64,000 nt of DNA, taken from assembly GCA_963763775.1 (NCBI GenBank), contig CAVXPZ010000001.1:640001-704000 (forward strand), written 5' to 3'. This document shows positions 1 to 64,000 of this stretch, in pieces. The notes under the pieces were generated by a model. That model saw only the letters and a list, made by a program, of their open reading frames with translations. It was not told where the DNA came from and ran no database searches. Positions within the stretch are counted from its first letter, which is position 1. The number at the start of each line of letters is the position of its first letter. The DNA is from an uncultured Chloroflexia bacterium (GTDB taxonomy: Bacteria > Chloroflexota > Limnocylindria > Limnocylindrales > CSP1-4). The position numbers and the translations under genes were made by a program.

Positions 1-476
1 AGGTCGGACGACGCCACGACCGCCGACGTCGGCAGGTTCCGGGCGACTTCCGCCGCGAGGTTGGGGCCCGACAGGGCCGCGACCCGTGTCGCCGGCACGC
101 CGCTCGCCTCGGCGACGACTTCGCTCATCCGCCGGAGTGAGCCCGGCTCGAGGCCCTTGACCACGGAGAGCCGGTCCGCGGATGGCGCCAGGAACGGTGC
201 GCACGCCTCGACCGTGGCCCGGAGGTGGGCCGAGGGCGCGGCGAAGAGCACGAGATCGGTCGCGTCGCGAAGCGCCGCCGGGTCGGCGGTCGCGATCACG
301 GTCGCGGGCAAGTCCACACCCGGGAGCCGCGGCTCGTTGCGTCCGGTCGCCGTGATCCGTGCCGCGGTCTCCGGGGAGTGGCACAGGAGCGTGACGGGCT
401 CGACCCGGGCGACGAGCCGGGCGAGGGTGGTCCCCCAGGCGCCGGCGCCGATGACGGCGACGGCCGGACCCACCAT
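1..476 (-). CDS. gpsA: NAD(P)H-dependent glycerol-3-phosphate dehydrogenase (runs off window)
   Basis: Manual translation from ATG at 476 (TGATG overlap with der stop): [19 protein letters not shown]...VVKGLE...ALSGPNLA; Rossmann GxGxxG and GPN motifs; usual position after der. Confidence 0.9.
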   Translation of the reverse strand, partial: MVGPAVAVIGAGAWGTTLARLVARVEPVTLLCHSPETAARITATGRNEPRLPGVDLPATVIATADPAALRDATDLVLFAAPSAHLRATVEACAPFLAPSADRLSVVKGLEPGSLRRMSEVVAEASGVPATRVAALSGPNLAAEVARNLPTSAVVASSD

Positions 477-2167
477 CAGTGCGGGCGGCGCGCCTTGCTC
501 GCGCTCGCTCGGCCGGCCGGCTTGGCCCCCTTGGCGGCGCCGGACTTCGTGCCCTTCGGCACGCCCGGCTTGGCGGCCTTCGCGGCGGCCCCCGGCGATT
601 GGCGCTTCTTGCGCGGCAGCTTCACCGACGCTCGGTCGCGGAACACGAGCTTGATCGGCGTGCCGTCGAACCCGAACGTCTCACGGAGGCGGTTCTCCAG
701 GTACCGGCGATAGCTGAAATGCACGGCCGAGGCGTCCGAGGCGAAGAAGACGAACGTGGGCGGCGCGATCGCGGCCTGGGTCGCATAGAAGATCTTCGGC
801 CGGCGGCCGCGGACCGGCGGCGGCGGGGTCCGTTCGGTCGCGGCATTGAGCATCCGGTTGAGCCCGCCGGTCGAGATCCGGCGACGACGCTCCGCCCAGA
901 TGTCGACGGCCGCCTCGAGGACGCGGCCGACGCGCTGGCCGGTCTTGGCGCTGATCGAGACGATCGGGGCGAAGTCGATGAACGGGACCTCGTTGCGGAT
1001 CCATTCGACGTACTGGTCGAAGGTCCGGTCGGTCTTCTCCTCGAGCAGGTCCCACTTGTTGACCGCGATGACGAGGCCCTTGCCCTCCTCGACCGCATAC
1101 CCCGCGACGTGCGCGTCCTGGGCGGTGAGGCCCTCGACCGCGTCGATGACGAGGACGGCGACGTCCGCCCGCGACAACGCCCGGAGCGCGCGGAGGGTGG
1201 AGTACTTGTCCGCCGCGGGACCGTTCGCCACCTTGCCGCGACGGCGGATCCCGGCGGTGTCGATGAGGATGACCTCGCTGCGGCCCCACGCGAGCCGCGT
1301 ATCGATGGCGTCGCGCGTCGTCCCCGGGACCGCCGACACGATCGAGCGCTCCTCGCCGAGGAGCGCGTTCAGCAGGCTCGACTTGCCCACGTTCGGCCGG
1401 CCGATGAACGCGATGGCCGCCGGTTCGGTGTCCGCCTCCGCGGCGATGGCCGCGTCCCACTTGGCCGCCTCCGGGTCGATCTCGAGGCTCGCGTCGGCAT
1501 CGGCGTCGGTGTCGCCGTCGACGCCTCGCCGTCATCGTCGTCTTCCTCGCCGTCCTCGCCCGACGACGAACGGCTCCAACCGACCCGCCGCGACCTCGTC
1601 GGCCCACGCCTCCGCCTCGGCGTCGCGAGTCTTGCGCGCGAGCTCCTGGTCGCTCTCGGGCGGCAGCGACCACACGACCGCGTCGAGCAGGTCGGCGGTC
1701 CCGCGGCCATGCGACGCGGAGATCGCGTACGTCTCCTCCCATCCGAGCGAGTAGAACTCGGCGCCCTCGAGCTCGCGCTTCTCGTTGTCGGCCTTGTTCA
1801 CCGCGACGATCACCGGAGCCTTCGCCCGTCGCAGGATCTCGGCGGCCTCGTAGTCAGCGGGCGTCAGCCCGGCGGCGGCGTCCCCGACGAACACGATGAC
1901 GTCGGCCTCGGCGATGGCGAGCCGGGCCTGCTCCTGGACACGCGCCTCGATCGGGTCGTCCGGGTCGAGCTCGAGGCCGCCCGTGTCGACGATGACGAAG
2001 CGCCGGCCGTTCCACTCGGCATCGCCGTAGAGGCGGTCGCGGGTCGTTCGCGCCCGGTCCTCGACGATGGCCGTCCGGCCGCCGACGATCCGGTTGAAGA
2101 GCGTGCTCTTGCCGACGTTCGGCCGTCCGACGATGGCGACGACCGGGAGGCCGCTGGTCCCGCTCAC
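476..2167 (-). CDS. der: Ribosome biogenesis double GTPase Der/EngA (compensating indels near 1525-1562 create an in-frame TGA)
   Basis: Two G domains ([17 protein letters not shown]; [17 protein letters not shown]) plus KH-like C-terminus; acidic linker [11 protein letters not shown] reads in an alternative frame. Confidence 0.93.
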
Positions 2168-2171
2168 GGGA

Positions 2172-3149
2172 TCAGGCCGCGCCGGTCGTGATGGCCCGTG
2201 TCGGCGTAGGGAGCGATGTCGTGCGGCCGGCGGGCGTCGCGGCGTCGGCGAGCGCGGCTTCGGCAAGGGCGGCGGCGGCGGCCTGCGTGGCGCTCGTCCC
2301 GGCGCGGTCGAGGATCCAGAACGCGACGTCGCGAAGGTCCTCGATCGGCGTGGAGGTCCCACCGGTGACCCCGACGGTCCGGGCGCCGTCGAACGGCGCG
2401 AGATCGGCGAGGTCCGCGACCCCCTGGATCTGGATGGCCGGCGTGCCGACGATCTCGCAGAGCCGCGTGAGCTCCTTCGTGTTGGCACTCGACCGACCGC
2501 CGACGACGACCATGAGGTCGACCTCGCGAGCGAGCTCGACCGTGTCCTCCTGGCGGCGGATCGTCACGGGGCAGACCGTGTTGACGATCTTGAGCTCGTG
2601 CGAGCGGCTCACCATGAACGCCGCGAGCTTCTCGAACTTCCAGGGCGGCTGCGTGGACTGGCTGATCAGTGCGAGCCGCTTCCGGCGCGGGATCGCGGCG
2701 TCCCATTCCTCCTCGTCGTCGACGACGATCGCGTCGGGGGCGAACCCGAGCAGACCGACGACCTCGGGGTGGTTCGGCGTCCCGAGGAGCACGATCGTGT
2801 AGCCCTCGTCCACGAGGCGGCGCAGCTCGCGCTGCTCGGCGATGACCCAGGTGCACGTGCCGTCGATCACCTCGAGGCCGCGCGCCTCGGCGCGCTCGAG
2901 CACGTCCGGGCGGACGCCGTGGGCCCGGATCACGACGGCCGCCCCGTGGTCGACCTCGTCGAGCGTGTCGACGGTCTGGATGCCGAGCTCGCGCAGGTCG
3001 CGGACCACGCCGTCGTTATGGACGACCTGGCCGAGCGTGTGGGTCGACTTGCCGGCCGACGCGGATTCCTTGGCCTTGTCGATGGCCTCGCGCACGCCGT
3101 AGCAGAAGCCGGTGCGCTTCGCGATGCGGACGTGTTCGACGGTGCCCAT
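2172..3149 (-). CDS. ispH: 4-hydroxy-3-methylbut-2-enyl diphosphate reductase
   Basis: GFCYGV, VHN, RAHGV, DGTC, SQST, NTVC..T..RQ, SANT, GGTSTP motifs. Confidence 0.95.
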   Translation of the reverse strand: MGTVEHVRIAKRTGFCYGVREAIDKAKESASAGKSTHTLGQVVHNDGVVRDLRELGIQTVDTLDEVDHGAAVVIRAHGVRPDVLERAEARGLEVIDGTCTWVIAEQRELRRLVDEGYTIVLLGTPNHPEVVGLLGFAPDAIVVDDEEEWDAAIPRRKRLALISQSTQPPWKFEKLAAFMVSRSHELKIVNTVCPVTIRRQEDTVELAREVDLMVVVGGRSSANTKELTRLCEIVGTPAIQIQGVADLADLAPFDGARTVGVTGGTSTPIEDLRDVAFWILDRAGTSATQAAAAALAEAALADAATPAGRTTSLPTPTRAITTGAA

Positions 3150-3156
3150 GCGCCGA

Positions 3157-3918
3157 TTATCGCACGGGGTCCGGTCCCGACCCCCCGTAGACCCCTCGCT
3201 GACCGGGTGGCAGCAGCTCCGCGATGCGCCGCATGATGAGATCGGTCGCCAGGCCCTTGGCGGCCTTTCGGTCGGTGCCCGGGGGCAGCTCGTCGGCCAG
3301 ACGGAACGCGTGGCCGACCCGGACGGTCACGTGGCCACCCGGGTGCGGGAGCTTCTGTCCGCGCGGCCAGACGCCGCTGGACCCGCCGATCCCGACCGGC
3401 AGGATCGGGGCGCCGGTGCGGATCGCCAGCACCGCGACGCCGTCCCGCGCCGCTTGCAACGCTCCGTCCGGGCTCCGGGTCCCCTCGGGGAAGACGAACA
3501 GCACCTGCCCGTCGTCGAGGATGCGCTTCGCGAGCCGGAAGGCCTCGACGTCCGCCGCGCCGCGATCGACCGGATGCACGCCGCCGTGCAACGCCAGCCA
3601 GCCGACGACCGGCCAGTCGAACAGCTCCTTCTTGCCGAGCCAGTGGATCCGCCGGCCGAGCTTGGGCATGAGCCACGAGCCCAGGACCGGCGCGTCGAAG
3701 TTCGATGCGTGGTTCGCCGCGATGATCAGCGGCCCGTCCATCGGGATCTCGTCGATCGCGCCCTCGATGCGCACCCGGGTCATGCCTCGCGCGAAGATCC
3801 GTCCACCGAACGTGAGCGTGGAGATCAGGGGCGTGATCGCCGAGTCGAGGCTGCCCTGGTCGTCGCGAAGTCCGCTGTCCCGCGGCTCCCTCGGCTCGCG
3901 GTCGTCCTCGGCCGTCAT
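3157..3918 (-). CDS. plsC: 1-acyl-sn-glycerol-3-phosphate acyltransferase (PlsC family)
   Basis: NHASNFD (HxxxxD), KKELF, FPEGTRS motifs; ATG at 3918 overlaps cmk stop. Confidence 0.9.
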   Translation of the reverse strand: MTAEDDREPREPRDSGLRDDQGSLDSAITPLISTLTFGGRIFARGMTRVRIEGAIDEIPMDGPLIIAANHASNFDAPVLGSWLMPKLGRRIHWLGKKELFDWPVVGWLALHGGVHPVDRGAADVEAFRLAKRILDDGQVLFVFPEGTRSPDGALQAARDGVAVLAIRTGAPILPVGIGGSSGVWPRGQKLPHPGGHVTVRVGHAFRLADELPPGTDRKAAKGLATDLIMRRIAELLPPGQRGVYGGSGPDPVR

Positions 3919-4611
3919 CGACGCGCCTCCGCGTCGCGGATCGCGCCGACGAGCGCCGCGACCGTGTCCGCGAACTCGTTGCCGTCGGTCGAGATGATCC
4001 GCGCGTCCGAGGCCGGCCGAAGAGGCGCGACCGGGCGGTTGCGGTCGAGCTCGTCGCGCCGCCGGAGCGCCACGAGGATCTCCTGCGCGGCCGGGCTCCC
4101 GGGGTCGAGGCGTCGTTCCTCGGTCCGCCGTCGCGCCCGCTCCTCGACGGAAGCGTCGAGGAAGACCTTCAGGTCCGCGTCGGGCAGCACGACCGTCCCG
4201 ATGTCGCGGCCGGCCATGATGATCGAGCCGTCGGCGGCGAGCTCGCGCTGCCGCGCGAGGAGGGCGTCCCGCAGCTCCGGCACGGCCGCCACGGCGGACA
4301 CGGCCGAAATCGACCGCGGGGCTGCGGACCTCGTCGGTGTGGTCGATGCCGTCGACGAGGACCCTCGCGAGGCGGCCGCGCTCGTCCGGCGCCAGCTCCA
4401 CCTCGGTCACGAGGGCGCTCAGCGCGACGGGGTCGTCGACTTCGACGCCGCGATGCTCCGCGAGCCACGTCACGGCGCGGTACAGGAGCCCCGTATCGCA
4501 GAACCGATAGCCGAGCTCGGCAGCCGCGGCGGCACCGACGCTGCTCTTCCCCGACGACCCGGGCCCGTCAAGGGCGACGGCCAGGCCTCGGTGCGGGGAT
4601 CGGTCGGTCAT
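3915..4611 (-). CDS. cmk: Cytidylate kinase (frameshift near 4305)
   Basis: N-half DGPGSSGKSS..DTGLLYRA; C-half GRDIGTVVLPDADLKVFLDASVEERARRR in another frame. Confidence 0.9.
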
Positions 4612-5419
4612 GTCCCGCAGGATAGTCGACGGGGGCCGCTCCCCGGCTCCGGCCGCCGCCAGCCGCCAGGCTGCGGATCTCGGGCGCTTTCAGAGCACGG
4701 ACGCCCCCACTGCGAAGCCCGTCGATGCGGACAGGCCCGATGCGCACCCGCACGAGGCGGTCGATCGGCGAACTCACCGCGCCGAACATGCGCCGAAGCT
4801 GCCGCTTCCAGCCCTGGGCGAGTGTCGCGCGATACCAGGTCAGGCCGACCGCCTCGGGTCGCAGCAGCGCCCCCAGGCGCTCGACCTCGATGCCGGTCAT
4901 CGTGCGCAGGCCGCTGAGGGTCGCCATCCCCTCCTCGAGCTCGATGCCAGCCTTGAGCCGCCGCACCTGCTCGGCGTCCAGTGGCACACGCAGGCCGATC
5001 GCGTACTCACGCTCCACGCCGTAGCGCGGATGGAGGACGCGCTCCGACCAGCCGCCGTCGTTGGTGAGCAGCAGCATCCCCTCCGAGTCCTGGTCGAGCC
5101 GGCCGACCGGGTAGAGCCGCGCGCCCTCGGGGACGAGCGCGGTGGGCAGGTAGTCGAGCACGGTCTGCTCGGCGTGTCGGTCGCTCGAGGTGGAGGTCAC
5201 TCCGGCGGGCTTGTGGAGCAGCAGGTACGCGTGCACGGAGGCGCCGCCGATGATGCGGCCGTCGACCGCCACCACCGCCCGCGACGGATCGACGGACATG
5301 CCGACCGACGCGACCTTCCCGTCGACCGTCACGCGGCCGGCAGCGATCATCGCCTCGCTGGCCCGCCTCGAGGCCACACCGGCGGCGGCCAGCACCTTCT
5401 GGAGCCGCTCCGTCGCCAT
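4568..5419 (-). CDS. rluB: rRNA pseudouridine synthase, RluB/RsuA family
   Basis: S4 domain ERLQKVLAAAGVASRR; catalytic GRLDQDSEG; follows scpB. Confidence 0.88.
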   Translation of the reverse strand: MATERLQKVLAAAGVASRRASEAMIAAGRVTVDGKVASVGMSVDPSRAVVAVDGRIIGGASVHAYLLLHKPAGVTSTSSDRHAEQTVLDYLPTALVPEGARLYPVGRLDQDSEGMLLLTNDGGWSERVLHPRYGVEREYAIGLRVPLDAEQVRRLKAGIELEEGMATLSGLRTMTGIEVERLGALLRPEAVGLTWYRATLAQGWKRQLRRMFGAVSSPIDRLVRVRIGPVRIDGLRSGGVRALKAPEIRSLAAGGGRSRGAAPVDYPAGHDRPIPAPRPGRRP

Positions 5420-6204
5420 CAGTCGGGGCCGTCCGGGCCCGCGGCGGCGGCCGACGCGGCGTCGGCCGCGGCGGTCTCGAGCGAGTCATCGGCCCCGAGG
5501 ACGAGTTCGAGCTGGTCCGCGGGGACGTCCGGGACTTCCCCGCCCTCTTCCGCGAGACGACCGGCGACCTCGACGTCGAGCGGTGGCAGCTCCTCGAGGC
5601 TCGACAGCCCGAACCGCTCGAGGAAGTCGAAGCCTGTGCCGTACAGGAACGGGCGGCCCGGCGCGCCCGAGCGACCCAGCTCGACCACCAGCCGCCGGTG
5701 CAGGAGCGAGCGCATCGTGTAGTCCGAATCCACGCCGCGGATGCGTTCGACCCCCGCCTTGGTGATCGGCTGTCGGTACGCGACGATCGCGAGTGTCTCG
5801 AGCGACGCGGGCGAGAGCCGGACGGCGTCGGCGCCGACGTAGCGTGCGACGAGGGCGCCGCCATCGGGCGCCGTCGCCAGTTCGACGCGGTCGCCGTCGA
5901 CGAGGAGCGCGATCCCGCGGCCACGGAGCGAGACCTCGAGGTCGCCGAGCCGCGCATCGACCGTGTCGCGGTCCGTCCCGGCCAGCGCCGCGATCTCGCG
6001 ACGCGACAACGGCCGCTCCGCGACGAAGAGCAGGGCCTCGAGCGCGGCCTCGGTCAGCTCGATCGGGGGCAGCGCATCTTGGGCCGGCGCAGCGTCCGGG
6101 CCTGGGGCCGAGTCCGGCTCGCCTGCGGAACCGGATGCGTCGGCGACGTCCCCGGCCGCGATGCCGTCGACGGCTTCGACCGACTCGTCGCGCGCATCGA
6201 TCAT
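5419..6204 (-). CDS. scpB: SMC-Scp complex subunit ScpB
   Basis: EALLFVA, LSPASLETLAIVAYRQPIT, IRGVDS, GRPFLYGT..FLERFGL. Confidence 0.93.
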   Translation of the reverse strand: MIDARDESVEAVDGIAAGDVADASGSAGEPDSAPGPDAAPAQDALPPIELTEAALEALLFVAERPLSRREIAALAGTDRDTVDARLGDLEVSLRGRGIALLVDGDRVELATAPDGGALVARYVGADAVRLSPASLETLAIVAYRQPITKAGVERIRGVDSDYTMRSLLHRRLVVELGRSGAPGRPFLYGTGFDFLERFGLSSLEELPPLDVEVAGRLAEEGGEVPDVPADQLELVLGADDSLETAAADAASAAAAGPDGPD

Positions 6205-7079
6205 GCGAAGGACTCCAGGGACTCGTCGAGGGGCGCGGTCTCGGCATCGACCGGCAGCCCGGCCGCGGCTCGCTCCTCGGCGGTGGTCGCCCGGGCCACG
6301 ATCGGTCCCCACGGCGACGCCTGCGAGACGACGATCTCGCGGCGCTTCATGAGCTCGAGCATCGCAAGGAACGTGACCGCGATGACGACCCGGTCGCGGA
6401 CCCCGTTCAGGAGGTCCTGGAGCACGACCGTCGAGGCGCCTCGCAAGGCGGCCCGGATGATCTCGGCCCGTTCGGTCAGCGTGATCGTGCGCGCCACGAT
6501 CTCCGGTGGCGTCTCGATGGGCGGGGCGAGGATCGCCAGCCGGTCGAGCGCACGGATGAGCCGCACCGGGTCGAGCGGGGTCGGGTCCATGGGTCGCGCC
6601 CCGGCGACCGCGGCCGCGTGCGCCACGGATGGCTCGCGTCGGAACAACCCGACCCGCTCGAGGGCCGTGTCCGCGAGGCGCAGTCCGGCGTCGCGATGCG
6701 CGCGATAGAGGAGGAGCCGGGCACGAAGTTCGGCCTCGGGATCCGGCGCCTCGTCGTCGGCGCCGGACGACGCGATCGCGGGTGGCCGCGGCAGCATCGC
6801 GCGGCTCTTGATGAGGATGAGCTGTCCCGCGACCGCGACGAAGGCGCTGATGTTGCCCAGGCGGTCCGACTCCAGCGTGGCCAGCGCATCCAGGTACGCG
6901 TCCGCGAGAGCCCCGAGCGGCACCGTGAGCACGTCGAGTCGGCGAGCCTCGATCAGGGACAGCAGGAGTCCGAGCGGGCCCTCGAACTCGGCCACCTGGA
7001 CCTGGGTCGTCGCCTCGGGGCGGCGGCCCTCCGCGAACCGAACGGCGGTCTCGGGCGCCATCACCGGCACGCCGACCAT
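6201..7079 (-). CDS. scpA: Segregation/condensation kleisin ScpA
   Basis: FEGPLGLLLSLI, LILIKSRAMLP, VTFLAMLELMK; start at 7079 or 7061. Confidence 0.92.
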   Translation of the reverse strand: MVGVPVMAPETAVRFAEGRRPEATTQVQVAEFEGPLGLLLSLIEARRLDVLTVPLGALADAYLDALATLESDRLGNISAFVAVAGQLILIKSRAMLPRPPAIASSGADDEAPDPEAELRARLLLYRAHRDAGLRLADTALERVGLFRREPSVAHAAAVAGARPMDPTPLDPVRLIRALDRLAILAPPIETPPEIVARTITLTERAEIIRAALRGASTVVLQDLLNGVRDRVVIAVTFLAMLELMKRREIVVSQASPWGPIVARATTAEERAAAGLPVDAETAPLDESLESFA

Positions 7080-7573
7080 CAGTTCGCCTCGTCCGCGAGC
7101 CGCAGGAGCTCGCCGAACTCCGGGTCGCGCGGCGCATCCTGCCAGCGGATCAACTCCACGGTCCGGGGGCTGCAGCCGGCACGCTCGGCGAGGGTGGCGG
7201 AGGTCTCCGGGTGCGTCCGGAGCCGCTCGAGGGCCACGCCGAACCCGGGAATCAGCGCACCCACACGCCAGATCCACGTCCCGAACGCCTGGCCGAGCGA
7301 GTACGCGACTCGAGGCCAGACGCCGGTGTCGCCCTTGCCCGCGTCATGCAGCAGGCCCGCGAGGAGCACGTCGGGGTCCGACACGCCCTCCGCTCGCAAC
7401 GACGTCACGACGTCGAGCCCGTGCCGTCGGTCGGCGACATGCATGCCATCGAAGACCGTCTGCTGGGCCGTGGTCGTCCAGGTCGCCAGCGCCGACCGCT
7501 CTTCGGGCGTCACGCGAGCCCGGAGATGCGCGCGGAACTGGCGCGCCTTAGACGCGAACCAGGAAGAGCGCAC
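7079..7573 (-). CDS. Small HD-domain phosphohydrolase
   Basis: DRRH...LLHDAGK...H...ADE HD-superfamily pattern. Confidence 0.7.
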   Translation of the reverse strand: MRSSWFASKARQFRAHLRARVTPEERSALATWTTTAQQTVFDGMHVADRRHGLDVVTSLRAEGVSDPDVLLAGLLHDAGKGDTGVWPRVAYSLGQAFGTWIWRVGALIPGFGVALERLRTHPETSATLAERAGCSPRTVELIRWQDAPRDPEFGELLRLADEAN

Positions 7574-8234
7574 TGCCGGTCAGGAAGGAGTAGAACGCGT
7601 CCAGGATCGGGAGGAGGATGCGGCCCAGGATCGAGTCGCCGAGCGGGAAGAGGATCAACGCGAAGAGGATCAGGAAGCCGTACTGCTCGAGGAACGGCCT
7701 GACGCGGTACTCGGTCTGCCGATCGAGCGCGGCGAACAGCACCTTCGATCCGTCGAGCGGCGGGATCGGGATCAGGTTGAAGAGCATCAGCACGAGGTTG
7801 ATGTTCACGAACAGCGCGAGGACGTTGTACAGGATCGGGACCGAGTCGATGAGCGACGGGTTCGCGAGCATGAAGCGGAGTGGCAGCGCCGCCGCGGCGG
7901 CGAGGACCAGGTTCGAGAGCGGGCCGGCCGCCGACACGATCGCCTCGCCGCGCCGGCCGCCTTCGAGGTTCATCGGGTTGACGGGCGTGGGTTTGGCCCA
8001 CCCGAACCCGAACGCCCCGCCCGACAGCAGGAACGAGATCGCCAGGATGCTCCCGCCCGCCGGGTCGAAGTGGGCGACCGGGTTGAGGGTCAGCCGCCCG
8101 AAGAGCTTGGCCGTCCCGTCGCCGAGTCGATAGGCCGCCAGCGCGTGCGAGAACTCGTGGACCGGGAAACCCACCAGCAACATGATGGCGACGACGATGA
8201 CGATGGGCAGGAGTGCATTCGGATCCAGGTTCAC
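7548..8234 (-). CDS. Site-2 protease (M50 family intramembrane metalloprotease)
   Basis: HEFSH, AGPLSN, FNLIPIPPLDG motifs; hydrophobic. Confidence 0.92.
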   Translation of the reverse strand: MNLDPNALLPIVIVVAIMLLVGFPVHEFSHALAAYRLGDGTAKLFGRLTLNPVAHFDPAGGSILAISFLLSGGAFGFGWAKPTPVNPMNLEGGRRGEAIVSAAGPLSNLVLAAAAALPLRFMLANPSLIDSVPILYNVLALFVNINLVLMLFNLIPIPPLDGSKVLFAALDRQTEYRVRPFLEQYGFLILFALILFPLGDSILGRILLPILDAFYSFLTGSALFLVRV

Positions 8235-8270
8235 GCGTTCCTCTCGTTGGGGTCCCGCGTATGGTAGCCG

Positions 8271-9062
8271 CTAGAGTCGCCCGAGCAGGTCCGCCTTCTT
8301 GTGCTCGTACTCCTCGGCCGTGATCGCGCCGCGATCGCGCAGGTCCGCGAGGTTCGCGAGCGTCCGGGTGACCTCGTCCGGGCTCAGGTCCCGTGGCGCC
8401 GGTGCGGCCGACGTGGCCGCAGCCGCCGACGCACCGGCCGTCGGGCTCACGGTCGTCGCCGAGTCGGTCCCGCCGGCGCTCCCGGCACCGCCGAACGGGT
8501 CCGCCGCACTCGCCTTGAGCGGCGGGCTCGGCGGCCAGCTCTGGCGCTCCATGTCGACCTCGAATTCGTGCTTCGCGTCGAGCATCGCCTTCTTGAACTC
8601 GATCGGGCCGCGGATCATGCGGAACTTGTCGATCCCGATGTCGGCGGCGGTCAGCACGTCGAGGTCGCCGAAGTCGAACATCCGCCCGAAGATCGACTGC
8701 GTCAGGACGGCGTCATTGATCTTCTCGAGCGAGCTGTCGGCCGAGTGCTTGTTGAGCACGCCACCCACCTGCATCACCCGCCGGTTGGTGATGACGTACT
8801 CCTGGCTCAGGTAGTGGAGCGTCGTCCAGAGGAGCACGACCAGGCCAGCGAGGAAGATCGCCAGGACCACCCAGCCGATGACGAACCGCGCGCCGCCCGA
8901 GATCCCGTCGGTGGAGAGGCCGTTCCAGACGAACGTCAGGATGATCGCGATGACGATCGCCAGGATCGTGAATCTGGCGCCCCAAACGAACACGAACCAG
9001 TGCTGCTTCTCCCGGTGGATGATCCGTTCGCCGCTCGACAGGAGCGTGTCCGCGAAGCTCAT
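8271..9062 (-). CDS. Membrane protein with bacterial PH domain and C-terminal SHOCT domain
   Basis: Two TM helices; YVITNRRV..GVL..SLEKINDA..QSIFGRMFDFGDL; C-terminal LADLRDRGAITAEEYEHKKADLL. Confidence 0.8.
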   Translation of the reverse strand: MSFADTLLSSGERIIHREKQHWFVFVWGARFTILAIVIAIILTFVWNGLSTDGISGGARFVIGWVVLAIFLAGLVVLLWTTLHYLSQEYVITNRRVMQVGGVLNKHSADSSLEKINDAVLTQSIFGRMFDFGDLDVLTAADIGIDKFRMIRGPIEFKKAMLDAKHEFEVDMERQSWPPSPPLKASAADPFGGAGSAGGTDSATTVSPTAGASAAAATSAAPAPRDLSPDEVTRTLANLADLRDRGAITAEEYEHKKADLLGRL

Positions 9063-9080
9063 CGGTGCGAGGCCTCCCCT

Positions 9081-10041
9081 TCAGGCCCTCGGATGGGCCC
9101 GACTGTAGACATCCCGGATCCGCTCACCGGTCAGGTGCGTGTAGAGCTGGGTCGTGGAGATACTCGCATGTCCGAGCAACTCCTGGACGATCCGCAGGTC
9201 GGCCCCGCCCTCGAGCAGATGGGTCGCGAACGAGTGGCGCAGGGTGTGCGGGCTGACCCGGTCGTCGAGGCCCGCGCGACCGGCCGCCCCCTTGACGGCG
9301 GCCCAGGCCTGCTGTCGCGCAAGGCGACGGCCGCGGTCGCCGAGGAAGACCGGGCCGCCACGGGTCGGCGACGACGTGGTGGAGCGCGAGCAGGCGGTCG
9401 CGAGGACCGGCCTCCCAGCGCGCCAGCCAGTCGAGCGCCACGTCGCCCACCGGCACGAGCCGCTCCTTGTCGCCCTTGCCGATGACCCGCACGAACCCGC
9501 CGTCGACCGAGAGGTCCTCCCGGTCGAGCCGCAGCGCCTCGGTGATTCGGAGCCCGGCGGCGTACAGCAGCTCGAGGAGCGCGCGGTCGCGGAGCTGGCG
9601 GTCGAGGTCCGGCGCGTCGGGGTCGTCGCCGCCGGCGGCCTCGAGCAGCCGCTCGGTCTCCTCGACGGTCAGGGTCTCCGGCAGGAGTCGCGTCTGCTTC
9701 GGCAGGTCGAGGTGGCCGGCCACGTCCGCCTCGATCAGGCCCTCGCCGTACGCGAACCGGTAGAAGCCCTTCAGCGACGCCACGCGACGGCGGAGGCTCG
9801 TCGGGGCGAGCCCGGGGTCCAGCGGCCGCCCGCGACGGGCGCGCGCGGCGAGGTACGTGGTCGCCACGTCGGGTGAGCGCGACCAGCGCGCCGCGACCCC
9901 GGGCGCCGCGGCGAAATCGAGCAGGTCCGCCCGGTACGCGACGATCGTCGCGGGTGCCAGGCCACGCTCCACCGTGAGGTAGGTCAGGTACTCGTCGATC
10001 GCCCGCTCGAGCTCGGGCGCGGGCGCCGACGTCGGAGGCAT
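9081..10041 (-). CDS. xerD: Tyrosine recombinase XerD-like (frameshift near 9365)
   Basis: [37 protein letters not shown]; C-terminus [40 protein letters not shown] in another frame; position after recN. Confidence 0.85.
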
Positions 10042-10045
10042 GAGG

Positions 10046-11756
10046 TCAGGACGCCGTCGCGACCTCGCCGCGCCACGACTCGGCACGGTCGAGGAGCTCT
10101 CGGGCCGCGGCCAATCCGGCCGCCGTGCCGTCGCCGCTCGCGTCCGCGCTGCCCAGCATGTGGGCGAGCTCGACGATCCGGCCCTCGCGGTCGAGCCGCT
10201 CCACCTCGGTCACGGTGCGTCCGTCACGCTCACGCTTCGTGATCCGGAACTGGGCGTCGGCGTGCGCGGCGATCTGCGGCAGATGCGTGACGCACAGGAC
10301 CTGATGGCGACGAGCGAGGGTCCAGAGGCTCCGGCCGACCGGGTCGGCACTCCGGCCGCCGATGCCCGTGTCGACCTCGTCGAAGACGAGGGTCGGGGTC
10401 TCGTCGGCCTCCGCGAGGACCTGCTTGATCGCAAGTGCCACGCGGGACAATTCTCCGCCCGAGGCGATCCTCGCCAACGGCCGGCGCGGCTCGCCGGCGT
10501 TCGGGGCCAGTCGGTACACGACCTGGTCGATGCCCGACGCATCGAAGGCGACCGCGTCGCCGTCGAGCTCGATGGCCGGCTCGGTCGGGCCCGCGGGTCG
10601 CCGGCCGAGCGAGACGTCGAACACGTCAGCCGGGAACCCGAGCTCGACGAGCACCGCGCCGACCGCCGAGGCGAGGATCCCGCCCGCCCCCGCCCGTGCC
10701 GCCGAGAGGGCCGCCGCCGCACGAGCGACCGCCTCGAGGAGGCGGGCATCGTCGGCTTCCCGAGCCGCACGCTCCACGTCGACGCCGCGAAGGCGTTGGG
10801 CCTCCTCGAGCGCGCGTTCCCCGTGCGCGACGACCGCCGCCTCGTCGTCGCCATACCGCCGTTCGAGACCGAAGATCGTCCCGAGCCGCTCCTCCATCGT
10901 GGCGATGGCGGCCGGATCGTGCTCGACGGTCTCGGCGAGCGACCGCGCTTCGGCCGCCACGTCGGCGAGCTCCGCCTCCAGCCCACCCAGACGCTCGGCG
11001 AGCGGCCTCGAACCGCGGGTCCACGCGCGCGATGCCCCGCGCCTCGCGGAGGGCCACGGCGGCGCTCTCGCGGGCCCCGCCGCCTTCCGCGGTCAGCGCT
11101 TCGTGGACGGCCGCGGCGCCCCGCGCGATGGCCTCACCGTGCTGCGCGGCCGCGAGCCGTGACCGGATCTCGGCGGCCTCGCCCGGCCGGAGGCGCGCGG
11201 CCGCGATCTCGGCCGCCTCGTACTCCAGGACCTCGAGCCGACGCGCGAGCTCGCGGGGATCCACGACGAGCGCGTCCAGCGCGTCCCGATTGGCCCGCCA
11301 CGCGTCCACGGCCGACGCCATCGCGCTCCGGAGCCCTTCGTGGCCACCGAACGCGTCCAGCAGGTCCCGCTGCCAACGCCCGTCGAGGAGCCGCTGCTGA
11401 TCGTGCTGGCCGTGGACCTCGACGAGTGGCCCGACCTCCTCGCCGAGACGGGCGGCGGTGACCGCGTCGTCGTCGAGGCGCGCGGTCGACCGGCCGCTCG
11501 CCGCGACCTCGCGCACGGCGATGATCGGTTCGGGCAACCGGTCGAACAGGGCCTCGACCCGTGCGGCCTCCGCCCCGTGGCGGACCAGGGACGTGTCCGC
11601 CCGCGCGCCGGTCACGAGTCCCAGGGCGTCGATGATGAGGCTCTTCCCTGCCCCGGTCTCCCCGGTCAGGACGTTGAAGCCGGGCTCCAGCCCGAGTCGC
11701 ACCCGCTCGATGACCGCGAGATCGGTGACCGTGAGTTCGAGCAGCCGTCCGGTCAC
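10046..11756 (-). CDS. recN: DNA repair protein RecN (frameshift near 11000)
   Basis: LTGETGAGKS, VHGQHDQ, IASGGELSR, FDEVDTG, VTHLPQIAA. Confidence 0.92.
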
Positions 11757-12599
11757 GACGGGAGCAGCGCCACCTTGCGCCGCAGGAGGTCCCAGAACGG
11801 GAGGGCGCCGGCCGGCTCGATGAGGCGCAGCGGCCGTTCGACGGCGCGGACCTCGACGACGTCGCCCGACCTGGATCGGATAGTCCTCGCGGCCGTCGAT
11901 CGAGACGAGCGCCTCGTTCGCGTCCACGACGCGACAGCGGACGACCTGCTGCGGGCTGACCACGACCGAGCGGATCGCCGAGAGGTAGGCCGCGATCGGC
12001 GTCACGACGAGATTACGACTGACCGGGTCGAGGATCGGGCCCCCGGCCGAGAACGAGTACCCGGTGGATCCGGTCGGGCTGGACACGACGAGGCCGTCCG
12101 CGACGAACGTCGCGAGGTGCGTGTCGTCGATCGCGACATCGAGCCGGCAGACGCGTGCCAGCGCCCCGCGAGCGACGACGAAATCGTTGAGGGCGACGTG
12201 GCGGAGCTCGTCGATCGGCTGGCCGTCGCGGAGGATCCGCCCTTCGAGCGCCATCCGCTCGTCGATGCGGTGGTCCCCGGCCACGATGCTCGCCAGCACG
12301 GTGTCGAGGTCGCCGGCCTCCGCCTTCGAGAGGAACCCGACCTTGCCGAGGTTGATCCCCAGGATCGGCACGTCCACCTCGGCGATGGCGCGCGCGGCGC
12401 GAAGGAACGTGCCGTCGCCGCCCAGCACGACCAGCGCGTCGGACGTCGGGAGCTGTTCGAGGAGCGCGGGCAGGTCGCCGGCCTGCGCCTGCCATTGGTC
12501 GACGCCGTGGACGCGGCACCAGCCGGCGGCGCGCGCGCTGAGGTCGATCGCCGCCTCGATGGTGGGGTTGTAGGCGAAGCCGATGCGCTTGACGCTCAT
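11753..12599 (-). CDS. nadK: NAD+ kinase (frameshift near 11865)
   Basis: GGDGTFL, GINLGKVGFL, ALND, DGLVVSSPTGSTGYSFSAGGP. Confidence 0.92.
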
Positions 12600-13410
12600 C
12601 CGGTGGTCACCGCAGCGATCCGGTCCGGGATCTCGGCGCAGCCGGGGCCCGGCGCCAGGTGGACGAGGAACTCGCGGTTCCCCTCCGGTCCGAGGATGGG
12701 CGAGGCGATGACGTCGCGTGTCCCGAGCCCGAGGTCCTGCGCCTGGGCGGTCACTCGCTCGAGGACCTCGCGGTGGACGCTGGGGTCGCGGACGACGCCG
12801 TGGTCGGTCCGGCCCTTGCCGGCCTCGAACTGCGGCTTCACGAGCGCCACGATCCCGCCGCACGCGGCGCCAGCGTCGACATCACCGGGCCGAGGACCTT
12901 GCTGAGCGAGATGAACGACACGTCGATGGTCACGAGGGCGACCGGCTCTGGCAGCGCCCCGGCCGTCAGCGTCCGGGCATTGGTGCGCTCCATCGAGACG
13001 ACCCGCGAGTCGCGACGGAGCGAGTCGGCCAGCTGTCCGCGTCCCACATCGAGAGCGTAGACGCGGGTCGCGCCGCGCTGCAACAGGACGTCCGTGAACC
13101 CGCCGGTCGAGGCGCCGACGTCGAGGCAGACCACACCGGCCGGGTCGATCCCGAACGCGTCGAGCGCCGCCGCCAGCTTGTGGCCGCCGCGGCTGACGTA
13201 CGGCTCGGGCACCGCGACCTCGACCGGGGTGGCGGCATCCACGAGATCGCCCGGCTTGCGATCCAGGCGGGCGCCGTCCCCCTCCCCCACTCGGACCTTC
13301 CCGGCGAGCACGAGCGCCTGGGCGCGGCTTCGCGTCTCGACCAGCCCACGGTCGACGAGCAGCTGGTCGAGCCGGATCCGCTGGACCTTCGGCGAGGATG
13401 CGGGACTCAC
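12596..13410 (-). CDS. tlyA: TlyA family rRNA methyltransferase (frameshift near 12860)
   Basis: S4 domain, [47 protein letters not shown]. Confidence 0.92.
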
Positions 13411-13453
13411 GCCCCTATCGTGGCACAGCCCGCTGCACGCGGACTCAACAGCC

Positions 13454-14236
13454 CTACGCGCCGACGGCCACCAGCAGGAAGTCCGTGCCGAAGGCGACGA
13501 GGAGGCCGACCAGGAGCGCGACGTTGGCGGCGGTCGGCTGCGCGAACTTCCGCGACGTCGCCATCATCTCGTTGAAGACGAAGATCAGGGCGCCCGCGGC
13601 CAGCCCGAGGAAGACGATCGACAGTAACGGCGACGTGAACGAGTAGCCGATCACGCCGCCGACGAACGTCGGGCCGCCACCGATCAGCCCCAGGAGCGCC
13701 AGGAACGCCCACGTCGGCCGCGTGCCCGTCGTCAGCGGCGCCGCGATGCCGAAACCCTCGGTGGCGTTGTGCAGCGCGAACCCGATCGCGAGGATGATCG
13801 CGAACGACGTCGCTCCGGTCACCGCCGACTGCCCGATCGCGAGGCCTTCGGAGAAGTTGTGGAGCCCGAGGCCGATCGCGGTCCCGAGCGCGATGTCGTG
13901 CGCGGAGACGCCCTCGATCCGGCGGTTCCGGAATTGCCCGGTCACCCAGACCAGGGACAGGAGACCGACCGCGATGGACAGCCCGAAGGCCGTCAGGTTG
14001 ACGATGAAGTCGCTCGTCGGACCCTCGCCCGAGGTGGCCGCCTCGAGCGACGCCTCGACCGGCTCCACCGCCTGCGCGAGGATGTCCCAGATCAGGAACA
14101 GGATCACGCCGGCTGCGGCCGTCGTCAGGATGGCCTGCGTGCGGGTCGAAAGGTTCCGCAGCCGACCGACGGGCAGCCCGAGGTAGATGGTCAGACCGGC
14201 GAAGGCAGCGAGCAGTACGGTCTGTTCGAAGGTCAC
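13454..14236 (-). CDS. ZIP family divalent metal transporter
   Basis: About 8 TM helices; LHNFSEG and LHNATEG metal-binding motifs. Confidence 0.9.
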
Positions 14237-14253
14237 GGTCTCTCCGGGGACGG

Positions 14254-14298
14254 TTTGGGGAACCCTCGGAATCTAGGACCACCGGTCCGTCGCGTCAA
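14254..14298 (-). promoter_or_regulatory. Sigma70-type promoter of ZIP gene with possible downstream operator
   Basis: Minus strand TTGACG (14298-14293), 17 nt, TAGATT (14275-14270), then imperfect palindrome CCGAGGGTTCCCCAAA. Confidence 0.6.
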
Positions 14299-14330
14299 GG
14301 CACCTTGTCACTAGAGCGCTAGGCGCCTTG
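14296..14330. terminator. Hairpin downstream of lipoprotein gene, possible terminator
   Basis: CAAGGCACCT / AGGCGCCTTG 10-bp arms with 1 mismatch; no clear U-tract. Confidence 0.3.
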
Positions 14331-14345
14331 CACCTGGATCCGGGA

Positions 14346-15056
14346 CTAGGACCCTGGCCCGATCGACCAGGCGCCCGCGGCGCGGATCTCGAGCAGCGTG
14401 GTCTCGACGGGGAGCTTGACCTGGCCCTTGACGGGACCGCGCCCGTTGAAGAGCTCGACGTCGTCCTCGTCGGAGTGCGCGCGAAGGACGAACCGCGTCT
14501 TCCCGGTCGATCGCATCGCGACGGTGTCGCCGTCGGCACTCGGCGCCGCGAGGCGGACGAGCGCGTCGCCCTTGCCCTTCAGCGTGGATGTCCCATCCCA
14601 GGTGGTCGCGCCCGTGACCGGCTGGACCGCGATCGACCACGGCCCTTTCGCGTGCACCTTGAACGCCACGCTGTGGGCGTCGAGGTCGAACAGCACGACG
14701 CCCTTGTACTTGCCGTTGACCTTCGCGAGGGTGCCGGTCTCGGCTCCGGTCTCATCGAGCGCGCGGACGTCGAACACGCCGCCACCCGGATGGGAGAGCG
14801 CGGCGATCCCGACCGCGTCGTCGGGGATCTCGAAGGACACCGTCTTGTCGCCCTTGCCTTTGAGCGTGATCGGGTCGAAGAGGGTCGGCTCCCCTGCCCC
14901 GGCAAGGATCGGGGTCGGTTCGGGCGTGCTCGCGGTCCCGCTCGTCGGACCGGGCCGGGCCGACCCGGTGGCCCCCGACGGTGACGGGGTCTCGCTGCCG
15001 CAGGCGGCGACGAGGAGGACGAGGACGAGCGATCCGAGCGCGGACCATCGCTTCAT
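14346..15056 (-). CDS. Hypothetical lipoprotein with internally duplicated beta-rich domain
   Basis: Signal peptide with lipobox VAAC, Ser/Pro/Thr linker, two repeats starting TLKGKGD. Confidence 0.75.
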   Translation of the reverse strand: MKRWSALGSLVLVLLVAACGSETPSPSGATGSARPGPTSGTASTPEPTPILAGAGEPTLFDPITLKGKGDKTVSFEIPDDAVGIAALSHPGGGVFDVRALDETGAETGTLAKVNGKYKGVVLFDLDAHSVAFKVHAKGPWSIAVQPVTGATTWDGTSTLKGKGDALVRLAAPSADGDTVAMRSTGKTRFVLRAHSDEDDVELFNGRGPVKGQVKLPVETTLLEIRAAGAWSIGPGS

Positions 15057-15148
15057 TCGCGGCACCCTACCGCCGGCGTGGCGACGATGCAGCCCTCCGA
15101 ACGGGAGTCTGTTGCCGCGAGGCACCGGGCCGCGCCCGCCGGCCGCCC

Positions 15149-17123
15149 TCAGCCGCCCGTCCCCGCCTTCGACCGACTGGGCGCCGCCTGCAGGACCTCG
15201 AGGGTGTCCCGGACCTGCCCCGCGAGGCCCGTGGCATCGAGGCGCAGCACCCGGCGGAGGTCCTTCACGGACCCGTGGTCGACGAAGCGGTCCCCGGGGA
15301 TCCCCACGATCCGGACGGCGACGTCGCGCAAGGCCGGGTCCGTCAGTCGAGCCTCCTCGATCAGGTCGAGGACGCCGCTCCCGAAGCCGCCGGTGACGAC
15401 GCTCTCCTCGAACGTCACGACGAGTCGCTTGCCGCGCGCGCCGTCGAGGATCAGCTGGCCGTCGAGCGGCTTGGCGAACCGCGCGTTGATGACGCCGATC
15501 GACCAGCCCTCGGCCGTGAGGGCGTCGGCGGCCTCCATGGCGCGCGCGACGATCGGCCCGAAGCCGACGAACAGCAGGTCGCGGCCCTCGCGGAGCACCT
15601 CGCCGCGACCGATCGGCAGGATCGCGGGCTCGACCGGGGCCAGACCGAAGCCCGCGTCGCGCGGGTAGTGGAGCGCGAACGGGTGGTCCTGGCTGAACGC
15701 GGTCCGCACGAGCGAGCGCAGCTCCTGCTCGTCGCGCGGCGAGGCGATGACGAGGTTCGGCAGCTGCCGCTGCGCCGGCAGGGTGAACATGCCCTGGTGG
15801 CTCGTGCCGTCCTCGCCGACGAGCCCGGCGCGGTCGACGGCGATGACGACCGGCTGGTCGTTCTGGCACACGTCGTGCACGGTCTGGTCGAACGCCCGCT
15901 GGAGGAACGTCGAGTACAGGGCGACCACCGGCCGCATCCCGCCGAGCGCGAGCCCGGTCGCGAGCGTCACCGCGTGCTGCTCGGCGATGCCGACATCGAA
16001 GAAGCGGTCCGGGAACTCGGCCTCGAAGCGGGACAGCCCCGTGCCGGTCGGCATGCCGGCGGTGATCCCGACGATGCGCCGATCGGTCTTCGCGAGCTCG
16101 ACCAATTCGGAGGCGAAGACGGCGGTGTAGTTCGGCTGCTTGGCGGGCGCCTCGTGGACGACCGCCGGCGGGGCGGCGTCGTCGGACATCGATTCGGTGG
16201 GGAGGAGCGGCGCCATCGGTGGCAGGGCCGCGCCATGGAAGCTCACCTGGTCGGCCTCGGCCGGGCGGAACCCCCGGCCCTTCTGCGTTCGGACGTGCAC
16301 GATCGTCGGACCCGGCAGCGCCAGCGCGCGGCCGATCGTCTCGAGGAGCGCGTGGATGTCGTGGCCCGGGACGACCCCGATGTAGGTGATCCCGAGGTCC
16401 TCGAACAGCTGGCCGGGCTGCGCGAAACGCACGACCGAGGCTCGGAGACGCCGGGACAGCTCCAGGACGTGCGGCCCGACGACGGGGATGCGCTCGACGC
16501 GTCGAGTCGTACGCGCTCTTGCCGTGCTGCCAGGCGCTCGAGAGCTTGATCTGGCTGAGGTACTTCGAGAAGGCCCCGACGGTGGGGCTGATCGACATCT
16601 CGTTGTCGTTGACCACGATGAGCATCTGGGTCTGGCGATGCCCGATGTCGTTGAGCGCCTCGAGCGACAGGCCGCTCATCAGGGCCGCGTCGCCGACCAC
16701 GACCGCGATGCGCTCCAGGCCGTGCCGGAGGTCGCGGGCTTCGGCGAGCCCCTCGGCGATCGAGAGGCCGGTGCCGGCGTGCCCGCCGTCGAAGACGTCG
16801 TGTGGCGACTCGGTCCGACGCGGGAAGCCGCCCACGCCGTCGAGCTGCCGGAGCGTGCCGAACCGTTCGAGCCGTCCGGTCAGGAGCTTGTGCGGGTACG
16901 CCTGGTGCCCGGTGTCCCACACGATCCGGTCACGGGGCGACTCGAGGAGCCGATGGAGCGCCAGCGTGAGCTCGACCACGCCGAGCGATGACCCGAGATG
17001 CCCGCCGGTGACGGCGACGGTCTCGATGATCGTCTCGCGGATCTCGAGCGCGAGCTGGGCGAGCTGGACCTCGTCGAGACCACGGAGGTCAGCGGGCCCG
17101 GTGAGGTCGGGGAGGATCGGCAC
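15149..17123 (-). CDS. dxs: 1-deoxy-D-xylulose-5-phosphate synthase (frameshift near 16500)
   Basis: GGHLGSSLG, WDTGHQAYPHKLLTGR, GDAALMSG..NDNEMSI, DVGIAEQHA, YSTFLQRAFDQ; AAGGAG SD before GTG. Confidence 0.93.
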
Positions 17124-17264
17124 GACGGCGGACTCCTTGGCGCGTGGTCGGAGCGTCGGTTGGCAGTGTAAACCTGTTCCCTGCAGGTGGCGGGTTTCCC
17201 GGCGACGGCCGGGTGCTACGTTGGGCAGGTTCGCGACTGGGACGGATTCGCTGAGGAGCACGTG

Positions 17265-18654
17265 ATGGATGGATCGGTCATCGACGAGCTGCGACGGTCG
17301 ATCCACGGCCGCGTGGTGACGCCCGCGGACGACGACTTCGATGACGTGCGGCAGACCTTCAACGCGACGGTCGCTCGCCGACCGCCGGTGATCGTGCAGG
17401 CGGCTGACGCCGACGACGTGGTCACCGCCGTGCGGGTGGCCGCCGCTGCCGGGTTGCCGATCGCCGTCCGCGGCGGCGGCCACAGCGTGGCGGGGCACGC
17501 GATCGCCGAGGACGCCGTCAACATCGATCTCCGCCGGATGCGTGGCGTGAGCGTCGATCCCGCCACGCGCCGGGCCCGCGTCCAGGGCGGCGCGCTCTGG
17601 GAGGACGTGGACCGGGCGACGATGCCGCACGACCTGGCCACCACGGGCGGCACGTTCTGGGACACCGGCGTCGGCGGGCTGACGCTCTCCGGCGGCCTCG
17701 GATACCTGATGGGTACGGCCGGGCTCACCTGCGACAACCTGATGCGGGCGACGGTCGTCACCGCGTCGGGCGAGGTCGTGGAAGCCGGTCCGGCGGGCGA
17801 TCCGGAGCTGCTGTGGGCGCTGCGCGGCGGCGGCGGCAACTTCGGGGTCGTCACCGAGTTCGAGTTCCAGCTCCACCCCATCGGGTCGTGGCAGGTGGGT
17901 CGCTACGTGGCGCCCCTGGACGGTGGGGCCGACGCCCTCGTGGCCCTCGCCGACTACGTGCGCCAGATGCCCGACGAGATCGTCATGTTCGTCGAGGGCC
18001 CGTCCGCGGCCACACCGGCACCGATCGGGGAGGATGCGACCGGTCCCTTCGACCACATCGTCTGCTCCCTGATCTTCCAGGGCACGTCGGCCGAGGCCGA
18101 GGCCGCGTTCGCGCCGCTGGCCGCGACGCCGTACTGGAGCGGCGAGGTCAAGACCGAGACCTATGAAGCCATCCAGAGCGACGGCGTCCTGCCGTTCGGC
18201 CTGCGCCACTACTGGAAGGGCTATTTCCTGCGCGATGTCGACCGGTCCGCGGCCGAGGCGATCACCGAGGCGATGCGGACGCGGCCGCAGTACCCGTCGT
18301 TCGTGCTCTTCGAGGCGATCAACGGACGAGCGCGGGTCGAACCCGAGGGTGGCGCCGCCTTCGGCCAGCGCGAGGCCCGCTGGAACGTCAGTGCCATCGC
18401 GATCTGGGAAGACCCCGCGGACGACGACGCGCACGTGGCGTGGGCGCGGCAGACCGCCGCCGCGCATCGCCCCGTCGTCCTACAGCGGCGCCGGCTACGG
18501 GAACTACGCCTCGGCCGACGAGACGGCCGAGCGGGTGCGCGCGGGGTACGGCCCTGAGCGGTTCGCGCGGCTCCAGGCGGTCAAGCGCCGCTACGACCCG
18601 GACAACCGGTTCCGGTTCAACCTCAACGTGCCGCCAGGTCCGCCAGCTTCGTGA
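17265..18654 (+). CDS. FAD-binding oxidoreductase, VAO/berberine-bridge-enzyme family (frameshift near 18460)
   Basis: RGGGHS flavinylation motif, GVGGLTLSGGLG, WALRGGGGNFGVVT; BBE tail YGNY..RLQAVKRRYDPDNRF in next frame. Confidence 0.88.
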
Positions 18655-19168
18655 CGGTGTTCCAGTTGCGCGAGGTCGAGGTGACGCCGAGCCGTCGTTC
18701 GATGACGTCGTTCGTGAGCCGCGAGCGGCCGGCACCGTCGCGATACCAGACGTAGAGCGCTCGCTCGCCGAGCCGGATGACGTCCGGCGCGAATCGGTCC
18801 TGGTCGATGGTGTCGAAGCGGCCTGGCGCTGGATCGCCGGACAGGAACGCCACGTGGAGCTTCGACGGCTCCGCGACCCCGTCCGGCAGCGGGTTGGCCG
18901 CGATGACGCGCCCGAGGTCCGCGCCCGTCCGGACGAGCACCGCGACGGACAGGCCGAGTCGCGCCAGGATGGCCGCCTCGATCGTCGCGGCGACCGCGTC
19001 CGGGTCATGCGGGTCGTCATCGACGGTCAGGAGCGCGTTGCCGCTCTGGAGGAGCGTCTCGACGTCGCGATAACCGGCATCGGTCAGGAGTGACCGCAGG
19101 TCGGCCATCGCGACCCGCTTGTTGCCGCCCACGTTGATGCCCCGCAGGAGCGCGACCAGGCGCGTCAC
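18623..19168 (-). CDS. DUF1697 family protein
   Basis: ALLRGINVGGNKRVAMADL..LQSGN..TSRNWNT. Confidence 0.85.
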   Translation of the reverse strand: MTRLVALLRGINVGGNKRVAMADLRSLLTDAGYRDVETLLQSGNALLTVDDDPHDPDAVAATIEAAILARLGLSVAVLVRTGADLGRVIAANPLPDGVAEPSKLHVAFLSGDPAPGRFDTIDQDRFAPDVIRLGERALYVWYRDGAGRSRLTNDVIERRLGVTSTSRNWNTVTKLADLAAR

Positions 19169-19183
19169 GCGGCGAGCTCGTCG

Positions 19184-19459
19184 CTAGCCGTTGGGTTCGT
19201 CGATCGCCTCGTCGGGTGCGACCGGGCGGGTCTCGAGGGTGCCGCCGGCGCGCGACACGAGCTGCTCGAGCCGCAGTTGCGCGTCGTTCAGCAGGCGGTC
19301 GCAGCGGTCGATGAGCGCCGCGCCACGCTCGTGGAGCGTGAGGGCCTCCTCCAGCGGCTGGCCGCCGGCCTCGAGCTCCGCCACCGTCCGCTGGAGCTCC
19401 GCGAGGGCGTCATCGAAGGCGAGGTCCTCGACGCGTGGCGGCTGGGCGGCGTCGTTCAC
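19184..19459 (-). CDS. xseB: Exodeoxyribonuclease VII small subunit
   Basis: FDDALAELQRTVAELEAG..LEEALTLHERG..C..LNDAQ. Confidence 0.88.
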   Translation of the reverse strand: MNDAAQPPRVEDLAFDDALAELQRTVAELEAGGQPLEEALTLHERGAALIDRCDRLLNDAQLRLEQLVSRAGGTLETRPVAPDEAIDEPNG

Positions 19460-19584
19460 GAGGGCTCCTCGTCGTCATCGTCACGGGAGGCGAGCCGGCC
19501 GATCGCCGGTGCCAGCATCATACCGAGCCGCACCCCGACGACGGCGAGCACGGCCACGAGGCCGAGGAAGATCAGCAGGTCCAT
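19456..19584 (-). CDS. 42-aa single-pass membrane microprotein (not in ORF track)
   Basis: MDLLIFLGLVAVLAVVGVRLGMMLAPAIGRLASRDDDDEEPS; GC3-rich codons; stop overlaps xseB start (GTGA). Confidence 0.65.
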   Translation of the reverse strand: MDLLIFLGLVAVLAVVGVRLGMMLAPAIGRLASRDDDDEEPS

Positions 19585-19596
19585 CCGTCGCCGACC

Positions 19597-20949
19597 CTAC
19601 CCGGCCGACTCGTCCACGGTCGCGCCGATCGTGCCGGTCGCGACGCGGATGTCGACGCCGGTCCCGACCGGGGCGTCGCCGGCGGCCCGGATGATGGCCC
19701 CGTCCGGGCGGCGCCGGACGATCGCGTAGCCGCGGTCGAGGGTCGCCTGCGGACCGAGGACGGCGAGCGCCGCCGCCGACGCATCGAGCGAGGCTCGGGC
19801 CGCCGTCAGGCGACCCTGGGTGAGCCGTGGCAGGACCGAGGCGGCGCGCTCGAGGCGACCGCGATCCCGGCCGAGCCGCGCATCGAGGGCGCGTGTGGCG
19901 CGGTCGAAGAGCAGGCCGACCTGCTCTCGTGACGCCACGAGTCGATTGGCCGGGCCGACGCGCTCCAGCGCCCGTCGTTCCGCCGAGAGATCGCGGGTCG
20001 CGCTGGACAGGCGCGCCGCCGTGACGGCCGAGAGTCGCGCCCCGGCCCGGCGGAGCGCCGCCGACATCTCGGTCCGGTCGGGGACGACGATCTCGGCGGC
20101 CGCGGACGGGGTCGGCGCCCGGACGTCCGCCGCGAAGTCCGCGAGGGTCACGTCGATCTCGTGCCCGACGCCGCAGACCACGGGGATCGGGTGGCCGACG
20201 ACCGCGCGCACGACGCGCTCGTCGTTGAACGACCAGAGGTCCTCGAGCGAGCCGCCGCCTCGCGCCAGGATCGTGACCTGGGGCGCCTCGACGGCGCGGC
20301 CCGCGGCGACCAGCTCGTCCCGATGACGCTCGAGCCGGCGGAACGCGGACACGATGCTCGCCGGCGCTTCCTCGCCCTGGACCTTGGTCGGCACGAGCAG
20401 CACCCGGGCGATCGGCCAGCGGCGCGCGAGGACCGTGACGATGTCCTTCCAGACCGCCCCGGTCGGGCTGGTGATGACGGCGATCGTCCCCGGGCGGGTA
20501 GGAAGCGGGCGCTTCCGCGCCGGGTCGAAGAGGCCCTCGGCGGCAAGTCGGGCCTTCAGCTCCTCGAAGCGGAGGGCGAGGTCCCCCACCCCGGCCGGCT
20601 GGAGCGCCTCGACGTAGAGCTGCAGGGCACCCTGCGGCTCGAAGAGGTCCATCCGCCCGTGCGCGACCACACGGAGCCCGGCGCGCGCCTCGAACACCGA
20701 CCGGAGGCGGTCGTCACGGAACCACACGCACTGGAGCTGGCTGCGCTCGTCCTTGAGCGTGAAGTAGGCGTGACCGGCCGACGAGATGGTGACGCGGCCG
20801 ATCTCGCCCTCGACCCACAGGTCCGCGAGGCGCGGGTCCTCGCGGATGGCGCCCTTGATCGCCCGGGTGACCTCGGTGACGCCGAGGATCCGGACGCCGA
20901 ACGTGCCAGGCGGGGTGACGCTCGCGGGCCGGGGATCGGCGGTGTCCAC
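19597..20949 (-). CDS. xseA: Exodeoxyribonuclease VII large subunit
   Basis: WVEGEI..GHAYFTLKD, ARGGGSLEDLWSFNDE, GVGHEID, RAPTPSAAAE. Confidence 0.95.
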   Translation of the reverse strand: MDTADPRPASVTPPGTFGVRILGVTEVTRAIKGAIREDPRLADLWVEGEIGRVTISSAGHAYFTLKDERSQLQCVWFRDDRLRSVFEARAGLRVVAHGRMDLFEPQGALQLYVEALQPAGVGDLALRFEELKARLAAEGLFDPARKRPLPTRPGTIAVITSPTGAVWKDIVTVLARRWPIARVLLVPTKVQGEEAPASIVSAFRRLERHRDELVAAGRAVEAPQVTILARGGGSLEDLWSFNDERVVRAVVGHPIPVVCGVGHEIDVTLADFAADVRAPTPSAAAEIVVPDRTEMSAALRRAGARLSAVTAARLSSATRDLSAERRALERVGPANRLVASREQVGLLFDRATRALDARLGRDRGRLERAASVLPRLTQGRLTAARASLDASAAALAVLGPQATLDRGYAIVRRRPDGAIIRAAGDAPVGTGVDIRVATGTIGATVDESAG

Positions 20950-20961
20950 GGCAGGACCGGG

Positions 20962-21519
20962 TCAGACCCGGGTCTGGTACTCGCCCGTCCGGGTGTCGAC
21001 GCGGATCGTGTCGCCGATCTCCACGAAGATCGGGACGGTCACGACGAGGCCGGTCTCGGTGGTGGCGTTCTTGCGGGCGCCCGTCTGCGTGTCGCCCGCG
21101 AACCCGGGCTCCGTGTCGGCGACGACCAGGTCCACGGTGACCGGGAGCTCCACGCCGATGGTCTCGCCCTGGTAGCTCGTCCGGTCCAGGGTCATCCCGT
21201 CCTTGAGGTAGCGGGCGGTCTCGCCGAGCTGGTCGGTCGTGAGGACGAACTGGTCGTACGTGTCGTTGTCCATGAAGTGGTAGTCGTCGCCGTCGCGGTA
21301 CAGGAACTGCACCGGGCGCTTCTCCATGGACGCGCGCGGCCACTTCGTCCCGGCCTGGAAGGAGCGCTCCACGGTCTGGCCGCGCTTGATGTTGCGCAAT
21401 GTGATGCGAACCTGCGCCGAACCGCGGCCCATCTTGATGTGGTGGTAGTCGAGGATCTGCCAGAGCTCGCCGTCGAGCTCGATGGCGACGCCCTTCTTCA
21501 GTTCACCGGTGCTGATCAT
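20962..21519 (-). CDS. efp: Translation elongation factor P
   Basis: QFLYRDGDDYHFMD..YDQ, TEPGFAGDT, ETGLVVTVPIFVEIGDTIRVDTRTGEY; tip loop HIKMGRGSA. Confidence 0.95.
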   Translation of the reverse strand: MISTGELKKGVAIELDGELWQILDYHHIKMGRGSAQVRITLRNIKRGQTVERSFQAGTKWPRASMEKRPVQFLYRDGDDYHFMDNDTYDQFVLTTDQLGETARYLKDGMTLDRTSYQGETIGVELPVTVDLVVADTEPGFAGDTQTGARKNATTETGLVVTVPIFVEIGDTIRVDTRTGEYQTRV

Positions 21520-21631
21520 GTCGAGGTGGGCTCCTGGGGGCGACCGCGGGGCGCGCGCACGCGGGGTTCGCGGTTCGAGGGTGGTTGGCCCGTCATTCTA
21601 GCCGAGCCGGCCACCGCGTCCGCGGCGGCGT

Positions 21632-21859
21632 TCAGTCCTCACGCTGCAGCGCGTCGAGACGAGCCTGGTACTCGCTCGGGTCGATCTCACCGCGTGCGAG
21701 GCGGGCCTTGAGCTCGGCGACGGCCGGGTCCTCGCTCGGCGGAACGCTCCGGCGGATGGCCCAGACGATCACGCCGACGATGAGCACGGTCGTGACGATC
21801 GGCACCGCGAACGCGAGGACGAACATCGGGCCGAGGAACCCGAACGGGTCGAAGGACAT
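21632..21859 (-). CDS. Small membrane protein with SHOCT domain
   Basis: One TM helix then AVAELKARLARGEIDPSEYQARLDAL. Confidence 0.75.
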   Translation of the reverse strand: MSFDPFGFLGPMFVLAFAVPIVTTVLIVGVIVWAIRRSVPPSEDPAVAELKARLARGEIDPSEYQARLDALQRED

Positions 21860-21902
21860 GGCCGACAGCGTAGCGGCGGCACATCTGGGCCGTCAGCTCC
21901 CG

Positions 21903-21928
21903 ACGGCGGCGGAGTCGGACGCCGCCGT
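21903..21928. repeat. Perfect 9-bp GC hairpin
   Basis: ACGGCGGCG-N8-CGCCGCCGT. Confidence 0.55.
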
Positions 21929-22000
21929 GCCGCCGCGCTGCCGAGCGCCGTGGCCGCCGCAGGCCGCCGCGGGTGCCCGCCGCGCCTGCCGTGGCCGCCG

Positions 22001-22163
22001 CAGGAATCCCACTCCTAGGATCCGGGCTTGGTGCCCCTCTTCCGCGAAGGTGAGCGCCTGTCACACCCTATCGGCTCGTGGTCCACGCGCACCGGAGCTC
22101 GATCGCGCGTGGACTTGAGGCGCGGCAGGCCCCACACGTGCCGATGTAGGAACCGGATTCCTA
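22001..22163. repeat. Paired palindromic-box element, copy 1
   Basis: CAGGAATCCCACTCCTA (22001-22017) and TAGGAACCGGATTCCTA (22147-22163), 146 bp start to start; internal perfect hairpin 22081-22114. Confidence 0.8.
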
Positions 22164-22175
22164 GACGCGCGACGG

Positions 22176-23402
22176 TCAGCCCCCGACGACGATGACCTCG
22201 CGTGGGAATCGCGTGAGGCGTTCCACCCGACGGGCGGCCGCGTCCAGCAGGACAAGGTCCTCGATGCGGACGCCGGTCTCGCCGTCCAGGTAGACGCCTG
22301 GCTCCACCGAGAACACGGTCGGACTCGGCAAGGGCGCGTCCGCCGCGGCCTTGCCGAGGCTCGGGCCTTCATGCGTGGCCAGCCCGATCCCGTGGCCCGT
22401 CCCGTGCCCGAAGTGCTCGCCGTGTCCGGCCTCGGCGATCGTGGTCCGCGCCACGGCGTCCACGGCCAAGCCGCTCGGGACCGGCTCCCCGGCTGCGACG
22501 GCGCGCTCGACCGCCTCGATCGCGTTCGCCTGGGCCGCGGCCACGAGCTCGTAGATCGCCAGGTCGCGCGCCTGCGGCTCGCCGACGAACAGCGTGCGCG
22601 TCATGTCGCTGCGGTAGCCGTCGACCTGGGCCCCGAAATCGAAGAGGAGGACCGCCCGGTCGAGGACCGGCTCGTCGCGTGGAGAACCGTGCGGCAGTGC
22701 CGCCTGCGGCCCGGAGAGCACGGCGCCGACGAAGGCCACCGACTCCGCGCCACCGGTGCGGATCGCCCATTCGAGCTGGAGCGCGAGCGCGGCCTCGGTC
22801 ACGCCGGGACGGATCGACGGCAGCAGCGCGGCCAGCGCCCGGTCCGCCACCGCGCAGGCCGCGGCCACCCGCTCGAGCTCGGCCGGCTCCTTGGTCGCCC
22901 GGTCGGCCTCGACCCACCCCTCCACCGGGACGAGCTCGACGTCCGGCGCGGCGGCCTGGAGACGCGCCCACGTCGCCTGCGAGACGAACCCGGCCTCGAC
23001 CGCGACCCGTCGCGCCCCCACGGACGCGACGAGTCCGGCCCAGCGCGACGGCAGGTCGTGGTACGCCTCGAAGAGCCGGGCGTCCGGCGCCTCGCGCCGC
23101 ACCTGGATCGCGTACCGCGAGTCGGCGAGCACGACCACCTCGTCGCCGCCCACGAGGAACTGGCCCGACTGGCCGGCCACCTTCTCCTCCCCTTCGCCAA
23201 GGACCATGCCGGTCAGGTATCGCGTGTGCTCGGGTCGGACGCCGAAGTACGCGTCGACACCAGCGGCCGCGAACCGGTCGCGGAGACGTCCGAGGCGGGC
23301 CGGGCGGGCGGCGCGGTCCGCGTCGAACCAGGCGACGCGCTGGGCGGCGGTCGGCGGGGCGGCGAAGTCGGCCGGCGTCGGCCGGGCCGCTCCGTCAGCC
23401 AC
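22176..23402 (-). CDS. Xaa-Pro aminopeptidase/dipeptidase (M24B)
   Basis: DFGAQVDGYRSDMTRT, HGTGHGIGLATHE, VEPGVY, GVRIED; usual neighbour of efp. Confidence 0.92.
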   Translation of the reverse strand: MADGAARPTPADFAAPPTAAQRVAWFDADRAARPARLGRLRDRFAAAGVDAYFGVRPEHTRYLTGMVLGEGEEKVAGQSGQFLVGGDEVVVLADSRYAIQVRREAPDARLFEAYHDLPSRWAGLVASVGARRVAVEAGFVSQATWARLQAAAPDVELVPVEGWVEADRATKEPAELERVAAACAVADRALAALLPSIRPGVTEAALALQLEWAIRTGGAESVAFVGAVLSGPQAALPHGSPRDEPVLDRAVLLFDFGAQVDGYRSDMTRTLFVGEPQARDLAIYELVAAAQANAIEAVERAVAAGEPVPSGLAVDAVARTTIAEAGHGEHFGHGTGHGIGLATHEGPSLGKAAADAPLPSPTVFSVEPGVYLDGETGVRIEDLVLLDAAARRVERLTRFPREVIVVGG

Positions 23403-24774
23403 CGGCCGGCTGGTACTTCGCGACGTTCTTGAGGTGCTGCTTGTAGGTCTTCGCGAAGGCCGTCGTGTCGGACCCGTCGTTCTTCGCGATGAAGAACAGG
23501 TACCCGTCCTTCGTATCGGGGTCCAGGGCGGCGTCGAGCGAGGGTAGCGTCGGCGTCGCCAGGGGGCCCGGGGGCAGCCCCTTGCTCGTGTAGGTGTTGT
23601 AGCCGGCGAGGTCGTCGGGCAGCGCGTCGGTGGTCAGGCCGCCCTTGATCGGTGCCCAGAACACGTAGTCCTTCCATGTCGCGAAGGGCTTGTCACGCAG
23701 CGTGAGCGTGTCGTGCAGATAGAAGATCGTGGGGTCCGACTGGAGCAGCTGCGTCGGGAAGAGCGCCGGGTCAAGGCGGTTCTGGTACACGCCGGCGATG
23801 AGCGGGCGCTCCTCGTCGAGCTTGGCCTCGCGCTCGACGATCGACGCGAGGGTCAGCACCTCGTAGAACGAGAGCCCGCGCGACTTGGGGACGTCCATCC
23901 GCTCGGGCCCGACGTTCTTCGCGAAGTTGTCGAGCATCAGGCGGACCAGCTCGTCGGCCGTCGTGTCCGGCAGGATCTTGTAGGCGGCGGGCCACAGGAA
24001 CCCTTCCAGCGTCGCGCCCTTCGGCGCGTCGGCGAGGATCTTCTTCAGCCACGGATAGTCGTTGATGAGGTCCTTCGGGGGGTTCGTGACCTCGTCGTAG
24101 AAGTCCTTGGGGTCCATGTCCAGCGGCAGTGTCTGGAGCTTGGCCGTGATCTGCTCGAGGCGCAGGCCGGTGCGGAGTCCGAGATCGACGTAGGGCACCG
24201 GGGCCGGGGCGAGCAGCGAGGTGACCATCTCGGCGGGGGTCATGTTCTTCCGAAGCAGGAAGGTGCCGGCCTGGAGCTTCCCCGTCAGGGCCTGCTCCGT
24301 GGCGATGAACACGAAGGCGCGGTCGTCGAGGAGCAGGCCCTCCTGCTCCAGGCGCGTCGCGATCGTGGAGGCGGTGTCGCCGGACTGGACGACGAATTCG
24401 ATCTGGGCCGGATCCGTCGAGGCCGGCGTCGTCATGGCCGCGCCGATGTCCGCCTCGACGACGTCCTTCACGAACGGCATGGAGAGGGCCGCGGGGTTGT
24501 CCTTGGCCCAACCCAGGACCGCGCTGTTCACGAGCGGCCGCAACGCCGTCAGCATGACCACGAGGACCAGGCCGCCGAGCACCAGGGCGAAGATCAGGAA
24601 CTTGAGGACGCCGCCGATCCCGCCACCGCCACGACCGTTCCGCCCGTTCCGACCGTCGCGCATGACCGGCTCGGAGAACGGCGGGATGACCTCCGTGGCA
24701 TACGCCTCCTCGTCGTACGGATGGGCATGCGGGGAGCGTGCGTCGCGGGGGCGTCCGCCGGAGCGGAGCGTCAT
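23395..24774 (-). CDS. mltG: Endolytic transglycosylase MltG (YceG)
   Basis: N-terminal TM; LEGFLWP, LASIVERE, IAGVYQNRL, LQSDPT, YNTY..GLPPGPL. Confidence 0.92.
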   Translation of the reverse strand: MTLRSGGRPRDARSPHAHPYDEEAYATEVIPPFSEPVMRDGRNGRNGRGGGGIGGVLKFLIFALVLGGLVLVVMLTALRPLVNSAVLGWAKDNPAALSMPFVKDVVEADIGAAMTTPASTDPAQIEFVVQSGDTASTIATRLEQEGLLLDDRAFVFIATEQALTGKLQAGTFLLRKNMTPAEMVTSLLAPAPVPYVDLGLRTGLRLEQITAKLQTLPLDMDPKDFYDEVTNPPKDLINDYPWLKKILADAPKGATLEGFLWPAAYKILPDTTADELVRLMLDNFAKNVGPERMDVPKSRGLSFYEVLTLASIVEREAKLDEERPLIAGVYQNRLDPALFPTQLLQSDPTIFYLHDTLTLRDKPFATWKDYVFWAPIKGGLTTDALPDDLAGYNTYTSKGLPPGPLATPTLPSLDAALDPDTKDGYLFFIAKNDGSDTTAFAKTYKQHLKNVAKYQPAGG

Positions 24775-25268
24775 GGTCGGCTCTCCGAGGGGTCGCTGGT
24801 CGGGGTCAGGGACGATCGGGTCCCGGCGCGGGCGTCGAGCTCATCCTGGAGGATGATCGCGGCCGCCTCGCGGTCCACGCGAGCCCGATAGGCGTCACGC
24901 TGGGCTCGCGTCGGCGGTCCGCCCGACCGGCCTCGCTTCATCGGACCGAGACGGTCCTCCGCGAGGTGGCTGGTCAGTCGCTCGTCGCGAAAGGTTAGCG
25001 GCAATCGCAGATCCGCGGCGACCGCGGTCCCCCACGATCGCGTCAGCGCGGCTTGTGGGCCTTCCTCGCCCGAGACGTCGTACGGCAGCCCGACGACGAG
25101 TTCCCCGACCAGGTGTGCCTCGACGAGGGCTCGCAGGGCGGTCACGTCACCAGCGCGGTCGCGGGCGCGGCGCAGCGTGGTCAGCGGCCGCGCGGCCGCG
25201 CCGTCGCCATCCGCCACGGCGACCCCGACGCGCTTCTCGCCGAGGTCGATGCCCAGGATGCGACTCAC
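24771..25268 (-). CDS. yqgF: YqgF/RuvX RNase H-fold nuclease
   Basis: ILGIDLGEKRVGVA, VVGLP, DERLTS, VDREAAAIILQ. Confidence 0.92.
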   Translation of the reverse strand: MSRILGIDLGEKRVGVAVADGDGAAARPLTTLRRARDRAGDVTALRALVEAHLVGELVVGLPYDVSGEEGPQAALTRSWGTAVAADLRLPLTFRDERLTSHLAEDRLGPMKRGRSGGPPTRAQRDAYRARVDREAAAIILQDELDARAGTRSSLTPTSDPSESRP

Positions 25269-27118
25269 GGCGCCGGCGACGGTGAGGCGGTCTCGATCCG
25301 GACGGCGTCGTTCACGCTGAGGTCCACGCGGCCGTCGATCGTCGGGATGGTCGACACCCAGTCCGGCCAGGCGGCGAGTTCCACGGCGCCGTAGGCCGCC
25401 AGGATCCGCTTGGCGTCGTCCAGCGTCTTGCCGAGGACCTGGTGCTTGAGCTGCGCCGGGTCGAGGATCGCGGTCTCGCGGGCCGACGCGGTCGCGGGGA
25501 AGCTGATCCGCCCGCCGGTGACCACGGCCGGGTCCACGGTCACCTCCACGGAGCCGTCCACGAGACGGTGGCCGCTGTCGATGCCCGCCTTGAGGCGTTC
25601 GGCGGCGATGGCCTTGACCGGGTCCGCGTTGACGGCCGTCGCGGTGCCGGTGGCCGTCACGCCGAGGTCGAACGATTCGATCTCCTGGTCGACGAGCGAT
25701 GCCGGGTCGACGGTGGGCGTGGACGACCCGAGGAGCCGGGTCTCCGGGAAGACCGTGGCGCCCGGCGACGCGATGCTCGGATCCTTGAGCTGTTCCACGA
25801 ACGCGGCGTCGAGCTGCGCCGTGAGCGACGTCATCGCGCCGTCGACATCCGCCTGCGTGACCTTCGGGAACTCGTCGTGCTTGCCGCCGGTGGTGGCGTC
25901 GGGGTTGTTGACGTCGAGCGAGATGGGGTCTTCGCCGCGAGGGATGACCGTGATGGTGTTCGGTTCGACGTTGCCTTCCGTCCCGGCCTTGACCGCCGTG
26001 ACCTTCACGCTCGCGGTCTTGGGGAACACCTGGAGCCCCACGATGTCGGCGCGCGGCACCGTGACCGTGGCCATCGTGCGGAACCGCGTGCCGTTCGGCG
26101 TGCTGACGATGCTGCCCCCGGGGATCGTGTTCGAGGACGTGAAGTCCTTGTTGCGGAACCGGACGATGCCGGTGGCCTTGGCCTGCTCCACGCGCTTGCC
26201 GGTCGCCGGGAACGTCCCGCTGGTGGCGACGTCGACCGTCACCGTCTCGGCGGGCACGACCGGCGGGTCGCTGGTGGCATCGGGCGCGGTGGCACCAGGA
26301 TCGGCCTCGATCGTCATCGCGACGGGGCCGAGCGACTGCTCCTTCGGCGTCACGACGATCGTCGCGGATGGCAGGAACAGGTACGCGCCGACGCCAGCCA
26401 CGAGGATCACGAGCGCCAGCGCCCCGAGGGCCACCGCGAGCGGCGTGCGGCTCCGGCTCCCGGACGATGGGCGGGCCGCATCCCTTCCGGGTCGGCCGGC
26501 GAGCCGCGGTTCGGTCGGACCGCTCACGGTCGAGGTCACCGGGACCGGGTCCGGGTCCGGACGGACCGGCGGCGTGGCCGCGATCGCCGCGGCGGCGGTC
26601 GCAAGCTCGGCCGTCTCCATCTCATCGAGCGTGGCCTGCTGCGGTGGCCGTGCGGCCTTCGACGCGCGACGCTTGGTGCCGGACGCGGGGACGCGGGCGG
26701 CCTCCCCGCTGGTTGGCTCGGTCGGCTCCGCGGACGTCGCGGATCCGGCGGTCGCCGCCGCTCCGGCCGCGCCCGTCGCGAGCCCGGCCGCGGCGACGCC
26801 GGCCGCACCGCCGGTCCCGTCGCCGCGGGGCGGCTTGGGCGCCTCCTCGGACGCCTCGTATTCCGCGATCGTGCTGAAGACGGGGAGCCCGGCCGAGGCC
26901 GCGAGCGCCCGGGTCGCCGCGTCCCCGGCGACGACCGAGAGACGCTTCTCGTGGGTGAGGGCGTCGCGGGAGAGCAGCCGGAAGTTGATCCGCGACGTCG
27001 CGACGCGCGACCCGTACGGCAGGACCACGGCGACGCGCCGCCCCTCGGCCGCGCGGATGCGCGCCGCCGCCGAGGTGATCTCGTCGTCGATATCGAGGTA
27101 GATGATCCCGCCGGCCAC
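25265..27118 (-). CDS. Bitopic membrane protein with baseplate J/gp47-like extracytoplasmic domain
   Basis: About 80-aa N-terminal domain, Ala/Pro linker, single TM, then ATGIVRF..IPGGSIVST..GTRFRT..VKVTAVKAGTEGNV..NTIT..VNNPDATTGG, resembling the baseplate-J pattern. Confidence 0.75.
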   Translation of the reverse strand: MAGGIIYLDIDDEITSAAARIRAAEGRRVAVVLPYGSRVATSRINFRLLSRDALTHEKRLSVVAGDAATRALAASAGLPVFSTIAEYEASEEAPKPPRGDGTGGAAGVAAAGLATGAAGAAATAGSATSAEPTEPTSGEAARVPASGTKRRASKAARPPQQATLDEMETAELATAAAAIAATPPVRPDPDPVPVTSTVSGPTEPRLAGRPGRDAARPSSGSRSRTPLAVALGALALVILVAGVGAYLFLPSATIVVTPKEQSLGPVAMTIEADPGATAPDATSDPPVVPAETVTVDVATSGTFPATGKRVEQAKATGIVRFRNKDFTSSNTIPGGSIVSTPNGTRFRTMATVTVPRADIVGLQVFPKTASVKVTAVKAGTEGNVEPNTITVIPRGEDPISLDVNNPDATTGGKHDEFPKVTQADVDGAMTSLTAQLDAAFVEQLKDPSIASPGATVFPETRLLGSSTPTVDPASLVDQEIESFDLGVTATGTATAVNADPVKAIAAERLKAGIDSGHRLVDGSVEVTVDPAVVTGGRISFPATASARETAILDPAQLKHQVLGKTLDDAKRILAAYGAVELAAWPDWVSTIPTIDGRVDLSVNDAVRIETASPSPAP

Positions 27119-27120
27119 GT

Positions 27121-28383
27121 TCAGACCTTCATCGCGCGCAGGACCCGCCGCAGGGCAGCGTCGAGCGGATCCTCGGTCGTCTGCAATTCGATCGCCTGGT
27201 ACGCGAGGCCGAGCGGCGTGACGTCCTGCTGGTCGACCAGCAGGTCGGTGGAGTCGGAGATCGTCTCGATCTGATCTGGAGCCATCACCGTGACCTCGGG
27301 TGGTCGGGCGAACGGCAGGCTCTTGAAGAATGCCTCAGATGCCAGCGCCGTGCGGATCTCGGGCAGGCGCGACCCGCCGCCGCACAGGTAGATCCGACCC
27401 GGGAGGAGCTCCCCGCCGGACAGCTCCTCCATCACGAGCTCGACGCCCGCGGCCCAGACGCGGACGTCGTCGCCCACGATCTCGGCGACGTTGTCGCGGT
27501 CGTCGACGGGCAGGCCCCGGGCGTAGTCCACCTTCACGGCCTCGGCACGCGGGAACGGCAGGTCGAGGCGGTCCGCGAGACTCTTCGTGAACGCGCGGCC
27601 GCCGAGCGCGAACATCCGGGTGCCCTCGATGCCGCCCTGGCGGACCAGCGCCACGTCCGTGGTCCCGCCGCCGACGTCGATGAAGAGCGCGCCGGACTGG
27701 CGGATCTGGTCGCTGCCGAGGACCCGCGCGACCGCGTACGGCTCGGCCACGATCTCGAGGAGCTCCAGGTCCAGCTGGCTTGCGACGCTCTGGAGCGCGC
27801 CGAGATGGACGAGCGGAGCGAACGCGTTGAAGATCCCGATCTTCACGTGCCGACCCTGGAACCCGACCGGGTTGGTCAGCGCGTAGCCGTCGATCGAGGC
27901 GCCCGTGATGGCCGCGTGGACCAGCCGGACGTCCACGTGGGGCAGCCCGGTCTCCCAGATGATCGCGCGCTCGGCCTCGTGGAGCGCCTCGCGCTGGACC
28001 ACGTCGATGAGCTTCTGGAGCTCGTTCTCGGTGATCGGCTGGTCGGGTTTCTTGCGCTCCTGGGAGTGGGTGGTGGTGAAGCCCTTCACGAGCTCGCCGG
28101 CGATCCCGATCACGACCTGCGTGGGACGGAACCCGGCCATCTCCTCGGCTTCCTGGAGCGCGACGGCGCAGTTGTCGACCACCGCGGCGATGTCGGCGAC
28201 CGTGCCCGACTGCATGTGCGACAGCCCCTGGCGCTTGCGGCCGACACCACGCACGGTGCCGTGCCCCGCGGCGTCGATGTCGAAGACGAGGGCCTTGGCG
28301 AACTCCGTGCCGACGTCGAGCGCCGTGCACGCGGCAAGGCTCTCCCCCTCGTCGCGTTGCCAGATCCGGCGCCAGAAGGCCAT
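27121..28383 (-). CDS. FtsA-like actin-fold ATPase
   Basis: ALDVGTEFAK, AEPYAVA, FIDVGGGTTD, LCGGGSRL; 1C-like insert ..IDGYALTNPVGFQG. Confidence 0.85.
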   Translation of the reverse strand: MAFWRRIWQRDEGESLAACTALDVGTEFAKALVFDIDAAGHGTVRGVGRKRQGLSHMQSGTVADIAAVVDNCAVALQEAEEMAGFRPTQVVIGIAGELVKGFTTTHSQERKKPDQPITENELQKLIDVVQREALHEAERAIIWETGLPHVDVRLVHAAITGASIDGYALTNPVGFQGRHVKIGIFNAFAPLVHLGALQSVASQLDLELLEIVAEPYAVARVLGSDQIRQSGALFIDVGGGTTDVALVRQGGIEGTRMFALGGRAFTKSLADRLDLPFPRAEAVKVDYARGLPVDDRDNVAEIVGDDVRVWAAGVELVMEELSGGELLPGRIYLCGGGSRLPEIRTALASEAFFKSLPFARPPEVTVMAPDQIETISDSTDLLVDQQDVTPLGLAYQAIELQTTEDPLDAALRRVLRAMKV

Positions 28384-31134
28384 CAGGCCGCCGTTTCGAT
28401 GGCGGCCCGGATCGCGGCGAGGGCGGCAGGCAGGCCTTCGCGACGAGTGCCCTTGCCCTGCGCCATCTCGGGGCGGCCGCCGCCCCGGCCGTCGATGGCG
28501 GTCATCGCCGCGTTCACGAGCGCCCCGGCCGAGATGCCGCGGGTCGTCAGGTCCGGCGACACCGTCACGAAGAGCTGCGGCTCTTCCGCGTCGAGCGCCA
28601 AGGCGACCACCCCCGATCCCAACGCGGCGCTGACCGCGCGGGCCGCCCCTTTGAGCGCTTCCATCGAGTCGTATGGGGCGGCACCCGCGACGAGCCGGAC
28701 GCCGGGCGCCACGTCCGCGGCCGCGGCGAGGAGCTGCTCGGGCGTGGCGACCCCGCCCGCGCCGCCGGCCTTCAGGCGTCGCCTCGTCTCGCGCAGCTCG
28801 TCCTGGAGCGCGGCGACCCGTTCCGGGACGGCCTCGAGCGTCTGGGCGCCGAGCGCCTCGGCGGCTCGCTCCAGGACGTCGACCCGTTGCCGGCCCAGCG
28901 CGTCCGCGGCAGCGCCGGTGACGGCCTCGATCCGGCGCATGCCGGTGCCGATGCTGCGCTCGCCGGTGATCGTGAAGCCGCCGATCTGGCCGCTGGCGCG
29001 GCAATGCGTCCCGCCGCACAGCTCGAACGAGTAGTCCTGGACACGGATCGTCCGCACGGTCTCCCCGTACTTCTCGTCGAAGAAGGCGTCGGCGCCGCCC
29101 TCGATCGCCTCGGCCATGCTCATGAACGCGATCGAGACGGGCCGGTCCTCGCGGATGATGCGGCGGACCTCGTCCTCGATCGCGCGCTTCTCGTCGTCGG
29201 TGAGGGCGCGGTCCAACGGGAAGTCGAAGCGGAGGTAGTCCGGCGTGACGAGCGAGCCGGCCTGGCGAGCCTTCTCGCCCACCACGTTCCGCAGAGCCCG
29301 ATGCAGCAGGTGCGTGCCCGTGTGGTTGCGCATCGTGTGCGCGCGGCGCTCGGCGTCCACGACCGCCTCGACCGTCTCGCCGACACGGAGGCGACCCCGG
29401 AGCGTCCCGCGCTGGACGAACAGGCCCGCAAGCGGCTTCTGCGTGTCCTCGACGTCGAACAGGACGCTCCCGCCGCCGGGCTCGCGCAATGTCCCGCGGT
29501 CGCCGATCTGCCCGCCGCCCTCGCCGTAGAACGGCGTCCGGTCGAGGACGACCTCCGCCTCGCCGTGCCCGGTGAGCTCGTCGTACTCCATGCCGTCGCG
29601 GATGATCGCCACGACCCGGGCGTCGGACGCGGTCGTCTCGTAGCCCAGGAACGCCGTATCGCCCGTGCGGGCCTGGATGGCCTGGTACAGCGAGATGAGC
29701 TCTGCGTGCTTGGCGAGCTCGGCCTTCTTGCCGGAGCGGGAGCGCTGGCGTTGTTCGGCCAGGGCCGCGTCGAACCCGTCGCGGTCGACCCCGACGCCGT
29801 ATTCGGCAGCGAGCTCGATGGTCAGGTCGATCGGGAACCCGAACGTGTCGTGGAGCCTGAAGGCGACGGCACCGGGCAGTTTCGGCGCATCCGGCCGGGA
29901 GCGCCTCGGGCCGACGGCCGATGACCCGCTCCGACGTCGCCAGGCCGGCGAGCGCCTCCTCCAGGAGCCGCGTCCCCGCATCGAGCGTGCGGCCGAACTG
30001 CGCCTCCTCGCGGGCGATGGCGGCAAGGACCTCCTCGCGACGCTCGACGAGATGCGGATAGGCCTCGGCCATGATCGCGATGACGACTTCCGCGAGGTCC
30101 GCGAGGAACGGCTCGCGGCGCCCGAGGAGCCGGCCGTGCCGCACCGCGCGACGGACGATCCGGCGCAGGACGTACCCCCGCCCTTCGTTGGAGGGCAGCA
30201 CGCCGTCGGCGATGAGGAACGTGACCGCGCGCGAGTGGTCGGCGATCACCTGGTAGCTGAACCGCTCCGCCTCGAAATCGCCCGGGTCGTGACCGAGGAG
30301 CGCGCGGAGGCGGTCGTGGATCGGCGTGAAGAGGTCCGTGTCGAAGTTCGACGGGACCTGCTGGAGCACGCTCGCCAGCCGCTCGAGGCTCATCCCCGTG
30401 TCGATGCTCTTGAACGGCAGCGGGTGGCGCCCGTCGGCCCGCTGGTCGAACTCCATGAACACGAGGTTCCAGATCTCGAGCCAGCGCGGACAGTTCTCCG
30501 AGTGGTCCGGGACGCACTCCGGCCCCTCGGAGAGGTGCGCGCCGCGGTCGAAGTGGATCTCGCTGCACGGCCCGCACGGGCCGGTGTCGGCCATCCGCCA
30601 GAAGTTGTTGTCGTCGCCCGCGTCGACATCGCCCCAGCGCGCCATCCGGTCCGGCGGCAGGCCGATCTCGTCGCGCCAGACCGCCCAGGCGACGTCGTCG
30701 TCGGTGTACGTGGTGGCGGCAAGCCGCTCTTCGGGGATGCCCAGGTCCTTGGTCAGGAAGTCCCACGCGAAATGGATCGCCTCGCGCTTGAAGTAGTCGC
30801 CGAAGCTCCAGTTGCCGAGCATCTCGAAGAACGTGTTGTGGCGCGTGGTCCGGCCGACCTCCTCGAAGTCGTTGTGCTTGCCGGCGACTCGCAGGACCCG
30901 CTGGTAGTCCACCGCCCGGGTATACGAGCGCGTCTCCGACCCGGTCAGGACCTCCTTGAACTGGACCATCCCGGAGTTCGTGAAGAGCAGCGTCTGGTCG
31001 CCGGCCGGGACGAGGCTGGCGCTCGCGACGTGGGCGTGGCCGCGCTCCTCGAAGAACTCGACGAAACGGCGGCGGATCTCGGCGGCGGACCGGGACGTGA
31101 TCCGGGGGTCGTGCTGGGCGGTCGGGGACGGCAT
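28383..31134 (-). CDS. alaS: Alanine-tRNA ligase (frameshift near 29895)
   Basis: TLLFTNSGMVQFK, FFEMLGNWSFGDYFK, GPCGPCSEI, NHTGTHLL, ELCGGTH, GRGGG..MAQG. Confidence 0.95.
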
Positions 31135-31194
31135 CGCGCGCAATGGTACCGAACGGGCGACCGGCCACGGCCACGATGGGGCAGTCGGGGCGAT

Positions 31195-31393
31195 CTAGTC
31201 GGGCGTCGCGACGTCCTTCGGCTTGACGACGGGGGCGTCGGGCACGGACCGGGGCCGACGGGCGGCCGGCCGGCACGGTGGCGGCGGCGCGACCACATGG
31301 ACGACCCGGCGAGCACCGCGCCCACGAGGGCGCCGATGGTCAGTCCGCGCAGGAACGTGGCGGCTGGTCGCGAGCTTCGTCGTCCGCGCTCAC
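31195..31393 (-). CDS. Small hypothetical membrane protein (frameshifted)
   Basis: TFLRGLTIGALVGAVLAGS hydrophobic segment; boundaries reconstructed across indels. Confidence 0.4.
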
Positions 31394-31674
31394 GACCACG
31401 GTTCTCCGACGGCCCGAGCACCGAGACGACGCTGACGACGAGCGATGCCGATCCAGGCCACGACCGATCGCCGCGACCAGGCGGAAGTCGCCGATCGGAG
31501 CCGATCGTCAGCCCGAGGCGGTCGCCCAGCGTGTCACCGGCCCACGCCCCGAGGATGGCCGCGGCGACGATGAGCGGCAGCCGCCCGCCGCCCGTCCCGC
31601 GGATCACCAGCCAGAGGGCGGCGTTCGCGACCCCCACCAGGATCCGCCAGCACCAGCGCCGGCCCGACACTCAC
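31390..31674 (-). CDS. Small multi-TM membrane protein, possibly GlsB/YeaQ-like (frameshifted)
   Basis: [27 protein letters not shown]; GTG overlaps mnmA stop; several indels. Confidence 0.45.
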
Positions 31675-32779
31675 GCCGACGCCGCGAGGGCCGGGTCGCG
31701 GGCGATCCGGCCGCCACCGAGCACCTGGTCGCCGTCGTAGAGGACCGCCGCCTGGCCCGGCGCCACGGCCCACACCGGCGCGTCCGTGGTGACCGTCCAT
31801 CGCGATGGTCACCGGCGGCCGGTCCACGGTGGCCGGGACCGGGATCGCCGCGGTGGCGGATCCGGACCCGGCGCGGAACGTCGCGGCCGCGGGCGCATCG
31901 CCCGCGACGAACGACGCGCGTTCGAGCTCGACGGTGTGCGTCTCGAGGTCCTCCCGGCGGCCGAGCTGGATGGTGTTCGTCAGCGGGTCGATCCGACTGA
32001 CGTAGCGCGGCTCGCCGAGGGCCACGCCGAGACCCTGCCGCTGGCCGACCGTGTAGCCGGCCGCGCCGTGGTGCTCGCCGACCCGTTCGCCGTCGACGTC
32101 GAGGAGCGGTCCGGGCTCCGCGCACCCATCCGGCTCGCTCGCGGAGCGCGTCGCGGTAGTCGCCGCCCGGGACGAAGCAGATCTCCTGGCTCTCGGGCTT
32201 GTCGGCCGTGGCCAGGCCCAGGTCGCGGGCGACCGCGCGGACCTCGGGCTTGGTGAGCTCGCCGAGCGGGAACCGCGCGTGCTCCAGCTGGTCCTGCCGC
32301 AGGCCGTACAGGAAGTAGGTCTGGTCCTTGTCCTCGTCGACGGGCTCGGCAGGAGCCTCGCCCGGCCGTCGTCGCCGATCGTCGCGGCGCGCGTAGTGGC
32401 CGGTCGCGACCGCCTCGCACTCGTAGAGGTGCCGAGCGCGGCCGAGCAGCGCCCCGAACTTCACGTACGTGTTGCAGTCGACGCACGGGCTCGGCGTCCG
32501 CCCGTCGAGATACGCGTCGAGGAACGGCTGGAGGACGCCGGCGTCGAACTCGCGCTCGAGGTTCATGACGTAGAACGGGATGCCGAGCTGTGCGGCGACG
32601 CGCCGGGCGTCGTCGGCGGCGTCGAGCGAGCAGCAGCTCTTCTTGAACTCGGAGTACGTGTCGGCGACGTCGTGGAGGCGCATCCAGACGCCGACCACCT
32701 CGTGCCCCTGCTCGTGCAGCAGCGCCGCCGCGACCGAGGAGTCCACCCCGCCCGACATCGCCACGAGGACCCGGCTCAC
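31671..32779 (-). CDS. mnmA: tRNA 2-thiouridylase (several frameshifts in 3' half)
   Basis: [41 protein letters not shown]; C-terminal [18 protein letters not shown]. Confidence 0.92.
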
Positions 32780-33960
32780 GCGGGGACGCCCTGCCCGAGC
32801 GGGTCCGCGGCGACCATCGCGGCGCCGACCCGCATCGAGGCGACGACCCGCGGCACGATCTCGCACGCGGTGGCGATGTCCTCCTCGGTCGTCGTCCGGC
32901 CGAGTGAGAGACGGAGGGCGCCGCGCGCCTCTTCGTCGGGGTAGCCCATCGCCGTCAGGACGTGGCTCACTTCGGTCGAGCCCGTCGTGCAGGCGCTGCC
33001 GACCGAGGCGGCGATGCCCTCGAGGTCAAGCGAGAGCGCGACCGCCGAGCCGTCGATGTCGCGCGCGACCATGGAGAAGTGGCCGGGCAGGCGATCCTTC
33101 GGGTGGCCGGTCCACTCGGTGCCGGGGATGGCCAGGACGGCCTTGGCGAGGCGATCGCGAAGCCTTCGCAGACGCGCGGCGGTCTCCGGGCGCTCGGCGC
33201 CCGCGAGCTCGAACGCCATCGCGAGCCCGACGGCGCCGGCCACGTCCTCGGTGCCGGCCCGGCGGTGCCGCTCCTGGGTGCCGCCCTGCTGCTGCGCGAG
33301 GATGTGCGTCCCGTGCCGCACGTACAGCGCCCCGACCCCCTTGGGACCCTCGAACTTGTGCGCGCTGATCGACAGGAGGTCCACGCCGAGCTCGTCGACG
33401 TCGAGGTCGAGGTATGGGGCCGCCTGGACGGCGTCGACGTGGAGCACGACGCCCTTGTGTGCCCGCACCCGCTTGGCGATCTCCGCGACCGGCTGGATCG
33501 TCCCCACCTCGTTGTTGGCGAGCATCACGGACACGAGGGTCGTGCGATCGGTGATCGCCGCGTCGACCTGGTCGGGATCGACGCGCCCATAGCGGTCGAC
33601 CGGCACCTCGACGACCTCGAAGCCGAACTTCTCGAGGTAGCGAAGCGTGTGCCCGACCGCGTGGTGCTCCACCGACGACGTCACGATCCGGTGGCCGCGG
33701 GCCTTGCCGGCCCACGCCGCGCCCTTGAGCGCGAGGTTGTTCGCCTCGGTCCCGCCGGAGGTGAGCACGATCTCGCGGGCTTCGGCGCCGAGCCGTCGCG
33801 CGATGCGCAGGTGCGCGTCGTCGAGGGCGGCGCGGGCCGCGCGACCGTAGGTATGGGCCGAACTCGGGTTCCCGAACGTGCCCGTCAGGTACGGCAGCAT
33901 GGCGTCGAGGACCTCGCGGCGCAGCGGGGTCGTGGCCGCGTGATCGAGGTAGATCGGCAT
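32776..33960 (-). CDS. iscS: Cysteine desulfurase, IscS/NifS group
   Basis: [39 protein letters not shown]. Confidence 0.92.
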
Positions 33961-34101
33961 CGCCGCGATCGTACACCGCCGGGATCGGGTGAGCCCCGGA
34001 GCGACCGTCGTTCGTCCATGCCGGGCGTCGTCATCGGCCGGTGGTCGCGGACCCCTCGTGGGCCGACGATCGGGTCCATCGACCCACACAGGAGTCACCC
34101 G

Positions 34102-34236
34102 ATGCTGCTGCTCATCCTCGCCGCGGTCCTCGTCCCGGTCATCCTGGCCGGCCTGACCTTCGAGACCCTCCATGACCCCAGCTATCGGGGCAGCCAGGTC
34201 AGGTTCACGCCGACCTACCGCGCGTACGGCGCCTAG
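34102..34236 (+). CDS. 44-aa membrane or secreted microprotein
   Basis: AGGAG SD then ATG; MLLLILAAVLVPVILAGLTFETLHDPSYRGSQVRFTPTYRAYGA; GC3-rich. Confidence 0.6.
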   Translation: MLLLILAAVLVPVILAGLTFETLHDPSYRGSQVRFTPTYRAYGA

Positions 34237-34251
34237 CCGAGCGTATGGCGC

Positions 34252-34258
<7 letters not shown>
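34222..34258. repeat. Tandem 18-bp direct repeat at convergent gene junction
   Basis: GCGTACGGCGCCTAGCCG / GCGTATGGCGCCTAGCCG, period 19. Confidence 0.7.
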
Positions 34259-36150
<1,892 letters not shown>

Positions 36151-36265
36151 GGGCGGGCCGCAGTGTCGCACATCGACCGATTCGGCGCGGTCGGCGCGGG
36201 CCGGGGTTTCGCGGTGGCGGCTCGGGTCCGCTGCTGCGCCCGACCTGATCCTCGGATACGAGTCG

Positions 36266-36407
36266 GGGTGGTGCGGGACGGGGCGGGTGTGCCCGGTCGG
36301 CCCGAAACGCGCGGGATTCGCTTGATTCGTCGGCGCCTACCACTCGTACTGCTCCGTGACGAACCGATCGACGATCCGGCGGCCCTTCCGATCGTCCCGT
36401 ACCACCC
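36266..36407. repeat. 142-bp segment bounded by 15-bp inverted repeats
   Basis: GGGTGGTGCGGGACG (36266-36280) vs CGTCCCGTACCACCC (36393-36407), 14/15 complementary. Confidence 0.55.
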
Positions 36408-36514
36408 GGGCTGGTGGATGACGGCGAGGGCGCGGGATCGGGTCGGCGACACATACTCGCCGGACAGCCGACGTGAGTCCGCGAGTCGAGGCCTCGGCAA
36501 CTTCCGCGCTCCTG

Positions 36515-36677
36515 CAGGAATCCCATTCCTAGATCGTGGGCAAGACGACCACCAACGACCTCCACAGACCTCCCGGCCTCGACGTTCATGCATCCCGCTG
36601 CATCGAACGGCCTGCGAGGCTGGGCGCCGGTACACGTTGTTGCCCTCGGTATCGCAGGTGTAGGAACGAGGTTCCTA
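36515..36677. repeat. Paired palindromic-box element, copy 2
   Basis: CAGGAATCCCATTCCTA (36515-36531) and TAGGAACGAGGTTCCTA (36661-36677), 146 bp start to start. Confidence 0.8.
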
Positions 36678-36745
36678 CGCGGCGAGCCAGCTGCCGCGCG
36701 GCGAGTGCCGCGCGCCTACGCGGCGAGCCAGCTGCCGCGCGGCGA
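36674..36745. repeat. 31-bp perfect direct repeat, period 41
   Basis: CCTACGCGGCGAGCCAGCTGCCGCGCGGCGA at 36674 and 36715. Confidence 0.8.
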
Positions 36746-36826
36746 CGCGGCGAGAGGCGGCACTCCGCGCTGGACTCGGCACGAGGCAGGATGCCATGCG
36801 CATCCTTCCCCTGCTACGCTCCGGGC

Positions 36827-37492
36827 ATGACCGTCGCCGCCGTGATCCTGTCCGCCACCGCCGATGGCGCCGTCGCCGATACGGCCGGACAGCCCCGCGT
36901 CCGCCGCCTCGCCGACCTCGCCTGGGCCGGCGGCGCCCTGCCGATCGTGGTGATCTCGCCGGACCCCGATGGCGCCGTTGCGGCCGCACTCGCCGGCACC
37001 GAGGCGGTGCACGGGCTGCCGGCGCCCGACGCTGACGGACCGGCGGGCCAGATGGCACGCGGCATCGAGGTCGCGGCGTCCGAGGTCCGCGATATCTCCG
37101 CCGCCCTGATCTGGCCGTCGCGGATGGTGTGGGTCGGCCCGGAGACGGTCACCTCGCTCATCGAGGCGCACGGGACGGACGTGGTCGCGATGCTGCGGCC
37201 GACATGGCACGGCGAGCCAGGATGGCCCGTCCTCCTCCCCATCGTGCATCTCGCCGCCCTGCAGGCGACGCCGCCGGACCGGATGCCGCCCGTGATCATC
37301 GAGGCCCTGGCCGCGGAACTCCCGACCCGTCTCGTGGAGCTCGGCGACCCGGGCGTCACACACGACGTCGACACGCCGCAGATCGACCTGCCGGCGTACG
37401 AAGGCCCGCCCGACCCGCCCGCCGGCCACACTCACGAATGGGGCGAGGACGTCGCCGCCGAAGCCGGCCTCCCGGCACCGGACGAGGCGTGA
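36827..37492 (+). CDS. Divergent MocA/MobA-like nucleotidyltransferase-fold protein
   Basis: AAVIL.., PETVTSLIEAH, RPTWHGEPGWPVLL, DPGVTHDVDTP resemble MocA; Gly-rich loop absent. Confidence 0.65.
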   Translation: MTVAAVILSATADGAVADTAGQPRVRRLADLAWAGGALPIVVISPDPDGAVAAALAGTEAVHGLPAPDADGPAGQMARGIEVAASEVRDISAALIWPSRMVWVGPETVTSLIEAHGTDVVAMLRPTWHGEPGWPVLLPIVHLAALQATPPDRMPPVIIEALAAELPTRLVELGDPGVTHDVDTPQIDLPAYEGPPDPPAGHTHEWGEDVAAEAGLPAPDEA

Positions 37493-37541
37493 CCCGAAGG
37501 ACGACCGCCATCCGCCGGCCCGTCCCTCACGAACCGAGGAC

Positions 37542-38315
37542 ATGACCCGCTCCCGCGTCCTCAAGGTCCTCGCCGTCGTCCTCGTCGCGCTCGTGGTCGC
37601 CGGCACCATCGGCTTCCTCTGGTATGCGCAGCCGCAGCCCCTCCTTCCCGAAGCGACGGCCGCCCTCGCGTCGACCGAGGGTGCGACATTCGAACAGGGA
37701 GCGGACGGCCGGCTCACCTTCACGCCGACCGGAACGGCCCCGACGACGGGCCTGATCCTGTATCCGGGCGGCAAGGTCCCGCCCGCTGCCTATGCGCCGG
37801 CGGCGCGAGCGATCGCCGAGCACGGCTATCTCGTCTCGATCGTCCCGGTCCCGTTCAACCTCGCGGTCTTCGGCATCGACGCCGCCGCGGCCGTCATCGC
37901 GGACCATCCCGAGATCGACCACTGGGTCGTGGGTGGTCACTCCCTTGGCGGTGTCATGGCCGCCCAGTTCGCGAGCTCCCACCCGGACGTCGTGGACGGG
38001 CTCCTCCTCTGGGCGGCGTACTCGTCGGCGGACGTCTCGGCGCAGGATCTCGCCGTGGCGTCGGTCTACGGCTCGCTCGATGGCGGCAGGACCTCGTTCT
38101 CGGATCCCGCGAACCTCGCCAAGCTCGGCGCGAACGTGACGACGACGGTCATCGACGGCGGCAACCATGAGCAGATGGGCTGGTACACCGGCCAGCCGAA
38201 CGACCCGCCGGCCGCGATCGACCGTGCGGAGCAGCAGGCCCGACTGGTGGCGGCGAGCGTCGACCTGCTCGAGCAGGTCTCGGGCGGGGCCGATGCGGAG
38301 CTCGCGGCCGCCTGA
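37542..38315 (+). CDS. Membrane-anchored alpha/beta hydrolase
   Basis: YPGGKV, GGHSLGG nucleophile elbow, GSLDG, GGNH. Confidence 0.88.
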   Translation: MTRSRVLKVLAVVLVALVVAGTIGFLWYAQPQPLLPEATAALASTEGATFEQGADGRLTFTPTGTAPTTGLILYPGGKVPPAAYAPAARAIAEHGYLVSIVPVPFNLAVFGIDAAAAVIADHPEIDHWVVGGHSLGGVMAAQFASSHPDVVDGLLLWAAYSSADVSAQDLAVASVYGSLDGGRTSFSDPANLAKLGANVTTTVIDGGNHEQMGWYTGQPNDPPAAIDRAEQQARLVAASVDLLEQVSGGADAELAAA

Positions 38316-38369
38316 CCGCACGTGGGGGCGCTCGGCGGGCGGCGGGCCGCGCCCGACCGCTGACCACGG

Positions 38370-39293
38370 TCAGCCGGCGTGGATCGCCGAGGGCCGGACG
38401 CCGTCGCGGAGCCTCGCGATCGTGCCCGTGGCGAGGGCCAGTCCGACCACCACCAACAGGACGCCGCCGACCTGGCCAACGGACGGTGCCTCGCCCAGCA
38501 GGATGATCGCGAAGACGACGGTCATGACCGGCTGCGCGAGCAGGATCGCCGAGGTGAGCACCGCGGGGAGCCGCGGCAGCGAGACCTGGATCAGCAGGTA
38601 GCCGATCGACTGGCTCGTCACGCCGTAGGCGATGAGGTACGCCTGCGCCGGCCACGTCAGCGACAGGTCCAGGTCGTGGACCGCCAACCCGAACACGCCC
38701 GCGGCGACCATGCAGGTCGCCGTCGCGATCGTGACCGGCCCGGCCGGGCGGGCGTCGGGGCTCGCGCGACGGATGACCAGGAGGTAGCCGGCGTACGCGC
38801 ACGCGGTGATGAGCCCGATGGCCACGCCGATCGGGGCGTTCTCGCCGTACGCCCCGCCCCCGAGGATCCCCGAGATCAGGACGACGCCGAACAGCATGAT
38901 CGGGAGGGCGACGAGGACCTCGCGGCGCGGGCGCTCCCCCCACAGGAGCCAGGCGAGGATCGCGACCACGACGACCTGGAGGTTGCCCATGACCGTGGCG
39001 AGCCCCGCGCCCATGTTGTCCACGACGTAGTGGAACGTCAGCAGGTCCGCCGCGAAGAAGAGCCCCGCCAGCCCGGACAGCCAGATCGTGCGGGCGCTCA
39101 TCCGCCCGCGTTCTCGGTACTCGAACCACGCGGCGAGCGCCAGGAGCGGCAGCCCGTACAGGCATCGGAAGACCACCCCGGTCGACGGACTGACCCCGGA
39201 CCAGCGGTAGAAGATGCCGGAGAAGGCGATGCAGAACGCGCCAAGGAGCGCCGCGGAGCGTGGGAATCCGGCGGCCGTCCGGAGCGGGTTCAC
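38370..39293 (-). CDS. DMT/EamA family transporter
   Basis: About 10 TM helices in two EamA repeats (LWGERP, LLGEAP). Confidence 0.85.
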   Translation of the reverse strand: MNPLRTAAGFPRSAALLGAFCIAFSGIFYRWSGVSPSTGVVFRCLYGLPLLALAAWFEYRERGRMSARTIWLSGLAGLFFAADLLTFHYVVDNMGAGLATVMGNLQVVVVAILAWLLWGERPRREVLVALPIMLFGVVLISGILGGGAYGENAPIGVAIGLITACAYAGYLLVIRRASPDARPAGPVTIATATCMVAAGVFGLAVHDLDLSLTWPAQAYLIAYGVTSQSIGYLLIQVSLPRLPAVLTSAILLAQPVMTVVFAIILLGEAPSVGQVGGVLLVVVGLALATGTIARLRDGVRPSAIHAG

Positions 39294-40204
39294 GCCTCGC
39301 CGACCGGGACCGGGCGGGCCCACCGATCACGGGTGTGGGTCCGGACGAACCCCTCGGACTCGTAGAGACCCAGCGCCCGCTCGTTGCGGCCGTTGACCGA
39401 GAGCGTGACCGTCGTACACGCCCAGCCCGCGCAGGTGGGCTACGCCCCGGCGGAGCAGCTGACGACCGAGGCCGCGGCCCTGCCACTGCCGGATCGATGC
39501 CGATCGTCCAGATCTCGGCCGTCGGCTCGACGCCGTCCGCCGTGAAGCGTGGCTCGCACGCGGCGAACCCGACCAGCCGGTCCGGGTCGGCCGCGTCGGC
39601 GATCAGCAGGAGGTCCTCGTCGCGGCCGTCTTGGTCGACCTCGCTCGCCCGCATCATGTCCACGTCGAGCTGCAGGGGCGTCGCGTGGTCGGCGAACGCC
39701 GCGTTGAACAGCGCGACCCACCGCTCGAGGTCGACGTCGCGCCGGAATGGCGTCGGGACGATGCCGGCCGGCCACACGGGCCTGGGCATCGCCCGCTCGG
39801 CCGGCAGGTCCAGGTCCCACAGCGTCGAGTGATACGCGAAACCCGTCGACCGCAGGAACGCGGCAGCCTCCGCGTCATCCGGGCGCGACACCGAGGATCA
39901 GCGACGCGAGGCCGCGGGCCGACTCGATCACCAGACCCTCGTCGACCAGCCCGCTTGCGATCCCCTGGCGACGCCACGCCGGCTCGACGACGACCATCTT
40001 GAATCCGGGCGAGATGAAACCGACGAGCGAGCCGTCGGCCTCGGCGACGGCCACGGTCCCGACCTCGGCCCGGGTGATGCGCAGCAGCAAGGCCGCCTCG
40101 GGATCCGAGCTGGCGGCGAGGTCGCCTCGCTCGCGGGCGGCCGCGACGAGCATCGCCAGGCCGTCGATGTCGCCGGCGGTCAGCCGGCGGATCCCGACCG
40201 CCAT
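39290..40204 (-). CDS. Tandem-domain GNAT acetyltransferase, MshD-like (frameshifted)
   Basis: VEPAWRRQGIASGL; FNAAFADH..IWTIGIDP; C-terminal LSVNGRNERALGLYESEGF in another frame. Confidence 0.75.
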
Positions 40205-40211
40205 CGAGCGG

Positions 40212-42087
40212 TCAGTCCGCGCGCCGCTCGGGGATGCCGACGAACTGCAGGCCGAGTTCCGCGTACTGGGTCGGCTCGGGCGGGGACGGCGCCTCCAGCA
40301 TCGGGTCGGTGCCCGATTGCGTCTTCGGGAAGGCCATGACCTCGCGGATGTTCGTCTGACTGGCGAAGATCATCGCCCAGCGGTCGATGCCCAGGGCGAT
40401 CCCGCCGTGCGGCGGAGCACCGTACTCGAAGGCGTCGAGGATCGCCCCGAACTTCTCGTGCATGCTCTCGAGCGACTGCCCCTGCAGCCGGAAACTCTGT
40501 TCCAGCAGGTCGCGGCGATGGATCCGGATCGAGCCGCCGCCGAGCTCCCAGCCGTTGAGGGCCACGTCGTATTGGAGCGCGCGAGCGCGGCCCGCCGGGT
40601 CCTCCGGTGACGGGTCCGCCGGGTCGCCCGAGGCGGTCACCAGGAGCGCTTCATCCTCCGGAAGGACGCCACTGAACGGGTTATGCGTGGCGTCCCAGCG
40701 CCGGTTCTCCTCGTCCCACTGGTACATCGGGAAGCGCGTGACCCAGACATAGGCCAGGACGGCCGGGTCGGCAAGGCCGAGGCGGTCGCCCAGCTCCACG
40801 CGCAAGCGTCCGAGCACGTCGGCGGTCAGCGCGGGCGCGTCGGCCACGATCAGGATGAGGTCGCCTTCCGCCGCCATGGTGCGCTCGATGATGGCCCGGA
40901 TCGTCGCATCACCGAGGAACTTGACGATCGGGCCCTTGACCTCGCCACCGGCCTCGAGCGCGAGGTGGGCGAGGCCGCGGGCACCGAAGCGCTTCGCGCG
41001 CTCCGTGAGCTCGTCGATCTCGCGGCGCGTGACGCCGGCCATCCCGGGCGCGACGATCGCCTTGACCCGCCCGCCGGCCGCGAGCGCGCCATCGAAGACC
41101 GTGAACCCGGAAACGCCGGCGCCGTCCGGTCCGACGAGCGCCGGTCCGAGGTCCACGAGTTCCATGCCGAACCGGATGTCGGGCTTGTCGGACCCGAAGC
41201 GCTCGATCGCCTCCTCGTACGTGAACCGCGGGAACGGGACCTGGAGGATCGGGCGCTCCGGCGCCGTGGCGTGGCTCACCTCGATGGCCATGGATTCCAC
41301 GAACCCGGTCACGGTCGCCTCGTCCACGAAGCTCATCTCGAGGTCCAGCTGGGTGAATTCGGGCTGCCGGTCGCCGCGGAGGTCCTCGTCGCGGTAGCAG
41401 CGGGCGATCTGGAAGTAGCGGTCGACGCCCGCGACCATCAGCAGCTGCTTGAGCTGCTGAGGGCTCTGCGGGCAGCGCGTACACGCTCCCGGGCTGGAGC
41501 CGGCTCGGGACGATGAAGTCGCGCGCGCCTTCCGGCGTGCTCTTGATGAGCGTGGGCGTCTCGACCTCGACGAACCCGTTCGCGTGGTGGACCTCGCGGA
41601 TCGCCTGGACCATGCGCGAGCGCAGCAGGAGGCGGTCGGCCATCGGCTGGCGACGGATGTCGAGATAGCGGTGCTTGAGCCGCAGGATCTCGTCGACCGG
41701 GGCGTCCGGCTCGTTGATGTAGAAGGGCGGCGTCTTCGCCTCGGACAGGATCCGGACCTCGGTCGCCTGGACCTCGATCTCGCCGGTCGGCAGGCGCGGG
41801 TTCTCGGTCCCGGCGAGCCGGCGCTCGACGTGCCCGACGACCGCGACGACGAACTCGGTCCGGATCCGGCTGGCCTCCTCGTGGGCGGCCGGCGCGTCCG
41901 CCTTGTCGATCACGACCTGGGTCAGGCCGTAGCGGTCCCGGAGGTCGAGGAAGATGAGCTGGCCATGGTCCCGGCGCCGATGGACCCAGCCGGACAGACG
42001 GACGGTCGCGCCCGCGTCCGCGGCACGGAGCTGACCGCAGGTATGGGTGCGGTAGGGCGTGGCGAGGCTGGGCTGGGGTTCGGTCAT
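40212..42087 (-). CDS. aspS: Aspartate-tRNA ligase (frameshift near 41465)
   Basis: [72 protein letters not shown]. Confidence 0.95.
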
Positions 42088-42143
42088 GGCGGGCGCTATC
42101 GTAGTCGAACCGACCCCTGCCCCGAGTCGAAGCGGAGACGCCC

Positions 42144-42524
42144 GTGCTAGCCGACCGACGCGCGCACACCACTTTGCCGACTTCGGACATCGAGGCGCTG
42201 CGGCCGTTCTACGAGGACGTGCTCGGGTTCACGCCGCGGGCCGTGCTGCCCGGCGCCGTGCTGTACGACGCCGGCGCGGGCAGCCTCTTCGCGATCTCCC
42301 GCTCGGGCGTGCCGGCAGCCGGCTCGCACACGCAGATGGCCTTCACGGTGCCGGACGTCGAGGCCGCCGTGGCCGAGCTCCGGGCACGCGGCGTGGTCTT
42401 CGAGACGTACGAGTCCCCGAAGACCGACGGCGGGATCGCCACGATCGGGCCAGGCCGCGCCGCCTGGTTCAAGGACCCACAGCAGAACCTGCTCGCCGTG
42501 ATCGAGTTCAGCGAGCCGGTCTGA
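42144..42524 (+). CDS. VOC/glyoxalase family protein
   Basis: [35 protein letters not shown]. Confidence 0.85.
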
Positions 42525-42537
42525 GAAGGAGGACCTC

Positions 42538-42900
42538 ATGGGACGTCTGCTCGTCCACATCGCGACCGGACCCGAGAACCCGACGCGGGCGGCGCTCGGC
42601 CTGCTGATCGCCCGGACCGCGCTGGGCGCCGGTCACGACGTCGATCTCTTCATCGCCGGCGATGGCGTGGGCATCCTGCGTCCGGAGACCCTCGACGCGG
42701 CGCACGGCATCGGGACCGGCGCGTTTCGCGAGCACATCGATGCGCTCGTCGCCGGCGGTGCCACGCTGTACGCGTCCGGGATGTCGAGCAAGGCGCGAGG
42801 GTTGACCTTGGACTCCCTCGGCGGCTTGCCCGTCACGCTGGCTCCACCGGACAAGCTCGTGGAGCTCACCTTCGCTGCGGACCGCGCGCTGACCTACTAG
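42538..42900 (+). CDS. DsrE/DsrF-like protein
   Basis: TGPENPTRA..GHDVDLFIAGDGV; AGGAGG SD. Confidence 0.75.
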   Translation: MGRLLVHIATGPENPTRAALGLLIARTALGAGHDVDLFIAGDGVGILRPETLDAAHGIGTGAFREHIDALVAGGATLYASGMSSKARGLTLDSLGGLPVTLAPPDKLVELTFAADRALTY

Positions 42901-42928
42901 CACGGATGGCCGCGCAGCCGGTCCAGGG

Positions 42929-43717
42929 TCAGACCTCGCCCCGGACGGCCCAGGCCCGGGCGACCAAGGAGATGGATCCGTCGGCGGCGGTCGGCAGCGT
43001 CGCCCGAAGCCGATCACGGATCGCGTCCCGCTGATCGACCGGGAGTCGCATCGCGTAGGCCGGTGCTGCACCGACCCCGGACTCGAAGGGCCGCCAGTAG
43101 TCATCGAAGTCGACGAAGACGGTGGGAACGTCGATCGACCACGTGACGACCGAGTCGAACCCGGCCGCCTCGAACGCAGCCCGCAGGCCGTCGGGCGAAC
43201 AGAGCGGGAACCGGGCGCCCTCGTCCTCGTCCGAGGCTCGCGGATCGATGGCGATGGCGGCGTCGAAGAAGCGGCGGATCAGCTCCATCCGGTCCGCATA
43301 GTCCCAGACGTAGGCGGCCACGCGGCCCGCGGGTCGGGTCGCCCGGCGCATCGACCCGAGGCCGGCGGGAAGCTCCGGGATGAAGTTCAGGACGAGTCCG
43401 GCCACGAGGGCGTCGGCACGGCCGGGCTCGACCGGCAGCGACGCCGCGTCGCCGACCTCGAACGTCGCACGCTCATCGGGGACCGCGATGCGGGCCGCGG
43501 CCACGAAGTCGGCCGACGGGTCCACGCCGACGACACTCGCCGGGTCGGCGACGTCGAGGATCGTCGCGGACAAGGCGCCGGTCCCGCAGCCGACATCGAG
43601 CCACCCGGCACCGGCCTCGACGCCGAGCGCCGGGATGAACGACCGCGCGACCAGGCGGCTCCAGCGTCCGACGTAGGCCTCGTAGTCGTGCCCGCCGGAC
43701 CAGCGATCAGTCGTCAT
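42929..43717 (-). CDS. Class I SAM-dependent methyltransferase
   Basis: WLDVGCGTG, GVDPS, GDAASLP, LVLNF. Confidence 0.88.
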   Translation of the reverse strand: MTTDRWSGGHDYEAYVGRWSRLVARSFIPALGVEAGAGWLDVGCGTGALSATILDVADPASVVGVDPSADFVAAARIAVPDERATFEVGDAASLPVEPGRADALVAGLVLNFIPELPAGLGSMRRATRPAGRVAAYVWDYADRMELIRRFFDAAIAIDPRASDEDEGARFPLCSPDGLRAAFEAAGFDSVVTWSIDVPTVFVDFDDYWRPFESGVGAAPAYAMRLPVDQRDAIRDRLRATLPTAADGSISLVARAWAVRGEV

Positions 43718-43724
43718 CGTGCCC

Positions 43725-44129
43725 TCAGGAGACCCAGTCATAGCGGCGGATCAAGTGGCCGTCGAACGCGTCCAGCACGATGATCTCGCCCTGACCCATC
43801 AGCGGCCCCGGGTTGGTCCCGAGGTTGATCTGCCACACCAGGTCGTCTGGTGATGCCGGTGGCGTGGCACCGGGTGCCACGTAGTCGTCGAGGTCGCCGT
43901 ACCGGGTCAGTACGGCCGCAAGGACGTCGTCCGCGCCAGACCGAAGGGCGGCGAGCCGTGCCGCGGCCACGGCCTCCGCGCGGGTCAGGGTGGCTGGGGC
44001 CGTGCTCGGAAACCTCGTCGGGACCGTCGTCGGGGCCGACGCACTCGAGATGACCGAGGCGCCACACCCGCAAGCCACGAGCCCCGCCAGGAGGGCGGCC
44101 AGGATCACGGGCACACGCCGACCCGGCAT
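43725..44129 (-). CDS. Hypothetical lipoprotein
   Basis: Hydrophobic signal with LVAC; PepSY-like end IVLDAFDGHLI. Confidence 0.55.
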   Translation of the reverse strand: MPGRRVPVILAALLAGLVACGCGASVISSASAPTTVPTRFPSTAPATLTRAEAVAAARLAALRSGADDVLAAVLTRYGDLDDYVAPGATPPASPDDLVWQINLGTNPGPLMGQGEIIVLDAFDGHLIRRYDWVS

Positions 44130-44132
44130 CGC

Positions 44133-44291
44133 TCAGTCGCGGCCGCGGAGCAGCGACACCCGGAACGGGCGCAACTCGCCGCGGGCGAAACCGCCAGCGA
44201 TGACGGGGTCCTCGTCCATGATCTCCTCGTCGGTCATGGTGGCGGCGAAGTCGTCGCGCGGCGGGTGGATGAAGGAGATCCACTCAGCCAT
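44133..44291 (-). pseudogene. YciI-family gene with apparent in-frame internal deletion (52 aa)
   Basis: MAEWISFIHPPRDDFAATMTDEE joined directly to IMDEDPVIAGGFARGELRPFRVSLLRGRD; central H and AGP segment missing. Confidence 0.55.
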
Positions 44292-45570
44292 GGTGGTGGG
44301 CGCCGTGTGCCCGCGTCAGCTCGCGGGCGAGGTCGGCCAGCGCCACGACCTTCTGCGTGCCGGCCGGCAGGTCGCGCACCTGGACCTCGCCGTGGGCGAG
44401 CTCGTCGCCGAGGATCACCGCGAAATGCGCGCCGTCGCGTGCGGCGGCCTCGAGCTGCTTCCCGAGCTTGCGGCGGCCGAGCTCCGCGCGAGCGACCAGC
44501 CCCGCAGCCCGGAGGTCCGTCGCCACACGGAAGCGCCCCGCCGTGTCGTCCGGGTCCGCGCCCACGACGACCACGACCGGTGCCGGGTCCGGCGGCGCCG
44601 CGGCCCCGGCCTCCTGGAGGGCCAGGACGACGCGGTCCAGGCCGATCCCGAAGCCGATCCCCGGCGTCGGGCGGCCGCCGAGCAGCTCGACCAGGCCGTC
44701 GTACCGGCCGCCGCCGCCGACCGCCTGCTGCTGGCCTTCCCGGCCGGCCACGAAGAACTCGAACGCGGTGCGGGTGTAGTAGTCGAGGCCCCGGACGAGC
44801 CCTGGATCCAGCCGGTACGGCACCCCGACCGCGTCGAGATGCGTCCGGACCGCCGCGAAGTGCTCCGCGCAGGCGTCGCACAAGTGGTCGGTGATGCGCG
44901 GCGCGCCCGCGTTGAGCGCCGCCATCGCGGGGTCCTTCGAATCGAGCAGGCGGAGGACGTTGCGGTCCAGCCGGTCGCGCTCCAGGGCCGGGAGCACGGC
45001 GGTGTGCCCACGGAAGTACGCGGTCAGCGTCTCGATATACGCGGGACGGCAGACCGGGTCGCCGATGGAGTTGAGGTGGACCTCGACGCCGTCGAGGCCC
45101 GCGTCGCGGAAGAACCGGGCACCGAGCTCGATGATCTCCGCGTCGATCGCGGGCCCCGGGTCCCCGATGGCCTCGACGTCGAACTGCCAGAACTGCCGGT
45201 ACCGCCCAGCCTGCGGTCGGTCGTACCGGAACATCGGCCCGGTCTCGGTGAGCTTCACGGGCTGCGGCCACGTCTGCATGCCGTGCTGGACATAGGCGCG
45301 GACGATGCCGGCCGTGGGCTCGGGACGGAGCGCCCATGACTCCGACTCCTCGGTCCGCGGCGCCAGGCGGAAGAGCTCCTTCTCGACGACGTCGGTGACC
45401 TCGCCGATCCCGCGCTCGAAGACGTCGGTCAGCTCGAACAGCGGCGTCTCGACTCGCCGGTAGCCGTACCGGGCCGCCAGGTCCGCGGCGAGCCGCTCGA
45501 GGCGGGTCCACGTCGGGGTCTCGGTCGGGAGGAGGTCGCGCGTGCCACGCGGCGCTCGAAAGCTGGGCAT
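44284..45570 (-). CDS. hisS: Histidine-tRNA ligase
   Basis: PRGTRD, LRPEPTA, FRYDRPQAGRYRQF, LVRGLDYY, GGGRYDGL. Confidence 0.96.
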   Translation of the reverse strand: MPSFRAPRGTRDLLPTETPTWTRLERLAADLAARYGYRRVETPLFELTDVFERGIGEVTDVVEKELFRLAPRTEESESWALRPEPTAGIVRAYVQHGMQTWPQPVKLTETGPMFRYDRPQAGRYRQFWQFDVEAIGDPGPAIDAEIIELGARFFRDAGLDGVEVHLNSIGDPVCRPAYIETLTAYFRGHTAVLPALERDRLDRNVLRLLDSKDPAMAALNAGAPRITDHLCDACAEHFAAVRTHLDAVGVPYRLDPGLVRGLDYYTRTAFEFFVAGREGQQQAVGGGGRYDGLVELLGGRPTPGIGFGIGLDRVVLALQEAGAAAPPDPAPVVVVVGADPDDTAGRFRVATDLRAAGLVARAELGRRKLGKQLEAAARDGAHFAVILGDELAHGEVQVRDLPAGTQKVVALADLARELTRAHGAHHHG

Positions 45571-45603
45571 CGCGGCGAAGTCTACCCGCGCGCTGCCCGA
45601 GGC

Positions 45604-45813
45604 TCAGCGGTAGTCGGCCTCATTGCGCGAATTGTCGGCATCGGAGAGCCGGTCGAAGGCGGCGAGCTTGTTGGCCTCGATGTCCGCCCGGAGGTCGTTC
45701 TGGGCGAGTTCACTGTCGAGCTCGTCGCCGTCCTTGCCCGACTCCTTGTCCGGCGCGAAGCCGCCCACGGCCTCGCCGCCGAGGAGCTTGTTGATCCTGT
45801 CGCGGATGCCCAT
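45604..45813 (-). CDS. 69-aa acidic hypothetical protein
   Basis: GGAGGT SD before ATG, TACACT upstream, GC3-rich codons. Confidence 0.65.
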   Translation of the reverse strand: MGIRDRINKLLGGEAVGGFAPDKESGKDGDELDSELAQNDLRADIEANKLAAFDRLSDADNSRNEADYR

Positions 45814-45888
45814 CACCACCTCCACCTCGTCGAGTCCGACGCTCGAACGGAGTGTATCCCCGCCGGCCGCCCCGGGGAGGACCCCGGC

Positions 45889-48147
45889 CTACCCGAGATC
45901 GCGCTGGACGTTGATGACATCCTTGAGATTCTCGATGCGGCCCATGACCCGCGCCAGCTGCGACACGGAGTGGACCTGGAGCGTGGCGGTCACGACGGCC
46001 GTGTGGTCGGGCGTCACCCCGACGTGGGCGGCCACGATGTTGACCTTGTTCTCCGCCACCACCTGCGTGATGTCCGACAGCAGGCCAGTGCGGTCGTAGG
46101 CCTCGACGCGGATGGCGATCGGATAGGTCTGGGTGGGCTCGGCCTCCCACTCCACCTCGATCAGGCGGCTGACCTCGCGCTCGTTGATGACCGTCGGGCA
46201 CGACTGCAGATGGACGGTCACGCCCTTGCCGCGGGTGATGAAGCCCACGATCGGGTCGCCCGGGATCGGGTGGCAGCACTTCGCGAAGCGGACGAGCAGG
46301 TCACCGACGCCCTTGACGCGCACGCCACCCGTCCGTGCGACCTGGTTGGCCGGCGCGACCGTGGGCAGCGTGCTCTGCCCGTCATCCACGACCCCGAGGC
46401 GCATGACCACGGTCTGGGCGCTGATGGCGCCGTAGCCGATCGCCGCGTAGAAGTCGTCGACCGTGTCGTGGTTGTACGCCTTGGCGACCTCGGCGATGCG
46501 GTCCACGCCGACCGTCGCGATGGAGGTCCGCGCGAGCCGGCGGAGCTCACGCTCGAGCGACTCGCGCCCGTGGACGATGTTCTCGTCGCGGTCCTTGCGC
46601 TTGAACCATTGGCGGATCTTCTCGCGCGCGTGGCTCGTGCGGACGACGTTCAGCCAGTCGCGCGAGGGACCGTGCTCGCCCTTGGTGGTCACGATCTCGA
46701 CGATGTCGCCGTTCTTGAGGCGATAGTCGAGCGGGACGAGGCGGTTGTTGACCTTCGCCCCGATCGTGCGGTGGCCGACGTCGGTGTGGATGCGATAGGC
46801 GAAGTCGAGCGGTGTCGCGCCGGCCGGCAGGTCCTTGATGTCGCCCTTGGGCGTGAAGACGAAGACCTGGTCCTGGAAGATGTCGAGCTTGATGCCCTCG
46901 ACGAACTCGGTCGCATCCGAGTCGGACACGTCGCGCTGCCAGTCCATGAGCTGGCGGAGCCAGGCGAGCTTGGCGTCGTACTCGCGGTCGGACTTGGTCC
47001 CTTCCTTGTACCGCCAGTGCGCCGCGATGCCCACCTCGGAGACCTGGTGCATCTGGTGGGTGCGGATCTGGATCTCGAGGGGCTTGCCGTCGATGGCGAT
47101 GACGGCCGTGTGCAGCGACTGGTACCGGTTGTTCTTGGGGACCGCGATGTAGTCGTCGAACTGCCCGGGGATCGGGCGCCACAGCGAGTGGACGATGCCG
47201 AGCGCCGCGTAGCAGTCGCGGACCTCGTCGACGAGCAGGCGGATGGCGTAGACGTCGTAGATCTCGCCGAACTCCGCGCCCTTGCGCTGCATCTTCTTCC
47301 AGATGCTGTAGATGTGCTTCGGCCGGCCCTCGATGTCCGCGACGATCCCGGCGGCGTCGAGCCGCGGCCGGAGCTCGGCGATGGCCCGCTCGATGTACGT
47401 CTCGCGGCCCTTGCGGCGCGTGTCGAGGAGCTTGGCGAGCTCGCGGAACCGCTCCGGCTCCAGCGCCTTGAAGGCGAGGTCCTCGAGCTCCCACTTCATC
47501 TGCCAGATCCCGAGCCGCTCGGCGAGCGGGGCGTAGATCTCCATCGTCTGGCGGGCGATCCGCTGCTGCTTCTCGCTGGGGAGGCCGTACAGGGTCCGCA
47601 TGTTGTGGAGGCGGTCGGCGAGCTTGATCAGGACGACCCGGATGTCCTGGGCCATCGCGAGGAGCATCTTGCGGATGTTCTCGGCCTGCTGCTGCTCGTG
47701 GCTGTGGGTGCTGAACTTCGAGAGCTTCGTGACGCCGTCGACGAGCTGCGCGACCTCGGGTCCGAACCGCTCCTCGACATCGGTGAGGCTGTACTCGGTG
47801 TCCTCCGGGACGTCGTGCAGGAGCGCGGCCATGATCGCGATCGGATCGACGCCGAGCTCCGCGAGGATCTGCGCCGACGCGATGGGGTGCGTCACGTAGG
47901 GCTCGCCGGTGGCGCGTCGCTGCCCCTCGTGCGCCTCGACCGCGAGGTCGAACGCCTCGTTGACCGCCGTCAGGTCCGCGTCGGGGTATCGGTCGGCGAT
48001 GGAGGCGAAGAGCGACGTCCTGAGCACGCCGAGGTCCGCGTCGCCGCCGGCGGGGCCCTTCGGGATGGCCGGTGCGCGCCGAGGCCCACGCCGGGCGCCG
48101 GCGGCGCCCTCGTGATCGGGCTTCGTGCGTGGCGGAGTGGTCGACAT
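45889..48147 (-). CDS. rel: Bifunctional (p)ppGpp synthetase/hydrolase Rel
   Basis: LLHDVPED, KLADRLHNMRT, RPKHIYSI, YQSLHT, EIQIRT; TGS, AKCC and ACT regions. Confidence 0.96.
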   Translation of the reverse strand: MSTTPPRTKPDHEGAAGARRGPRRAPAIPKGPAGGDADLGVLRTSLFASIADRYPDADLTAVNEAFDLAVEAHEGQRRATGEPYVTHPIASAQILAELGVDPIAIMAALLHDVPEDTEYSLTDVEERFGPEVAQLVDGVTKLSKFSTHSHEQQQAENIRKMLLAMAQDIRVVLIKLADRLHNMRTLYGLPSEKQQRIARQTMEIYAPLAERLGIWQMKWELEDLAFKALEPERFRELAKLLDTRRKGRETYIERAIAELRPRLDAAGIVADIEGRPKHIYSIWKKMQRKGAEFGEIYDVYAIRLLVDEVRDCYAALGIVHSLWRPIPGQFDDYIAVPKNNRYQSLHTAVIAIDGKPLEIQIRTHQMHQVSEVGIAAHWRYKEGTKSDREYDAKLAWLRQLMDWQRDVSDSDATEFVEGIKLDIFQDQVFVFTPKGDIKDLPAGATPLDFAYRIHTDVGHRTIGAKVNNRLVPLDYRLKNGDIVEIVTTKGEHGPSRDWLNVVRTSHAREKIRQWFKRKDRDENIVHGRESLERELRRLARTSIATVGVDRIAEVAKAYNHDTVDDFYAAIGYGAISAQTVVMRLGVVDDGQSTLPTVAPANQVARTGGVRVKGVGDLLVRFAKCCHPIPGDPIVGFITRGKGVTVHLQSCPTVINEREVSRLIEVEWEAEPTQTYPIAIRVEAYDRTGLLSDITQVVAENKVNIVAAHVGVTPDHTAVVTATLQVHSVSQLARVMGRIENLKDVINVQRDLG

Positions 48148-48201
48148 CGGCCGCAAGGATAGCAGCGGGTCCCGGCCCCGCCGATCGGCCGAAGGTGCCG
48201 G

Positions 48202-49912
48202 TCAGCCGAACCCGAGGTCCCGGAGGGCCGCCTCGGCCTCGGCGCGCTCGTCCCAGGGCAGCGGGCCCTCCGGGCCGATGATCGAGCGCTCGTGGCCCTT
48301 GCCCGCGAGGAGCACGACGTCGCCCGGCCTGGCGCGCTCGAACGCGGCCGCGATGGCGGTCCGGCGGTCGGCGATGACCAGCAGGTCGTGGCCGCGTCGC
48401 TTGCCCGCGGCCTCCGCGCCGTGCGCGATGGCCTCGAGGATGGCATCGCGGTCCTCCAGGCGCGGGTCCTCGTCGGTCACGACGACGAGCCGTGCACGCT
48501 CGCCCGCGATCCGACCCATCAGCGGCCGCTTGGCCGTGTCGCGCTCACCGGCCGACCCGAACAGGGCGATCACCCCGCCGCCGCGGGCCGCGGCCACGGG
48601 CGCCAGGAGGTCCAGGACCGTCTGGAGCGAGGCCGGGCTGTGGGCGTAGTCCACGACGACCCCGAACGGCTGTCCGCGATCCACGCGCTCCATCCGTCCC
48701 GGCACCGACCGCACGCCCTCGAGCCCCGCCCGGACGGCAGCCGGGTCGAGGCCGACGGCCTCCCCGAGCGCGACGACCGCCAGCGCGTTGTGGACGTTGA
48801 AGCGACCGGCGAGCTGCAGGCGGAGGATGCCGTCCCCACTCGGCGCCCCGTAGGCCACGCGCAGGCCATCCGAATCCTCCTCGACGCGGGTGGCACGGAC
48901 GTCGGCGGACGGATCCGTCCCGTAGGTGAGGACGCGGGCGCCCGCCTCCTGCGTCACCCCGACGAACAGACCGGCGGAGGGATCGTCGGCATTGACGATC
49001 CCGGTCTTCGGCCATCGCCGGTCCTGCGGCTTCTCGGCGACGGCGTGCGCGGCGGCGGCGCCGCGGACCCCCGCCCCGAGTCGTTCGAACAGCGACAGCT
49101 TCGCCGTGCGATATGCCTCCCAGGTGCCGTGGAACTCGAGGTGCTCATGGGTGACGTTGGTGAGGATCGCGACGTCGTAGGCCACCGAGCCGACGCGATC
49201 GAGCGCGAGACCGTGCGACGTGGTCTCGAGGACGACCGCCCGATCCCCCGCGGCGACCATCGCACGAAGAGCCGCCTGGAGGTGCGGCGCGTCCGGCGTC
49301 GTGGCATGGGCCTCGTTGGGCGCCTCGTGCCCGCCGATGCGCGTCGCCGCGGTGCCGATCATCCCGGCCCGCACGCCCGCCGCCTCCAGCGCGGCCCGTG
49401 CCAGGAACGAGGTCGTGGTCTTGCCGTCCGTGCCGGTGATCCCGAGGACCGCGAGTTCGCGGCTCGGGTCGCCGTACCGCCACGCGGCGGCGGTCGCGAG
49501 CGCGGCCTGGCTGCGCTCGACGATGAGCTGGGCCGTCGGGGACTCGCGGAGGGCCCGTTCGACGATCACGGCGGACGCTCCGGCCGCGATCGCTCGCTCG
49601 ACGAAGTCGTGCCCGTCGACATGCGCGCCGGGGATCGCCACGAACAAGGACCCGGGACGTACGGCGCGCGAGTCGTCGGTGACGCCACGGACCTCGATCC
49701 CGGCGAGGCCGTGCGGGCCGATCGCCCGCCCGTCGAGCCTGGCGCCTCGCAGCCGGCCCTCGGCCGTCAGACGGTCGATCAGCCCGGCGAGCGCCGCGGG
49801 ATCGCCCGGCTCGACCGCCGCGAGGAGGTCGCGGATGGCCAGCGCGGACGTGCGCCGCGGACTCGGCCGCGGCTGTGGCGTCGGCCGCGGCTGCGGCGTC
49901 GGGGTCCGTCAC
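48202..49912 (-). CDS. murE: UDP-MurNAc-tripeptide synthetase (frameshift near 5' end, about 49850)
   Basis: DSRAVRPGSLFVA, GITGTDGKTT, ETTSHGL, EHLEFH, PGRME, VDYAH, GERD..KR, DEDPR, AGKGHE. Confidence 0.92.
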
Positions 49913-51015
49913 CGGCCGACCATCCGTGCCGCTCGGGCGATCGCGCGACCGGCCGCGTAGCGACGTGGCCGGAACACGCGCTCGTGCGCACCGGCCAGCT
50001 CCAGCCACTGCCCGCCGAACGAGAGCTTGTGCTGGTACAGGCCCCACATCGGCTCACCCTCGACGGGTCGGCGGCGGGCGCCGGCGACGTCGGCACCGCC
50101 GAGGTCCATCTCGCGCCGGTCCTCGCGGATCGCGAGCTGGATCGCGCGCCATCGGGCGAGGTGGAGGGCGCCGGGATGCTGCCGCCGGGTCTCGGCCCGG
50201 TCGCCGGAGTGGACCGTGGACAGGCGGTCGCCATGGCGGTACAGGACGAGGCCGGCGATGGGGTCGGGCGCGGCCGCGTCGACGACCTCGAGGTAGACGA
50301 GATGGCCAGCGGCATGGGCGCGCCGCCACCAGCCCGTGAAGCTGTCGCGCGGCCCGAACGTGAAGTGACGCCGCTCCCCGGTCGCGAGCAGGAGGTCGTA
50401 GAAACCGTCCAGGGCGACGGCCGTCGAACCTGCGGGCGCGCCGGTGAACCCGTCCCCTGCCCCATCGGGTGCAAGGCGGACGTCATGGCGGATCACGACC
50501 AGGTCCGACGCCTCGGCGGCGCGGATCCGCTGCCGCGTCGACTTCGCGATGTGCCCGAAGGCCAGCATCTCGTCGACGCCCGCCTCCAGCGGCAGGCGGA
50601 TCCGATGCCGCGACGGCTGGATCTCCTCGATCGGATGGAAGCCGGCCCCCTGGATCGTGGTCGCGAAGGCTGTGTCATCGGCCGGGACCTCCGGGTCGGC
50701 CGCCACGACGTCGATCCCGCCCATGGCGAGCGCCTCGGCCGCCTCGACCTGTCGGGTGGCGAGCACCGCGCCGTCAGCGCCCATGCCTGCCGGGCCGCGC
50801 GGGATGTAGGCACTCCCGCCGCCGATGAGCGCCCAGCGGCGTTCGAGCGCGAGCACCCGCCCGCCGTCGTCCATCGCAAGGAACCGCGGCGTCCAGCCAG
50901 AGGCTTCGCGGTGCGCGGCCCAGGCCCGCGATTGGTAGACGTGCCCACCCGGTGCGTCGACGGCGACGGCGTCCCAGGCCGCCAGGTCCGCCTCGGTGGC
51001 GTCGTGCGTGGTCAA
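49909..51015 (-). CDS. FemABX-family peptidoglycan bridge aminoacyl transferase (2)
   Basis: HVYQSRAWA, AYIPRGP, KSTRQRIR, MDLGG, GLYQHKLSFGG. Confidence 0.82.
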   Translation of the reverse strand: MTTHDATEADLAAWDAVAVDAPGGHVYQSRAWAAHREASGWTPRFLAMDDGGRVLALERRWALIGGGSAYIPRGPAGMGADGAVLATRQVEAAEALAMGGIDVVAADPEVPADDTAFATTIQGAGFHPIEEIQPSRHRIRLPLEAGVDEMLAFGHIAKSTRQRIRAAEASDLVVIRHDVRLAPDGAGDGFTGAPAGSTAVALDGFYDLLLATGERRHFTFGPRDSFTGWWRRAHAAGHLVYLEVVDAAAPDPIAGLVLYRHGDRLSTVHSGDRAETRRQHPGALHLARWRAIQLAIREDRREMDLGGADVAGARRRPVEGEPMWGLYQHKLSFGGQWLELAGAHERVFRPRRYAAGRAIARAARMVGR

Positions 51016-52073
51016 TCGGCGCCCCCGAAGCCCGCCGCCCCGGTCGCGCCGGCGACGCCATGCCGGCGGCGTGCCCAACGGACGCGCGCCTTGCCAGCGG
51101 CCTCGTAGGCCTGCCGACCCAGCGGATCGAGCACCAGGTCCCACGCCCCGATGTAGCGGACCTCGCGTCCGCCGAACCCGGTCTTGAAGTGGGCGATGCC
51201 GCCGGTGGCCAGACCCCACAGGTCGTAGCTCGTGGCGCCGGCCTCCCGCGAGGACCGGATCGCCTCCCACTTGAGCAGGTAGTTCGCCCGCGATTCGGCG
51301 CCGGCGGCCGTCATCCCGCCGTACGGTTCGACGACCCGCGGACCGCACCGGACGAGGAAGAGCGTCGCCACGGGATCACCGTCCGCGGTCTGGGCGAAGA
51401 GCAGTCGGGCGTTCCCGGCCGGCCGGTAGGCCTCCCACACGTCGCGATACGCCGCCTCCGTCCGGATGAGGAAGCCGGCCCGATCGGCGGTCTCGCGGTA
51501 GATCCGGTAGAACTCCCCGAGACGGTCGCCTTCCGCGTCCACCACCACGATCCCGCCGGACCGGGCCTTGTTCACGTACTGGCGCCACTTCTTGCGAAGG
51601 TCGCCCCAGAGCGCGGCCTCGTCGGCGTGGAGGTCGATGATCCGCGTCGAGCTCGGCTGGACCGCCGGTGCCGGCCGCCAACCGGCGACGCGGAACGCCA
51701 GCTGGGCGGCGCGATCCGGGTCGAGCGGGCCCTCGGATTCGATCTCGGGATCGACGCGGAGGTGGCTCACGCGTCCCGCGACCCGCGGCAGGTCCGTCCG
51801 GCAGGCCTCCGTGAATGCCGACACGGCGTCGGGGTCCCAGGTGGCGGCCACCGGTCCGCGCGGCGCATAGGCGAACCCCCACGGCATGGGGCGCGGCCGG
51901 CGGACGAGGATCTGCGCGCCGATGCGCGGCTGCGCGGGGTCGGTCTCGATCCGGTGGGCGGTCCAGCCGTTCACGGCCTTGACGCGGGCCCAGGCGGACA
52001 GCTGCAGGTACGAACCGGGCTCGCTCGCGGCGACGAGGTCGTCCCAGGCCGATTCGTCGGCGGGCGACGTCAC
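51012..52073 (-). CDS. FemABX-family peptidoglycan bridge aminoacyl transferase (1)
   Basis: YLQLSAWARVK, AYAPRGP, KKWRQYV, NYLLKWEAI, YDLWG, FKTGFGG. Confidence 0.87.
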   Translation of the reverse strand: MTSPADESAWDDLVAASEPGSYLQLSAWARVKAVNGWTAHRIETDPAQPRIGAQILVRRPRPMPWGFAYAPRGPVAATWDPDAVSAFTEACRTDLPRVAGRVSHLRVDPEIESEGPLDPDRAAQLAFRVAGWRPAPAVQPSSTRIIDLHADEAALWGDLRKKWRQYVNKARSGGIVVVDAEGDRLGEFYRIYRETADRAGFLIRTEAAYRDVWEAYRPAGNARLLFAQTADGDPVATLFLVRCGPRVVEPYGGMTAAGAESRANYLLKWEAIRSSREAGATSYDLWGLATGGIAHFKTGFGGREVRYIGAWDLVLDPLGRQAYEAAGKARVRWARRRHGVAGATGAAGFGGAD

Positions 52074-53641
52074 GACCGTCGCGGGCGGCGGAGCACGTCG
52101 ACCATGACCCCGACGATAGACGGCAGTTCCGGGATCCGCAACACGAGCGAGACGCCGGCGTAGGCCAGGCCGAACGCCACGCTCACGATGGTCGCCTCGA
52201 CGATCACCACGAGCCGGCCCGGATCGGCGCCGAGCACGCCTTCGACGGCCCCGAGGACCACGTAGCCCACCGCGCCCGCCACGATGCCCGCCGCGATCGA
52301 CTCGAGGCCGACCCGGAGCAGGCCCTGCGCCGTGAAGTGGAACAGACGCCGGTGCAGGATCACGAGCAGCGCCAAAGCCTCGATCCAGGCCGCTACCGCG
52401 ATCGCGATGGCGATGCCGGCGAGCCCGTACGGATCCACGAGGACCACGGCCAACGTGCAGTTGATCGCCACGGCGGCGACGGCCGCCAGGACCGGCGTGA
52501 GCGTGTCCTGGCGGGCATAGAACGCCCGGGCCAGGACCGCGATGAGCGCGTGGGCGGTGAGCCCGATCATGAAGCACAGCAGCGTGGTCGCGATCAGGTC
52601 GAGGTCAGCGGGGCTGACCCGCTCCGACCCGAACAGGATCTCGACCACCTGCGTCCGCAGGACCCCGGTCGCGATGGCGATCGGCACCATCACGTAGACG
52701 AGGAGCCGCAAAGCCCGGGTCAACAGGTCGACGTAAGCGATCTCGCGCCCGACCGCGGCTTCGCGCGACAGGGAGGGCAGCAGGACGATCCCGAGCGGCA
52801 CACCGATGATCCCGAGAGGGATCTGGAGCAGGGCGAACGCGAAGTTGAAGTCCGACACGGCCCCCACGCCGAGGCCGCTCGCGAGCGCGGTCACGACGAT
52901 GAAGGTGATCTGGGTCACGCCGAGCCCGAAGGCCCGCGGCGCCATCAGCACGAGGGCGCGCCGGGCCTGCGGGTCCGCGGTGTCGATGCGCGGCTGATAG
53001 CGGAACCCGAGGCGGGCCATCGGGCGGAGCTGGACGAGGAGATGGCCGAGCGACCCGAGGACGACGCCGATCGCCAAACCCTCGATGCCGAGCGAGACGC
53101 CGAGGGTCTTGGCGGCCACGATGATCACGAGGTTGTAGACGATCGGCGCCACGGCTGAGGCGGCGAACCGGCCCCCCGAGTTGAGGACACTCGTCGCGAC
53201 CGCCCCGAGTGCGAGGAAGATCGGGCTCAGCAACATGATCCGCGTCAGCTGGACGGTCTTGTCGAGCTCGGCTGGCCCGAATCCGGGCGTGATGAAGCCC
53301 ATGACCTGCGGCGCGAGGACGAACAGGACGACGGCCAGGGTCACCAGCGCGATCAACATCAGGTTGACCACGGTCGAGACGACCCGCCAGGCACGCTGCT
53401 GCTCGTTGGATGTGAACAGCCCCGAGACGATCGGGATGAGCGCGGACGACAACGCGCCGGCCGCCACGAGCTGGAAGATCAGGTCCGGGATGCGGAACGC
53501 GGCGAAGAACGCGTCGAGCTCCGGGCCGACGCGGAACGTGTCGGCGATGACGAAGATCCGGACGTACCCGAGGATCCGCGAGATCAGGAACGCGCCCGAG
53601 ACCACGAGGCCGGCGCGCGCCAGGGTCCGGGTCGCGCTCAC
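52070..53641 (-). CDS. murJ: Lipid II flippase MurJ/MviN
   Basis: SRILGYVR, DAFFAAFRIPD, GALSSALIP, RAFYARQDTLTP; many TM helices. Confidence 0.93.
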   Translation of the reverse strand: MSATRTLARAGLVVSGAFLISRILGYVRIFVIADTFRVGPELDAFFAAFRIPDLIFQLVAAGALSSALIPIVSGLFTSNEQQRAWRVVSTVVNLMLIALVTLAVVLFVLAPQVMGFITPGFGPAELDKTVQLTRIMLLSPIFLALGAVATSVLNSGGRFAASAVAPIVYNLVIIVAAKTLGVSLGIEGLAIGVVLGSLGHLLVQLRPMARLGFRYQPRIDTADPQARRALVLMAPRAFGLGVTQITFIVVTALASGLGVGAVSDFNFAFALLQIPLGIIGVPLGIVLLPSLSREAAVGREIAYVDLLTRALRLLVYVMVPIAIATGVLRTQVVEILFGSERVSPADLDLIATTLLCFMIGLTAHALIAVLARAFYARQDTLTPVLAAVAAVAINCTLAVVLVDPYGLAGIAIAIAVAAWIEALALLVILHRRLFHFTAQGLLRVGLESIAAGIVAGAVGYVVLGAVEGVLGADPGRLVVIVEATIVSVAFGLAYAGVSLVLRIPELPSIVGVMVDVLRRPRRS

Positions 53642-54624
53642 GGCGCTGGGTCGCGTCGCGCCCGAGGGTGCGCCTCCCGGTACGCCGACCGGAGCCGCGT
53701 CGGCGACACGTGCGTGTAGATCTGCGTCGTCGCGAGGCTCTCGTGCCCGAGGAGTTCCTGGACGACCCGAAGATCCGCCCCCCCGTCGAGCAGGTGCGTC
53801 GCGAACGAGTGCCGCAGTGTGTGCGGCGAGACGCCGTCCGGCAGGCCCGCCCGCCGACGGATCCGGTCCAGGCGGTATCGGAGCCCCCGGACCCCCAGGG
53901 GCGCCCCACGGTGGTTCAGGAAGACCTGGGTCGGCGGGGCGGCCTCGTCCGTGCGACCCGCGAGGAGGACCGAGCGCCCTTCGGCGAGGTACGCCTCCAG
54001 CGCCGAGCGCGCCGGGCCGCCGAGCAGCCCGATCCGTTGCTTTCGCCCCTTGCCGATGACACGCAGCTCGCCGCGACGAAGGTCGAGCTCGCCGAGCTCT
54101 GCCTCGGCGAGCTCACTGATCCGGAGACCGGCCGCGTAGGCGGTCTCGACGAGGGCCCGGTCACGCAGCGCGATGGCGACGGCCGGCGCGGTGTGCGACG
54201 GCGTGCCGGCGCGGTGGGCCGCCTCCAGGTCCGCGGTCACGACGTCGAGCATCGCGTCGACCTCGGCGATCTCGAGGACCCTCGGGAGGCGGCCGGGCTG
54301 GCGCGGGGTCGCGATGGCGCCCCACGGGTCACCGGGCGCGAGACCGTCTCGCGCCGCCCAGCGATGGAAGGAGCGGATCGCGGCAAGGCGCTGCGCGACC
54401 GACGAGCGGGCATGCCCGGTGGTCAGGGTCGCGAGATAGGCCCGCAGGTCCGCACGCGCCGGCTGCCGCCAGTCGACGCCGCGGGCGTCGAGCCAACCGA
54501 GGTAGGCCGCGATCGAGCTGCGGTACGACCGCCGGGTATGCGGGGAGGCGTCGCGCGCGGCGAGGGTCCGGAGGAAGCGCTCGAGGGCAGGAGGGATCGC
54601 GGGGTCGGACGCGACCCCGCTCAC
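53638..54624 (-). CDS. xerC: Tyrosine recombinase XerC-like
   Basis: [53 protein letters not shown]; follows topA. Confidence 0.85.
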   Translation of the reverse strand: MSGVASDPAIPPALERFLRTLAARDASPHTRRSYRSSIAAYLGWLDARGVDWRQPARADLRAYLATLTTGHARSSVAQRLAAIRSFHRWAARDGLAPGDPWGAIATPRQPGRLPRVLEIAEVDAMLDVVTADLEAAHRAGTPSHTAPAVAIALRDRALVETAYAAGLRISELAEAELGELDLRRGELRVIGKGRKQRIGLLGGPARSALEAYLAEGRSVLLAGRTDEAAPPTQVFLNHRGAPLGVRGLRYRLDRIRRRAGLPDGVSPHTLRHSFATHLLDGGADLRVVQELLGHESLATTQIYTHVSPTRLRSAYREAHPRARRDPAP

Positions 54625-57053
54625 GCGTCGGCGGCCGGTTCGGCGGGTCTGGTCCGACGCGACGACGCGCGTCCCGTCGGTCGCGCGCCGCCACGGCCAC
54701 GACCGCCGCCACGCCCGGTGCTGGATCCACCCGTCCCGCCGCGTCGCGCCCGCTCGGGTCGGGCGATCGCGGCCGGGTCCGGCGGCCCGCCGGGATAGCG
54801 CTCGCCGGGGACGATCGACGCCGGTTCCGCCTCGATCGCCGACCCGCAGACCAGGCAGATCGCCTTCTCGCCCTTGCGGCCGATCGGCCCGTCGTCGGCG
54901 TCGTGGAGCCCGCCCAGCGGCTCGTCGTTGGTCGTGTAGTCGCACTTGGGGTACTTGGAGCACCCCCAGAAGACGTTCCCGGTGCGCCGCGCGCGACGCG
55001 GGACGAGATGGCCGTCCTGGTTCTTGGGACAGATGACCTCGAACGGGAGCGGGTCCGGCGGCGGCGGGCCGTCCTTCTTGATGAACTTGCACTCCGGATA
55101 GCGGTCGCAGCCCACGAACGGGCCGAACCTGCCGGTCTTGCTCACGAGGTGGCCCTGGCCGCACTCGGGGCAGACCTCACCGGTGCCCACGGGCTCGTCG
55201 TCGACGATCGGCCAGGGCCGCGTCTCCTTGTGCTCGGGATACAGCGAGCACGCCACGAACGGCCCGTTGCGGCCGAACCGGAGCACCATCGGGTGGCCGA
55301 GTGAGCAGACCTGGTCCGTCGGACGCGTCCATGCCGGGATGTCGCCACCGGCCCGCACGGCATCGTCGAGCGGCCCGTAGAAGGCCCGGAGCAGGGGCAC
55401 CCACGCGCGCTCGCCGCGGGCGACCTCATCGAGCTCCTCTTCCATGCGCGCCGTGAACCCGAGGTCCACGTAGTCGCCGAAGTGCTCGACGAGCAGGTCC
55501 GTGACCACCTCGGCCACGAGCTCCGGATACAGGCGACGCTCCTCGATGCGGACGTAGCCCCGGTCCGTGATCGTCGAGATCGTGGCCGCATACGTGGACG
55601 GGCGCCCGATGCCGAGCTCCTCGAGCGCCTTGATCAGCGTCGCCTCGGTGAACCGCGGCGGCGGCTCGGTGAAGTGCTGCGTCGGCGTGACCTCGGCCAC
55701 GCTGGTGACGTCGCCCTCCTTCAGGCCCGGGAGCCGGTTGCCTTCGTCGTCGTCGTCGGCGGCATCGTCGTCGCGGCCCTCGGTGTAGACGCGGGCGAAG
55801 CCGTCGAAGAGGACCTTCGTGGAGGAGGCCCGGAGCTCGTACGGTCCATCGGCAAGCTCGATCGATGTGGTCTCGAGCTCCTTCGGCGCCATCTGGGACG
55901 CGAGCGCGCGCTGCCAGATCAGGCGATACAGGCGCAGCTCGTCGGCCTTCAGGTGGCCCGCGAGGGAATCGGGGTCACGACGGAAGCTCGTCGGCCGGAT
56001 CGACTCGTGCGCCTCCTGGGCACCCTTCGACTTGGTCTTGTAGACGCGGCCCTTGGGCATGGTGTACGTCGCGCCGAACCGGTCGCCGATGACCTCGCGC
56101 GCCTCGCCCATCGCGATGCCGGCGATCGCGGTCGAATTGGTCCGCATGTACGTGATGAGGCCGACCTGGCCGCCACCGATGTCGACGCCCTCGTAGAGGC
56201 GTTGCGCCACGGACATCGTGCGCTTCGGGCTGAACCCGAGCCGACGACTGGCCTCCTGCTGGAGGGTCGAGGTCGTGAAGGGCGCCGCGGGCGACCGCTT
56301 CTGGGTGCGCGTCCCGATCTTGCGCACGACGGGGTGCCGCTGGGCCAGCGCCTCGATGTGCGCGGTCGCGGTGGCCTCGTCCTTGATGTCGAGCGCCTCG
56401 GCGTCGATCCGCACCAGCTCGGCAGTGAACCGCTCCCCAGCGGCCGTCTCCAGGACGGCCTCGATCGTCCAGTACTCGCGCGCCGTGAAGGCGCCGATCT
56501 CCCGTTCCCGTTCCACCACGAGCCGGACCGCGACGGACTGGACGCGTCCGGCCGACAGCCCGCGCTGGACCTTCCGGCCGATCAGCGGGCTCAGCGTGTA
56601 GCCGACGAGGCGGTCGACGATGCGGCGCGTCTGCTGCGCGTCGACGAGGTCCTGGTCGATATCGCGCGGGTTCGCGAAGGCCTCCCGGATCGCCGGCTCG
56701 GTGATCTCGCTGAACGTGACCCGGCGGGTCTTGTCCGCGGGGACGTGCGCGGCCTCGGCGACATGCCAGGCGATCGCCTCGCCCTCGCGGTCCAGGTCGG
56801 TGGCCAGGTAGACCATGTCCGAGCCGCGGGCCGCCTTCTCGATGTCGCTGACCTGCTTGCGCCGGTCCTCGGAGATGACGTACTCGGGGGCGAAGTCGTG
56901 GTCGACGTCCACGCCGAACTTGCCCTTCCCCGGGTTCTCGGGCAGGTCTCGGACATGTCCGTAGGAGGCGAGGACCTTGTAGTCGGCGCCCAGGTAGCGT
57001 TCGATCGTGCGCGCCTTCGCAGGCGACTCCACGATCACGAGGTTCTTCGGCAC
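54621..57053 (-). CDS. topA: DNA topoisomerase I (type IA) with C-terminal zinc ribbons
   Basis: LVIVESPAKA, ATDLDREGEAI, SAGRVQS, LITYMRT, QEAHESIRPT, GIGRPSTYA. Confidence 0.96.
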   Translation of the reverse strand: MPKNLVIVESPAKARTIERYLGADYKVLASYGHVRDLPENPGKGKFGVDVDHDFAPEYVISEDRRKQVSDIEKAARGSDMVYLATDLDREGEAIAWHVAEAAHVPADKTRRVTFSEITEPAIREAFANPRDIDQDLVDAQQTRRIVDRLVGYTLSPLIGRKVQRGLSAGRVQSVAVRLVVEREREIGAFTAREYWTIEAVLETAAGERFTAELVRIDAEALDIKDEATATAHIEALAQRHPVVRKIGTRTQKRSPAAPFTTSTLQQEASRRLGFSPKRTMSVAQRLYEGVDIGGGQVGLITYMRTNSTAIAGIAMGEAREVIGDRFGATYTMPKGRVYKTKSKGAQEAHESIRPTSFRRDPDSLAGHLKADELRLYRLIWQRALASQMAPKELETTSIELADGPYELRASSTKVLFDGFARVYTEGRDDDAADDDDEGNRLPGLKEGDVTSVAEVTPTQHFTEPPPRFTEATLIKALEELGIGRPSTYAATISTITDRGYVRIEERRLYPELVAEVVTDLLVEHFGDYVDLGFTARMEEELDEVARGERAWVPLLRAFYGPLDDAVRAGGDIPAWTRPTDQVCSLGHPMVLRFGRNGPFVACSLYPEHKETRPWPIVDDEPVGTGEVCPECGQGHLVSKTGRFGPFVGCDRYPECKFIKKDGPPPPDPLPFEVICPKNQDGHLVPRRARRTGNVFWGCSKYPKCDYTTNDEPLGGLHDADDGPIGRKGEKAICLVCGSAIEAEPASIVPGERYPGGPPDPAAIARPERARRGGTGGSSTGRGGGRGRGGARPTGRASSRRTRPAEPAADA

Positions 57054-57106
57054 GGCCGGGAGTGTAGCACCGGGTCCTGCACGGACCCTTGGCGGGCGTC
57101 CGACGG

Positions 57107-57451
57107 TCAGACTTCGCGGATGCGCCGGAGGAAGTCCTCGTCGATCTCGAGGTCCGGCTCGTCGTCCTCGGTCGCACCATCCGGCCCGAAGCCCGGGCGG
57201 ACGTTCGAGACGACCACCATCGGCCGGTCGCCGGTCCCCGTGGCGGAGGTCGGCAGGATCTCGATGAACCGGATGTTGACCCACGCGAAGATGAAGACCG
57301 AGTGCATGTCGTCGGCGAAGACGGGGCGCTTCCGGTCGAGGGTGCGCAGGTTCGTGCAGCGCAGGGTCAGGTCGCTCGGCGAGGGGATCTCGAACAGGTC
57401 CGCGACGAGCGGCTGCTCGTTGTTGATGTGGATGACGGCGTCGTTGATCAC
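57107..57451 (-). CDS. Hypothetical protein
   Basis: 114-aa ORF with coding-like composition, beta-rich core and acidic tail. Confidence 0.7.
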   Translation of the reverse strand: MINDAVIHINNEQPLVADLFEIPSPSDLTLRCTNLRTLDRKRPVFADDMHSVFIFAWVNIRFIEILPTSATGTGDRPMVVVSNVRPGFGPDGATEDDEPDLEIDEDFLRRIREV

Positions 57452-57502
57452 CGCGTCATCTTGGGCGCGCGGAAGCCGGACGTCAGTGTGACTTTGGTCC
57501 GG

Positions 57503-59137
57503 TCAGGGGTGGTAGAAGTCGATGACCAGTCGCACCCGACCGTGCGACACCCAGACGCCGATCCCGACGCGATCGTACTTGGCGTTCATCAGGTTGACGT
57601 AGTGGCCGCCGCTGTACGAGCGCTCGCTCTGGAAGAAGCGGTGCGACCCGAGGACCGCGCCTCGCGGGTTGCCCGACCGGCAGCCGATGTTCTCGGCCCA
57701 TCGATAGCTGGAGTAGCCCGCCCGGCGCAGACGGTCTCCAGGGTTGCCGCCGATGAAGTGGCTGCAGTCCGCGCCGATCGCCAGCTTCCTGGCGTACGGT
57801 CGAGACACGTGGGCGCTGATCCCGCGATCGAGCTTGAGCGCGGCCACGTTCCGACCGCCCGGGCTGGAGCACTTGCCCGACGAGGTGACCCAGCCGCCGG
57901 TTCGGGTGCAGTTCATGAGCCCGAGGTAGTACGTCTCCACGGAGCCCCAACTGCCGCCACCGACGGCGCGCCCCGGACCGGTCGAGCCACCGCCGCTGCT
58001 CGGCGGACGCGACTTCACGGCCGGCTTGGCTTTGGGCTTCGGGGCCGTCTTGAACCAGCCGCTGGTCGAGGCGCCGAGCGTCGAGCCGTCGGCGGTCTCG
58101 GCATTCGCACCCACCTCCATGACGACCTTGGCGCCGTATGGCAGGGCCTTCGCCGGCACGAACACCAGGACGAGCCCGTTCTCCGCGAACGAGATCTTGC
58201 CGGCGATCGGCTTGCCGGCCGCACTCACCTTGAACGCCGCCGCCGTGGCCGCGTGCGCCATCGGGGACGTGAACCGGACGGAGATGGCGGCATCCCGCGG
58301 GATATCGGCCGTGGTGTCACGCGGCCGGAAGCGGACGACCCCGGCCGAGGCGATCGTCCTGAACGTGGTCTCGCCGCGCGCGATCCGGATCCCGTCCGCG
58401 TCTCGGACCCCGTCGATCACGAGGCGGTAGCGGGTGTTCGCCCTGAGCGCCTTCGACGGCGTGAAGGTGTAGGTCGTCAGACCCTCACCGGCCTGGGTCG
58501 CCGTCACGGAACCCTTGGCGGCCGGCTCGAGATGCACCGAAGGGGCGACGGTCGTCGGGTCGACCGGACGGTCGAACGTGAAGAGGAAGGCGCTCCCGAC
58601 GGCGATCCGTTTGCCGGAACGCTCCGTCGGCGAGATCCGGACGCCGCCCTCGTCGCGGGTCAGGAACGCGGCGCGGGCCGGGCTGGCCATGGGAGCGCCG
58701 GACTTCGCGAGGGCGCCGGCATCGACCGTGATCGTGTGGTAGGTCCCGGAGGCCCATCGGTGGCTCGGCGCGATCGTGAGGACGCGTCCGGTCGCGTCCC
58801 AGCGGAGGTCGACGGCCACCGGCGGCTGGACCTTGAGGGACGCCGCGACCGAGCGCTGGTCCATCGGTGCGCTGAACTCGATCGTCACCGGCTCGTCGAG
58901 GGCACGGTCCGTGGCCACGACCGTCTGGAAGTTCGCGGCAGTCAGCGGCAGGTCGGCCGCGACGGGCGTCGCCGTGGCCGGCGTCGGTCGCACCAAGGCG
59001 ATGACGCCGAGGCCGATCAACGCTCCCAGACCCACGGCCAAGGCTGACCGCGCCACCATCGAGCGACCGACGAGGGTGCTCAGGTAGACGACAGCCAGGA
59101 CCGGGACGGCCAGCAGCGCGATGGCCAGCTTTCGCAA
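57503..59137 (-). CDS. Membrane-anchored protein with about three Ig-like (Big_5-type) repeats and C-terminal CAP/SCP domain
   Basis: Two N-terminal hydrophobic segments; IEFSAPMD / FTFDRPVD / VRFTSPM repeats; SH..RLRRAGY..AENIG..GHYVNLMN..RVGIGV. Confidence 0.8.
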   Translation of the reverse strand: MRKLAIALLAVPVLAVVYLSTLVGRSMVARSALAVGLGALIGLGVIALVRPTPATATPVAADLPLTAANFQTVVATDRALDEPVTIEFSAPMDQRSVAASLKVQPPVAVDLRWDATGRVLTIAPSHRWASGTYHTITVDAGALAKSGAPMASPARAAFLTRDEGGVRISPTERSGKRIAVGSAFLFTFDRPVDPTTVAPSVHLEPAAKGSVTATQAGEGLTTYTFTPSKALRANTRYRLVIDGVRDADGIRIARGETTFRTIASAGVVRFRPRDTTADIPRDAAISVRFTSPMAHAATAAAFKVSAAGKPIAGKISFAENGLVLVFVPAKALPYGAKVVMEVGANAETADGSTLGASTSGWFKTAPKPKAKPAVKSRPPSSGGGSTGPGRAVGGGSWGSVETYYLGLMNCTRTGGWVTSSGKCSSPGGRNVAALKLDRGISAHVSRPYARKLAIGADCSHFIGGNPGDRLRRAGYSSYRWAENIGCRSGNPRGAVLGSHRFFQSERSYSGGHYVNLMNAKYDRVGIGVWVSHGRVRLVIDFYHP

Positions 59138-59268
59138 TAGACGACGCTCCGTGCTGGGGCAGGAGGTGGGCCCGGGATCGGGCACGCGCAGGTCGCGTTG
59201 GGATCGAGACCTCGCCTGAGGGTAGCATCGGTCGGACCGAGGCGGCAACCGTGGAGGCACCGTCCCGT

Positions 59269-60603
59269 TCAGCGAGTGGTGCCGGCACGCCTCGGTCTGG
59301 CCGTCCGACCCCGCCGGTCGACGGCCGCGAGCGTCCCGGCCGGGCGGTACCGTCCGAAGGTGCCGACGACGAGCCCGCGACGCTCGAGCAGCGTCAGGGT
59401 GGCGAGGACCGTGGCCACCGGGAGGTCCGTGACGGCCACCAATTCGTCGACGGTGACCCGGCCCGCGACGAGCTCCTGGCCGACTCGCGCCGCCGTACCG
59501 CCGAGCTCGGTCAGGGTCGCCCCGGCGAGCGCGGTGGCGCCGCGGACGGGCGGCGGCGTCGCCAGTCCCAGGTCCTCGATCAGCTGCGGGACGCCGGAGA
59601 CGATCCGGGCGCTCCCCGGGAAGTCGCGCAGGAACGAGAGGCAGCCCGCGCTCGGGATCGCGTCGATCGGACCCGGGACGAGGAAGCAGTCGCGGCCCTG
59701 CTCCAGCGACCAGGAGGCGGTCAGGAGGGCGCCACTCCTCGCCGGCGCCTCGACGACCACGGTCGCGTCCGCGAGGCCGCTGATCAGCCGGTTCCGCCGG
59801 GGGAACGTCCATTTGAGCGGGGTGGCGTCCGGCCCCAGCTCGGAGACGATGGCGCCGCCGCCGTCGACGATCGCGGCCGCGAGGCGCGTATGGGCGCGCG
59901 GGAAGAGCCGCGCGTGGCCACCGCCGATGACCGCGACCGTGGTGCCGCCCGCCTCGAGCGTCGCCGCGTGGGCCGCGCCGTCGATGCCCACCGCGAGCCC
60001 CGAGATGACCGAGGCACTCGACGCCACGAGCGCCCCGGCGATCCGGCTGGCGAGCAGTCGGCCACCCGTGGTCGCTCGGCGCGTCCCGACGACGGCGACG
60101 GCGTGCGCCGTGTGCATCGCACTGACGGTCCCGTGGACGAAGAGGACATGCGGCGGAAGGTCGACCGTCGCGAGGCGCGGCGGGTAAGCCGGGTCGTCGA
60201 GCGTGACCACGACGAGCCCGAGCTCGCGGATGCGCTCGACCGTCCTGGGTCCATCCTGCGCCGCCTGCGCGATCGTCGTGGCGAGCTCATGGGTCAGCAC
60301 CGGGGACGCACGGTCGTCGGCCTCGACGTCCCGGCCGTACTCGTTCGCGGCGGCGACCAGGGCCAGGACGCCGCCGGGGCGAGCGGCGATCTCGAGGACG
60401 GACCGCCCGCTCCCGATCCGACGGAGCAGGCTCGCGAACGCCACCGGTCCGAGACCCTCGACGCCGGCGAGGATCGCCCACGCGTCCCGTTCCGCGGCGC
60501 GGGACGTCCCCGACGAGGACCCTGGGTCGTCCGCGGCCGTCGCCAGGGCGACGCTGGCCGGATCCCGATCCCCGGTCGGACCGCCCAGTCCCACACCGAG
60601 CAT
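59269..60603 (-). CDS. dprA: DNA-processing protein DprA
   Basis: AYPPRL, AVVGTR, ISGLAVGIDGAAH, FPRRNRLISGL, VVEAPARSGALLTA. Confidence 0.93.
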   Translation of the reverse strand: MLGVGLGGPTGDRDPASVALATAADDPGSSSGTSRAAERDAWAILAGVEGLGPVAFASLLRRIGSGRSVLEIAARPGGVLALVAAANEYGRDVEADDRASPVLTHELATTIAQAAQDGPRTVERIRELGLVVVTLDDPAYPPRLATVDLPPHVLFVHGTVSAMHTAHAVAVVGTRRATTGGRLLASRIAGALVASSASVISGLAVGIDGAAHAATLEAGGTTVAVIGGGHARLFPRAHTRLAAAIVDGGGAIVSELGPDATPLKWTFPRRNRLISGLADATVVVEAPARSGALLTASWSLEQGRDCFLVPGPIDAIPSAGCLSFLRDFPGSARIVSGVPQLIEDLGLATPPPVRGATALAGATLTELGGTAARVGQELVAGRVTVDELVAVTDLPVATVLATLTLLERRGLVVGTFGRYRPAGTLAAVDRRGRTARPRRAGTTR

Positions 60604-60604
60604 C

Positions 60605-62200
60605 TCAGACCGCCAACGAGCTGACGTGTTCGCCGCCTTGCTGCCGGAACCAGGCGGCCTCGTCGAGGTGCGCGGCCTGCACGCGGTCGTCGCCCGTGAG
60701 ATCCGCGATGGTCCGCGCCACCCGCAGCAGTCGCTCGGTCCCGCGGCCGCTCGCCCGCTCCTGGTCCGCGAGGGCGACGGCGCGCCGCCGGGTCCGGGCA
60801 TCCATCGAGCACGCCTCGCGGAGGGCGTCCCCCGTCAGCCGGGCGTTCGACATCGGCGCAGGCCGGCCGCCGAGACGCCGGGCAGCGATAGCGCGGGCCG
60901 CGGCGATGCGGGCAGCGACGACCGCTGATCGTTCGGGGTCCGGCCCGCCGACGATGACCGCCGGGCGGACACGTGGCATCGAGATCCACAGGTCGATGCG
61001 GTCGCGAAGCGGTCCGGAGACGCGCCGCTCGTACCGCTGCACCAGCCCGGGCAGGCAGCGGCACTGGCCATCGTCGGTGCCGGCGTAGCCGCACGGGCAC
61101 GGGTTCATGGCCGCGAGCAGCTGGAAGCGCGCGGGGAACGTGGTGGCTCGGCCGGCGCGGGCGATCGCGACACGACCTTCCTCGAGCGGCTGGCGGAGCG
61201 CCTCGAGGACATCGCGGCCGAACTCCGGCAGCTCGTCGAGGAACAGCACGCCGTGATCGGCGAGGGTGACCTCGCCCGGCGACAGCCGAGGGCCGCCTCC
61301 GACCATCGCGGCATAGGAGATCGTGTGATGCGGCGCCCGGAACGGGGGGCGTCGGATGAGGCTCGTGATCGGCCCTTCGCCTGCCGCCGAGGCCACGATC
61401 GTCACCGCGAGCGCGGCCGCATCATCCAAACCCGGCAGGAGGCTCGGGACGGTCCGCGCCAGCAGGGTCTTGCCGACCCCGGGAGGGCCGGTCATGAGCA
61501 GGCCGTGCCCGCCCGCGAGGGCGATCTCCAGCCCACGGCGCGCCTGGGCCTGCCCGCGGACGTCGCCGAGGTCCGGAGAGGCGGTCGTCGGCTCGACGAC
61601 GCTCCCCGGCGCCCCCGCGACGGACGCCGTCGACGACATGGCCTCCCCCCTGAACTCGATCCGTGCCGAGGGCGAGGTCCGTCGTCGCGATCGCGCCGAC
61701 CGGATCGCCTCGATGGCGTCGCCGAGCGACTCGAGCCCGACGACCTCGACCCCGGCGACCAGCGCCGCCTCCTCGACAGCGGCCGCGGCGACACCGACGC
61801 GACGGATCCCGCGTCGTTCGAGCGCGGCGACCATCGGGAGGATCCCCGGAACGGGCCGCACCTCGCCGCCGAGCGACAGCTCGCCGATCAGCCCGATGGC
61901 GTCGCGGCCCGGCCGGACCTGCTCGGAGCCGAGCAGGATCCCCATCGCCATCGCCAGGTCCAGCGACGCTCCCGCCTTCCTGAGGTCCGCGGGCGCGAGG
62001 TTCACGGTGATCCGTCGAGGCGGATGGACGTATCCCGTGTTGCGCAACGCCCCGCGGATGCGCTCTCGCGCCTCCTGGAGGGCCGTGTCGGCCAGCCCGA
62101 CGATCGTGAACCCCGGCAGGCCGGGCGCGACGTCGACCTCGACGCGGATGAACCGCCCGTCGAGCCCGAGCAAGGTCGCGGAAGGGACGATGGCCAGCAC
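60605..62200 (-). CDS. comM: ComM/YifB Mg-chelatase-like AAA+ ATPase
   Basis: ITVNLAPADLRK, GPPGVGKT, PFRAPHH, GVLFLDELPEF, AAMNPCPCG, SGPLRDRID. Confidence 0.93.
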   Translation of the reverse strand: MLAIVPSATLLGLDGRFIRVEVDVAPGLPGFTIVGLADTALQEARERIRGALRNTGYVHPPRRITVNLAPADLRKAGASLDLAMAMGILLGSEQVRPGRDAIGLIGELSLGGEVRPVPGILPMVAALERRGIRRVGVAAAAVEEAALVAGVEVVGLESLGDAIEAIRSARSRRRTSPSARIEFRGEAMSSTASVAGAPGSVVEPTTASPDLGDVRGQAQARRGLEIALAGGHGLLMTGPPGVGKTLLARTVPSLLPGLDDAAALAVTIVASAAGEGPITSLIRRPPFRAPHHTISYAAMVGGGPRLSPGEVTLADHGVLFLDELPEFGRDVLEALRQPLEEGRVAIARAGRATTFPARFQLLAAMNPCPCGYAGTDDGQCRCLPGLVQRYERRVSGPLRDRIDLWISMPRVRPAVIVGGPDPERSAVVAARIAAARAIAARRLGGRPAPMSNARLTGDALREACSMDARTRRRAVALADQERASGRGTERLLRVARTIADLTGDDRVQAAHLDEAAWFRQQGGEHVSSLAV

Positions 62201-62206
62201 CGCCCC

Positions 62207-62264
62207 ACCCTAGGCCGGGTGGCTCACCCGCGACTCACCGGCCGGCAACCCGCCCATCACCCGT
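62207..62264 (-). promoter_or_regulatory. comM promoter: four 11-bp direct repeats upstream of a TAGGGT -10 box
   Basis: Minus strand ACGGGTGATGG GCGGGTTGCCG GCCGGTGAGTC GCGGGTGAGCC, 8 nt, TAGGGT, 6 nt, GTG. Confidence 0.6.
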
Positions 62265-62271
62265 CGCGGCG

Positions 62272-63441
62272 TCAGCGGGCGGGGACGGCCCCTGTGGCGG
62301 CCACGGCGGCCGGCTTGTCGACCCCGCGGGCGAAGTGGAGCAGCGATCCGCCGAGCGCCGAGTCCGCCTTCATGAACATGAACGGCGCCCCGGAGTTCAG
62401 GGCGCTGATGGCGCCGCGGTACTCGTTGACGATCTGGTGGTCGATCGTCCGGCGCAGGGCGCCCTCGGCGTTCTTCACATTGATGCCGGTGAAGGCGTTC
62501 GATCGGTTGAGGACGAGCTGGACCTTGTTCGGCGGGTAGCCCAGGTGGTCGACGGTCTCGAGGATCAGCCGCACGTTCTTCAGGCACGAGAGATCCGCGG
62601 TCATCACCACGAAGATCGAGTCCGCGACCTCGAAGACGCCCAGGTTGACGTCGTCGAGACGCTTGTCGATGTCGACGACGACGTAGTCGTAGGTCGACAT
62701 CAGCAGCTCGGCGATCATCGGGAGGTGCTCGGGGCTGACGAGCTCGGCCGTCTCCGGCGACGGCGGCGCGAGCAGCAGGTCCACCCCTGAGTCGTGCTTG
62801 ACGAGCACGCTCTTGATGAGGTCGACGTCGATCGAGGATGCCGTCACGACGTCGACGATGCTCTTGCGGTCGAGGCCGAGGTCGAGGAAGACGCGATGGT
62901 CGCCGAACTGGAGGTTGCCGTCGATCAGGCAGACCTTCCGCCCGAGCTCGCGATTGAGAGCGATGGCCGCGTTGATGGCGATCGTGGTCGTGCCGACGCC
63001 GCCCTTGGCACCGTAGAACGCGAGGATCCGGCCGAGTGGCGGCCGCGAGAGCATGACGTCCTTGGGCGCGAACCGGGCGAGCAGGCTCTTGATGCGCGCC
63101 ATCAGCTCGGCCGGGTGGAACGGCTTGATCAGATAGTCGTCGGCGCCGGCCTTGAGGCCGCGGACCTTTTGCTCCACCTCGCGCTCGGCGGTGAGCATGA
63201 TGATCGGGACGTGGCTCGACGAGCCTTCTTCCGTGCGGATCTTCGTCGCGACCTGGTACCCGTCGAGCTTGGGCAGGGCGACGTCGAGGAGGATGAGGTC
63301 CGGAGCCTCGGCGCCCCACAGGCGGAATCCTTCGGCGCCGTCCGCCGCGACGATGACCTCGTACCCCTCCTGCTTCAGCGTGTACTGCAGAAGACGCTGG
63401 ACATTGGGGTCGTCATCGACGACGAGGATCTTGGCCGCCAT
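62272..63441 (-). CDS. Response-regulator receiver fused to CpaE/TadZ (MinD-like) ATPase
   Basis: ILVVDDD..LLDVALP..MLTA..KPF receiver; GAKGGVGTTT deviant Walker A; IDGNLQFGD. Confidence 0.87.
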   Translation of the reverse strand: MAAKILVVDDDPNVQRLLQYTLKQEGYEVIVAADGAEGFRLWGAEAPDLILLDVALPKLDGYQVATKIRTEEGSSSHVPIIMLTAEREVEQKVRGLKAGADDYLIKPFHPAELMARIKSLLARFAPKDVMLSRPPLGRILAFYGAKGGVGTTTIAINAAIALNRELGRKVCLIDGNLQFGDHRVFLDLGLDRKSIVDVVTASSIDVDLIKSVLVKHDSGVDLLLAPPSPETAELVSPEHLPMIAELLMSTYDYVVVDIDKRLDDVNLGVFEVADSIFVVMTADLSCLKNVRLILETVDHLGYPPNKVQLVLNRSNAFTGINVKNAEGALRRTIDHQIVNEYRGAISALNSGAPFMFMKADSALGGSLLHFARGVDKPAAVAATGAVPAR

Positions 63442-63500
63442 CGGTCCTCCGCGCGGGATGGGTGGGACGGTATCGCCGGCCTGGGCCCCCGGCGCCGCGA

Positions 63501-64000
63501 TTATAGGCTGCGGTCCGCTCGACCCGTCACCATCTCGCCCACCTCCGCGAACGGCATCGCCTCGAAGACCAGGCGGCTCCATGTCTCCAGGCGGTCGACG
63601 ACGGCCCCGACCTCGTCGACGGAGGCGAATCCGCCCTCGAGCTTGTCCGTCTCGCGAACGGTCACGGGCCGCCCGCCGGCATCGGCCACGTAGACGGCAC
63701 CGAGGTGCACCGAGCCGACCTCGGTCGTGTCGTCGTTGAGGAGCGCGACGAGGTGGAACGCCGGCTCGAAGCCTGCCACCAGCTCCTCGGCCCACTCGCG
63801 GCGAAGGCCGCCAAGCAGGTCGCCGTCCCCCGGATTGAGGTGGCCGCCAACGCCGATCGAGTACCGGTCGTGGAGGCGCGCATCGGCGCCGGCGCGCGTC
63901 CGTCGCATCAGGAAGATCCGATCGCCGTCACGGAGCACGAGGTACGGGATGACCTGCTTGTGGCCCGGGTCGACCTCCATGGCCCCGCGCGGCTCGAAGC
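63501..64000 (-). CDS. Predicted NUDIX-family phosphoesterase (start outside window)
   Basis: KQVIPY..RLHDRYSIGVGGHLN..REWAEEL..VGSVHLG..ETWSR. Confidence 0.75.
   Translation of the reverse strand, partial: FEPRGAMEVDPGHKQVIPYLVLRDGDRIFLMRRTRAGADARLHDRYSIGVGGHLNPGDGDLLGGLRREWAEELVAGFEPAFHLVALLNDDTTEVGSVHLGAVYVADAGGRPVTVRETDKLEGGFASVDEVGAVVDRLETWSRLVFEAMPFAEVGEMVTGRADRSL

Follow-up and report, generated by a model that had tools for sequence, protein, structure and literature searches.

A soil bacterium of the phylum Chloroflexota carries an FtsA-like ATPase (FAL) and a single-pass membrane protein (the partner) in one compact gene block, raising the question of what an actin-fold protein and its neighbor do directly ahead of ruvX (yqgF) and mltG. 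The window, a stretch of 64,000 nucleotides (C1:640001-704000), belongs to an uncultured Chloroflexia bacterium. We found no published study of the FAL-partner pair.

Two tightly packed genes between alaS and ruvX

The original prediction placed two extra genes, tightly packed, between alaS and yqgF, and the positions of all five genes and their joints were confirmed (Table 1). On the minus strand the order is alaS, FAL, partner, ruvX and mltG, with joints that are either overlaps of 1-4 nt or a gap of 2 nt. The alaS stop TGA (28385..28383) and the FAL start ATG (28383..28381) form the joint TGATG. The FAL stop (27123..27121) is followed, after the 2-nt gap, by the partner GTG at 27118. The partner stop and the ruvX GTG share GTGA (25268..25265), and the ruvX stop and the mltG ATG share ATGA (24774..24771). 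The Pfam matches of alaS are divided between its two frames, with tRNA-synt_2c 1-374 in one and 381-552, tRNA_SAD and DHHA1 in the other.

Ahead of FAL lie typA, a class-V aminotransferase gene, mnmA and alaS; past mltG lie an M24 peptidase gene, efp, xseA, xseB and a DUF1697 gene. The ten annotated neighbors include no ftsZ, ftsQ, mreC or pilN, in agreement with the initial reading of the locus. They likewise include no pilO, pilP, pilQ, secretin, pilin or sortase gene, and no phage tail, sheath, tube, gp25/W or injection-system gene.

Table 1. Genes and protein segments of the FAL-partner locus (nucleotide positions in the window; segments numbered by residue)
Feature	Position	Strand	Basis
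alaS (alanyl-tRNA synthetase)	28383..31143	-	two frames, one-base shift near 29886-29893
FAL, 420-aa FtsA-like actin-fold ATPase	27121..28383	-	
FAL 100-169, strand-helix-strand-strand insert at FtsA subdomain 1C position	27877..28086	-	model and fold match
FAL 258-322, helical subdomain, 2B by position	27418..27612	-	helices 262-272, 277-288, 296-322 (model)
FAL 406-420, C-terminal amphipathic helix	27124..27168	-	helix 406-417 in model
Partner, 617-aa single-pass membrane protein, GTG start	25265..27118	-	
Partner 1-95, folded cytoplasmic alpha/beta domain, predicted FAL-binding	26834..27118	-	model
Partner 96-224, disordered Ala/Pro/Gly-rich linker	26447..26833	-	pLDDT < 50 over 100-224
Partner 225-247, TM helix	26378..26446	-	model helix; sequence
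Partner 248-617, ectodomain, baseplate-wedge (gpJ/gp6/gp47) type	25268..26377	-	Foldseek
Partner 312-414, beta-barrel common to Baseplate_J proteins and GlxA	25877..26185	-	superposition, PF04865, phrog_6
ruvX (yqgF)	24771..25268	-	PF03652 102.8 bits, TIGR00250 83.8 bits
mltG (YceG-type endolytic transglycosylase)	23395..24774	-	PF02618 225 bits, TIGR00247 163.7 bits

FAL is a second FtsA-type paralogue, distinct from the divisome FtsA

In Pfam, FAL matches FtsA PF14450 (55.4 bits) and MreB_Mbl (32.2 bits). Against TIGR01174 ftsA it reaches 108.1 bits, under the cut-off of 175.85, and against MreB TIGR00904 ~25 bits (cut-off 365.75). The best Foldseek match of the FAL structure model (pLDDT 89.2, pTM 0.86) is FtsA 7q6i (E 3.7e-33, TM 0.73-0.86, ~400 columns). 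In the model, the FtsA 1C-like insert claimed for the ATPase can be recognized, with the order strand-helix-strand-strand; the Pfam matches listed at E 0.1 do not include SHS2_FTSA. The nucleotide-binding motifs are retained, and 20 orthologues all share D23, G25, D236, G238, G335 and G336. The C-terminal helix, conserved in 20 orthologues, has a hydrophobic moment of 0.81, the maximum of all 11-mers (mean 0.29, sd 0.15), and is probably a membrane-targeting sequence. Among its 120 best relatives FAL is 87-93% identical, which points to strong purifying selection.

A separate canonical ftsA-ftsZ locus had been named as a check on the uniqueness of FAL. The same genome holds one, with ftsA at C1:218163-219276 (its two frames scoring 224.9 and 174.8 bits against TIGR01174) and ftsZ at C1:220023-220979, ~450 kb from FAL, which has no linkage to ftsZ or ftsQ (the dcw cluster). 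Five of five further genomes encode a canonical FtsA scoring above the cut-off (389-450 bits) together with a FAL (94-116 bits). In the tree, likewise foreseen as a check, 21 FAL sequences and 5 sequences of canonical FtsA form separate clades (SH-aLRT 99 each), which are sister to each other when the tree is rooted with MreB. FAL is thus a second FtsA-type paralogue and not the divisome FtsA itself, as its own clade and the ftsA-ftsZ pair elsewhere in the genome show. FAL is publicly annotated as 'cell division protein FtsA', a name that misleads where a true FtsA coexists.

The second-best fold match of FAL is PilM (5eou, TM 0.63-0.74; also 2ych). This match would suit an assembly platform of the PilM-PilN or GspL type, in which the ATPase and its bitopic partner would serve as the inner-membrane foundation of machinery for building or anchoring a surface structure. 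However, FAL scores only 30.1 bits against TIGR01175 pilM (cut-off 133), pilus, secretin and sortase genes are missing among the neighbors, and the neighbors that are conserved are ruvX and mltG. We therefore regard such a platform as very unlikely.

The partner joins a folded cytoplasmic domain to a baseplate-wedge-type ectodomain

The structure model of the partner agrees with the layout read from the sequence, a compact cytoplasmic domain, a disordered linker, one TM helix and a large ectodomain, the last spanning residues 250-610 in the model. Arg-rich sequence on the N-terminal side of the TM helix places the N-terminus inside. The N-domain is modeled with block-mean pLDDT values of 87 for the first ten residues and 96-98 for residues 11-90. 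Pfam has no match to residues 1-95. By fold the N-domain appears borderline STAS-like: STAS 4xs5 superposes with Z 8.3 (rmsd 3.7, 96 aligned), just above the common range of Z < 8, in which other alpha/beta folds fall (Z 6.6-7.8).

The ectodomain was said to resemble baseplate J/gp47, and this resemblance holds at the level of sequence and structure. Residues 311-413 match Baseplate_J PF04865 with 26.2 bits (gathering threshold 21.1), and the partner matches phrog_6 'baseplate wedge subunit' with E 2.5e-12. Foldseek aligned about 335-390 columns of the ectodomain with 8kea_d (E 7.3e-9), 9euf_I, 9gb2_G and 9b45_j. The barrel alone superposes on 4unm_A (Z 14.1, rmsd 1.7, 97 aligned), 8kea_b (Z 13.7, rmsd 2.0, 94 aligned), 9g8s_C (Z 13.4) and 9ki1_H (Z 11.8). 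The partner search gave 5144 cluster representatives at E<=0.001; 1714 relatives reached E<=0.001 among 8000 candidates scored, and PF04865 is carried by 120/120 of the relatives among those listed. The ectodomain of the partner shares ancestry with phage baseplate-wedge proteins.

The partner N-domain is predicted to bind FAL

Complex prediction of the ATPase with the partner N-terminus had been suggested as a check. With partner residues 1-95, FAL gave an ipSAE of 0.64 (runs 0.64, 0.66 and 0.64), versus 0.00 for the best of three controls; at least 92% of contacts agreed between runs, and the partner pLDDT was at least 84. The score is the model's own confidence. A mark of 0.64 was reached by 58/80 solved complexes and 2/110 mismatched pairs, counts that are only rough because our own alignments were used. 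Solved structures already exist of FtsA and of PilM bound to peptides from their partners, so part of the score may reflect likeness to them.

On FAL, most contacts fall in residues 258-272 and 302-317 of the 2B helical subdomain; on the partner, the interface comprises residues 12-22, 38-52 and 68-72. Conservation of the partner-side contacts is 0.81 versus 0.60 for the rest of the N-domain, a value as high being found in 1 of 10000 random subsets. The FAL-side contacts are not more conserved than the protein average (0.55 versus 0.60). On the strength of the model, the partner N-domain probably binds FAL.

The partner is the wider-spread component

We detected a FAL orthologue in 92 of 301 sampled Chloroflexota genomes (E<=7e-46). 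Co-conservation of the two genes, a further check on the original prediction, was complete in one direction: all 92 FAL-positive genomes have the partner. In 82 of the 87 genomes for which both positions were listed, FAL and partner are direct neighbors on the same contig and strand. In the remaining five they lie on different contigs, and in four of these at least one of the genes is within ~700 bases of a contig start. At the FAL loci fetched, the partner comes next after FAL in 20/20, alaS lies ahead in 16/20 and ruvX-mltG behind in 18/20. The arrangement is not due to chance, since it recurs in many genomes.

The partner was found in 217/301 genomes, 125 of which lack a detected FAL; these partner counts are a lower bound, as the genome search used a stricter first look. 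The occurrence of the partner without FAL is a new finding here. The partner is then usually still directly ahead of ruvX-mltG, and at further partner loci ruvX and mltG follow the partner directly in 11/12. The partner is therefore the wider-spread component of the pair. Thus, of the proposal of an uncharacterised actin-plus-scaffold module, paralogy, co-conservation and predicted binding stand, but the partner is no mere accessory of the ATPase.

These counts also bear on the view that proximity to mltG is a historical accident and that the pair has a role outside the wall, for example with a domesticated phage-tail protein serving as receptor, as adhesin or in phage exclusion. The ectodomain's homology to baseplate-wedge proteins would fit such a role, and, as alaS and ruvX illustrate, genes of unrelated function share the block. 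Yet the partner is single-copy and occupies one chromosomal slot across 217/301 genomes, as expected of a housekeeping gene, and the identity among FAL relatives is high. Moreover, other tail, sheath, tube or injection-system genes are missing nearby, and in the PADLOC defence library the partner has no match and FAL reaches 13.7 bits. We judge this explanation highly improbable.

What the N-domain does where FAL is missing is relevant to a different reading. At 7/10 loci where FAL is not next to the partner, the N-domain is kept, as judged by a profile match covering positions 2-100 (L120, L125, L127, L128, L130 and L131, with L121 weakly); this includes lineages in which no FAL was found at any place in the genome. 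In 5/5 complete FAL-less genomes examined there is a single FtsA-level match, and FAL is therefore dispensable for the partner. Both observations would fit a divisome accessory whose N-domain binds an FtsA-type protein, FAL where present and otherwise the canonical FtsA, with the ectodomain at the septum; the position of FAL as sister to FtsA would agree with it as well. FtsN and DivIB, which link FtsA to septal wall synthesis, are the model for such an accessory. On the other hand, the module lies ~450 kb from ftsA-ftsZ, and several contact positions are less conserved in FAL-less partners (identity to the window's protein with FAL versus without: R20 0.9 versus 0.1, S42 0.7 versus 0.1, L48 0.9 versus 0.2). 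These values come from eight aligned FAL-less partners, leaving out L124 and L126 (no N-domain match), and the lineages are not independent samples. The target of the N-domain may therefore differ where FAL is missing, and a divisome accessory appears rather unlikely.

Among 30 listed families, every one without MltG (f11, f19 with 0/9, and f29) is also without the partner, which, like the direct succession of partner, ruvX and mltG, speaks for a link to the envelope. MltG is present while the partner is missing in f2 (2/2), f4 (4/6), f6 (4/4), f8 (5/5), f16 (12/12) and f25 (6/6). As whole families have MltG and no partner, MltG has no need of the partner.

A possible role in cell-wall growth or division

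We infer that FAL and the partner form a trans-membrane module in cell-wall (peptidoglycan) growth or division, a reading for and against which we see the chances as evenly balanced. Gene order alone is weak evidence for function, because the cluster also contains alaS and ruvX, which have no envelope role. In this proposal, FAL and the partner would work together at the cytoplasmic membrane, FAL being held on its inner face by the C-terminal amphipathic helix. The N-domain would dock mainly on the 2B subdomain of FAL and also touch the other lobe, and a flexible linker of ~125 residues and one TM helix would join it to the baseplate-wedge-derived ectodomain. The partner is fixed directly ahead of ruvX-mltG in most peptidoglycan-bearing Chloroflexota, about one third of which have FAL. 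The nucleotide or oligomer state of FAL might then position or regulate the extracellular scaffold, which would act at the site where MltG cuts nascent glycan strands.

A bolder version, which we consider decidedly unlikely, is that the pair is central to a trans-envelope machine of ancient origin in monoderm lineages (Chloroflexota), in which a nucleotide-driven FAL oligomer inside the cell organises an outer baseplate-wedge-like ring or lattice that governs strand ending by MltG. If true, this would be a wall-growth organiser distinct from the rod complex of MreB and from the FtsZ-FtsA divisome, with a protein at its center that phage tails also have.

Chloroflexota include abundant inhabitants of soil, freshwater and wastewater, and very little is known of how these organisms grow their walls and divide. 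The partner slot is conserved in most wall-bearing members of this large, poorly studied phylum, and the pair offers a concrete, testable entry to these processes.

Comparison with known systems

In FtsA-FtsN, MreB-RodZ and PilM-PilN, the grip of an actin-like protein on a single-pass partner lets the cytoplasm relay positional information to the envelope; the FAL-partner pair would add a further such pair. The analogy originally drawn to the cytoplasmic tails bound by FtsA, MreB and PilM applies in that FAL, too, has a bitopic partner with a predicted contact. It does not extend to the form of the contact, which would involve a folded domain of 95 residues and not a short tail as in FtsN and PilN.

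FAL shares with FtsA the fold, the 1C-type insert replacing 1B and the C-terminal amphipathic helix, and is paired with a bitopic membrane protein, as in FtsA-FtsN (PDB 7q6i, FtsN 1-29). The tail of FtsZ reportedly binds FtsA on 2B (4a2a, FtsA-FtsZ peptide), and the predicted FAL-partner contact is also mainly on this subdomain. In contrast to FtsA, to which a short peptide is presented, FAL scores below the FtsA cut-off, forms a separate clade, is unlinked to ftsZ and ftsQ and coexists with a canonical FtsA.

As in PilM-PilN (2ych, 5eou) and the fused GspL, an FtsA-like ATPase meets, here by prediction, a single-pass protein at its cytoplasmic end, and the gene for this protein comes directly after that of the ATPase. 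In PilN, ~12 N-terminal residues make the contact with PilM, and the periplasmic domain is small. The FAL locus differs in having no pilus genes and a partner with a large baseplate-like ectodomain. MreB-RodZ, which acts in wall elongation as the rod complex, likewise combines an actin-like protein with a bitopic partner that has a folded cytoplasmic domain, a flexible linker and an extracellular domain. However, MreB lacks the 1C insert found in FAL, and the RodZ domain is a helix-turn-helix. MreB itself is encoded by two separate genes in this genome (C3:88997-89578 and C3:349382-349975).

With the baseplate wedge (P2 gpJ, T4 gp6, Mu gp47; PDB 8kea, 9euf, 9ki1) the partner has the homologous beta-barrel in common. 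Unlike the phage proteins, it is a membrane protein of the cell that has a TM helix and also a domain in the cytoplasm, its domains are arranged differently (rmsd > 30 A over long alignments), and it resides not in a tail-gene cluster but in the same cellular gene context at locus after locus.

Gene order and assembly of the locus

The FtsA-like actin-fold ATPase (FAL) and the baseplate-like membrane protein encoded directly after it (the partner) lie between alaS and ruvX (yqgF), followed by mltG. The junctions named in the original prediction (TGATG, a 2-nt gap, GTGA and ATGA) were all exact in the sequence. Annotated neighbors are mnmA, a class-V aminotransferase gene and typA 5' of alaS, and an M24 peptidase gene, efp, xseA, xseB and a DUF1697 gene 3' of mltG. 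As originally stated, ftsZ, ftsQ, mreC and pilN were not among them. We rejected a prophage remnant because no other phage gene occurs among these neighbors and the G+C content (72%) is flat throughout the window. A promoter and terminator scan of window positions 19000-32000 returned 0 of each and was uninformative at this G+C content.

Genes of the locus (window positions) and parts of the partner protein (residues)
Feature	Position	Strand	Description	Basis
alaS	28383-31143	(-)
FAL	27121-28383	(-)	420-aa actin-fold gene
partner	25265-27118	(-)	617-aa gene
ruvX	24771-25268	(-)
mltG	23395-24774	(-)
partner part	1-95		confident alpha/beta domain	model
partner part	100-224		disordered stretch	model
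partner part	225-247		TM helix, Arg-rich segment before TM	model and sequence
partner part	250-610		confident ectodomain	model

The genome of the window (G000) comprises 3.3 Mb in 4 contigs and is 87% complete; the window spans C1:640001-704000. Its alaS contains a one-base shift at window 29886-29893, with Pfam profile positions 1-374 and 381-552 matched in different frames. The canonical ftsA of this genome is likewise split in two frames (at G000:C1:218746-218756), and stops or frame changes are also present in the partner gene of relatives. These breaks look like assembly indel errors rather than pseudogenes. Note that the mnmA region (31534-32866) contains two overlapping long minus-strand ORFs (31534..32025 and 31604..32866), the longer with a Pfam match limited to the N-terminal HUP domain; this overlap may be another frame shift. 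At locus L024 (genome G325), the partner gene occupies two ORFs (9249-10400 and 10189-10821); a frame shift could account for this, or the gene is genuinely divided.

FAL is distinct from canonical FtsA

Against Pfam, FAL scored 55.4 bits with FtsA and 32.2 bits with MreB_Mbl. Its score with the NCBIfam ftsA equivalog was 108.1 bits, below the cut-off of 175.85. A separate canonical ftsA-ftsZ locus, the presence of which had been proposed as a check, was found at G000:C1:218163-220979, with ftsA in two frames (218163-219276; 224.9 and 174.8 bits) beside ftsZ (220023-220979; 413.6 bits); the genome also carries two MreB genes. A canonical FtsA (389-450 bits) also coexisted with FAL (94-116 bits) in each of 5 further Chloroflexota genomes. 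In a maximum-likelihood tree of 21 FAL, 5 FtsA and 5 MreB rows, FAL and FtsA formed separate clades (SH-aLRT 99 each) on long branches (1.4 and 1.79). Since all rows are from Chloroflexota and PilM was left out, the tree bears on the separateness of FAL, not on its origin. The suggested HMM and phylogeny analysis thus sets FAL apart from canonical FtsA, even though public records name the family 'cell division protein FtsA' or 'FtsA domain-containing protein'.

The AlphaFold model of FAL (pLDDT 89.2, pTM 0.86) matched, in order, FtsA (7q6i; E 3.7e-33, TM 0.73-0.86), PilM (TM 0.57-0.78) and EutJ. The likeness to PilM touches on a rival explanation, a pilus- or secretion-type platform; at the sequence level, the pilM model scored far below the ftsA equivalog, as did the mreB and eutJ models. 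The model contains a strand-helix-strand-strand element at residues 100-169, in the position of FtsA subdomain 1C, as the original prediction had it, together with a three-helix subdomain (262-322) and a C-terminal helix (406-417) with a hydrophobic moment of 0.81, the maximum of the protein. The phosphate- and adenosine-binding glycines and aspartates of the predicted actin ATPase motifs are invariant in 20 FAL orthologs. FAL is far more similar among relatives (87-93% identity in the best 120) than the partner (47-78% in the full-length ones).

One protein, P0399 (791 aa, from a 3961-base contig), combines Ser/Thr kinase domains (PF00069, PF07714) with a domain resembling FAL (46% identity over 95% of FAL). 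As a single record it could be artefactual; a genuine fusion would hint at control by phosphorylation.

Architecture of the partner

The partner model (mean pLDDT 84.3) reproduced the proposed four parts, namely a cytoplasmic domain, a disordered linker, one TM helix and a large ectodomain. The claimed resemblance to baseplate J/gp47 was borne out by Foldseek, which matched contractile-tail baseplate-wedge proteins over ~335-390 columns (8kea_d, E 7.3e-9; also 9euf, 9gb2 and 9b45), and by the PHROG family phrog_6 'baseplate wedge subunit' (E 2.5e-12). Foldseek also matched the GlxA barrel domain. In an all-against-all structural search, residues 312-414 aligned with GlxA (4unm; Z 14.1, rmsd 1.7, 97 aligned) and with 8kea_b (Z 13.7, rmsd 2.0, 94 aligned). 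The best fold match of the N-domain was STAS (4xs5; Z 8.3, rmsd 3.7, 96 aligned), a borderline result with other alpha/beta folds close behind. PADLOC had no hit to the partner and scored FAL at 13.7 bits, and a defense system was rejected.

The partner family is large, with 5144 cluster representatives at E<=0.001, 2585 at 1e-10 and 328 at 1e-30; its members are recorded as 'baseplate J/gp47 family protein' or 'hypothetical protein'. In family f23 (loci L020, L021 and L038), the partner has a length of ~880-893 aa, and an acidic stretch of ~30 residues extends FAL at its N-terminus. The three f23 genomes (G151, G177, G272) and G310 (L129) each contain 3-5 partner-family matches, including at least one extra full-length paralog away from ruvX-mltG.

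The pair is conserved across Chloroflexota

We searched an evenly drawn sample of 301 Chloroflexota genomes with FAL (P0001). Matches at E<=1e-20 occurred in 107 genomes, with scores falling into groups: 92 genomes had full-length matches at E<=7e-46 (157-920 bits, 32-100% identity), and 15 had only a match at the level of canonical FtsA (73-93 bits, ~residues 20-300). The partner profile was present in 217 of the 301 genomes, a lower bound given the stricter first look of this search, and these included all 92 FAL-positive genomes. Both places were listed for 87 genomes; in 82 of them FAL and partner were adjacent, sharing contig and strand (80/85 without G212 and G309, which are flagged as unpublished). 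In the other 5 (G119, G302, G167, G211, G114) they lay on different contigs; in four of these, at least one of both genes was within ~700 bases of a contig start, and in G167 the gene near the contig start was the partner. The place of the partner was not listed for 5 of the 92 genomes, two of which (G263, G272) were confirmed from their fetched loci (L034, L038).

At 20 loci retrieved around FAL, from 20 genomes, the partner followed FAL in every case. FAL was preceded by alaS in 16 of them, and ruvX-mltG followed the pair in 18, one miss being a contig end. The suggested neighborhood survey thus confirmed that the pair is conserved Chloroflexota-wide (92/92 genomes; 20/20 loci). Among the matches listed were at least 80 near-identical Limnocylindria loci. 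Fusions of FAL to alaS, partner or ruvX (P0012, 980 aa; 19 longer proteins) were rejected as evidence of interaction. We read them as assembly or gene-calling artefacts, because each of the 19 longer proteins is alone in its cluster and the join in P0012 is an out-of-frame read-through past the FAL C-terminus.

Some of the nearest ESM Atlas clusters of both proteins are commonest in Candidatus Saccharimonadota (cosine 0.98 for FAL, 0.91-0.92 for the partner), a likeness that offers at most a lead to occurrence outside Chloroflexota. In the main text of a Saccharibacteria Tn-seq paper (PMC10633639), the terms baseplate, FtsA, PilM and MltG do not occur. A full-text literature search found no paper on the FAL-partner pair.

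The partner also occurs without FAL

A partner without a FAL ortholog (E<=7e-46 criterion) was found in 125 of the 301 genomes, including whole families (f9 19/19, f12 6/6, f13 18/18, f20 17/17, f30 7/7). We fetched 12 further partner loci, 11 in FAL-negative genomes and one a second paralog in a FAL-positive genome. The partner was directly followed by ruvX and then mltG at 11 of these 12 loci and directly preceded by alaS at 6. Its N-domain is kept in most, with profile positions 2-100 matched in L120, L123, L125, L127, L128, L130 and L131 and a weak match in L121. A FAL-like gene preceded the partner at L123 alone and was very divergent (146 bits to the profile); the 92 FAL genomes are therefore a floor.

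Run on 5 complete genomes that lack FAL, the FAL profile found one FtsA-level protein in each (63-111 bits) and MreB-level matches. These genomes bear on the rival explanation that the partner is a divisome accessory, with canonical FtsA used where FAL is missing; none of the FtsA- or MreB-level matches lay near the partner. Together with the 125 partner-only genomes, the single FtsA-level proteins indicate that the partner is the more widespread element, FAL being either an addition or repeatedly lost. Thus, the partner occurs without FAL, usually still before ruvX-mltG, an arrangement that is new here.

YceG/MltG was present in 264 of the 301 genomes. Among 30 listed families, those without MltG (f11 0/1, f19 0/9, f29 0/1; small genomes of 1.4-2.1 Mb) also lacked the partner, and six had MltG without it (f2, f4, f6, f8, f16, f25). 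Thus, the partner is confined to MltG-bearing lineages, and MltG does not need the partner. A rival explanation is a role unrelated to the wall. The constant position ahead of mltG and the confinement to lineages with MltG lead us to favor a function in peptidoglycan growth or division.

In f2 (G025-G040), a small-genome sister family in the order of the window (1.0-1.4 Mb), MltG was present in 2/2 genomes, the partner in 0/16 (one search) and 0/2 (301-genome profile), and FAL in 0/2. Module loss with genome reduction therefore seems to have occurred.

A predicted contact between FAL and the partner N-domain

Complex prediction of the ATPase with the partner N-terminus, as originally suggested, gave a putative interface. 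With partner residues 1-95, ESMFold2 yielded ipSAE values of 0.64, 0.66 and 0.64, compared to 0.00 for three controls; contacts agreed by >=92% between runs, with a partner pLDDT of >=84. Of 80 solved complexes, 58 reached this ipSAE mark, as did 2 of 110 mismatched pairs; these figures are approximate because custom-made alignments were used (20 rows for FAL, 59 for partner 1-95). Predicted contacts involve the helical subdomain of FAL (258-272, 302-317), its other lobe (58-59, 97-98, 143-147), and partner residues 12-22, 38-52 and 68-72. Contact across both lobes of an actin-fold ATPase could render the complex sensitive to nucleotide state.

On the partner side, conservation is higher at the contact residues than elsewhere in the domain (0.81 vs 0.60, a level reached by 1 in 10000 random subsets); the contact residues of FAL show no excess (0.55 vs 0.60). 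Identity to the window partner at R20, S42 and L48 was 0.9, 0.7 and 0.9 in 18 FAL-linked partners from across the phylum, and 0.1, 0.1 and 0.2 in the 8 FAL-less partners aligned, a set that leaves out L124 and L126 (no N-domain match). Position 20 is lysine instead of arginine in 5 of these 8. Judged from these alignments of non-independent lineages, the pattern would fit an interface tuned to FAL.

Comparison with known actin-membrane protein pairs

In the known scheme, a single-pass protein extends to the wall and is held by an actin-like protein at the inner membrane face, as in FtsA-FtsN, MreB-RodZ and PilM-PilN. We consider the chances evenly balanced that FAL and the partner act as an envelope module. 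In its anatomy, the pair follows the same scheme as FtsA-FtsN, MreB-RodZ and PilM-PilN.
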